A stretch of DNA of 64,000 nucleotides, taken from Schizochytrium sp. TIO01 (taxonomy: Eukaryota > Protista > Bigyra: Labyrinthulomycetes). This document shows, in pieces, positions 1 to 64,000 of this stretch (positions are counted from its first letter, which is position 1; each line of letters starts with the position of its first letter). The notes under the pieces are model-generated. The model did no database searches, had not been told where the DNA came from, and saw only the letters and a program-made list of their open reading frames with translations. Made by a program: the position numbers and the translations under genes. Where the stretch lies: the NCBI GenBank assembly GCA_004764695.1, contig SMSO01000037.1, positions 1,030,747 to 1,094,746 on the forward strand, in the 5' to 3' direction.

Positions 1-3000
1 TTCCGAGCAGCTCGGGCTCGGATTCTGCCACCAGCGCTGGCGCAGCTTCGAGTTCGCTTCCTCCTCCATCCTCCAAGAGCGCGATCGAGCGGGGGTGCCT
101 ACCTGCTGCTGCCTCGCAAAGTTATCGATGTGTATGGCCATCTATCTATCTCTCGATCGCTCGCTTGGTCGTCTGCTTGCCTTTTTCTCAGCTGCTGCTT
201 GCCTTCGCACAGGCTCCGGCTGTGCATCCCAGCCGTCTCGCCGCCTTCTGTGTGCAGGCCGCACGGGTTGCCATGGCCTGGGTTGGACCCGCTCGTCGAA
301 GGAAGGAGCCCACGGCGGCGTCGATGTCGTGAACGATTGCTTGCAGCTCCAAGGGCGAACGCTAAGCTTGGACTGGCCTTCTTTCTGCCGCAGCTGCCCA
401 CGGGTTCCCTCGCGCGCACAATCGTGATTTGCATCGAGAACTTGAAACGATCCAAGCTCAAGAACTTGCAGTACAAGAACTTGCAGTACCAGATTCGGCG
501 CCGAGGTGTGCGAAAGACATGGTACGCTTTGTGGCTTCGCGATCGTCAAGGCTCGGGAGGAGGAGACCTAGGTCCTTCTTGAAGATGCACTAGGCCGGCC
601 AAAGCGCTCGCTGCCTTGGACTCCGCTGGAGACCTGGGCAATCAATCGGTAGGCACGGACGGTCCATGGCACTTGCAAGCGAGCGCTTTGGAGGCTTCCA
701 AGGGCCACCTTCCTTGAAGATGAGGACCTGGAAGACCACCGGGGGACGAGCGAAACCTCTCGGCTGGGAGGAGGCATGACATGTATGTGGTATATGTATG
801 AGTCGTGGTGCTCAATTGAGGTTCCAGAGACTCTGAAATGCCACGCTGGCGGCAGGTCTAGGATATGGAGAGGGGAAAGCACATCCTGGCAGATGAGGAG
901 ATTCGCGACACGAGTGACTCTCTTCAGAATCCCAGGCGCGTAATACCTGGCGTGGAGAACAACTGCCACCAACTGCCACAGCTCGAAGGCAAAAGGATGA
1001 AGAAACGGCCATCATCGGAATTGGTGGGTCACCTTTCTTCTACCAAAGATCACGATTGTGCTCGGATAGTCTGATGAAATGGTTCCACCAGAAGAGGAGG
1101 GATCTTGCACTTTGCAAAGTCTGAAAATAGAGAAGAAGAGTTTTGAGCTCACCAGTTCACTGCTACTAAGCTGGCGAGCTTGAACTTCTTGGAGAACTGG
1201 ACAGCGGCACGGAGGATGGCAGGTGCAACCGAAGAACCCTGAGAAGAAGCATATAGTATTATATAGAGCACATACTTTTAATGAATTATTTATCTCTGCA
1301 TTCACAGATAGACCTTTAAATCTTACGTAGCGAAGCTATTTTTATGGGTAGAACGATGTTTTGCTGGGTTTTATTAACCGTGTACTGTTGGGCTTCTCTT
1401 TTCTCTTTGTCTTGCATGATATCAAAGGTTAATGTGCTATTTGAAGGGAGTTGCTGAAATTGTCAGGTAGTCATGGTGTTGAAACAAGTGCAAGGCAGGT
1501 CGAAGCTTCGTGCACACAAATTGAGGTATATATATGGTTTCAATACCTGCAGGCTCTGTCTGACGTCTTTTTAGTTCCATACAAACCATGCCGAACAACT
1601 TGTGAAATCTATATGCCTTTGCTAATGCATCAAATAGTTAATCATGGCTTTGTGAAGTTCTTCATTTGTAGCTTCATGGGAGCATAGCAAAAGTACGCAG
1701 CTCAGCAATAGTATCAACGCATAGTGAGTGGCGCATATTGAATAAATGATAATTTTTTGTCTTATGTTTTAGTTTTCTTCTTCAATTCTATCGCAAACAG
1801 AAAAGCAACGGCCGTAAAAACATCTGCGAACTGACATAGAGAACCAATCTACGTAAAAATGTATGCATAAACCGCCTCTACATTAAAGGGGCCTTCACAT
1901 CTGATATCAAAACAAAAAGAGTGCCTTGCAATGCTCCCGAACTCTTTGCAAAGACAAATGGGTGATGTCCAATTAATTATTTCCTGGAGGTCATGATTGA
2001 ACATAAGATTACTTACACTATGACTTCAAACAGAATGGCTCCCAATTTACGCCGATGTATGCATACTTACAACTGAGGAAGCAATTCATATGACTCCCCC
2101 AAGTTGTTCAACCCAGCCCGTTCTATGCTATGTTAAGCTACGCCATTAAATATTATAACGCTTGAAGATTCCTGAAGACCACAAATGAACCATGCCCCAA
2201 CGGTCATGCCCTTTCTGCAAGGAGATAGTTTTGGGGGGATAGCTTCATTTTTTTATTTTCGAAGTATAGACGATCAAATCACTTTTTCGTCAAAAGTGTA
2301 GCCATTTGTGAGAGTATCTTAGGTTGCCACTCTATATCTTTCGTGGAGTGCTGCACTTATACTGGAAGTGAAAAAGCCCTAAGAAGCGTTCTAAAATTAA
2401 GCAACAGGAGAGTATCGTCCCAATAATTTAAACCATCTGCAAATAGACGTATGAAACACAAAGGATCTCCATTACGAGAGACAATAACAAGACATTGTGA
2501 TCTTCTCCCGCTTTTATAAACGAAGTAGGGCCTCATCTGGAAAAGGGCTACTTTGAGCTTGGTAATGATCTAGGATTTCTAGCATGGAAATGTCTTGAAG
2601 AATTGCAAAGCACTATTAATGGTTTTTGCTTGTATTCTTTTATAAAGCATCATGCTGCGAAAGATTTAATGAGCTACAAAGCATGACAAGGCCCATGGCG
2701 TATTCGAGTGTAAATACTGGTGCACTGATACGACATCTCGTTCCGTGTTCCTGTTAAGATAGGAAAAGTTTGTTTACTGATATGCTTGCAATTATCACTT
2801 TTCTTGAACGCGCTACACAGGATACTCTTCTTTTTTTCGTAACTTTATGAAATGGTTCCGATGGTTAACAACAAAAAGGTAATAGAAGCAAGAGCGGCTC
2901 TGCAATAATCTTATCATCAAGAAGAAGAAACAGAAAAGAAGACTACTATGATGAGCACCTGTAAACACATGTTGTTTAGTAACAGAAGAGTTGAGGAATA

Positions 3001-3651
3001 AAGGATCCAAAGTGCAAATACAGATTTAAACCTTGAGAGAAAATGCAAAGCAGCAGAGTGGTTGTAGTCGTCGGGGATCACAAACATAAAATAGTAACAA
3101 TAATAATTCGGAATGCTGTGGTAAAGCCTGGACAATTCAAAGCATACAGAATGTTCCTGAAAAGAATCCAAGCTGGAAAAGACGCGGCGCTAATGCAGCT
3201 ACAAGATTTGAAGGGGAAAACACATCTTTTGAAAAGGCAATAAACTCAAGACAGAGCCAATATGGCAATAGAAGGAGTGCTATGAACCACATGGGTGTAC
3301 GATACCAAAGCTAATGCGTTTCGCATTGAGAAATTTACCCATCTTGAAGTGAAGTGGGGATTTGGGGAATGCCCTCAGACCACTGAGAATCGGGCAATCT
3401 TATGCAAACCTTGAACGCTCGGCATGTGCTGGTCAAACGCGTGGTCGATCGCTACTGTGATGAGAATATGCTTCCCCTTAATTCATTATCGAAGGATAAG
3501 AATTGATTGCGAGCTATCCTTCTGTATCTTTTAAAAGGGTGGATACTCCATACTAGCTTCGGCGCCCTTTTAAACGCACCCAATCGCTCCAAATTTTTTA
3601 GGCCGTCTCAATCATAGTTGTCCAAGTATAGAATAGCAGGGGCTCCTCTTG

Positions 3652-3707
3652 TCTTCTTCTTCTTCTTCTTCTTCTTCTTCTTCTTCTTCTTCTTCTTCTT
3701 CTTCTTC
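3652..3707. repeat. (TCT)n microsatellite, ~18 copies
   Basis: Perfect trinucleotide run read directly from the sequence. Confidence 0.95.
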
Positions 3708-6080
3708 GTCTTTTTATTTTATTTTGTTTTTTATGAACTAACGAAAACATAATATAATTTTCGCTGTCTCATCGCAATTGATCAATGGCGGTTGGTTTCG
3801 CTAAGCTTGATTCTCCAGCAACCAACAGACCTGCGGCAACTTCGAGGCCCGCTCATTTGAACTTTTCCCGTGTTTTACGCTGCGAAACCGTCCTCCGGCG
3901 GCCGGAAGGAGATCGAGGAGGAGAAGCTTCGGCCCTGGGCAGCGGCTGAGGCGACACGGACATCAGTTCGAGAAAGCATAAACTAGAAGAAGATCAAGAA
4001 TCGTCTCAGCGACGCGTCGAATCGTGTCACCTTTACTCGAAAGCGGCAGCTGGAAAAAGCTTTTAACTAAGCTTTAAAAGTTTTAGCAAAATGGGTTTTG
4101 AGACTTCTTACGACGGCCCAGAAGAATGCTTGGAAGGACTGCTGATGATGATGCGGAGGAAGTTGACAAGTAGCATACTCACGAGAGGCTGCGACACTTA
4201 CAACGGAAGCTCGTGGCGGTTCGAGAGCCATCTGATCATCGCAACGATTGGCCACCGTCGAGTCAACCTCTCTCTCAGGAGCTCTAAGTCCAGCCCGCCC
4301 CCTTTTTCTTTCTTTAAACAAAAATAGTTTTCAAGTCGTGAATAGAGGGAAACTTGGAAAATTAAATTCTATTCGAAAAACTGTTCTCTTTACAAACCTG
4401 AATAAGCATAGAGGCGCAAAGCCAACGACCAAAGCATTGACTGCAGCTTCGATCTGATCGAATGGATTGGAGATCGCGTCCTCTGTCCGCTAGAAAGGTA
4501 GGCGAGCCGGATTCCCATCAGCCTAGCCTCCTTCAGTGAGATAGGACATTGCGTTTTATTGCGCGACGTCACTCATGTCCATCGCGGGGGCTGGCGGCTT
4601 CGTGCACAGCGCTCCTGAAGCACAAATGGACGAGCTTGATTGAAGCAGGAAAGCTGCTCGACTTGGTTTGGCTGGGCAGGCTGCGACTGCAAGCAAAACT
4701 CCAAGATCCCTCCGGATCAACTTGGACTCGAAGAACTTGAAGGGTCGGTCGCTTGGGAGGCCACGCGTGCGGCTGAGTTCAGGGGAGACAGACGCCCAAC
4801 TCTGACAGCCATCGTGTCAGCCATCGAATGGATAATGGATTTCGCCAAAGCACGAGACTAACCCAAAAGGCTATGTTAATAAAGTTTTAATTCTTCAAAC
4901 AGCTTACTCGCAACTTCGCTAGCCAACGAAATCAACGAATTGAAAGGTCCGCCGGAAGGACGAACCTTTCTCTCTTCGTGCTGCCGAAACGCTCTCTCTC
5001 TCAAGAGAGAGTTTACTTCGCCAATGGAGCGGCGCTCTTCGTTTCCAGTTTCCTCCAAACAAAACCTTAATTTCTTAATTTCTTAATTTCTATTCTTTCT
5101 TTCTTTCTTTCTTTCTCTTTCTTTCCTTTTCGAAGTTTTGGGTGCAAATTAGAATAAAGCAGAGGAATAATAAGGCCAGTCTTTCTTTTTCCATTACTCT
5201 TAAGGTTACTGGTACCCTGTGAGTAGAATCGTCTCACTTCGAGACGAAGCTGTCTGTACCAGAGATAGTACCTACTTACTTACTGACAGCAATAGCAATC
5301 AATGGGAGTGATGCAAACTAGCAGAGACTGGCCGAGATGAGCCTCCATCCATCGAGCTGATTCTGCTTTCTCGATCTCTCCGCTCGAAGCCCTTCGAAAG
5401 GCCAGGGTTGGCTCGGGCCCGCCTCTAAACCAGCGCGTAACCCGCGAGTACGCGTCCGCGTGTCTCTGCTCTCCGTTCTTCTTCTTGTTCTTCTTGTTCT
5501 TCAGCTCATGGGCGCCTCGAATCCAGGAGTTAAAGAGGGCTTCCTTCGTGTAGTCTCGCACCAACATACATTTACAACTCCAGAATCGAATCCAGGATGA
5601 CTGGAGCAGTGAGTTAGTTGTTCCGGAGTATTGTATTCTCCGTGGCAAGGAAGGGACGAGAGGAAGGCCACGCATTTCTTGGAGGGAGGCTGACCGACGC
5701 ATCGTCCGTCCACGGCGAATGATGATCACGGCCGATGAAGAGAGGCTTCCTTCCCTTGATTCTTTTTTAACATAAGCTGTTCCTTTCTCCTTTCCAATGT
5801 AAAGACTACGTCTTACGCGGTATTCTCGAGATAGAAGCAACTCGTGAACCATGGTGGATGAGGATCTATCTCTCTCATCATGGATTTCCATGTTCAAGGC
5901 TGCGCGAGCTCAAGAGAGCTCTGTAGAGCGCCCAAGGCTTCAAGTCAATTCATGAGCCTTCACTTTTCCCAACGACTTCTGCTCCAGCTGTCTTTCCGCA
6001 TTGATTTAAATTGATTTAAGAAAATAAATAAAAACTTGTTTCTTTTAACGTAAAAAAGAAGAAGAAAAAGAAAGTGAGAC

Positions 6081-6195
6081 GAAATGAAATGAAATGAAAT
6101 GAAATGAAATGAAATGAAATGAAATGAAATGAAATGAAATGAAATGAAATGAAATGAAATGAAATGAAATGAAATGAAATGAAATGAAATGAAAT
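6081..6195. repeat. (GAAAT)23 microsatellite
   Basis: Perfect pentanucleotide run; it generates the spurious 'FHFIS' ORF. Confidence 0.95.
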
Positions 6196-7682
6196 GAATT
6201 ATACCCAAGAAGCAGTCACGATCCCAGGCACTTCTGAAGACTCCAGGTATCGATAAGGCTCTGCAGACGCTGGAGAACGTGGAGAGTGACGCTCCATAAG
6301 CAACGGTGGTCGTCACCCTCCATCACCTTTGCCGTGGCTCGAGGCGCCTCGAGCGAGCTTTTCTACCGACGAGTTGAGTCGAGAGAAGTTGGACGTTCGC
6401 CATACTTTTAAAACCTCCAATCTCACTCATTCTTTCGAATTGTACAAATCGGTACGTATGCACAACAGCTGCAAAAGAAGAAGAAGAAGAAGAGGCTTCG
6501 ATCAAGCTTGAAGCTCGCTCCAGTGTGGCTTTGAGGCGGGTAGGTCCTCAGTCATTTCGGCATGACATTTAGGCACTTACTAAGTACCTACCTCAACTCC
6601 AATCGAACTCGAATGCGATTTCTTTCAAGTTTCACCTCTCACCAACTTTCAGTTCTTCGGTTTCTTCCTTCCTCTGTGGCGATTTCGGTCACGGCACGCG
6701 CAAAGATCGCATTCCTTTGACAGGGCCGAGGACTTGGAAGACTCGAGAATTCCAAAGAAAGCTGCGACAGAGCTGGAGTTGAAGCCGAGTTCGAGTTGAA
6801 AACAGCTCTTAGAAAGTTGACCTTCGGGTCGACCGGAAGAGCCTCCGCCCTCGAAGGCTCTTCGAAAAGGGCCCGAATCAAGGCCCAAGAGCCTTGGAGT
6901 CTGGGCTTCTCCACCGCGCGCAGGAAACTATGGGTTCGAGCTGCAAAGTTCGAGATTCAATTGAAGGGTTTGGAAAACTTTCAATCAGGAGAAAGAACTG
7001 AGGCGGAACAGAGAGGAAACTGGAGGACTCCCGCAGCTCCGGGGCAAGGTCTGACCCCCTCACATCCTCTCGAAGGTGCTGTTGTATGGCTGCTGGCAAG
7101 ATTGAGCCTCCTTTCCTGAGGCGCTCTCTCTCCAAGCAGCACTGCGGTATGCGTGAAAGAACTGCCGTCACGCAGTTCCAGTGGGAGTGGTTGGCCGTTG
7201 TGATGATTAGCGGTGCCTCCCCTCCTCCTTCAAACTCGCCTAGGTGGACCACTGTGGGCAGTGTCTCGTGAGAGCAACGGCAGAGAAAGTTCTCCGGCAC
7301 TGGGGGGGTCTGGCTGGAGACTCAGTGGTGAGACCATACTGGCGGAGAAGCTGAGAGACGTTTAAGAGAAATAATAATTAAAAGAAGAAGAAGAAGAAGT
7401 TAGCCATTACATACATTAAAAAAACACTTCGAATAAGTTAGGCACGTTTCCTTCCCCACCAAAGACTAGGATCACAGCAACTCGCGGGGCCGAGAAGTGT
7501 CTCGCGAGAGCGCCTTTGATAATGAATGATAAATAAAGCAAATTGACCCATTGATTGAATCATGGCTTCAGAGCCCTTCAGGCCTTCAATTCGCTTATGA
7601 GCTGAGCGAGCGAGCTTAAGACAGACATGGCTTCGCCTGAGCTCCACCGAAGCGTGTCCATTTGGGATGGTGGCTTGGATTG

Positions 7683-7728
7683 TTTGCATTTGCATTTGCA
7701 TTTGCATTTACATTTACATTTGCATTTG
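7683..7728. repeat. (TTTRCA)n hexanucleotide microsatellite
   Basis: tttgca/tttaca tandem units; they generate the spurious LHLHLH/CKCKCK/MQMQ ORFs. Confidence 0.85.
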
Positions 7729-9865
7729 TACCTTCTTCTTGCCGCAGTCACGTTGTTCACTTTGTCAGTGTCTCCGATGTCCACTTTTGAAGCCCAGAAG
7801 AACCAACTCAGTCAGTCAATGAGCGCGCCGTCACTCGAGTGAGTTATTCTTTATTTCGTTGCGGCTCAAGTTCTTCAAGTCGTCTCCAACATCAGCGGCC
7901 GGTTTCTGTATGATGGGAGGAGAGGTTTGGCTCTCCTGAGAAGATAAATAGAGAGTTTCATCGATAGAGAGATAGGGAGAGAGAGAGAGAGAGATAGCTG
8001 GCTAGAGAAGATTTCGAGCTCAAATTCGGGCGGGACTGAGGGCCCCAGGCCCCGCAAAGCAGCGCGTGGCCCTCTGTCCGCTCGAGCCGCTTCGCGATGC
8101 GAGGAAGTTGATTCGTGATGCGGGCAGCTTGAGGGGGCGAGGCAGGGGATAGGCAACCAACCACCTCGTTTACTTTACAGGGGAGTGACTCTCCACAGAC
8201 ATTGCAGAGCCTTCGAGCTCAGGCTCCGGGCGCAGGAGCGCTGTTTACGTTTGGCACTCGACGGCACTCCAAGGCTTTCAAAGTTGTTTGCCATGCAGAC
8301 ATAAATTGCCGTAGTTGCTTTTGCTCTGCGACGTTGCAAGCTTTATCAGCGCACAGGCTTTTTTGGCTTCTCAGAGTATTGAAACCAGGAAGCAGTACCT
8401 TCCTCGATGTTTCTACTAATGCAGCAAAGTACGATCGTCTCCAATAACTTTGATCCGCAGAGAACGAGGGTTGGTTGTTCTGAGGCCAACACAATCGAGC
8501 GCGAGGCGAGGCAAGGCAGCCAGCCAGCCTCCACTAAAACCATCCCAGTCGGGCTGCAGCCGCGAGGCTGGCCCGCGAGGCTTTCAAAGCTCGATGCGGC
8601 AGTCCCAGGCGAGGGCAGTGCTCCTGAGTTCTTTGGTGTCTCGCTCAAGTGCTGTGAGAGCTGGCTAGCTATGAGAAACAGAAGGACAGAGAACCGCTGT
8701 CTAGTTCCTGGACGCACACTGACAGGTACTGTGTGTCTCCCCTGCGCTTGGATGGTCTCCCCTGATAGATAGGTGTGGATAGTCTAAACACTAAGCCCGG
8801 TTTTCATGTGACTGGTGCATTAGTTCTTTCTTTTTTAATTATTTTTTTATTTTAAATCGATTTAATTTTGTTTATAATTTTAAAATAGAATACAGCAATA
8901 GCAATGATTAATGATGAATTAATAGAAGTCTCTTTCTTTTCTTTTCTTTTAAAATAGACTAAGAGGCAAAGAAGGAAGTCAAGCGAAGGTTAGTTAGTTC
9001 GAGGAAGTTCGAGAGAATGAAGGGAGGAAGCGAGGCGGTTCTTGGGCGCTTCTCGAGACGGATGGATGAGTCTCGAGCTTGTGCAGACTCGACGTGCGAA
9101 GAAGAAGCAGAAGTTTCTCCAAACAAGGCAACGCATTCCATTGCTATGGAGCGAGGAAGCGTAAGGCTAGCCAGCAAGCGACTCAAATTGGCGATTGGTT
9201 TATCGAGCATGATTTGCACTATTTTTCTATAATTTTTATTTTTTTAATGCCTCGAGCGAATGCTGGTTGGCGCGAAGGGAAAACGAACTGGAGAAGTCGC
9301 GGTGTTGTTGCGATGCTGGCTAGCTAGCTAAGACCTACCTGCACGCTGGCGATACAGTCTACGAAAAACAGAAGAGCTGTGAATGGCGAATTCAAGTCGA
9401 TGGAGAGCTTGGAAAGTAATAAACTGTATTCTTTTCCGAGTCCTCGTTTTCATGAGTACTATTTTATTTTCTTCTTGTTTGTTTGGAATTAAAAAAATTG
9501 GCTTGACTTGGCTTACACAATTATGGGTAGGTAGATACTACTACAATGAGCTTTTTCCTCTTTGGAATTCATTCCTATTCTTTTTGAAGAAAAAATAAAA
9601 AATGAAAAATTGAGAAATGAAAAAGAGAACGAGCCTGAAACCTGCAAGCAAAACCCAAACGCCTGGCCAGTCCAAGGCAAGGCAAACCAATACAAAGCAA
9701 TCATAACTTAAGGACTACCACGGAGTTGGCAAGACCCCGATTGAGTATTTATATGCTGTGAGTCTACACAGAATATAACATTTTAAAATATAGTGTACTT
9801 CAGAAGTCCCAGGGCGAAGAAGAAGTTCATTGGGCCAAATGATAACTTCTAAAGAAGAACGTGCG

Positions 9866-12265
9866 ATGGACTCTGAACGCGTTGAAGATGTATCAGCAAC
9901 AGCTTCAACAAGCGCAGCCTCCTTCGACAAACCGAGACCCTATACGCCCGGTGCATGGCCCATGCGTGAAGTTCATATTCCGATTCCCATGACCAAGGGC
10001 ATCTTCTGTAACCCTGTCACCAGCTTCTTTGGCATCGTGGTGCTCTGGGCCCTTGTTATTTGGTGTGTAGTTAGCCCTTCTGGATCTTATGATAGCTTAA
10101 CGACTGCCCAAGCTGGTATTACCGAGTACTTTACATGGTTCTATATTATCACCACACCGATCATGTTTTTCTTCATGGCCTTTCTCTACATTGTCTATGG
10201 AAACGAAAAGCTTGGCGAGCCGACAGATAAGCCTGAATTTAGCTCTGCATCGTACTTTGCCATGCTCTTTTCAGCCGGAGTTGCAATCGGACTCTTCTTT
10301 TATGGTGTAAGTGAGCCTCTTTACCACCTTACCACCAACCGCTTCGATACGGGATATCATTCTGTAGCTGAGTACAATATCCATGCCATCAATCTTACAT
10401 TGTACCACTGGGGCTTTGGTGCCTGGACATGCTATGTAAGCATCGGCATCGTCGCTGGCTTTGCGGCATATCGTGAAAAGCTTCCTCTAACCATGCGTTC
10501 TTGCTTCTACCCTGTCATTGGACAATACATTTGGGGTTTCTGGGGAGACATCGTTGACGCCTTTTGTATTATTGTAGTTGTCTCTGGCGTCTGTACCAGT
10601 CTTGGCCTTGGTGCTATTCAGCTGGTCGACGGCATTAACTCTCTCACAGACCTGGGGCTTGAAGATGGTTCCATTGGCATGCGTAATGCACAGATTATTT
10701 GCATCTGGGTTGTGACTGCCATGGCGACAATTTCTGTAGTCTCCGGTCTCGATGTCGGTATCAAGATTCTCTCTAACATTGCTCTTCTGCTGGGCCTTGT
10801 TCTTTGGTTTCTCGTCCTCTTCCTTGATGATACAAAGTTCCTTCTCAACACCATTGTCGAGTCTATCGGTTGGTACTTTCAGTGGAACATCCTCCAAGTG
10901 CACTTTGCGACTGATGCTTTTGGTCAACTTACCCGCGGAAACGGCCGAGGCATTGACGGTGACTCTTACGAAGGTCTCGGTGCGGTGTCTTCCTGGATGA
11001 ACTCATGGACTATCTACTACTGGGCTTGGTGGACAGCATGGGCTTCTTTCGTAGGACTCTTTATTGCTCGCATTTCCAAGGGACGCACCATTCGTGAGGT
11101 GATCAACTTCACCCTTGCTGGTCCCCTCATCTACGCATTCGCTTGGTTCTCTGTCTTTGGTGGAGCTGGTATCCGTGCTTACCGTCGCGCTGAGGAGGCT
11201 ATCCAGCTCGGTACCTTCCTTGGAGATCCTGACATGTTCCTTGCCCCAGGATCGACCGAATGCTACAACCCGCCAACGGAGCCCGTGAGTGTCACATTCA
11301 TCGACAAGACCGGAGCTAACGCCACTTGGGACTTTGTCAACGAATTTCCTGGTATCGCCCCCGTCTGCATGACCATCAGCAACAGCTCTTGGTGGAACCT
11401 CCTTCTTTCCTACTACAATTATGGTCACTTTCTCTCTTGGGTTGCCATTTTCGCTTTAGCTATCTACTTTGTGACCTCTGCCGATTCTGGATCGTTGGTG
11501 ATCGACCATATGGCTAGCAATGGCAACGATGAGGAGGGATATTATATCCAGCGCATTTTCTGGTCTGTCACGCTTGGTGCCGTAGCCACAGCACTTCTTG
11601 TGGCTGGCCAAGGCGAATCTGATGCACTGAGTGCACTCCAGTCAGTTATGATCATCGCCGGTCTTCCCTTTACAGTCATCCAGTGCACAGCCTGTATTTC
11701 ATTGTGGCGGTTCTTGATGCAAAACGTTTACCCTGAATGGTACTTTTCACACAAAGAGTTCAAAATGCACTTTGCTGCAGGTGTTTTCAATTACTTCGAC
11801 CTTGCTTGCTCTCTTGGCGGCTACTTTAAGCACCCTGAGCGAACCTTCATCACTGTACCCGACGCGCGGACACATTACGAGACCCTCCGTGCCCTGTTTT
11901 TGCCGGGATGGTCAACTTTCATTGTGCTAAGCCACATGAACGGTCCTCGCAACTCTGATAAGTTTATCAACATCAGCGTTGGCATCCTTGTTCAGGTGTT
12001 CTTTTTCGGATGGATTGCATTCTTTGCCGGCATGGTGGCGGAGCCTGGCTTCGATGCCTTTGGTTGGCTTTGCTACTTCTTCAATGGCTTTATCCTTGGC
12101 GCTATTCGAAACGTCGTGCGTCAGCGCTACCGCATCCTCGGCAACTATGCCGAGGATACAGCTGCGGGACTTGTTGCATATTACCAGTTGCTCGCGCAGC
12201 TGGTCATTCAAGTCGAGGACGTTGACGATGATGAAAGCAGTGTGGGTTCCTCAAACAAAATCTAA
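9866..12265 (+). CDS. BCCT family (betaine/carnitine/choline) transporter with a C-terminal PLAC8-like extension
   Basis: Long multi-TM ORF with BCCT signatures: KLG..DKPEFS, MLFSAGVAIGLFFYGVSEP, HWG..AW, GVCTSLGLG, WTIYYWAWWTAWASFVGLFIARISKGRTIRE, FVTSADSGS. The ORF track starts at TTG 9830; ATG 9866 (or 9839) is the likelier start. Confidence 0.93.
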   Translation: MDSERVEDVSATASTSAASFDKPRPYTPGAWPMREVHIPIPMTKGIFCNPVTSFFGIVVLWALVIWCVVSPSGSYDSLTTAQAGITEYFTWFYIITTPIMFFFMAFLYIVYGNEKLGEPTDKPEFSSASYFAMLFSAGVAIGLFFYGVSEPLYHLTTNRFDTGYHSVAEYNIHAINLTLYHWGFGAWTCYVSIGIVAGFAAYREKLPLTMRSCFYPVIGQYIWGFWGDIVDAFCIIVVVSGVCTSLGLGAIQLVDGINSLTDLGLEDGSIGMRNAQIICIWVVTAMATISVVSGLDVGIKILSNIALLLGLVLWFLVLFLDDTKFLLNTIVESIGWYFQWNILQVHFATDAFGQLTRGNGRGIDGDSYEGLGAVSSWMNSWTIYYWAWWTAWASFVGLFIARISKGRTIREVINFTLAGPLIYAFAWFSVFGGAGIRAYRRAEEAIQLGTFLGDPDMFLAPGSTECYNPPTEPVSVTFIDKTGANATWDFVNEFPGIAPVCMTISNSSWWNLLLSYYNYGHFLSWVAIFALAIYFVTSADSGSLVIDHMASNGNDEEGYYIQRIFWSVTLGAVATALLVAGQGESDALSALQSVMIIAGLPFTVIQCTACISLWRFLMQNVYPEWYFSHKEFKMHFAAGVFNYFDLACSLGGYFKHPERTFITVPDARTHYETLRALFLPGWSTFIVLSHMNGPRNSDKFINISVGILVQVFFFGWIAFFAGMVAEPGFDAFGWLCYFFNGFILGAIRNVVRQRYRILGNYAEDTAAGLVAYYQLLAQLVIQVEDVDDDESSVGSSNKI

Positions 12266-12841
12266 GAACGCTTGGATTGTCTTCTTTCTCGTCCACCCCT
12301 TCCAAATGCGCGCCTTCAATGGTATTCAACTTTGAACTGCAAATCAATCGGAGTAGAATGTTGTGCATTCTCCTAAATTCCCCACAAAATAATTGGGTCG
12401 AGCCATTGTTATTGGGATTCACTTCATGTGTTATTGCAGGCAGGCAACGCAGCGCGTAATGCTCTATATATTGTAATAATCCACAAGCTTTCTTAAATGT
12501 ACAAATACGCAAGCCGAAGGCAGGTTACAAATGATAAAATTAATTAAAAACTTATCTAAATTACTCAATTCATCGATTAGATCGTTTCATTCTATAATAT
12601 TGCAAACAAACAACATGAACAATTTGGTTCTTGATAGCTTCATAAACCATGCATGGTATGGTGGTATCCACCTTCTATCAAAATCCCCTCTTGTCAAACT
12701 TCGTAGGTATACACACCCAACCCTGGCTGCGCAGACTTGTTTCACAAAATTTCTATCAAATGATTTTTCTAGTTTTCTAAAATTAGGTGGCATGGTGGTA
12801 TAGATCGATAAGAAACCCTATAAAAGCTCATCAACCCTCAG

Positions 12842-25800: not shown

Positions 25801-27010
25801 TGTGGTTGGCACAGCCGTAGCAGCAGGGGCAGTGGGCAGCGCAGCTGCAATCTCTGCTGCGGTGGAACCCGTACCTGCCACTGACTCACTTGCTAACAAT
25901 TCTGCGGCTACTATTGTAGCTTCCGAGGTGGTCCAAAAGTCTGATATTACCTCCATCGCCTCTCCTGATGTGACTTCAGTGCCAGATGCATCCCCAATCA
26001 AAGCAGCGTCTACCGCATCACCTGCTGCTCCCCCCAAACTCTCAATTGTTGCACCCCCTGGGGCTGCGACCTCCAAGCCAATCGATGCTCCAAGCAGCAA
26101 GCGCAATAGCATGGCAGTCCCGCCAGAGCTCAATAGCATTCAAGAAGCAATCCGAGTATGTGCTGCGATTGTGATTCAGCGGAAGTGGCGTGCAGAACGT
26201 AAGATTCGCAAACAAAAGGAGGCTAAGGAGCAAAAGGTACGCCAAACAAAAGAGGAACTTCAAGCCACTCGAAACCGCTTGCGCAAGATGGTTCTTTCCG
26301 CAATTGTAATTCAACGCGTCTTTAGAGGATTTCGTGTACGCAAATCATTGGCACCAACACGAAAACTGCCGACTGATCTTAAAGTCTCAACTAAATCATC
26401 CACACGTAGTGCCCTTAGTTCCTTCGCGAATCATCTGCGCCGAGGCTCAAACGCTTCGCCGTCAGCGTCGGCACATGCAGCAACTATGTCAGCGCCAACA
26501 TCAGCAAATACTGATGGATCAACAACCAGCGGTGACACTATGGATGAAGCAGCTTCAGACTCCGGAATGAAAAGTACCCGTAAGTCAATGCGCCCGCATC
26601 GCCTCTCTACGCACTTGCGGAGATTCACGTCAGCCTTTAAATCTGGTAAATCATTCTCACAGAAATATGGCCGCACAGAAGAAGAACATTATACCGACGT
26701 AGCCACTCGTGACCCTCGTTATAACTTTTTAGTTGTTCGTTCGCCACCGAGCAGTAGCTCTCCAGCCAGCCCACCTCCTCCCACGCATACTGATCCGGAA
26801 TACCGTCATATTATGAAAATGTTAAAAACCGCTTCAGAGAAACGCAATGTCACCGAGCTCACGCATGCCCTTAAGACTGCATATGATCGAGGCTACATTT
26901 CTGGACCTGAGATCGAGACCGCTGAGGCTGTCCTTGCTCATATTCGCAAGGTACACTTAAAACAGCTAGAGCTTGAGCAGCGTTTAATGGGTGTACCAAC
27001 CAATACCTGA
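22886..27010 (+). CDS. Myosin heavy chain (motor domain, multiple IQ motifs, low-complexity tail)
   Basis: VNPF, P-loop GESGSGKTE, switch I NHNSSRF, YLLEKGRV, switch II LDIFGFE, NSFEQLCINYGNEKL, HYAG, CIKPN, GKTKI; multiple IQxxxRG-type motifs. Confidence 0.95.
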   Translation: MEKDLTALPTVTEESVVNLLKRRFLDEQIFTKLGEEVLIKVNPFRDDIKVDEETKDAGEPRIETLASTAFHDAVRFKKAFSCVMTGESGSGKTEATKVYLKELAGGHRCANEQLQLQLVDSCTLLESFGNCATEHNHNSSRFARWFELHVDTAIGKVVSGRVHQYLLEKGRVVNGSSKSSNFHVLYDICQSFDDRAKGDIEKREDHFKYLCGRAQGVKGRADRWHRMTRQLGHMGVSPMDQTSLEAALWCILYLGNLEFKDIDAGGGAEGCALVPESREALEHVTDLLGMDGDTAGVEALFATRRLRTGREYVTQTRTAVQAHEARDALAKDLYSRIFRYIISAINASIDQKVQGVRDPYRSTTVSILDIFGFERFENNSFEQLCINYGNEKLVQQFHEVLVRAEVAACRAEGVPDGDIGLEDAYEAEQAAKANTIEGINNAFKIIQDETRLPRATDYTLNKKLLQLNLGEPVKLTRIGNPVHFTVNHYAGLVVYNAQGFLVKNRDEAPRGVEEVILEKSNNDFLRGLFASESADEEDDEETGKPKPRAQAKQKTLGVQFRDEFSSLATELAKSSQQFVMCIKPNREASPGYFLDKLVRDQLEANGTLTICRVRQSAFVEHVPKPVFLDRYGFLAEQEKEPETAEDLVHIMTETSCLLDADDLFVGKTKILLRLRGRDKLDVYCEKRDNAAIKVEAFARTVILRCAFLRKRCAAIKVQALIRGVHTREEVARLRIRMLRASLIVQSFIRMVQARKTVEFLRTERRRAVEDSAAVCIQAFVRQILAKAALEKLKTERFQKALLAKQDVAIVRVQSYARMFIAATRYRRTLALARWRRKKVLAAIAVQALVRGWLQRRRLVRARLRLQREAAAAASLAAMNAQRSGSSLDKSKSESADVKLYDGEEDAVQQVAAPVNNRTGTQDVYGAENKPKSLTSTSSSINSEDDRVNAALMNRATIPKSRRKPSKSVTKAAVVGTAVAAGAVGSAAAISAAVEPVPATDSLANNSAATIVASEVVQKSDITSIASPDVTSVPDASPIKAASTASPAAPPKLSIVAPPGAATSKPIDAPSSKRNSMAVPPELNSIQEAIRVCAAIVIQRKWRAERKIRKQKEAKEQKVRQTKEELQATRNRLRKMVLSAIVIQRVFRGFRVRKSLAPTRKLPTDLKVSTKSSTRSALSSFANHLRRGSNASPSASAHAATMSAPTSANTDGSTTSGDTMDEAASDSGMKSTRKSMRPHRLSTHLRRFTSAFKSGKSFSQKYGRTEEEHYTDVATRDPRYNFLVVRSPPSSSSPASPPPPTHTDPEYRHIMKMLKTASEKRNVTELTHALKTAYDRGYISGPEIETAEAVLAHIRKVHLKQLELEQRLMGVPTNT

Positions 27011-27443
27011 GCTAATTGAATGTCTCTTGATCGTATCGCCTAATTTATACCCTTAGTGGAATAGATGAAAATATTTGGAAATTTCTTTGAACGAATGCAA
27101 TAATGCAAGCAAACATGAAACCTCTGTTCCTTTTAAGCTCAGATATGACTACAAACATAATAAAAGTGTGCTACACAATACAACGTCTTCCTTCCCTTGT
27201 TTGCAACTGTTGTTAATCGTCTTGTTGTACATGGTCTGTGCAAAATGAATTGTTTCACATTCTGGAAAATTTTATGGCATGTTCCAACAGTCCTCACCCA
27301 AAATAATCGTTAACGAATCTTTAGTTAACTATTTGGAGACGTAAGTTTACATCTATTGAGTTCTTGTAAATGTATTATAAGTTACACGTTCAAATATCTG
27401 CAGAACTTGGAATGTAGGAACACCACGATGGTATATGTTCAAG

Positions 27444-29234
27444 CTATCCATGATGATTAGGTTTGCCAAGAGTCCCTTCCTCCAAACTATGCAAGGTATC
27501 AGCGTCAATTCCACCAATATCTTCGTCTTTTGTTTTGGCGATGGTTTGTTTGTCTGAAAATACAACTTTTGCAAGACTTACTTTCGTGTCAGCAGCATGT
27601 TGACGATACCTCTCCCCATCAATGTGGGACTTGCGTTCACTCAAACTCGGTGTCGGGCTGTTGCACGATGGCTCAGTTTCTTCCGTCAGTGGAGCAGGAT
27701 GAGCTTGCTGCCAAACTCGCCAGCGGCGATATTGAACGGCACTAAAATGAGCTGAGCGTACAAAGAAAATAATTGTAGCATGCACCATGGCTACACCGAA
27801 GCTAAATATTAAAGAGAAAATAGGTGCTGAAGGCCCCTTCTCAAAGGTTTCTACAGTAAGCGATACCCCTAGAATGCCGGCGCCAATAAGAAGCAGAGAG
27901 ATAACCATTGATGCGCTTGAAAATGCCATATGGTCAAGACTTTGAATTAAAATACTGGCCCGTTTTAAACGCGATGAAGCCAGATTGCTCAACAAACTCT
28001 TGGAACGGAATCTGCCAGCATTTGTACGCGCCTCGAAATTCCCTAGTTCGATTGCAGAAAGACTTTGCGAGTAGTCCCGATGTGGCCCTGTGTAAGTTGT
28101 TACATTTCCTGATGAACGTGATGTCACACTGGATGACCGGTCATTGATTGAATTCGAATGTGGACGCAGAAAAGATGGCGCGAAAGTGTCGGTAAGCATA
28201 GACATAAAACCTCCTAGCGTCTGCCGAGGTTTGGTTTTAGGGCTACTGCTTAGAGGTGACAAGTCTGCATCGCATGCGTGTCTGGTTTCATCTGAATCCA
28301 ACATATCATCACGTCGTGTTATATCAGGATTAGCGTTTTCGCGACATATTCTGGAGATGTTTCCTTGATCTGTGCGAGGGACTACCTGCGCATTATTGAT
28401 GCTATTTTGGTCATCTGGAGAGCGTGCAAAAACCATCTTCTTGTCTAATGCTGCTAGTTTTCGTTTGACCATGAATATTTTATAGAATACATAGATGTAA
28501 AGCAAGCTCATGAGGAAAACCACAGGAACTAGGGCGAGTCCAGATACGCGAAAGTTCTTTAAAAGATTGACCATAGCAATCGCCAAGACCAATAGAAACG
28601 AGACCACAAAGGTAGTAACGTAAGTAGTGAAGCTAAGTTTTCCATGGTGCATCACGAGGCCTGACTTGCGCACCTCGAGAATGGCTATCCAAACGATGGA
28701 AAGAAGCATGACAGCATTTATAGTCAAAGCTGCACAAACTGCAAATGACAAGCGCATGAGAATCCCAAATATCAATTGCATTGTTTCGCCTAGATCACCG
28801 ACAGAAATAACTGCAAAGCTAAGATTCCAAATCATAGCTGCGAAGGATGCAGCCAAACTCATCACCAGAGTCATCCACATTGTATTTGATGCTAGCACTT
28901 TAGGCCTTGAAGTTCGGCAAACAGCACCAATGCCTGCAAGTAGAATTAGTACTTGAATGCAAACGATGAAGACACGAGTATAGCGAAAAATAATTGTAGC
29001 CCTAGACTCAACATTGCACATCATTCCTGACAGTACTAAACGTGGGTCACAAGTGCACATCTTGAATGTCGAGGCTTCAAGTGTGTTCTTTTCTTCGCCT
29101 GTAAGCGCCATCAAAGATGCCGAGGTAATTTCTGAGCAGATCCCTCTCACGAATCGCCTACCCTCATACCATTGGCAGTCTAGCGCGCTGGTGCACTCAT
29201 TTTCACTAACTGGCCAGGGTCCTGGAAAGCCCAT
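27444..29234 (-). CDS. Multi-pass (probable 7TM) membrane protein with a Cys-rich/EGF-like N-terminus
   Basis: N-terminal C..DC...GIC...CTCDP..LSGMMC, then five hydrophobic helices, a long Ser-rich loop and two more helices. The first ATG is at 29234; the ORF track starts at GTG 29252. Confidence 0.75.
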   Translation of the reverse strand: MGFPGPWPVSENECTSALDCQWYEGRRFVRGICSEITSASLMALTGEEKNTLEASTFKMCTCDPRLVLSGMMCNVESRATIIFRYTRVFIVCIQVLILLAGIGAVCRTSRPKVLASNTMWMTLVMSLAASFAAMIWNLSFAVISVGDLGETMQLIFGILMRLSFAVCAALTINAVMLLSIVWIAILEVRKSGLVMHHGKLSFTTYVTTFVVSFLLVLAIAMVNLLKNFRVSGLALVPVVFLMSLLYIYVFYKIFMVKRKLAALDKKMVFARSPDDQNSINNAQVVPRTDQGNISRICRENANPDITRRDDMLDSDETRHACDADLSPLSSSPKTKPRQTLGGFMSMLTDTFAPSFLRPHSNSINDRSSSVTSRSSGNVTTYTGPHRDYSQSLSAIELGNFEARTNAGRFRSKSLLSNLASSRLKRASILIQSLDHMAFSSASMVISLLLIGAGILGVSLTVETFEKGPSAPIFSLIFSFGVAMVHATIIFFVRSAHFSAVQYRRWRVWQQAHPAPLTEETEPSCNSPTPSLSERKSHIDGERYRQHAADTKVSLAKVVFSDKQTIAKTKDEDIGGIDADTLHSLEEGTLGKPNHHG

Positions 29235-30379
29235 GCTCTGAGAGGCCGCCACGCCCGCTGCTCACACTGTATATGCAGCTTAGCGTCGCAGCTGGTAGTT
29301 CACTAAAATGGAGTGACAGTAACCAGTAACCACTTCCCAATTTTGGCGAATTGTGTCGATGTTCAGCTTCTGCAAATTCTCTGATAGTCTTGTTTCTGAA
29401 AAGTATTTTTGCCTTATGTAAGAACATATACTTTGTAGACTAGAACGAATGCACAAGTAATCAGTTCAGTTGAATATTCAATCGCCGGACTCTGTACTTG
29501 AGCAATATCAAGAAAGGACGACTTCCTTTGAGGCTTCTGGATTTGCAACCCGCGAAAAAGGAGCTCCAAAATACACGATGCGTCTTCAAGAATCCATACG
29601 ATTATACAAAGTCCATACGACGGCTTATGACCGCGTCGCAAGTTCAATTTATGAAGGGAAACCTGGCAGTTGGTCGGCTTAATATCGAAACCTTAGACCT
29701 TCACAATAGTCTCTCTTATCTCCACTATCTTTCTGAACAAAATGCACGTATTTGCAACTTGTCGTTGATCCCTCTTCGATGCCAACCACAAGTGCTGACC
29801 AGCCTTGCCGGGCAGCGTCAGTGTACGCTAAGGAAAGGGTGGACCTGCAATTCTCAATATTCACGTGCTCGTGCCGACTTTATCTGAAACGAGAACGGGC
29901 TCGCTAAATGGATGGGCTGACTGAACGTCGTTGAGACTAAGAAACGGCAGCTGGGGAGAGCTTAAGAAGCGGTTGGCGTTTGCCAGTCCCCCGAGATCCC
30001 CAAGATAGCACGACTGTTCTGCACCGCTCTCCTTCGTCGAGGCTGAAGACTTGCACGCTCGAGGTACGTCTCAGTAGTTGGTAATTTGTTTGTTTGGAGC
30101 ATATATCAATGGTCACCACTTCCATTTGCTTATTATATTCTAGTAGGTCCTAGCTTGGTCTTTCTTTTAGAGATTCCGTTCACCACCTTCGTTCGTCAGG
30201 GCCCAGAGCTGCGAATCGCGCTCCTCTGAGGCCCCTTTCCTACGCCCAGGCGCTCTCCCTCCTCTCTCCAAAGCTCAGTGCCCTGCAACGAATCGTGTTG
30301 ATTGGGATTGCTGCACAAGAGGGACCTCCTTTGGACACTAAACACTTTGTCTTCCTGTAACCCCTATGTACTCCTAAGG

Positions 30380-30720
30380 GCATCCTACTGGATTCACATC
30401 TTTTCGATTTTACATCCAAACCTTCGCCTGAAAGTCAGTACACCATCTCCTGTCGATCGACGGCCTTTGATCAGCACAGCGTCCTTGGCTGCCGCATTTG
30501 CATTCAGCTTTTTGATGACAACCATCACCAGCCCTGGGGTCAAGACGAGCCCTTCGGACATGCATGGCTTCTCGGCAGTGAAGATTTGTTTTAAAGGGAT
30601 AAACGAGTGACTTCTTTTTATCAGGAGCTTCGCTCGTTTTACCTTTTTTAGGCCATGTGAGCATCCTCATTGAATCACTTTCTGACCCGAGCCCTCGATA
30701 GAGGCCCATGATAACTTCTG
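30380..30720 (-). pseudogene. Possible degenerate pogo/CENP-B-like transposase HTH fragment
   Basis: Frame-broken peptides SEGLVLTPGLVMVVIKKL...RRWCTDF/FRRRFG loosely resemble the HTH_Tnp_Tc5 pattern. No TIRs were found. Confidence 0.2.
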
Positions 30721-32474
30721 CACGAGCACCTGCTGTCGTCCGTCGCTCTGGTGGTGCAGTAGACAGGTCTTCACGTTGTGCACGGCACGTTTATGCGCCA
30801 ACTTGGTTTTGTTGACACATGTTCCCATTGGAGAAAGGGTTTATGAAAAGGAGTCGTTCCACAAAGCGGCTCTTTTGGCCCATATTTTTAATCCAAAACA
30901 CTAACAATTACTCTGTCTTTTCTTTCTTCCTTTTTAATTTAAGACTATCATTATTAGATAGATGGTAGCATATTAGGCCTATGTAACAAATAATGAATTT
31001 CTTTAATAAACACAATGAATTCAGATAAGGCAGAAGAAAACACTAGCTACCCCTATTCAAAGGTTGAGCCTATTAATCCTTTTACTTGGGGAGAGCTTCG
31101 TAGCTAAAGTTGTTTTGTCTGGTATTGTGAATTTGTGGAGGCTGCTATTGAAGAGACCATCTTGCTGAAAATGATACTATTAGAATATTTTTGAACATAA
31201 TTTAACAGTCTATCCAAGAGCACATGGGGTGATTTAGAATTTAGTTAATTACTTCGACTCAAACCCGATAGCTAAGCTAAAAGAGCAGGGACACCAATTA
31301 ATGAACGTAAATTTATATGTAGTTTCTAAAACGTAATGCAGGCTAAATTCAGGCCCAGCGGTGCAGGACTGGAGTAAAGGTGCAAGTCGAGGCTACAGAT
31401 CACTTGCTTAGTCTCTGTCTTTAGTGTTCATAAATCTAGCATGAAACACAACATCATTCTGCACGCAACAACTTTAGTGCATCGCGAAACCCCAATGAGC
31501 TTGCGTCCAAATGTTCCTGCCCAAGACCTCCATTCAAGACCAGAGTAGTCATTAAAATGGCTGGAACGAATGCCATAAAATGAGAATAACATTCTTGAAA
31601 GGTATTCTTGAGTAAAACATATATATTGTAGAGTATGACATTCTGGACCACGGCGTAAAACCTAGAGAGCGCGGCAGATTGAGACTGCGAGCAAAGGAAA
31701 CAGCAAATTGCAGCCATGAGATAGTTGCAGTGGTCTCGGTGCAACCTGGAATTGATGGATCTGGGTTTAACAGAAACTTTGAGCTTTTGGAGAGCTTGAA
31801 CGAGCTAGTACCTGGGTGTTAAACCGCTCGGACTAACTCGTCATGCTAACCAAAAGAGCTGCCTCCTGTCCAAGGTTATTTTCATTTTGGATTAGCGAGA
31901 GAAGCTTTCAAGTCAGCCTTCGAATACTTCGCAAAGGTAATGCGAACTCTACACTAAGTCATTTCGATCGTGTAGCACTTGAAGTACAATCTCGATTTCG
32001 TTCTTCTGGAACGTGAAATGAGGAAATAATCAATGTATTGTTTTAAAATTTTAAAGAAATCTTTACAAAAGTGAAGTTTCTTTTACATAGAACTCATTTC
32101 TCGATAGGATCTAAAAGATGCGAGCTCGTCCGCGAAAGGTTTTAGTATTCAGGCAAAAGAATAGAGAACAGTAACCTCTGAGCATTGAGAGTGACCTGGG
32201 GACCTAAAGAACCCCTCCAAGACCATCCTTCTAGGCTTTAAGCGCGCCTTGCCCTAATCTTGGCGGCGTGCGTTGAAGTTCTTGACGTACAGCTTACTTG
32301 TGCAAAGACCATCAAATAAAGGTTGGGCCAGCACGATCAGAAATAAGATAAAAAGAAATTGAATTGCGTTGCAAGATATTGTCTTATGAAAGACTTGCCA
32401 TGTTGAAGTTTGGGTACTGGAGCGAAAATAATGTCAATGTGTATATCTAAATTCTAAAATTACTGCTCGAGAGA

Positions 32475-35100
32475 TTATTGCAAGCTAAAATTTGGACCAA
32501 TGATATCTTGAGTGAGGAAAGGTGCAAGCTGCTTTCGCAGGACACCTTGAAGATATCTATCTTGAATGTGTGTATTCCAGTAATCACGGAGGCGCTCCGC
32601 GCGCAGCAGCTGCCACGCCTCACGAACCTGCTCAAACGAATCAGGAAAATATGGGTCCTGCCCACGTTTCCTTGGACAATGCCGCACATGGCGATGGCAA
32701 GCACCGCTATCCTGAGAACTATACTCCAGGCACCAAGCGCAAAAGTTATGATTGCATCCATCTTGACCACATTTTACAGCACAGCAACCATTGAAATGAT
32801 CGAAGCAAGCGCTGCAATTAGGGCAACATGAATTCAAGATATTTTCCTGAATATAGAGTAAATGCCGTTGTGCATCACGAGTGAGGCCATCAGCTCGTCG
32901 TATTTGGTCCAAACGCCTTCGGATCTCCTGCTCAGCCCAGACCGCAGCTTTGCTTTCAACTCTCATGCGCACAATTCGCAACAAATGGTTCAGAGCATCA
33001 GGTGCAAGACGGGCAATATCTCGACCGAAGATTCTGCCATTGCAGCCAGGCTTTGTGCATAACATTGTTCCACTCGCATCCACCTTAACAGAGGCCTGAG
33101 GTTGAGCAGCGGCTGCTACAGAACTTGCAATGCAGTCTCTGCAGAGGAAGTCGCCATTCTCGCAGCTTGTTCCTTCAGAAAACTGCACTCTTTCCATACA
33201 AATCAGACATGTTTCTACACGAACCTCGACAGCACCGAATGCATTGTGCTGAAGCGCTTCACGAGCACTTGGGCGCAGATTCGGATCTATTGCTTTCAGG
33301 GAGTCAATGAGCTGACGCATTGCAGCTGCCGGAGCAGGATACAGATCCTGTAATACTACTCCTACAGAATACATGTCTATTTTTGCTGTGAATTTATCTA
33401 TACGCCCGTTTTGCAATTCTGGAGCAATATACCCAGGCGTTGCCTGAAAAGACGTGTAGGTTGCAGTACAGTCTGCGATTTTGATGCCATCGAAGTCCCC
33501 TAGCAAAGGAGTCCCGTTATTTGTCAGAAAGATGTTCTCAGGTTTGATGTCGCAGTGTACAATCCCATTGGCATGCAAGTCAGCTACCCCAGCAAGCAAA
33601 CCTATCGCAAGACGATCGCGCACTGCTTTGCCTTCCTTAGAATGCTCTGCAATCCATTTGGCCAGGTCACCTTGTTCATAGAAGGGCATAATAATACAGC
33701 CTCGTAGATCTTCACCAGAGGAGTCAATGAAAGCACTCTTAATGCGGATCACATGCTGAGAAACCACCTTGTCCAGATTAGCAACTTGTTTGTAGAAAGT
33801 TTTAGATTGGCTTGAATGCCCCAGTAAGAATTCTTTCAATACTAGAGTTCTCCCAGCATTGTCGAGAACCTTTCTGACCTTCTTACCGCCTCTGGATGCA
33901 AGAGGCTCCCCAACCGGCTGGAAATCTGAGGTATTCACTGTCGCCAACCAGAGACCTGAGCAAGCAACTTCTAACAGACCCTCTGCGCTAATATGAAGTA
34001 ATTCCAACCACTCCTGATTTTTCAACAGCTCTGGATAGTGAATCTGCGCGAGTCGTAAAGTCTCAGCAACTTTGTGCCGAAATAATTCACTCAGCTCAAT
34101 AGGAGTTCCTTTAGCAAGAACACCCTCATGCCTTGCAATTCGAGATCTGCACTGAACTTTTTCTTCTTCTGATTCTTCTACTTCGAGATCAGCTTTTGCT
34201 CGTTTCAAGCCCTCCATCGCGTTCCTGGAATCTGTGAGCTGCTTGTAAAGGTTTTTTAAATGGTCTACATCGGGTTCCCTCATACCCAACTGAACATAGT
34301 CCTTAATCTCCATGAATATCTTCAGTGAAGGTCTGGTAGAATTCGAAAATTTGATAGTTTCTGCACTTTCAAGCTGTTGCAATATAGAGCCAACAGACCA
34401 AAGAATTTTCGCTACCTCCGCTACCAACTTGTCCTCCTGGAACATACTCTGGATATAGAGTAGCTTGCACTCGAAAGCCGTTGTCCCTTCTCGTGCTCTG
34501 GCATCACGGTAGGAAGTATCTCCTTGACCCAACTCAGATTCTCCCGAGCGCACTCTTTTAGAAATGACGTTACTCGGTTCCTCCATCTCGCTTAATCTAC
34601 CTATTTTGTTCAATCTGTACGCTTTCACACACAATCTGGCACGGCCAACAAGGTTACGAACACAATCTAGAATATTTCCATCAATATTCTGGGCGGCGCT
34701 AAGACCATCAATGGTGTCCAATCTATCCAAAAGAGAGTCAAGCTTAACTTTAAACACACGCATCACATCGGCATCATAATGTTCATGGATATTGTCTCGT
34801 CCAGCTCGCAAATAGGAGTACACGATAATTAAAAGCGCTCTTAGTTGGTTTCTTTTGTTGTTGCGTTGTTCAACGAGACTAGACAGTCGATGTTGAGAAC
34901 TTGCACGAATTTGGTCTTGGAGAGTCTCTAAGGAGGTTTTCGATTTCATAATATCACAGAATGCTTGTTGAAGCTTCATTTGGAGAATGTATTTTTGAAC
35001 TGATGGCGATGCAAATTCTTCGAGCAAGGTGATACCATCATTAAGAAAATCATCTCCGCTGCCGAGACTCACGCTGACAGTCGCTATTTTCCTTACCAAG
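32475..35100 (-). CDS. Terminal exon: helical region + protein kinase (approx. 33920-33235) + RING1 (approx. 33210-33030) + Rcat/IBR-like Zn finger (approx. 32830-32670)
   Basis: Kinase motifs VLKEF, MPFYEQGDL, IVHCDIKPENIF, GDFD, TPGYIAPE, DMYSVG, RPSAREALQH. Zn fingers CLIC...C...LCRDC...C.KPGC and CPNC...GCCAVKC...C.HNFCAWC...H.HV..C. Confidence 0.92.
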
Positions 35101-38100
35101 CTTCATTTTGAAGTTCTTGAGAACATTATCCAGCAGATCTCTGTAATGTCCAACTTAAGCAGGTTAGAATTTCATGAAAATAAAGTGTTATATCACATCT
35201 ACTTGAACTGTGTCGTAATCCTCAAACTTACGCATTTGCATTCAAATTCCGGTTCCCGGCCGTGTCTTCAGTTTTTTTCAAATCCTCAGTTGTCTTATTA
35301 GAGCTATGAAAACTCCACAACCATGTGCAAAACCAAACCACAAAAACAATGCAGAAAGATACAACAAAGGAGACATACCGAAGTAAACAAGGAAACAGAT
35401 CTAGCTGAATTACCAAAGTTATGGCGCGTAAACTAGAAATGCCGATACACTGCATGCAAGTACCTAGTACCAAAACAAACCTAAAAACAAAGAATTGACC
35501 TGACGAAAGGGTCAAATTTAGAAACCAGAGAACCTGAGCAACAACTGCAGTCACACCTGTACGTACCCTAGTACATATTGTTGGCTGCTCAGCCACCTTT
35601 GAAACTGGGTACAACCTGTCAAGTATAAACGAAGAAGCACAAATACAACCAAAGAACTAGTTAGGAGCTCACCGTATAAAATAAATCAACGAAGAAATTG
35701 CTTTAGCTTCCATGGGACGAGATACAAGTTACTTGTGTTGAAGACATGAACTTACCACACTGTTGTAAGGTTCTTGCATTCTTTGAGAGCGATTGCCAGT
35801 GCCTGGGCATCTTCAGTACCAATGTTGTTAAAAGAAAGACTGTGTTGAGCAATATACAAAAAAACAAAATAAGAAAGCAAGAGCAACGTCAGTCATCTCA
35901 ACTGCCGCGTGGAATCGTCACAAGCACTTTTTGATTGCTTCTCCTGGTTGGTCTGTCCTGCTAGACGCATATATATTGCATTCTCACGATTCTTCTGCAA
36001 CCATCTTGATGTCGTCATTTCATATTGACGGGTCTTCTATGGGACTAGATGCAAGCTACTCGTATTGAATAAATGAACTTACTCCAATGTTGTGAGGTTC
36101 TTGCATTCTTGGAGGGCTCGTTCCAATGCCTGAGCACCTTGCGTGCCAATTTCGTTTCTCCGAAGACTGTATTGAGTAATATCAAAACGCGAAGAAAGCA
36201 AGAGCAAAGTCAGTCATCTCAACTGCCGAGTGGAATCGTCACAAGCACTTCATGATTGCTTCTTCTGGTTGGTGTGTCCTGCTAGACGCATATATTTTGC
36301 ATTCTCGCGATTCTTCTGCAACCATCTTGATGTCGTCATTTAATAATGACGGATCTTCTATGGGACTAGATGCAAGTTACTCATATTGACTAAATGAACT
36401 TACTTCAATGTTGTGAGGTTCTTGCATTCTTGGAGGGCCCGTGCCAATGCCTGGGCACCTTGCGTGCCAATGTTGTTCCAAGAAAGACTGTGTTTAACAA
36501 TATCAAAAATCCCAAAAAAGCAAGAGCAACGTCAGTCATCTCAACTGCCGAGTGGAATCGTCACAAGCACTTCATGATTGCTTCTTCTGGTTGGTGTGTC
36601 CTGCTAGACGCATATATTTTGCATTCTCGCGATTCTTCTGCAACCATCTTGATGTCGTCATTTCATATTGACGGATCTTCTATGGGACTAGATGCAAGTT
36701 ACTCGTATTGAATAAATGGACTTACTCCAATGTTGTGAGGTTCTTGCATTCTTGGAGGGTCCTTGCCAATGCCTGGGCACCTTGCGTGCCAATGTTGTTG
36801 TTCCAAAGACTGTGTTGAGCAATATCAAATCCCCAAGAAAGCAAGAGCAAAGTCAGTCATCTCAACTGCCGAGTGGAATCGCCACAAGCACTTTATGATT
36901 GCTTCTTCTGGTTGGTGTGTGCTGCTTGACGCTTGCATTTTGCATTCTCGCGATTCTTCTGCAACCATCTTGATGTCGTCATTTCATATTGACGGATCTT
37001 CCATGGGACTAGATGCAAGTTACTCGTATTGAATAAATGGACTTACTCCAATGTTGTGAGGTTCTTGCATTCTTGGAGGGTCCTTGCCAATGCCTGGGCA
37101 CCTTGCGTGCCAATGTAGTTGTTCCAAAGACTGTATTGAGCAATATCAAAAATCCCAAGAAAGCAAGAGCAAAGTCAGTCATCTCAACTGCCGAGTGGAA
37201 TCGCCACAAGCACTTTATGATTGCTTTTCTGGTTGGTGTGTCCTGCTTGACGCTATCATTTTGCATTCTCGCGATTCTTCTGCAACCATCTTGATGTCGT
37301 CATTTCATATTGACGGATCTTCTATGGGACTAGATGCAAGTTACTCGTATTGAATAAATGGACTTACTCCAATGTTGTGAGGTTCTTGCATTCTTGGAGG
37401 GCCCGTGCCAATGCCTGGGCACCTTGCGTGCCAATGTTGTTGTTCCAAAGACTGTGTTGAGCAATATCAAATTCCCCAAGAAACCAAAAGCGAAGTCAGT
37501 CATCTCAACTGCCGAGTGGAATTGTCACAAGCACTTTTTGATTGCTTCTCCTGGTTGGTCTGTCCTGCTAGACGCATATATATTGCATTCTCACGATTCT
37601 TCTGCAACCATCTTGATGTCGTCATTTCATATTGACGGGTCTTCTATGGGACTAGATGCAAGCTACTCGTATTGAATAAATGAACTTACTCCAATGTTGT
37701 GAGGTTCTTGCATTCTTGGAGGGTCCTTGCCAATGCCTGGGCACCTTGCGTGCCAATGTTGTTGCTAGAAAGACTGTATTGAGTAATATCAAAACGCGAA
37801 GAAAGCAAGAGCAAAGTCAGTCATCTCAACTGCCGAGTGGAATCGCCACAAGCACTTCATGATTGCTTCTTCTGGTTGGTGTGTCTTGCTAGACGCTTAT
37901 ATTTTGCATTCTCGCGATTCTTCTGCAGCCATCTTGATGTCGTCATTTCATATTGACGGATCTTCTATGGGGCTAGATGCTAGTTACTCGGATTGAATAA
38001 ATGGACTTACTCCAATGTTGTGAGGTTCTTACATTCTTGGAGGGTCCTTGCCAATGCCTGGGCACCTTGCGTGCCAATGTTGTTGCTAGAAAGACTGTAT

Positions 38101-38943
38101 TGAGTAATATCAAAACGCGAAGAAAGCAAGAGCAAAGTCAGTCATCTCAACTGCCGAGTGGAATCGCCACAAGCACTTCATGATTGCTTCTTCTGGTTGG
38201 TGTGTCTTGCTAGACGCATATATTTTGCATTCTCGCGATTCTTCTGCAACCATCCTGATGTCGTCATTTCATATTGACGGATCTTCTATGGGGCTAGATG
38301 CTAGTTACTCGTATTGAATAAATGGACTTACTCCAATGTTGTGAGGTTCTTGCATTCTTGGAGGGTCCTTGCCAATGCCTGGGCACCTTGCGTGCCAATG
38401 TTGTTGTTCAAAAGACTGTGTTGAGCAATATCAAATCCCCCAAGAAAGCAAGAGCAACGTCAGTCATCTCAACTGCCGAGTGGAATCGTCACAAGCACTT
38501 TATGATTGTTTCGTTTGTATGGGGTTTTTCGGCTAGACGTATATCGTGCTCTTTCACGACTTTGCCGAGATTATTTTGAATCTGTAATTTAATATCCACG
38601 GCTCTTTGATGTGATTTTTTTTTGCAATTAATTGATCTTGAATTTGTTATTCCTCCAATGTTTCCAGGAGGTTGCACCTTTTTAACGGATTTGCCGGTGT
38701 CCGAGTAGGCTCAAGACAAGCTGCTTGTTCGAGAGCTCTGTGAAACAAAGTACGGCAGGGGATACTGGAAAACAAAGCAAAATTGCTTCAGACTTTGTAT
38801 CTGTATCTCCCACTGGCATTGATGCGCTTGGGAACTTACCAAATTTCTGTGGTATCTGGATTGATATTCTCAATCCGACGAGCACTTTGTATTCTGCTAG
38901 GGGGGGGCGCAATGGCACGCTGGCTGGCCCTACCTTTTCTCAT
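32475..38943 (-). CDS. Spliced LRR-array / hydrophobic segment / Ser-Thr kinase / RBR-type E3 protein, ~1289 aa. Model exons: 38943-38840, nine LRR exons, 35615-35232, 35100-32475
   Basis: All 11 modelled introns are phase 2 and start GTAAGT. The joined length is 104+9x84+384+2626 = 3870 nt, in frame with no internal stop. The first exon ends ...DTTEI-C and continues into LLNNNIG, completing an LRR motif across the junction. The acceptor at 35101 is weak; 35074 is an alternative phase-2 acceptor. Confidence 0.7.
35232..35615 (-). CDS. 384-nt hydrophobic linker exon (phase 2-2)
   Basis: Polypyrimidine-TTGACAG acceptor at 35616-35617, perfect GTAAGT donor at 35231, and an open frame in phase with the LRR exons. 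It may contain internal introns. Confidence 0.55.
35756..35839 (-). CDS. LRR exon 9: LSFNNIGTEDAQALAIALKECKNLTTV
   Basis: 84 nt between CAG and GTAAGT; RI-type LRR. Confidence 0.88.
36083..36166 (-). CDS. LRR exon 8: LRRNEIGTQGAQALERALQECKNLTTL
   Basis: 84 nt between CAG and GTAAGT; RI-type LRR. Confidence 0.9.
36404..36487 (-). CDS. LRR exon 7: LSWNNIGTQGAQALARALQECKNLTTL
   Basis: 84 nt between CAG and GTAAGT; RI-type LRR. Confidence 0.9.
36726..36809 (-). CDS. LRR exon 6: LWNNNIGTQGAQALARTLQECKNLTTL
   Basis: 84 nt between CAG and GTAAGT; RI-type LRR. Confidence 0.9.
37047..37130 (-). CDS. LRR exon 5: LWNNYIGTQGAQALARTLQECKNLTTL
   Basis: 84 nt between CAG and GTAAGT; RI-type LRR. Confidence 0.9.
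37368..37451 (-). CDS. LRR exon 4: LWNNNIGTQGAQALARALQECKNLTTL
   Basis: 84 nt between CAG and GTAAGT; RI-type LRR. Confidence 0.9.
37690..37773 (-). CDS. LRR exon 3: LSSNNIGTQGAQALARTLQECKNLTTL
   Basis: 84 nt between CAG and GTAAGT; RI-type LRR. Confidence 0.9.
38011..38094 (-). CDS. LRR exon 2: LSSNNIGTQGAQALARTLQECKNLTTL
   Basis: 84 nt between CAG and GTAAGT; RI-type LRR. Confidence 0.9.
38332..38415 (-). CDS. LRR exon 1: LLNNNIGTQGAQALARTLQECKNLTTL
   Basis: 84 nt between CAG and GTAAGT; RI-type LRR. Confidence 0.9.
38840..38943 (-). CDS. Putative first coding exon of the LRR-kinase-RBR gene (MRKGRASQRAIAPPPSRIQSARRIENINPDTTEI)
   Basis: Ends TG|GTAAGT (phase 2) at 38840/38839. An upstream pyrimidine-rich CAG acceptor at 38972-38973 suggests a further 5' exon, possibly UTR. 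Confidence 0.65.
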
Positions 38944-40860
38944 TCTGCTTGAGTAATCCCTGACCAGGGCTCTGAACAAAAACGAAAAGTATCAAGTGCA
39001 GATGATAAAACCTTTGACTTGGCTCATAAATACGCACGTTTGCAAGTTGAGTGGTGGTGGATTGCCGTTATGGAGCGGTATGGCTGTCTAGTCAGGGTTT
39101 CGGGTTTGCTTGTAAATCTTCGGTGCAATTCTGTGATCTGGTCTGCCCATTCTAGTTGCCTTTTGATTTGTTGTTATTTAAAAGTTTTCTACTTCCGGCT
39201 TTACTATAATTGACTAATATCATTAGCTAGCATCAATAAATATTTCATGGAATGGTTATGAGCCTCTAGCTTTCCGGGTTCATGGTGATTGGCTAAAATT
39301 TCGCATGCCATAACAGAGTCTCTGCGGAGATGTCATGTAGTTGGCGGCTTAAAGGTTTCTATTCTGCCCATTAAGTATATGACGAAAATGCGACAGCTGA
39401 AAGCAGAGAGCCTCAGACTTGGCTACGGAAGCTTTCTATTTATTTTGGGATCACTTAAACTTTTATTATAACCCCATTGATCTCGGTAATATGAGAATGA
39501 AGCTATAATATGCACGTTTAGAGGGGGTATGAAACGTCTAATAGCTCTGGCTCCTGATATTGAGAGCGGCGAGATCCTTACTAGATTAATAACTACGTAT
39601 TGGGTGCCTATGAAAAGGCAGTATTTTTTTAATTCGAGGCCCACTCTTTATTAGACAAAGAGCCGAATCCAGGCATGAAGAAGGTTATAACTTAAGGAAC
39701 TTTACTGTCGTAATAATTTCTATGAATTGATGAACTAGAGAAACGTCAGAGCACTTTGATTGATAGCTCTGCAGCATGCAAAAATAAAGTATTCACGCGA
39801 CAAGGAGAAGAGGAAAACACTCAGGCAAGAATCTGGCTTAAGCCCAAGCTTGCAAATGAACTTCACCTGTAACACCGTCGAAAGAAGCCAGGGGAAATGC
39901 GCGCTTAGGTCAAAGCCGTTCCTTCCAAATTACGCGCTCTGCATCAGTCTACTGGAACAGCCATGAGGACGAATTTAAGTTCTAATCATGTGGAAGATTA
40001 CTTGCTTTTGCCCACTCATCATTGCGCGAGATAGAATATTATCGTATTTCAATACTCAAGACTCTCTTCCTCTCAAAGCAGAAGGTTGCAAGTACAAGAC
40101 ATGATTTGAGATATGGGGAAACTGCTTTGAAGGCTAGAAGTACTACATACGCTGCTCATCTCTTTCTATACTTCTATAACTTTAAATGAACTAGTCAGTG
40201 GTGATTTGCCGGACGTCTTTTCTTATCTCTTTTAGTTGATTATTACTTTCGCGGTGTTTTTTCTTTTGAAATCGAAGTTACAAAAGGCTTCCACATTTCC
40301 ACTTTTTTTTACTTCCTGTAATAAAGGTAGTTCTACTGCATATGAGCCGTATGCAAAAATACAAACGAGTGGCGCAGCGCAGTGAACTATGTAAAGAACA
40401 TTCAAAGTGGGACGAGTTGCTTAGACTATAAGTTTGAGGGTTTTGTTAACATAAATCCTTCTATCTACGCCTGAAGGTGGCCAAAGAGGCAATACTAGCT
40501 CCATTTGCTCCAAGTAGATACATGAAATAAGGGTGCATATGCGCGGCGTCTCATTCAGATAACATACATGAACTTTAAGATGGCAATGCATTAAATCCAT
40601 CGGAGGAAGATTTCTTGCTCCTACTGTCGTATTCTTTACTCCAAAAAGGTACGTGCTTCTTGCTGAGCTCCTTCTTGGACGACTTCCTATAATTTCAATA
40701 CCTTCTTTTGGTATTGCAAGTCATCAAATCAGTACAGAATCTTTAAAAGGGAAAGAATAAAATTTAGTAGAAAAGCACGTTTGCTAAGAGTACGTAGTTT
40801 CATGGAACCTCAAGCAGAATAACTTACATTTGCTGGGCTTAGGGGCTGCCAGAGACTGTG

Positions 40861-43800
40861 CTAGAAATGTGCGGGAACCTCTAGGTCTTGCTCTAATCTA
40901 TCCAGCGCCTGATTTTCATGCTGCGGCATTGGTCTCTGCGAAGAAGATGCATTCGAAGTGCAAGAAGCTGTAGACCAGGAGGATCTTGATTTGCTCGGCG
41001 GGGAGAGAGACGAAGTCTCCGAATTGATCTCACGAGTCTCGATGGTGGGCCTGCGGCGGCGATTTACTGGCTGGGCAAGCCGTGACCACTGGTCAGACTC
41101 GCCAGGAACAGCGCCAAGATTACCTAAGGCTTGTCGCATTGTCTGGTTAAGCGACTCGATCCGCTTATCCTTGCGCTTCATGAGTGCCTGAAGTTTGGAG
41201 TTCTGTACACGAAGCTCCGACAACTCGAACTTGACCTGCTTTAGATGCTGGATCTTCTGACGATGATTTTGATGGCCAGTCAGAGCAGCATTTTCAGTGG
41301 CAAGGCGGCTGAGTTCTTCGCGCGCCCTTTCTTGCTCAGCTTTTGTAAGAGCAAGTTCATTGCTGCGTGAGTCAAGATCTTCAGCTAGCAAGTTACTCTC
41401 AGCGAGTTTAATACGGTAGACGTGAACTTGTGTTTCCAGAGAGCTTTCCTTTGCAACGGCTGCATCCAACTGATCATGCAGGTCGTGCACCATCTGTTTA
41501 AGTCGTTGCACATGCTCATGATCAACCCTTGCAGCCTCATGTTCTAAGTTCTCCATTTGGGTCTCAAGATGCTCGATCACTTGTAGCTTTGCATGGAGCG
41601 TACCCTCAGCATCCTCACGAGCTGCTTTCTCTACTCGGAGAATCTCTACCATCTTCCCATGCTCCGTTTTCAATGCGTCGAGCTCATGGTTTGTCGAAAG
41701 CACTTCATGCATAGCTGCCTCAAGCTCACGCTTGAGCTCGGCGTGGGCATGCTCAAGTTGATCAAAGGCTGATGATTTACTTTCTAGATGTTGAGTGATT
41801 TGTAATCGGCAATTCTTTTCAACACAAAGATCATTTGTAATTGACTCTTGGGTTTTCTCAAGTGCTGAAAGCTGCTCGCGCAGTGATGTTTCCCGTTCTT
41901 TACATGCAGTAAGTTCTGCGTTCAACTCCAAATGGGTTTGGGATAGTGAGGTCAATGCACTAGCACTGTCTGATAAGTTAGAATTTGTTTTTTGATGTGC
42001 TTCGCGTTCGATTTGCAATTCCTGCTGCCAGTGAGGACTTTGCAGTTTGCAAGTCTGTCAACTTGTTTCGAAGATCTTGGCACAGTGCTGACGAGGCCTC
42101 CAGCTCTGACTTGAGTTGATTGAACCTGAGGGTCAATTCTGTCAAGTCCAATGTTTTCTTTTGAAGCTCTATTTGGGTTGTGATATTTGCCTCCTGTTCG
42201 GCCTGGAAGGCGACGGACACATCGTTGTGAGATTTTCGCACAGAGACGAGCTCATCTTGCATAGCACGTTTGTCGCCCTCAAGGGTTCGAATTGTTACTT
42301 CCAAGCTGTCTTGCCGCGATTTGAGTTCATTATGCTGCTGTAGAAGAGTGGTGAATTCACCCCTTTCTTGTGAAAGGTCATTCTCCAGCTGCAATGACAA
42401 GCTCTTGGAAGTAGCGATAGTTTCCTCATGCAAAGCAATCTGTTCAGAAAGTTCCGTGACTTTTGCCTCAAGGTTTGCACGAGCCTCAATAAGCTTCGAC
42501 TCTCTGACGTGTTGTTCTTCCATGGATGCTTTCAGACTATTTTCGTTCGCAAGACGCTGCATATCCAAATCTTCGAATTTGCTCTGAGATTCTTCTTGAA
42601 CACGCTTTGCTTCCGCCTTTGCAAGCTCAAGTTCTGACAAAGCGCTTTGAAGTTGGGATTGTGTCTCAGCCTGGCGATTCGCTTGGGCTGAATAGAGCTC
42701 ACAAAGGGAGGCTACAATCTGGTCTGCATCTTTATGATCAACGTCAGGGGAGAGCTCGAAACTTGAAGAGAGTCTGCTGAAGTGACCTTGCAGAGTGTCA
42801 CGCTCATTGGTAATTTGACACAATTCAATGTTTTTACTTTCAAGTTCAGTTTCCAAGGCTCCAAAGCGAGTACGGAGATTGGACAGTTCATCGCGAGCAC
42901 CATGCAGAGCATTGTTAAGCTCATATATTTGTGCAGTAGAACTAGAAGAAAGTTCATCAAGTTTCTGCTGGGAGGAAAGAGCCTTAGACTCCCATTCTTC
43001 CGCATTCTGCGCATGATTAGTTTTTTCGGTTGTGAGCTGTGAGATGCGGGCATTAAGGTCAGCTTGTAATTGCTCAGAGCTCTGCAGATGCTCTTGAAGG
43101 TCTTTATGCTTTTGTTCAAACTGCTCTCGTAATTCTTGCTCTTGCTCCAAGCGTTGTTGGACTTGGGATTCCAATTCACCGATACGTGATTTGAGTGCTA
43201 CGGATCGGTTCTCTGCCTCACTCAAAGCCTCTGCTTTTGTATTTGCATCCTCTCGCCAAAATTCAAGAGCTTTTTCTTGCTGCATCATATCAGCTTCTTT
43301 CGAGGCAAACTGATTATTCGCATCATCGAGCTGCTTCTGTGTACTTTCAAAGTTTGAGCGTGCTGCGTCTAAATCAGACAAGGCTGCATCAAGCTTACCC
43401 TTTGTTACATGCAAGCTGTGTTGTGAGTCTTGCAACTCAGAAGATAGTGTGTCGATCTTTTCTTCAAAAACAGTAGCAGCCTGATGCCTCCTTTCTTGTT
43501 CCTCTCGAATCTCATCCTTAAGCTCAATGCAAGTTTGCTCCAGAGCTCCAACTTCTTTTTCTGCGTTGATTTTGGCATCCTGCTCACGCAACAAGCTGTC
43601 TTCCAAGTCAACTTGCCTAATTTCAAGATCCCGGATTTGCTCTTCTGCGGTTCCAAGTTGAGCACGTAATGCATCCAGGGCATGTTCAGTCTCGGCTTTT
43701 TCTGTGCACAAGACTTCCATAGCCTCTCTGCAGTGGGATATATCTTCTTCAAGACAGGAGATTTGGCCTTGAGCATCAGCCAAGGCGTCACTCATTGAGA

Positions 43801-45019
43801 ACTCAGAGGTTTCCAGGGCATCGACAAGCTCAGCTTCGCGCTTTCTGAATTGCTCACGGAGGCTGATTGCCATTGCCTCGGCTTGTTCGAGCGCTTGGCT
43901 TGTTTTCCGCGAAGCACCAAGCAGCGCTACCTTTTCCTTCACGTTGCGTTGGCATGCGTCAGTGATGAGACGCATTTGCTCGAGAAGGGCGCGCGTTGAT
44001 TCAGTCTGCTCCTTCACTGTACGCTCAGAAGCTTGCAGTTTGGCTCGAAGATCATGAGCTTGCTTGCGCTTCTGGTCATAGGCAGACTGAGATGCGTCCA
44101 AAGATGACTGTACACGCAAAATTTCATCAGCACAAGTTCGATTTTCAATGATGAGGCCTTCGTTTTCTGTAGTGAGAAGCTCAATTTCCTCTTGCAGAGA
44201 TGCTATATAATCATTATCTGTCTCTGCACTTGCCCACATTGATTTATCTTCTTCCACAGGGTGTTGAAGAGCACAACTGCACTCAATAGCTTCCACAACT
44301 TGTTCGGACATGTCCCATTCGCCTTCGACAGCTGCATCCCGCTGATTTAATGCGGCCTTTTGAAGAAGGTTGTGCTGCTGGCGCAGTCTTGAAAGTTCGA
44401 TGGCTTTACAAATCCTTACCAGCTCCAGGTCGTAGGCACGTCTCTCAGCAATATCTTTGAATTTTTCCTCGCGCTCAAGATTTCTGAGGGCAGCAGCGGC
44501 GGCAGCACTGGCAGCAATTCCCCTGCGTGAGGTTTTCCGGAGCTGCTGCTGCAGACTGGGAACCTGACTGGCTAGCTTGGAGTTTTCAGCTAGCTCTGCC
44601 TCGAGCTGTCGCAACCGGCTTGATGAGTGTTTAAGATGTCTGGTCAAGTTGTCTTTCTCAGCCAGCAATGTGCGGAGGCGCTTACGAAGTCTTTCAGTTT
44701 CAGACTCAGCAGCTTGAGGTACATTAAATTCGACGGCGCGCTCGGGAGCTAAGCTTTGTCGACGGAAGCTGGGAGGGCGGGGTTTGCGAACACTTTGTGC
44801 ACCCGCCTCAGCATCAAGTTCCACGTTATAGGCACCAGGTCCAAGATTTTCTGCATCTTCGTCATTGAGGAATCGTGCTGTTCCACTGATAGTTAGGTTT
44901 TGATAGGCTTTGGATTTGAGAGCTTCTGCAGCTTTGTCTACATCATAGGCGCCAGGGCCGAGGCTGGGGTTCTTGCCCTTATCCTCCCAGAACCTTTGAA
45001 CCTTTGATTTACTAAACAT
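40861..45019 (-). CDS. HMMR: HMMR/RHAMM-like long coiled-coil protein, ~1385 aa, with a 1-nt frameshift near 42020-42030
   Basis: The N-terminus MFSKSKVQRF...PSLGPGAYDV resembles the HMMR start (MSFPKAPLKRF...PSPGAYDV). The C-terminal LTGHQNHRQKIQHLKQVKFELSELR matches the HMMR/KIF15 basic-zipper motif. Two overlapping ORFs join if one base is removed. Confidence 0.7.
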
Positions 45020-46261
45020 CTCTGCTCTTTTCTTCCTTGACCGAGGTTCGTGTTTGCTCCTTATAGGTTGATTCCAAAGTTGCAAGGGCTTCGAGCTGCA
45101 AAGAGGTGTCCTCTGTTGGATATGGCTCACTCTTGAGCCCAGAAATGCCTACACTACCTTGTTTCGCCACAGCGCACAATCCTCGTAGTATAGAACACAA
45201 AACCAAGCACCTAAAGGGTGAATGAACAATGTTCTGTTAGACAATCTGTAGCCCCGAAATCAAGCCAAATGGAAGACGAACGCTGCAGTCTTTGGCAGAG
45301 GTTTACAAAGACAATTTAACTTGCGTCAAAGACAGCAAAGTTATAGCTAAAACAACAGCAGCAAAAGGTGAATGAGTCTCGACAAAGAACCCACGCAGCA
45401 ACAACAGGCAACCACGCCTGCTGGCCCGCGCGTTGTCACCGACTGGAGATTTCCGGTCTGCTGACAGTTGGACTTTTCCGATTTGGTCTGTCCCAGCGTT
45501 TATCTTAGCCTGCTCAAGCAGACAAGGTTAGTTATGATCAGGATTTACATGGAACTGCTCGTTTGCTCACAGTAGTCTCCAGCAAGCCCAAACGGCGGTT
45601 GCACGCCACGGGCATTCCCCGTGTTCCTCGAGTTAGATCCGTTGAAGGGCGAAATAAATGGAGGGTGAGGACGAAAGGGCACTTGGAACGATGAACTGCG
45701 CAGGGAGGTTCTGCGGATAGGCACACGAGAGCAAATGATAGTTTGATTTGGAGCAGCGACTAGATGCTATTTATCTAGATGGTAATAGGAGTAGTTGGTG
45801 TGTAGGGAAAGGATATGATTGGACAGGCAGGATTTCCCTATTTGTAGAAATGAGAACAGTGCATATACGTGCCTCATAGTGTGTACTTTATTCGTGTGAG
45901 CATTTAAGATCTCAACAATGAAGGTGGTTTACACAACGTTGAGTCGGTACTAAGGAAAACGTAGTTTGGTAGATAATTATATTGCTTGCACTAGCAGCAA
46001 TGAGCAAGGAGCAGGTAGCATAAGGACAAAATTCCTTAGCTTGGTTGGCGAGGTTAGCTGTTTAGCAACAGTCAAGCTGCACTGCCAAGGTGCGTATAGA
46101 CACAGACAGCGAAAGCTGGCTGAGTAAAATTAGAACTGATTAAAATCAATCCTTCTGGCGGAGGTATTGAAGTGCGTGCTTAAGCTCAAGGCAAATTTGA
46201 CGAGTGCTCTCCTGCAAGATCGAATCACGAAGCAAGGGTGGGGTTTCGTAATTTAGGCGTC

Positions 46262-47677
46262 ATGACGACGTCTCGAGAACAGCAGGTCAATGCTCGCATT
46301 GCAGCACTCCGTAACGAACTCAACACTGCTGCGGCAAAGAATGTAGACGTTTCAGGAGATGCAACTGGACCAGGGGTTGCGTCTGGAGCAAACACTGTTG
46401 AAGCGCTGCAAGCAGACCTCAAGCGAAGGCAGGAGAGTTACATCAGGCGACAGCGTCAGTATGAAACACGGATTGAGGCCCTTGAGGTCGAGCTGGATGC
46501 TCTAAAAGCGGGTCGCACTAACTGGATGGAAACAGATGAAAGAATCTGCAACATTCGAGATCTCCACAAACAACTTTTAAAAAATGTCGAGCATGTGCAA
46601 GATAGTACTGCTAAAGTTCTCAAGGAGCAAGAGAGAGACCTTTTGCGAGCATTCCGTGCTCGTCTTTTTGACATCCAAAGTGAACTTGAAGTTGAGAAGA
46701 GTAAAGCAGATGTTGGGGCATCTTCTTGGATTGAGAAGAACAGACAGCTGGAGCGCGGTTTAGACTGGGCAAAGGAAATGGCCGATCGTCTTGAACGTGT
46801 AAATCAGAGTTTGCAAAAGGAGAACACACGATTAAAATCACAATTTAAAACACAAGAAGATGACCGCGAGTTTCTTATTCGCCAGCTTGTAGCTGTTAAA
46901 AAGGACAATGTCCAATTGCGCCAAGAATTAGAAAATAAGGAGGACGCTCTTCGGAAAAGAGATGAGGAGATTGAGTCTTTGCAAGCATTTAAGAAACAAG
47001 CAATGAATCAAAAAATGTCTACACTCAAACCTATTCAGGCATCCTCATCCACATCGCTGCAGCAACCCAAACGCTCAAATAGTATTCTTCCTCCAGCAGG
47101 ACGCACATCAATTGCACAACCGACATCGCCTATCGAGACAATGAATGCTCTGGCAGAAACAATCACGGGCCCAAATACTGATAAAGAGTCAAGATACAAG
47201 GAAATTATCAAGCGATTGAAGAAGCTGCTGGACACTGAGAGGAAGAACTTGCAAAAGGTCCGCAATGCATATTCCTCAGATTTGAAGACTCGCACCCAAC
47301 TTGAAGTGCTGCTGCGCCAATGTGTTGAGGATGTGCGGGCAAATATTATTCGCCATAGGCAGCATGCGGGTTCTTTGACCCAAGGGAGTACAACATCGAG
47401 CTCATATGATGCCTTGGAAGAGAATGAGTTTGACGAGCAAGATCGAGAAAAGCTGCTCGAAATTTTACTGTCTCAAGAGCGGGTGGTAAGTCTCTTATAT
47501 AAGAAGACATTTCCAAAGTCAGCAGCTACTCCTGGCACTTTTGTTGAAATGGCAGCTTCTATTGACCTGAATTCGCAGTCTGTACCCAGCTCTGGGCTTC
47601 TTGATTCAAGTAAGCCGTCAGACAATCAAGCGAGCCAGGAGAGCATTTCAAACCTATCTGACGAAGCGGTGCCATAG
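46262..47677 (+). CDS. Coiled-coil protein, possibly cilium/basal-body associated
   Basis: A ~471-aa heptad-rich ORF from ATG 46262, divergent from the HMMR-like gene. The C-terminal RTQLEVLLRQCVEDVR...DREKLLEILLSQERVVSLLY is loosely BBOF1/CCDC176-like. The coding call is firm; the function is not. Confidence 0.8.
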   Translation: MTTSREQQVNARIAALRNELNTAAAKNVDVSGDATGPGVASGANTVEALQADLKRRQESYIRRQRQYETRIEALEVELDALKAGRTNWMETDERICNIRDLHKQLLKNVEHVQDSTAKVLKEQERDLLRAFRARLFDIQSELEVEKSKADVGASSWIEKNRQLERGLDWAKEMADRLERVNQSLQKENTRLKSQFKTQEDDREFLIRQLVAVKKDNVQLRQELENKEDALRKRDEEIESLQAFKKQAMNQKMSTLKPIQASSSTSLQQPKRSNSILPPAGRTSIAQPTSPIETMNALAETITGPNTDKESRYKEIIKRLKKLLDTERKNLQKVRNAYSSDLKTRTQLEVLLRQCVEDVRANIIRHRQHAGSLTQGSTTSSSYDALEENEFDEQDREKLLEILLSQERVVSLLYKKTFPKSAATPGTFVEMAASIDLNSQSVPSSGLLDSSKPSDNQASQESISNLSDEAVP

Positions 47678-48379
47678 TAATAGTATTAGTATTGCAGGAT
47701 ATGTGCGATGTCTAAAATAGAGAAGCAATAACCAAACATTGTGTCTAAGTAACATAAAATAAATCCAACTTTGAAAATACAAATTACGGTTGTCACTTCC
47801 ATTAGCTGACTCTTCACCATCAGTTTAAAACAAGGGAAGATATTTCAAAATAAATAAAAAGCCAACACTCGCACTACCTCGAATCTTGAGGTTATTTTTG
47901 CAGAAGAAAACAGAATAGAATGGTACAATGGTTATTTTTTATAAGTCTGATTAACGAAAGAGGAAAGGTTTCCACAGGAATCAGTCGGTCCTAGTGCTTT
48001 CGATAGAGGGTGAAAAGGGGTTTATTATACATGGCTGATATCTCACCGACTAGACTTCTAAGCAGGTATATGTATGCATATTGTAATAATCATTCACAAA
48101 ATGAACTTTTAAGCCAACATCTTTCTCGGCCGCTCGCGTGTAAACTTACAGAGTGACTCACAAAATGAATCATCTTTGACGCAGAACGACACCTTCTCTC
48201 ATCTTTGATTGCAAGGTCATACACGATGTAGGAGGCTAAATGGAGTCAAACAAGTACAATTCTACAAATACATACAGGCAGACAAGAGACCTTTGTAACT
48301 CTTTTGGTCGAAATAAGACAAAGCGCAGACGATGTTGCCTTACGGCTATATATCTCGGTTTCACCACGTTCCAATGATA

Positions 48380-51300
48380 TTAGGCAATGTTGATGCGGGC
48401 CTCGTTAGGCATAGTCCACCCATGATCAGGATCATGGGTTTGGGAATGTTCATCATCATTCTCGAAATCATCTAGCATTTCGTTCGAACGAGATAGTGAT
48501 GTAGACGCGCCATGGTCGCTGTGTAACTGACCTTGGTGTGACGAGCAGTCTCCGTCATCGCTTCTATGATGAGTGTTGAGGTTTCGGTTTATCTGCAAAC
48601 TTGTGCGCGGTACAATAGGGTTGTTGAGTAATCGATTGGTAGAGTTCTCCTCGGCATCATAGCTTGAGCTTTCCGCTAGGTGGTTTTGGTTGTGAAATTG
48701 CAATGACCGGGCCTCACCAAGCAGAATTTGTGCTTCGTCGCGCGTCAAGCTTGACGAATCAGTGCCTGAGTTGTGGTGCTGGTCTTCCAGAAGGGATTCG
48801 GGTGTGTCCAAATTATGGACGGTGTTAGGCTTACTAGAATGCCGTGAAGATTGTACTCGGGCGTCGTGTTCTTTGGCTTCCCCTCTTCGCGGAGAATATT
48901 TGTGAATATAATGGTTTTGGGGTCGGCCTTGATTAGGCGATCCTCGGCCTTGTGGAGGATGGGACTTCGCGTGCCATACTGCGTGAACCTTCGGGCCCAT
49001 AACAAAAACAAGCGCAAACATATTAGCCAGAACAATAGCAAGGCAAATGATGATGAATTTGGTGCGCGTCTCTGTTGCACTAACAGCGAGAATAATGGGC
49101 GCAGCAATTAGATAGAGCTGGAACTGCCACATTACAGCAACAGCGAGAGACTTGCCCTCCTGAAAAGAACTATCCACATCACGTACACGATATGCGATTG
49201 TGGCACCAATAAAGTAAAAGCTTACATGAAAGGCTAACAGAAGCCACATGCAAGATTTTACAACGAGCGAATCGCTAAAGTAACACGTTGCATAGCTCAC
49301 CGCAGGGTTCCCAAAGTTGTCTTCCACAACAACGATACGTTTCCAAGTCATAGGATCAATGACGGATGGCACTATTAATAAGATGATGTTGATAATCAAG
49401 ACAGTGGCGAGCACTTTGAATAAAGAGCTAGCGGTAATGAGAAGAAGGCGCAAACTTGGATTGTGAAAGATGCGCATAATACGGTACAATTTTAGGATGA
49501 TCGCTGTAGCCGTGGTTGTTGTACCGAGACTTAAAAGCCAAAGGAAGGCGTTACAAGCTACCCCTGCAGAAGCATCACCGCTTGCTTGAGTATCAGGGTA
49601 TGTGTAAGCAATGACGCTACTGATGGCCATGCATATCCCAAAGAGAAAAATGAAGAGGAATTCTGGTTGCGATTTGCGAACAACATGGGTACGGCGATTG
49701 ATAAACACCCAGACAGCGAGAGCAATGCAAATACAAAAGACCATAGCTACTACAGTGTTGGCAACAATTCGATACTCTTTGCCAATCAGATTTTCTATTT
49801 CAATAGGAGGATCAACTTGGAGTGGAATTACCGTGGTCCCCCCGGGAAAGAGGGTACGAGGACCAATTGTCCAGCTAATATTCCAGGATCCTACATCCAC
49901 TACACTCACACTTAAATCATCTGGGTCTACTATGAAGTTGCGAAGCTTATAGTAAGCTGTTTCAGGCACACGAGAGCCTGTGTATTCGTCAAATTCAACT
50001 CGGCCCGAAGCACCTTGAAACGGGAATTGAGATCGGTTCCGCAAGATATCGACTAGTGCGTCACCTCGAAGCCAGTAGGGGCGTTCGTCAATCCCGTCAA
50101 ACGTTGGGGCCCCAGATGTACTATTTGTTTCCTCTGGGTAACCAGCTTTTCTGTAGGATTCACATGTGGCTCGGCAGGCAGCTGCAACTGCGTCATAAGC
50201 GTATGCAGCATCATAAATGAATGATTCTGCATTATCCCGGTCAAACATGGTCTCATCAATTTGGATGGTCATGTTATCTACTCCATCTAAGTATCCGTTC
50301 GTCTCGGTTGGTGTTGAAAAATGCTTGCCACTTGGAAGATAGTCGTTAATAGTATCCATGTATTTGATGAAAGAAGGCCAATTGGTATGAAGGCGTTGGA
50401 AGACGGGGTTTGAGTCATCACCACTGATCGCCAATACTGCTTGAGTGGCATTAAAAGCGGGTGCAAGGGTTGGGTTGGCTTGAATGATAGTTGTGAGCTC
50501 ATGAGAGCCGATACCATCGCCAACCACTAAGAGTTTGCCTTCTCCTATCATATCATGTGCATGAAGGTTACGTAGAATGGCTTCAAAGTCTCCCGTGAAT
50601 GCAATGACAATAATTGCATTAAAGCCTGTGCTTTTCGCGCTGCTCACTGCGTACTTGATCGAGTCTACATCGCCCTCTTCGTAGGAAAATGTCTGTACAT
50701 CGATATCATGCGTTGCGGTCTCCTTGACGAGTGACTCACGGTACCCGTCACCATACGAGTCATCAACGTAGAGGAGGGCTGCATGTTCAAGGTTGTATTC
50801 GAGTAAAAGATCCGAGACAGCATTGGCAATCGCACTATCGGCTGGTATTGTACGTAGAAATTGCTCATGAACTCCATTGTCATCAAAATCTGGGGAGGAG
50901 GCCCAGTAAGATATAATGGGTACCTTATTCACATTGGCAAGAACTGAGATGGGCAGCGACGTAACGGAGCGGGAGGTGCCAATGACAAAGTTGGTCGGTT
51001 TATCTTCACGCATGAGTCCGGACAAGTATGCCTTTACGGAGCCAGACTGCACACTGAGCGTATCGTAGCTTGTCAGGTCAAAGTCCATATTTTCACAGCC
51101 TTGCATGTACTGCGCGCCCAGCTCAGGGATTACGATGTCGTTTCTTTCTTGGCAATGCTGTGTTGCAATGACCATTGCCGACACTTTGCTGGTGAGCACC
51201 ATGCCAATGCTTTTGCGTACTCCTGTGTCATTATACAGCGTCAAGCCTGTCAGCATCGATAGCGTGATCTTCCTTCGACTGCTATCTTGATTGGTCTCTG

Positions 51301-51838
51301 TCGTATTGGTGTCGTTTGTCCCTGCCGTTCGTCTTGCAAATGACTGAACATTTTGAAGACTTGCCTCCTCCCATTCAGCGTGACCCTGTTCGTCGCCAAA
51401 GTCCCACATCTCCGAGTTCGATACTTCCTCTCCTTTTGAAAATTTCCAAAGATTTCTATGTGTTTTCTGCAGCTTCTTATTCCTTGGTGCGGGTTCTATT
51501 GACGGTGTCCTTTGTGCACTCCTTAATCTTTTGTTCATGTGTTTCTCACGGTTGCCTAGGTTTTCATCAGCCTCTGCAGCTAAAGGAGAGGTATACAACG
51601 TGGTCTTGTGCATCATCGCAGAAGACTGCTGCTGCGCTGGGCTTGATGAGGCGCCGCTGGGAGTCACAAGAACTACTGCAAGGACTGCCAGGACTATCGT
51701 TGCCAGTTTCCGTGCGCCAGTTGATTGTTTCCTGCACATTTGTTTTCTTGAACGTGCCATTTTGCGTGGGGAGGTCAAGGTTATCGTTGTGGACGTCGTC
51801 GTTGTCGTCGTCGTTGAAGAGAAGGAAGGTGAGGTCAT
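48380..51838 (-). CDS. Class C (GABA-B/mGluR-like) GPCR: Venus-flytrap (ANF receptor) domain + 7tm_3
   Basis: N-terminal hydrophobic signal/anchor; VIGTSRSVTS...VPIISYWASSP...FLRTIPAD, DSYG, YAYDAV, FQGASGRVEFD; 7TM region with RKSQPEFL, C..FLWLLSLG, LKLYRI.RIF, R.V...FQEGK, PK. Confidence 0.93.
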   Translation of the reverse strand: MTSPSFSSTTTTTTTSTTITLTSPRKMARSRKQMCRKQSTGARKLATIVLAVLAVVLVTPSGASSSPAQQQSSAMMHKTTLYTSPLAAEADENLGNREKHMNKRLRSAQRTPSIEPAPRNKKLQKTHRNLWKFSKGEEVSNSEMWDFGDEQGHAEWEEASLQNVQSFARRTAGTNDTNTTETNQDSSRRKITLSMLTGLTLYNDTGVRKSIGMVLTSKVSAMVIATQHCQERNDIVIPELGAQYMQGCENMDFDLTSYDTLSVQSGSVKAYLSGLMREDKPTNFVIGTSRSVTSLPISVLANVNKVPIISYWASSPDFDDNGVHEQFLRTIPADSAIANAVSDLLLEYNLEHAALLYVDDSYGDGYRESLVKETATHDIDVQTFSYEEGDVDSIKYAVSSAKSTGFNAIIVIAFTGDFEAILRNLHAHDMIGEGKLLVVGDGIGSHELTTIIQANPTLAPAFNATQAVLAISGDDSNPVFQRLHTNWPSFIKYMDTINDYLPSGKHFSTPTETNGYLDGVDNMTIQIDETMFDRDNAESFIYDAAYAYDAVAAACRATCESYRKAGYPEETNSTSGAPTFDGIDERPYWLRGDALVDILRNRSQFPFQGASGRVEFDEYTGSRVPETAYYKLRNFIVDPDDLSVSVVDVGSWNISWTIGPRTLFPGGTTVIPLQVDPPIEIENLIGKEYRIVANTVVAMVFCICIALAVWVFINRRTHVVRKSQPEFLFIFLFGICMAISSVIAYTYPDTQASGDASAGVACNAFLWLLSLGTTTTATAIILKLYRIMRIFHNPSLRLLLITASSLFKVLATVLIINIILLIVPSVIDPMTWKRIVVVEDNFGNPAVSYATCYFSDSLVVKSCMWLLLAFHVSFYFIGATIAYRVRDVDSSFQEGKSLAVAVMWQFQLYLIAAPIILAVSATETRTKFIIICLAIVLANMFALVFVMGPKVHAVWHAKSHPPQGRGSPNQGRPQNHYIHKYSPRRGEAKEHDARVQSSRHSSKPNTVHNLDTPESLLEDQHHNSGTDSSSLTRDEAQILLGEARSLQFHNQNHLAESSSYDAEENSTNRLLNNPIVPRTSLQINRNLNTHHRSDDGDCSSHQGQLHSDHGASTSLSRSNEMLDDFENDDEHSQTHDPDHGWTMPNEARINIA

Positions 51839-54800
51839 TCTCTGCGAATTAGCTATTTTTTAAAGTTCGCGCGTGCGTGCGTGCGTGCGAGCAAGCAACG
51901 AACTGAAAGAAGGCAGCTTGGGCCAGCTGACCTATGGGAACCTACGAAGAGGAATCGTTGATGTGCGCAATACAGAGGGCGCGTCCTCCAGACCGCCGTC
52001 GCTGACTCGTCAGCCCCGCCGCGCAAGCGGTCTTGGGTGCCGCGGACGCGAAGGTGATTTGGTTAGTGTCTTTTCAAAATCGCTTGTGCCAATATTTTCT
52101 CTTTCTTTTGAAATTTTTTCTTCCTGTTGGTCTCTCTTTTCTTTTCATCAAAGTATCAACTTTTAAAAGTATTGAGTTGAATAAACTATCTCATAACAGA
52201 AAACATAGGACTGTTTCTTGTTTTTCGTGAATATTTCAAAAAGCTTATTGGTCGATAGAAGTTGTTCTTTCATGATGAAAAACCTCGATTACCATTACGA
52301 TGATTAAATTAAAAGCATCTTTCCAGAGCCCCTGTGTTTCCTTAGGCGTAGTCATATTGTGCTTTGAACAGACTTCTCTGGTTAAGTTTTGATTTCATTT
52401 GCATCTCTTGTTCATTAGCGCTTTCGTTTCTTTTAAGCATTCTATCTTCCATTTTAGTATCTGTTCGCAAAACTTTATGATATGATTGTCGCACATTACA
52501 TTTAATAGCTTTCTCTTTCTCATTTTCTTTTCATTTTTCTTTTCTTTCCAAATAATAGGTACCTACCTACCCTACCTGCCTACCTACCCTCTTTGAATGA
52601 AACAAATCATTCCATAACGAAAAGAAAATCAAACAGGAAAAGAAGCTTTACTAACTAGCTATTTGCCACATTCTGCTCTTTCTTGAGACTAAAACCCTTT
52701 CTCTTGCATCGCCTTTTGGACGAACCTTTTTTAGTTTTATCCGACAATAGCTCCACAAACCTTTCCATCGTTGCACATCACAAACCATTTCAATGCCTCA
52801 TCGGACACTCCGGTCACCCGTTTCAAAAGCTAGCACAGGTAAAAGAAAAAGAAATAGGTAAAAAACGCTTCGTCGATTTATTCAAACAAAAAAAGCGAGA
52901 AAAAAGAAAAAGAAAAAGAGTTAGAAACTAAAAGAAACATCAATAAACGCCTCAGCTTGAACCAAAGTCCAAAGTGAAATTGAAAAAGTGCGTTCTAAAC
53001 CAGAACAAAATTGGCCACAGTGAGTCTTTTCTCCCTTTTCCCCACTTCCGACACCTTCTCTTCCTCAGCTCTAATTTGAGCCCACCTTTTACACTGCCTT
53101 TGCTCTCTTTCTCTCCATCCGCAGCGGCTTTCTCTCCTTTTTTCAGCGTTCCTCCACTGATAAAAGTACAAAACCAACCAAACAAAACGAAAACATAAAC
53201 AAAACAAAAACAAAATCACACTACTACTAGTAGTAGCTGGCTGCCTAATTAGGTCCCTAGTACTTACTTCATCTGCGAGTGCTCAACAAATAATAAGTAA
53301 AATAAGAGAGAAGTCAAGTCGTTCTCTCTCCCTCTTACCACTTGTATACCGTTTACTAGCCCTCTCGTCCCTTTGTTCTGCTCCAGCTTCCTTTCGAATC
53401 GCGTATTCCTTTATTCATTCATTCATTCATATGTTTAATTTATTCTTTCACGATCGTTTTTCTTCGTTTCCTCCGCTTTCCTTCGCCTCGAGATATGGCC
53501 TCCTCGCCGCCTCCCTCAGATAGATAGACGGCCTTTTCGACCATGTTTCTGCTTGCTTGCTTGCTTGCTTGCTTGGCCGTAGTAAAGGGGGCGAGCTCAG
53601 TGACTTCCGTGGTCTCTTCTCAATAGTGACAATGAATGATGCTCAAAGTCGTCATCGCTCAAGCAAGTAAGTAAGTAAGTAGGTAGGTAGGTGCTAGTGC
53701 TTTCGCTAAGCTGGCACGTCAGCGAAGGTTAGAAGCAATTGAATTGCATTGAATCGAGTTCGATTCTGAGACAGACCCAATTTCGAGGCTTCCGCTTCGG
53801 CTTTGGCGCGAATCAGGTAACGAAGATGTGCCAAAAAGTACGCGATTGATGCTCTCGGCAGCGAATACCCACCTACCTCAGAGCTTTGGCTCATTTCTGA
53901 TAAATGTGGGCTCTTCTGCCGCACAAGGCTTCAAAGAAATGGTGAACTTTTTATTATTCTAACATTAAAAAAGTATCATCATCATCATCATCATCAACTA
54001 TTTAACTATTTAACTTTTTATTTAATAAACTATAGTACAAAAATAATTATAAATATATAAGAAAAGAACTTGGGTCCCAACATAAGCAACACAAAACCAG
54101 TCAGACACTTTCTTCAAGTGCGAGGGCCCAAGGCACTTGCCTATTCATTTGTATAGATAGATTTGTTGATTTACTTGCACCTCCAAGCCGTCAGGAAGCA
54201 TTCTGTTGAGTCGTGGCCGCTTAAAGCTGCCTTCAACTCGGCGGTCTGGTTAACTAGTCAGCTTGCCTGGGCCTGAGGGGGCCGAAGCCTGCTCGCCACC
54301 TCAGGTATGGACCCCTCAATTATGTTTTAAAGATCAGTCAGAAAAGTAAAGTCAAGTAAAGTAAACAAACGTTGCAAGACCCTTTCTTCTTTACATTTTG
54401 TTTTAATGTCTTTTTTAAAAACTAGAATCAAACTATTTAATCTTCAGTTTTTTACTTACTTTTTAAATAAGTATTAAAAAAAGATAGGAGGCAGCACCTA
54501 ACGATTTATAATAAAAAAAGGGAGAAGTGAACGAAAAGAGGAAACTGGTAGTATCTACGCAGAATGCAGCTGATGCCGATTAGAACAGGCCCGCAAGAGA
54601 GGCGCCCAAGAGAGCACAGTTTTGCGGCGCTGAGTGTAATCTTCATCCATCCTGGGGAGAAGGAGCTTAAACCAATTCGAACCGCCAGATTTACTTACGC
54701 GAATACAGATTAGCCATTGAATACGTTTTTATTCATATACTTTATCATTTACAATAAATAAAATGAATAATTAATCTATACGTAATAAAAACGCGTAGAA

Positions 54801-54872
54801 AAGGGAATAGGATGTTCGTCATCCGCCCGCAAGGATACTACCACATTCTCTCTTGAACGAACGATTCAACTA

Positions 54873-54873
<1 letters not shown>

Positions 54874-54912
<39 letters not shown>

Positions 54913-54938
54913 AGAAGAACAACAAGAAGAAGAAGAAG
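54874..54938. repeat. (CACGAA)n followed by (GAA)n
   Basis: Read directly from the sequence. Confidence 0.85.
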
Positions 54939-55090
54939 ACCGCTCCATTTGCTTTGCGGCCTTCAAGTTAAGCTTTCCCTCTGCGGCCTTGAAATGCAGA
55001 AACTCACAAGAAACCAAGACGGGTTCTTCATCGTCCGAAAGACCTCCTCCTCCTCAGTTATAGAGTAAGACTAAGGCCTCGTTCGAGCCC

Positions 55091-55294
55091 TTTCTTCCTT
55101 TCTTTCTTCTTTCTTTTCTTCTTTTTCTTTTCTTCTTTCTTTTCTTCTTTCTTTTCTTCTTTCTTTTCTTCTTTCTTTTCTTCTTTCTTTTCTTCTTTCT
55201 TTTCTTCTTTCTTTTCTTCTTTCTTTTCTTCTTTCTTTTCTTCTTTCTTTTCTTCTTTCTTTTCTTCTTTCTTTTCTTCTTTCTTTTCTTCTTT
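55091..55294. repeat. Polypyrimidine 12-mer tandem repeat (TTTCTTTTCTTC)n
   Basis: Read directly; it generates the spurious RRKE ORF. Confidence 0.92.
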
Positions 55295-55377
55295 GTTCTC
55301 TTATAAGCGGTTTCCTCTCGACCGTTGCTCCAACGGCGTCTCCAGCCTCAACCTTTTGCGTTCGAGTTCTTTCAACT

Positions 55378-55462
55378 ACAATTACAATTACAATTACAAT
55401 TACAATTACAATTACAATTACATTTACAATTACATTTACAACTTCAATTTCGATTTCGATTT
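55378..55462. repeat. (ACAATT)n microsatellite
   Basis: Read directly; it generates the spurious NYNY/QLQL/VIVI ORFs. Confidence 0.9.
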
Positions 55463-55785
55463 CAGTTCCTTCGAGCTCTCCCGCGCGCTCTCTCAAGCCT
55501 CCGCGACTTCGTCCTCAGAGGACCCGAAGGAGGGGCAGGGTCACAACTCCAAGATTCGGGTCCAACAGAGCGTAAAGAGCTCTCGCTCTCACAGCAGACT
55601 TTGCGGAATGAATCTCACAGACTTCGTGGAGTCCGCTTTTGCTCTCCTCCTTCGAGGCCCTTCGAGGCCTTCTGTCGCAGCGGAGGCGTCGGAGCGGAGG
55701 CGCGAAAGGCCAACTTCGCGTTCTCTCTTTGGGAGCTGCAAAGGCCAAGAGTGCTGAAAGCAGGAAAGCAAACCGTTCGAGGTAT

Positions 55786-55833
55786 GAATGAATGAATGAA
55801 TGAATGAATGAATGAATGAATGAATGAATGAAT
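55786..55833. repeat. (GAAT)12 microsatellite
   Basis: Read directly from the sequence. Confidence 0.92.
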
Positions 55834-58800
55834 ATATTGTTTGTTTATACCATATTTATTTCTTTATTTATTTTTTAATTTATTTTTAATTTATTGATGT
55901 GTTGTTGATTTTGGAGTCTTTCTTTTGGGTTCTGCAGGTGGGACCGATTCTCGCACGAGCGGCGATGCCTTTCGAGCGTCGGCATCGCAGGGCACAGCGG
56001 CCCCCGGAGCCAGCGCAAGCTCGCAAAAAGCAGCCGCGTGAGCATCCGCCGCTGCCCTCGTCGAGATCGCGGCGGCTTCGAGGGAGGAGAAAGAACTCGA
56101 AGAGCGACCTCGAAGACGGCCTCAGCTGTCTACAACAGAAGGGAAAAGAGACATCGCTCACTCACCACAGTTGTAGAGTTCTGTGTAAATGCTACTAGGC
56201 AATAGGGTAGCGCCTAGCTAGAGGTAGGTGCGAGTAAGCTGGTCCTTGGCCGGTTCTTCGTTTTATTTGGTCGAGCTTGAGGATGCCGAGCGCTTTGGAG
56301 AAATTGCATTTGGCTCTGCTGATGGATATGCTGCTGCTGCGTAGGATGCCGTCGTGAAGACGCCTAGTTTCCATCGCGAAAGCCAGCCGCGTAGGCCCTG
56401 ATCGACGGCTTGGCTGCCTCCGCGGGATGACCGGAGAAAATAATGAGCTGATAAAGAGACAAACAAAAGTGCCATCATCTGCTTAAAAGAGATTCTACCC
56501 ACTCGAACCCAATGCAAAGAAGTCGTTGCGGCAGTTGATTATACAGTGACGTGCAGGGAAGTAAGTGTCTGGGGCCCTACTTATAAAGAAGGGCCGTTGA
56601 GAAGTGAAGTACCGCATTCGATTATTCTTTTTGAAGAAAGTATCGATGAAAATGGGAGAGGAGAAAACCATCACTCCCTTCCCTACCCATATGTACATAT
56701 ATATATATATTTGATTAATTATTATTTGATTAATTAAAGACTACAAAATTTGATAGTAAAGAGGAGTCAGTAAACGCGAGGTTACGTGCTTCCTCTGATC
56801 TGTTTGGCGCACTTCGATTCGAGAAACGGTTCGAAGCCTGAAAAGGCAAACAAGAGAGTAAAGCCTCTCGATGATACATTGACTGACTGACGGTAAGCAA
56901 AGTTTGAGGTGCGTTCTTCTCCACTCTCGTCCTCTGTCGGGGTTGACTTTTGGAGCGAAGGAGCTGTTGCATTGTTGGAGTGCGATGCCGATTAAGTGTT
57001 CATCGCATCGGTTCCGATGCGTTCGCCCGAGTCACTCAAGGCTTCCCAGGCAGATCCCAATCAATCTTCGAGTCTATATTAAGGAAAATTGAAAAGGGAG
57101 CATTCATCGCGAAGAGTTGAACACGAGTTCTGAGGTTTATCTGGTTTCGAGGAATCTGGTCTCGGTATACTGATTATGGGAGATACCAACGCGACCAAAG
57201 CGATTGCCGGAGGTAATCATTCTCAGCGTTTCGCTCTGTGTTTGCTACATCAGCGCAGACGGATTTGTTGTTGACTCAAACTTGGTGAGGAGTGCTTCCG
57301 AATCAAATTGAAACTGGCTGTTATCCAGGATACATATATTTGCATGTACTGTCTCAACGTAAACGAGTTATTCGCTATGTCTTGAACGAGGGAATCTCTT
57401 TGTAAAGGCCATTCGAGTTTGAGGTATGGGCTGTTCTTGTTCCTTCATTTCAATTCAGAAAGTGATTGACAATAAGCAAGCAATTGAGAGGAGTCTTGAG
57501 ACTTTTCAACGCCTTCGCTGGCCAGGCATTCCGGATCAAATGCTCCGCGCTTAATTCACCTTGGGCTCGAAGGCCTCCGGCTTGAATTCCAAGAAACGCC
57601 CAATTCACTTACTTCTGTGAAACTCAGGCTGCTACTTGATTGATTCCATTTCACTGTACCTGTCATAATGTAATGTACGATGAAAGGAGCTGACTCGACT
57701 TTGGAGGAGGAAACTATGTACGTTGGTATTTTTGCTGGCAACTTCTTCTTCTTCTTCTTCTTTGTTCTTGGTACCTCCCAAAACAACTTTCTCTTCGCTC
57801 GTTTCTTGCGTGTTTTTTGAAAAGGGAAGAAGACCACGTCCACCCGACACTTTATCAGCCTTTGATCATGGAAACATCAGTCTTCAAAACATTTTGGTTC
57901 TTCAAGGCATAGAGGGAGCGAGAGGAGATTGCCATTTCAAAATTCGCCAGAATATTCTCTAGTTCTTCATTAATTATTTAAATAAAAATGATTATTTGCA
58001 AATAATAAGCACAAAGATGACTTGATGATCTTCATCAAGAGCCCTTGGGCACTAAGCGAAACCAAGTTTCGACGCCATCTCTTGCGAAGAGTTTAGACCT
58101 CCAAAACTGCTGTGACTTGAGCGAAGATAGTCCTTTAACAGGGTCCGCCTTGATCGCCTCTGATTCGCCAACAGCGCAGGGACCAAGTGACCCGTATAAC
58201 TCGGCACATGGGCACCCATACTCCCAGCTACTTTTGAATACTCTTTATCAATATAAAAACAATTATTATATATTTTTAAATTTTTACAAACAAAAAAGAG
58301 TGGCAGACTGAAGAGCTTTCATCATTTTTAATCAAAAAATATGTAGTTAGCTATTTTTTGTTTTAAAAAAAAACAAAAAACAAAAAACAAAAAAAAACAA
58401 AAAAACTCGGAAAGCGCAGTTGCGGAAGGGATTACGCTCAAGGCAGACGGCACTCATGAATGTAACAAATAAATAAACAACAAACAAAGTCACTCATTCA
58501 ACGAAACAATCGATCGGTCAGTCGGTCAACCAATCAGCAAACAAGCGGATTGGGCTGCACTCGCTGCAGTCTCACCCACCACAGTGCAGTTTCTTCGGTG
58601 CTGGACAAGACGCGGAAAGCACTGAGGCAGAGGCGTCCCATCAAAGCGATATAAGTGTTAGGGAGCGAGGGCGAAAGAACATAACATAACATAACACAAA
58701 ATAACAGAACGGAACAGAACAGAACAGGGCAGGCCACGCGCAGTGCGGGGTTCCTGCTTTTTCAAGAACAGGTACGTACATCAACAAATCCAAACTGTCT

Positions 58801-60425
58801 TCTTTCTACATTTCAAATTAAAGGCTATAAAAGTGATTGAGCTAAAGTCGATTTCTTAAAATGTTGAATTTTTATTATTATTTAAAGAGAAAGAAGCGGA
58901 CCCAAAGGTACCCACCCGCCCACCCACCTTTAGTAGGGATCACGTACGTAGTCATTTCACATTTTTGTTTACAACTAAAAAGAAAAGAGGGGGAAAAGAT
59001 GCGATACAATGAATGAATGCTGAATGACCGCGCAGTAAGTACTTAAAGTAGGGCATCTTTTGTAGGACAAAACGTGGTCTTCGCACCGGCTGAATGAATA
59101 CTTTGGGGCCGTACAGCGTGCGAGAGCCCTGTCGATAACCGACAATCGACAATGCACGTATGCATACATACATACATACATACATACATATACGTATGCA
59201 GAGAGTCGAGGTGTCTGCAGTTGGCAACGCCTCCATTCAACTCAAGCGCGCCGTGGGTCGATCTCTCGCAGAAAGGTCCTTTGCGTTAAGTGCGCTTTTG
59301 CCCTTAACGACGGCAGGTCGACACGCATCCATATGCATATATATGCACACAGCAAAATAGATACAGACAGACAGAGAGACAGAGAGACACACACAGAAAC
59401 ACACAGTCCGGTCACCACAGATATGGATCGATTGGGCGCGAGGCAAGATTCGCCAGCTTTTCAAGAGTTCTGCTGAGCCAATCAATTCCCGACTGCCAAG
59501 GTTCTCAAGAGCGAGTTCTCAAGAGAGAGTCCGCGCCGCTGAGGATCTGAAGATCTGCGGCGCTGCGTTTATGGATGGGAACCGCCCCGTCTGCGATGGT
59601 GTTTTGGCGCAAATAAATCTCAAGATAGATGCCAAGGACCAGGAACCGGACTGGAGGCCGCCAGAAGACGAACGGAGCGCCTCGAGGAGCTGAGCAACGA
59701 GGTCTCGAAGACCCTCAACCGTGTGGGTTGTGGTGAAACTCGAGGGCTCTGAAGGTCCGCTGCTGCTCTCGTCTTTGATCCCGCCCATGATCTGCAGCTC
59801 GAGCTTTCCTGCCGATTTGGGTTGGATTTAGGCATCTCTGAATTAAAAAGAGCAAACTCATTGTTTTTTATTTGGATCGAACTGCCTTTTAATTATTTAA
59901 AAACAATCATTTTTAATTTTTAAATTAAAATTGTAATATAAAAATAAAAATAAAAATAAAAATATCTACGCAAGTGAAAATCATTTGAATGTATACTCCT
60001 AGTCAGAGGCGTAGCTGGGACTAGGGCAAAATGAAGGAAGCTTTGACGTCACCTGTCGCTATGAGCTGTCGTTCCACTCACTGGGGGTGGCACGAGTAGC
60101 ACCCGCATAGGCGGCTCCTAAGACCGGCGCGCTCAACAGAAACGAGACGCCGCCAACAACAGACAGAGAAGGCGGGAGAAGCAAAGAATTAATTACTTAC
60201 TTACTACTGCTGCGAACAATCTGTCTTGGAATCAATCAATCAATCAATCATTCATTCAATCAATCAGGGAGCAGCCACCGGCAGCTTCGCCTCCTCCTCC
60301 GGCCCAGAGCCGGGCCGAGAAGCGAAAACGAGCGAGGTTTCCAAGGCTGCTTTCGATCGAGAGGAAACGCACCGTCTGTCTGTCTATGTGTCGTGCATGG
60401 ATGGTGAAATAGAACTTTGAGCGAG

Positions 60426-60510
60426 TTTAGTTTAGTTTTGTTTTGTTTTGTTTTGTTTTGTTTTGTTTTGTTTTATTTAGTTTTATTTAGTTTTACTTAG
60501 TTTTGTTTTA
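60426..60510. repeat. (TTTTG/TTTAG)n microsatellite
   Basis: Read directly from the sequence. Confidence 0.85.
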
Positions 60511-61452
60511 TGTGTGGGCTCACGTGCTGTAGGAGGTACGCAGTAAGTGAAAGGAGACAAAAAGAAAGAAGAGTTAAAGGCTCTGAAGTGGACGAGTTGG
60601 TCCCAACTTGGCTGATAGACAGAAGCAGCTGCAATGCGAAGCTAAGCTTAACTCGAGTTTCCGCCGACGACAACGCAGCAGCGATAGAATCTGAAAAGGC
60701 CCTAAGGCAGCCTCAGGATGGATGAATGGGGCGAGCCACATCGATTGCTTGCTTGCTTGGTTGGTTGGTTGGTTGGTTGGCTGGTTGGCTGGTTGGCTGC
60801 CGCAATGGCAGATTCTAGCGTAGTAGGTGTGCGCAAAGGCGGCAATGCTGCTTACTTAATTTGGGAGGTTGCTCGCTTCTAAATTGCCGCATGATCGACA
60901 GAGCAGAGACTCGTGCTAGCCTCGGCTCTGGAAAAGCAAATGCATGCAAGGTGGAGGCGAAGCGCATCGATGGCAGTGATGCATGCATGCGTGCACGCAT
61001 GCTATGAAAGAGCTTGGTTTTGAAGAAGCATTACATTATTATTTTGGACCGCGTCGAGAAAGAGCTTCCTCGAATTCTGAACCAACCAACCGAGTCTGCT
61101 TCAATGAAATCTGAATCATTGGTGTGTCGAGACGAGAAGCCCTAAATCAACTTGTACCGACAGACATGTTTTAATTGAAAGAGCTGCAGGCGGGAAAGAG
61201 CAAGGATATATAGATAGTTAGTATGTACTTCGAAGAGCTTTTTCCTCGTTGCCACAAACTAGTTACTAGTGTCGTAGCTCCAGGGGTGCTGTAGAGGAGG
61301 GTATCCTGAAGTTATAACAGTGAGTAGACGTCGTCAAACACGCTCGAGTTGCTCAACCGTTAGTCCGTAGGCCCTCATGCATGATGATGATGACTTCACT
61401 ATTTGCACGCGGCACATTTGACGAATCCGATAAATGATCTTCGTAATCGCTC

Positions 61453-61457
<5 letters not shown>

Positions 61458-61491
<34 letters not shown>
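61458..61491. repeat. (AG)n microsatellite
   Basis: Read directly from the sequence. Confidence 0.92.
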
Positions 61492-61496
<5 letters not shown>

Positions 61497-61583
61497 GCGC
61501 CTAAACGACAGGAAAAGTCTGCAAGGCAACAGAAACACTGATAGAATAATAACGTTGCAAAAATAGCAAATGAATAGATGATG

Positions 61584-64000
61584 TTATGCTACATTAATCT
61601 GCGTTTCACCAAAGTTGCTGTGATCAGCCTTCTCGGTAGAAATCGCTTCATCAGAGGAAAATCGAACGGCTGCTGCAGATGAATCAGGGGCACTGACTGG
61701 TAACGCCACGTGAATATTACCATTCTGTGGATGCTGCTCTTGCTGGACATGTTGATCTGAATGACCAGTGCCAACGCTACTGCTGCTGCTGTGGCTGGAG
61801 GCACTGCCACTGGCGCTGCTTCGGCTTCCCGGTACCACTACGGGAATTGCAGTTCGAGGCGTTTGAGGATTTACAGGCCGCATTCTAGAACCTCCACCAA
61901 TAATCTCGCGAGATAAATCCTGCTGTTGATAAGTTCTTGTGGCCGCCTGATCCATCGTATTAAAAAGGCCGCCACGAGCATGCATTCGGAAACTAGACTG
62001 TTCAGTTTTGCCGTCGTCTTCGTCAGAATCTGAGTCAGAATCAGACATACTGCGCTTGATACCACCATTAATTCCAGGACGGCGGCGGTGCACTGACGTT
62101 TCTAAAGCCTGTCCGTTTGCCATAACGAGCCCGCTCTCTTCTTCATTCAAGGGAGACTGCACATCTTCCGAAGGCGAGGCTTCATCCTTGTGTCGCATCC
62201 GACGCACTTGACCCCCTTGGCCCCGACGACTTTGCCTTGGAAGCTCCTCCTCCTTGTTATACACAACTGCATGGACTTTAGGAGCCATCACAAAAAGTGC
62301 TGCAAAAACATTGGCCAAGAAAACTGCAAGACAGAGAATCAAAAACTTGATGTTGGTCTCCGTACTACTCACAGCGAGCATGATTGGGGCTGCGATCAGA
62401 TATAGCTGGAATTGCCAAATCACCGCTACAGCCAATGTCTTACCTTCCTGAAAAGAGCTATCCACATCTCGTACACGGTATGCGATGGTGGCACCAATCA
62501 GGTATAGACTGGCATGAAATGCAAGCAGTAACCAGTAACAAGTGCGCACAGCTGCAGAAGTGGTGAATGAACAGGCGCCATAGCTTTCTACAGGGTTGTC
62601 ATAGCTGTCTCTGGAGACGATGAATCGTTTCCACTGAATTGGATCGAGAATCGTCGGCACCAGGAGCAAAATGATGTTCACAAGAAGAACAGAGGCCATG
62701 AACTTCAATAGCGTAGATGCACTTAGCATCAACGAACGTAGGCTTGGGTTATGAAATATCTTCATTATACGGTACATCTTGAGGATGATTGCCGTAGCCG
62801 TTGTTGTAGTGCCTAAACTCACAAGCCAGAAAAACGCATTGCATGCAGCTCCAGCACGCGGGTCGCCACTCGCATGGTCGTCTGGGTAAGCGTAGGCTGC
62901 CAAACTACCCACGGCAGTGAGAATCCCAAGAAGAAATATCACCAAAAACTCATACTGTGCCTTGCGAACAATCCGAGTCTTACGGTTGAGGCATACCCAT
63001 ACTCCAAGTCCAGCACAAAGCAGAAAGACAAGGCCTACCATAACGTATGCCATACTGCGCAGACCCTTTCCAACAAGATTCTTTTCCTCAAAAGGTAGGT
63101 CGGTCTGCAATGGAATTGTGGTTGTGTCACCCGGCGGGAAGAGTAAGCCAGAGTCCAATGTCCAGCTTCCATTCCAGTCGCCCATACTCTGCGCGTGAAC
63201 AATTAGCGTAGATGGGTCTACGAGCAGACTCCGAAGTTTGAAGTAGGCAGTCTCGGCGACTCGGGACCCAGTATCCGAATCAAATTTGACTCTACCTGAG
63301 GCTCCATCGAAGGGGAACACAGATTCATTCTTCATCATGTCCACAAGCACGCCACCTTGCAGCCAGCTCGGCCGAGTATCTTCTCCATCAAAAGAAGGCG
63401 CTGAAACATCATCTGTAATGTTAGGAAAGCCTGCAGCAGCATATGATAGACAGGTCACACGGCATGCCGAGACAACAGCATCATAGGCGAAGGCAGTGTC
63501 GTAGATAAAGCTGCTGAGCGCCGATTCTGTGAAAAGATCGTCCGTGACGGAGAGGGTGAGGTTGTCTCCAGACAAGTTATCATGAAGGTCAACGGTAGGA
63601 TCTGAAAAATTCGATCCACCCGGAATGTAGGAGTTGATTGCGTCTTTGTACTTAACAAAGGAAGGCCAATTTTCCTTCAGAAGCTCAAACACATGGTTGC
63701 GATCGTCCCCACTGACCGCTTGTACAACCTGTGTAGCGTTCAAGATTGTTGCCAAGGACGGGTTTTCTTGAATGACGGAGGTCAATTCATCTGCACCAAT
63801 AGCATCACTGAAAACAAAGAGTGTTCCTCGTCCTGTCATGCCTCTTGAGTCAAACTGCTTCATGATATAAGGTATGTCTGCCATGAAAGCCACCACGAAA
63901 ATTACATTGAGGTCAGTTGATTCCAAACCACTAATTGCATTGGCTATGGATAATTCATCATTCTCTCGGTATGAAAATGCCTGTAAGGAAATGCCTAAAT
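61584..64000 (-). CDS. Class C GPCR, paralogue of 48380-51838; 5' part lies beyond the window edge
   Basis: Shares FIYDxAxAYDAV..ACR.TC, FPF.GASGRV.FD..TGSRV.ETAY, LSLGTTTTATAIILK.YRIM.IFHNPSLR and IGATIAYRVRDVDSSFQEGK with the first GPCR. The frame stays open to the window end (LGISLQAFSYRENDELSI...). Confidence 0.93.
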   Translation of the reverse strand, partial: LGISLQAFSYRENDELSIANAISGLESTDLNVIFVVAFMADIPYIMKQFDSRGMTGRGTLFVFSDAIGADELTSVIQENPSLATILNATQVVQAVSGDDRNHVFELLKENWPSFVKYKDAINSYIPGGSNFSDPTVDLHDNLSGDNLTLSVTDDLFTESALSSFIYDTAFAYDAVVSACRVTCLSYAAAGFPNITDDVSAPSFDGEDTRPSWLQGGVLVDMMKNESVFPFDGASGRVKFDSDTGSRVAETAYFKLRSLLVDPSTLIVHAQSMGDWNGSWTLDSGLLFPPGDTTTIPLQTDLPFEEKNLVGKGLRSMAYVMVGLVFLLCAGLGVWVCLNRKTRIVRKAQYEFLVIFLLGILTAVGSLAAYAYPDDHASGDPRAGAACNAFFWLVSLGTTTTATAIILKMYRIMKIFHNPSLRSLMLSASTLLKFMASVLLVNIILLLVPTILDPIQWKRFIVSRDSYDNPVESYGACSFTTSAAVRTCYWLLLAFHASLYLIGATIAYRVRDVDSSFQEGKTLAVAVIWQFQLYLIAAPIMLAVSSTETNIKFLILCLAVFLANVFAALFVMAPKVHAVVYNKEEELPRQSRRGQGGQVRRMRHKDEASPSEDVQSPLNEEESGLVMANGQALETSVHRRRPGINGGIKRSMSDSDSDSDEDDGKTEQSSFRMHARGGLFNTMDQAATRTYQQQDLSREIIGGGSRMRPVNPQTPRTAIPVVVPGSRSSASGSASSHSSSSSVGTGHSDQHVQQEQHPQNGNIHVALPVSAPDSSAAAVRFSSDEAISTEKADHSNFGETQINVA

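Follow-up and report, generated by a model that had tools for sequence, protein, structure and literature searches.

The leucine-rich repeat (LRR) exons of animal NLRC/NOD2 and ribonuclease-inhibitor genes are modular and in phase, and a single exon holds either two repeats or one repeat plus two halves. Lampreys and hagfish have VLR genes that lack part of their sequence in the germline and are put together in somatic cells through copy-choice. To our knowledge, hardly any candidate immune repertoire has been described from a heterotrophic protist. Among stramenopiles, the LRR-ROCO genes of brown algae (Ectocarpus, Saccharina) carry one LRR per exon (Zambounis et al. 2012, PMC3341825; Teng et al. 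2024, PMC11378527), and their arrays show alternative use of LRR exons in transcripts (PMC11378527). These brown-algal exon-shuffling genes are the closest known system to the locus described here, and the comparison with them drawn in an earlier, sequence-only reading proved apt.

That reading concerned a 64,000-nucleotide (nt) stretch of the Schizochytrium sp. TIO01 genome (contig SMSO01000037.1; here, the window), in which a 321-bp repeat was proposed to consist of nine minus-strand exons of 84 nt, each flanked by an upstream CAG and a downstream GTAAGT, all in the same phase. A regular-expression scan recovered these nine exons on the minus strand at 38332-38415 (E1), 38011-38094 (E2), 37690-37773 (E3), 37368-37451 (E4), 37047-37130 (E5), 36726-36809 (E6), 36404-36487 (E7), 36083-36166 (E8), and 35756-35839 (E9), so that the array with its eight introns of 237 to 243 nt spans 35756-38415. 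Tandem Repeats Finder reported one array, at 35707-38512, with a period of 321, 8.7 copies, and 92% matches. Each array exon consists of 1 nt, 27 codons, and 2 nt, and every array intron is therefore in phase 2. Rfam searches of the window and of two paralogue loci returned no match, so that no known RNA family lies in the conserved introns.

The repeat array is not a free-standing element but the LRR sensor part of a kinase and RBR E3 gene. Positions 32475-38943 of the window, on the minus strand, constitute a single 12-exon gene that encodes, in order, a short N-terminus, nine LRRs, a hydrophobic linker exon, a helical region, a Ser/Thr kinase, and an RBR-type E3 ligase. The exons were searched individually, and the joined spliced translation was used to check frame continuity. 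The coding part of exon 1 (38840-38943, minus strand; 34 codons plus 2 nt) begins with an ATG at 38943, which is the first in-frame ATG after a stop and also the point at which the sequence-only reading had ended its array. The N-terminus, MRKGRASQRAIAPPP…, is not hydrophobic, and no signal peptide was found. The end of exon 1 carries the motif IENINPDTTEI, which recurs ahead of the first LRR in paralogues, as a weak tblastn match in the C30 paralogue and in the transcript-derived protein P0143. Exon 1 is followed on the same strand by intron 0 (38416-38839; 424 nt, GT..AG) and then by the array, downstream of which lie intron 9 (35616-35755; 140 nt, GT..AG), the linker exon (35232-35615; 384 nt, open in the frame set by E9), intron 10 (35141-35231; 91 nt, GT..AG), and the last exon (32475-35140), which encodes the helical, kinase, and RBR regions and ends in a stop codon at 32477-32475. 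The window assembly has an extra A in an A-run at 35075-35077 (minus strand) that puts the splice site out of frame with the long open reading frame (ORF); this base is absent from all four public sequencing runs.

The earlier proposal that the array is transcribed from the minus strand and spliced was borne out by assembled RNA contigs. These contigs show GT..AG splicing from exon 1 to E1 (joint 38415>38840, in RNA run X4), from E1 to E2 (38094>38332, also in X4), from E9 to the linker exon (a 1,683-nt X4 contig joining E9 to 35615), and from the linker to the last exon (35140>35232, in X4, X14, and X22). The DNA run X2 lacks these joints, 38415>38840 and 35140>35232 among them. Four predicted junctions are thus confirmed unambiguously and two more are compatible with the RNA contigs; normal splicing would account for the joints into E7 and E9. 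Two long-range joints rest on 22 to 23 nt shared without difference by the 3' ends of E1 to E6 and E8, and are ambiguous because of this identity. The transcript reaches upstream to at least 39085-39134, with RNA contigs covering 38840-39085/39134. At its 5' end (position 39085), the X4 contig carries 30 loose letters that are absent from the window.

All nine array exons read LxxNxIGTQGAQALARxLQECKNLTTL followed by a split codon. As had been suggested, these are repeats of the ribonuclease-inhibitor (RI)/NLRC type, with a 28-amino-acid (aa) period and an LxxLxLxxN/CxL strand followed by an amphipathic GxxGAxxLAxxL helix. A profile of the exon peptides matches the NOD2 LRRs at an E value of 3e-8, followed by GALA proteins, ribonuclease inhibitor (RNH1), and RanGAP, and Pfam LRR_6 matches single exons at 1e-3 to 2e-2. 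The variable residues agree with those listed from the sequence alone: the conserved Leu is followed by the pairs LN, SS, SS, WN, WN, WN, SW, RR, and SF from E1 to E9, the residue following the Asn is N, Y, or E, and the split codon gives C, D, or N, with W at the last junction. They had been placed on or beside the ligand-binding face, and they do occupy x positions in the LxxLxLxxNxI strand motif. Variation in the window array is limited to codons 2, 3, and 5 plus a patch at 15 to 17, while positions 25 and 26 are fixed (TT).

The linker exon encodes a hydrophobic stretch rich in Cys, Phe, and Val with two to four possible membrane segments in a Kyte-Doolittle profile; it has no counterpart in the paralogue loci by tblastn and no Pfam match. 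Downstream of it, the 391-aa helical region has no family in Pfam and no look-alike in the protein atlas. The Ser/Thr protein kinase domain (approximately 33234-33926, minus strand) matches Pfam Pkinase at 1.3e-29 and PDB kinases at 4e-15. Its VLK lysine, its HCDIKPEN catalytic loop, a DFD motif where DFG is usual, and its APE motif are invariant across the family, and the kinase looks catalytically complete.

The C-terminal 250 aa (32478-33230, minus strand) comprise a RING1-like finger, long helices, and an Rcat/RING2-like finger, and match the RING1 and Rcat of RBR E3 ligases such as parkin, RNF216, HOIL-1, and Ariadne in both profile and fold. The family profile retrieves parkin at 2e-7, RNF216 at 1e-6, and HOIL-1 at 1e-5, as well as ARIH2 and HOIP, and the parkin and RNF216 alignments cover RING1, whose pattern here is C-x2-C-x11-C-x3-(H/D)-x2-C-x2-C…C-x4-C. 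The Rcat-like finger aligns to parkin RING2 without gaps and with all Cys residues in register, and the Cys spacing around its putative catalytic Cys is the same as in parkin. An AF2 model of the tail built from a 97-sequence alignment reached a pLDDT of 95 (a 9-sequence alignment gave only 59), and its top Foldseek matches, ranks 1 to 13 included, are almost all RBR ligases. Unlike these ligases, the window protein has Asp in place of the RING1 His, is fused to a kinase and repeat sensors, and has no recognizable IBR: no Cys-rich IBR was found between the fingers, where the AF2 model has long helices, and a weak Pfam IBR_2 match (E = 3.5) falls on the Rcat region.

Like the brown-algal LRR-ROCO genes, the window gene belongs to a stramenopile, devotes one exon of constant length to each LRR with all introns in phase 2, and shows an excess of variation on the concave face in our rate comparison; in both lineages, arrays are rearranged by exon duplication and shuffling, and the genes form clustered, fast-evolving families, which in brown algae are proposed to be immune receptors. 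Unlike them, it uses 84-nt exons encoding 28-aa RI/NOD2-type repeats rather than 72-nt exons encoding 24-aa plant-like repeats, its effector is a kinase plus RBR E3 rather than Roc-COR (no exon matches Roc or COR), its introns are near-identical copies, and its family is tied to subtelomeric rDNA. The gene shares with animal NLRC/NOD2 and ribonuclease inhibitor the 28-aa LxxLxLxxNxIGxxGAxxLAxxL repeat, with NOD2 the best PDB match, but it encodes one repeat per exon in near-identical tandem copies, and the central NACHT or NB-ARC NTPase that defines NLR/STAND proteins is absent from every exon. It resembles the lamprey and hagfish VLRs in its invariant LRR scaffold, hypervariable concave-face residues, and large genomic store of cassettes, yet unlike a VLR gene, which is completed from flanking cassettes, it is already whole in the germline, and ordinary splicing joins its exons. 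Nor is it a plant-type LRR receptor-like kinase, given the missing signal peptide, the RI-like LRRs, and the number of possible hydrophobic segments.

The array grew through tandem duplication of intron-plus-exon units. Its introns differ among themselves by 2 to 12%, and the youngest pair of units differs at 5 of 321 nt. Across the eight units on which the rate statistics are based, all 6 columns of codons 2 and 3 vary, compared with 45 of the 237 columns in introns (Fisher p = 6.7e-5), a clustering beyond chance, and the corresponding steps per site are 1.33 for codons 2 and 3, 0.207 for introns, and 0.128 for the rest of the exon. The rate of change at codons 2 and 3 is thus about six times that of the introns within the array, and the remaining exon changes more slowly. 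Over 18 sites, 4 synonymous changes occurred, close to the rate of the introns; of the 13 nonsynonymous changes, 8 fell in codons 2 and 3. Diversity within the window array is nonetheless modest, with six pair types in nine exons, and recent duplicates are still identical: 5 of the 9 exons have the same pair as a neighbour. In the paralogous arrays, the diversifying pattern claimed from the sequence alone is very strong.

Those paralogues number at least 52 kinase/RBR genes in this thraustochytrid genome, mostly adjoining subtelomeric rDNA. The window-type intron and unit have no second copy anywhere in the genome, which means that there are no donor cassettes of the window type. The window gene is a deep-branching, chromosome-internal member of the family with transcript support; it falls outside a tight subtelomeric clade in the tree, and no telomere repeats occur within the window. 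Genome-wide, there are 1,694 candidate LRR-exon matches, and all 150 of those scored were significant. Introns and scaffold codons of the subtelomeric members are 97 to 98% identical throughout the genome. In 8 family arrays covering about 110 exons, pi is 0.02 to 0.05 in introns, 0.023 at scaffold third positions, and 0.435 in the hypervariable codons, an excess of 12- to 20-fold, and each x position of LxxLxLxxNxI is near saturation. The codon-2/3 hexamers of 57 exons fall into 26 different types, arrays have just 1 of 51 adjacent pairs in common, and cassette order is scrambled between the subtelomeric genes. The 3' variable patch of the family shows linked synonymous Leu changes, implying that part of the diversity represents old cassette lineages amid homogenized flanks rather than new adaptive substitutions.

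The one-repeat-per-exon design, with constant length and phase, is old in the family: it occurs with introns of 85, 237, and 340 nt, and transcript-derived paralogue proteins map onto 84-nt exons, exon by exon. In other, modular relatives, ankyrin or WD40 sensors are attached to the same kinase and RBR tail, as fits a sensor-effector design. A metagenome scan with the kinase/RBR alignment gave generic kinase matches only and no related arrays.

Taken as one explanation, this gene structure together with a role as a germline-encoded, innate-immune-like or non-self sensor is, in our judgment, moderately probable. The LRR solenoid would provide a germline-encoded recognition surface whose specificity is renewed over evolutionary time by duplication, loss, and recombination of units within the conserved introns. 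Selection for diversity would act on its concave face, and ligand binding would switch on the kinase, the E3 ligase, or both. The immune function is inferred from architecture and evolutionary pattern only; the family, with more than 50 genes, resembles a repertoire of immune receptors, a putative role. For one member of this candidate repertoire there is now a concrete gene model that transcripts support, an RI-type LRR sensor coupled to a kinase and to an RBR ligase. With it, the exon-shuffling idea from brown algae reaches a second, distant stramenopile lineage that has another LRR class and another effector, which makes the diversification hypothesis testable there, in a culturable organism with existing RNA-seq and long-read data.

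One alternative is that this is an ordinary signalling LRR-kinase whose repeat number was recently expanded by slippage or unequal crossing-over, with the variable positions being relaxed surface residues and no repertoire. The youth of the units, the pairs retained by neighbouring exons, and the location of the gene among housekeeping genes rather than in a subtelomere are what such a history would produce. Relaxed constraint, however, predicts change at or below the intron rate, and neither codons 2 and 3 of the window array nor the paralogues behave in this way; moreover, every array of the family shows hypervariability at these positions. We therefore consider this explanation unlikely.

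The same hypervariable surface could instead serve to recognize targets other than pathogens, whether in self/non-self discrimination, mating or kin recognition, or the sensing of substrate or prey at the ectoplasmic net. Any arms-race or allorecognition system is expected to leave this signature, the hydrophobic linker suggests a membrane anchor, and subtelomeric contingency families in other microbes often have surface or recognition roles. Against this, RI/NOD2-type LRRs with free cysteines and no signal peptide point to a cytosolic sensor, and subtelomeric neighbours containing TIR and Roc-COR domains fit immune-type signalling better, so that we regard such targets as distinctly unlikely.

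Diversity might also be made within the individual, either by regulated skipping or choice of in-phase exons, as in DSCAM or brown algae, or by somatic or clonal cassette exchange, as in VLRs or antigenic variation. With all exons 84 nt long and in phase 2, any subset keeps the frame; the brown-algal arrays do use their LRR exons alternatively (PMC11378527); and the near-identity of family introns genome-wide makes them good recombination substrates. In X14 and X22, runs labelled as coming from other organisms, exon 1 continues into an exon starting like E2 or E3 and not E1, but this joint could equally reflect a strain difference in the variable codons of E1. No unambiguous skipping joint was seen in the assembled RNA contigs, which cannot count isoforms, the long joints rest on the short stretch common to most exons, and window-type donors are lacking. 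Diversification within the individual thus seems very unlikely. We give similarly little credence to its programmed form, in which gene conversion or cassette exchange among more than 1,000 genomic LRR exons, or regulated in-phase exon choice, would yield clone- or cell-specific surfaces; the invariant introns and scaffolds flanking tiny hypervariable patches may be the substrate of such a process. If true, this would amount to adaptive-like or contingency recognition in a free-living heterotrophic protist, with the window gene as a stable, expressed prototype.

Finally, that the gene is decaying or without function, or that assembly of a satellite repeat produced an artefact, is barely credible and already largely refuted: the frameshift at 35075-35077 and the proneness of tandem repeats to misassembly would suggest it, but the extra base is missing from every run, including RNA contigs otherwise identical to the window, the nine exons and the linker are open with intact splice sites, spliced contigs exist, and the scaffold is more conserved than the introns.

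To return to the proposed germline-encoded sensor family and its subtelomeric members, these are linked to the enigmatic LORE-TEARS repeats of Aurantiochytrium limacinum, a model thraustochytrid that carries persistent mirusviruses. LORE-TEARS were published as subtelomeric spacers without GenBank similarity, with periods of 366 to 529 bp (bioRxiv 10.1101/2023.06.15.545109). The window array, with its 321-bp period, lies outside this range and is not subtelomeric. One Roc-COR-TIR ORF lies elsewhere in the genome (C7:37372-39990) and is not linked to the window gene; a tie between it and the Group 0 array on C7 was not supported, as about 7.8 kb and other ORF fragments lie between them. Paralogous arrays of about 385 to 391 bp, which lie upstream of the 18S gene, correspond to LORE-TEARS Group 0, and others of about 419 to 428 bp match Group 5. 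In period and position, two published "non-coding" LORE-TEARS classes match paralogous exon arrays. Unlike the published spacers, these paralogous arrays read as intact 84-nt LRR exons and introns, and at least two LORE-TEARS repeat classes appear to be coding arrays rather than spacers.

The window holds a single tandem array at 35707-38512 (Tandem Repeats Finder; period 321, 8.7 copies, 92% matches). Within it, CAG precedes and GTAAGT follows every one of nine minus-strand segments of 84 nt: E1 (38332-38415), E2 (38011-38094), E3 (37690-37773), E4 (37368-37451), E5 (37047-37130), E6 (36726-36809), E7 (36404-36487), E8 (36083-36166) and E9 (35756-35839). The introns between them measure 237-243 nt and, because every segment consists of 1 nt, 27 codons and 2 nt, all are in phase 2. 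Each segment encodes one leucine-rich repeat (LRR), L-xx-N-x-IGTQGAQALARxLQECKNLTTL. The one-LRR-per-exon structure agrees with that proposed in a sequence-only reading of this DNA, and the variable residues of E1-E9 match its list exactly. That reading had also placed the repeats in the RI/NLRC3 class; an eight-exon profile best matches the NOD2 LRR domain (5irl, E=3e-8), followed by GALA proteins, ribonuclease inhibitor and RanGAP, and Pfam LRR_6 matches single exons at E=1e-3 to 2e-2 each, which supports the RI/NLRC type.

To examine splicing, we aligned four public runs, as Logan contigs, to window 34700-40699. Run X4 is RNA-like, with zero depth in introns and in the intergenic stretch and 99-100% identity to the window. 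One 1683-nt X4 contig passes from E9 to 35615-35232 and on to 35140-34700, splicing out introns of 140 nt and 91 nt whose minus-strand ends are GT..AG. Other X4 joints excise intron 1 (38095-38331), linking E1 to E2, and a 424-nt intron that separates E1 from 38840. None of these joints is present in the DNA run X2. Assembled contigs cannot supply strand or isoform counts; we assign the transcript to the minus strand because of the GT..AG orientation of the joints. The predicted minus-strand splicing of 84-nt exons is thus seen in RNA, and the gene is confirmed as real and expressed. Support for joints from 38332 into E7 and E9 comes from 22-23 nt of exon 3' end, a stretch that E1-E6 and E8 share identically; these joints fit normal E6-E7 and E8-E9 splicing and give no evidence of exon skipping. 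RNA contigs end at 39085-39134 with 30 loose letters that are absent from the 64-kb window and differ among runs, possibly reflecting chimeric contigs, leader sequence or strain differences.

The coding part of exon 1 runs from 38943 to 38840 on the minus strand and reads in frame with the later exons; position 38943, where the sequence-only reading had ended the feature, is the first in-frame ATG following a stop. Downstream of E9 on the same strand, the X4 contig defines a 384-nt linker exon (35615-35232) with an open frame and, together with a long ORF, the last exon (35140-32475). A joined translation, made only as a frame check, gives one reading frame from exon 1 through E1-E9 and the linker to the last exon except at an extra A in the A-run at 35075-35077; searches and folds used exons or domains separately. 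This extra A, which frameshifts the last exon as assembled, is missing from all four public runs, including window-identical RNA contigs, and without it the frame continues straight into an 874-codon ORF. A homopolymer error in the long-read assembly is the probable cause, or else a private change; the transcripts themselves are intact. Read in the frame of E9, the linker exon stays open for 127 codons, and it is strongly hydrophobic, with 2-4 possible membrane segments (Kyte-Doolittle); no counterpart was found in the paralogue loci.

The last exon encodes a protein kinase (Pfam E=1.3e-29; PDB kinases E=4e-15) with conserved VLK, HCDIKPEN, DFD and APE motifs. The 391-aa helical region before it received no family assignment from Pfam or a protein-atlas look-alike search. 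The last 251 residues alone show weak similarity to parkin RING2 (E=0.49), ungapped and with every Cys aligned. A search of 1.84 billion representatives recovered 1582 relatives of this tail, and a 97-sequence alignment gave profile matches to parkin (2e-7) and RNF216 (1e-6), as well as HOIL-1, ARIH2 and HOIP. An AF2 model built from the same alignment (pLDDT 95) returned almost only RBR ligases among its top Foldseek matches, ranks 1-13 included. Based on these profile and fold matches, the tail is a predicted RBR-type E3, with RING1-like and Rcat-like fingers and helices between them; no separate IBR was recognised between the two fingers. Kinase and RBR-type tail together are a widespread module (1582 relatives; examined in proteins P0146-P0171). 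It follows ankyrin repeats in Hondaea fermentalgiana, WD40 propellers in other proteins and, in Durusdinium trenchii, an N-terminal region with just a sub-threshold PQQ_2 match. Such an arrangement amounts to a modular sensor-kinase-E3 design.

We next compared rates of change across E1-E8 and their paired introns, I1-I8. All 6 columns of codons 2-3 are variable, with a minimum of 1.33 steps per site, versus 45 of 237 intron columns and a minimum of 0.207 (Fisher p=6.7e-5); in the rest of the exon, 9 of 78 columns vary (minimum 0.128). Synonymous changes, 4 over 18 sites, match the intron rate, and 8 of the 13 nonsynonymous changes fall in codons 2-3. By these counts, codons 2-3 evolve roughly 6-fold faster than the local neutral proxy, and the scaffold is under constraint. 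The units are young: only 5 of 321 nt distinguish [I1+E2] from [I2+E3], E4-E6 differ from one another by 1-3 nt, and five of nine exons retain the same variable pair as a neighbour. Positions 25-26 are fixed as TT, and the split codon at LRR-LRR junctions encodes D in 6 of 8 cases and N once. The signal within this array is real but modest.

Public runs also hint at variation among strains and alleles. In X14 and X22, runs with other organism labels (90-99% identity), the exon spliced to exon 1 opens with LSS, as E2/E3 do, and not with LLN, as E1 does; either E1's variable codons differ between strains, or E1 is absent or skipped. In DNA run X2, window 35674-35900 (E9 and flanks) is covered by two contigs of approximately equal depth, one window-identical and the other different at 14 of 188 positions, suggesting that the 3' end of the array has a second, divergent allele.

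The window lies at C36:1030747-1094746 in a 64-Mb genome of 37 contigs. At least 52 paralogues of the kinase/RBR exon occur there, sharing 52-63% identity; most keep intact frames of 900-970 codons. The exon profile gave 1694 candidate matches, with all 150 scored ones significant. Arrays upstream of paralogous kinase exons range from 5 to at least 17 exons, every one exactly 84 nt long and in the same phase, with the scaffold LxxNxIGSEGAKAVAKALEGCKNLQTL and introns of ~340 nt. Among 56 units of six arrays, each array on a different contig, pi is 0.035 in introns, 0.019 in scaffold codons and 0.023 at scaffold third positions, versus 0.435 at codons 2, 3, 5, 8 and 25-27 and the split codon. 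These hypervariable codons take in every x position of LxxLxLxxNxI.

Between arrays, introns differ by 0.038, scarcely more than within arrays (0.026). The 57 exons carry 26 different codon-2/3 hexamers, a given residue pair is almost always written in identical codons, and just 1 of 51 adjacent cassette pairs is common to different arrays. The 3' patch of type-B exons (loci L013-L018 and L036) falls into two deep haplotype classes, CTT CAA ACT TTA… and CTG ACT YNN CTG…, which carry linked synonymous Leu changes within flanks that are 97-98% identical. Taken as a whole, the family results point to cassettes copied and reshuffled through recombination within homogenised introns and scaffolds, their diversity maintained by selection; point substitution alone fails to account for them. 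Short introns (period 215-275 nt), GTGAGT donors and repeats that are non-repetitive mark a third kind of 84-nt LRR exon array (L015:1402-2191 and L018:535-1741), which adjoins type-B arrays on the opposite strand. A predicted 1678-codon Gag-Pol-like ORF, Ty1/copia-like (C30:1684244-1689280; L014:2245-7281), adjoins the 17-exon LRR array of contig C30.

The subtelomeric copies group as a tight clade when the kinase/RBR part is placed in a maximum-likelihood tree. The window gene lies beyond this clade, long-branched and unresolved with respect to three relatives found in other data sets. No second copy of the 321-bp unit was found in the genome, the exon part alone matching elsewhere at 75-79%. 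The window also carries genes for a myosin bearing IQ motifs, a coiled-coil protein resembling HMMR (two adjoining ORFs) and a class-C GPCR that contains an ANF-receptor domain (neighbour genes at 22886-27010, plus strand, and 40861-45130 and 48380-51838, minus strand); with such ordinary neighbours, the LRR gene is not in a subtelomere-like setting. A diverged paralogue, P0146, is a complete transcript-derived LRR-kinase-RBR protein of 1240 aa from MMETSP0960, 100% identical to C13:1153892-1156630 (gene locus C13:1152392-1158130, L119). Its LRRs also lie on separate 84-nt exons, with introns of ~85 nt, indicating that the one-LRR-per-exon design is ancestral in the family and transcript-supported in more than one member. 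In P0143, a transcript-derived protein of 399 aa, four one-exon LRRs lead straight into the RBR tail and the helical and kinase parts are missing, so kinase-less members exist and are expressed; its best genomic match is a 340-codon frame at 94% (C31:8498633-8499445, L122).

How does this gene compare with known receptors? A plant-type receptor kinase can be rejected, as the N-terminus has no signal peptide and the LRRs are RI-type. Lacking an NTPase, the gene does not qualify as an NLR; nor, being complete in the germline, does it resemble VLRs in mechanism. The nearest known system is the brown-algal LRR-ROCO family, in which alternative splicing, exon shuffling and positive selection on the concave face have been described (PMC3341825; PMC11378527). 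One LRR per exon, a parallel that the sequence-only reading had drawn, and phase 2 are common to both, and exon shuffling and concave-face selection are further likenesses. In contrast to the algal genes, the LRRs here are RI-type on exons of 84 rather than 72 nt, the effector is kinase plus RBR with no Roc-COR in the window gene, the introns are near-identical, and the family is associated with rDNA and subtelomeres. The pattern, strong in the family and moderate in the window array, supports a putative receptor under diversifying selection.

The genome has 18S rDNA near many contig ends, (TTAGG)n telomeres, a GC content of 45%, no light-harvesting genes in our search and one locus identical to an MMETSP0960 transcript, features that match Aurantiochytrium limacinum as described (bioRxiv 10.1101/2023.06.15.545109), the probable identity of the organism. 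The subtelomeric LORE-TEARS repeats of that species, 366-529 bp, were published as "lacking similarity to GenBank"; Group 0 (~385 bp) lies upstream of the 18S gene and Group 5 is ~421 bp (bioRxiv 10.1101/2023.06.15.545109). Matching by period and position, we found that a 391-bp array directly upstream of the 18S gene on contig C7 (C7:24232-29592, L029) corresponds to Group 0 and is made up of introns and at least 12 intact LRR exons of 84 nt. On C4, the LRR array of a kinase/RBR gene has a 419-bp period and corresponds to Group 5 (C4:2689-9632 and 11953-14119; L035, L036). No 84-nt LRR exons occur in the 371-bp and 532-bp arrays, and no paper in the literature searched ties LORE-TEARS or Aurantiochytrium to LRR genes. 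An 873-codon ORF with Roc, COR-A and TIR domains (C7:37372-39990, minus strand; L030:7372-9990), which the analysis did not tie to the C7 array, shares that array's strand and lies ~7.8 kb upstream of it.
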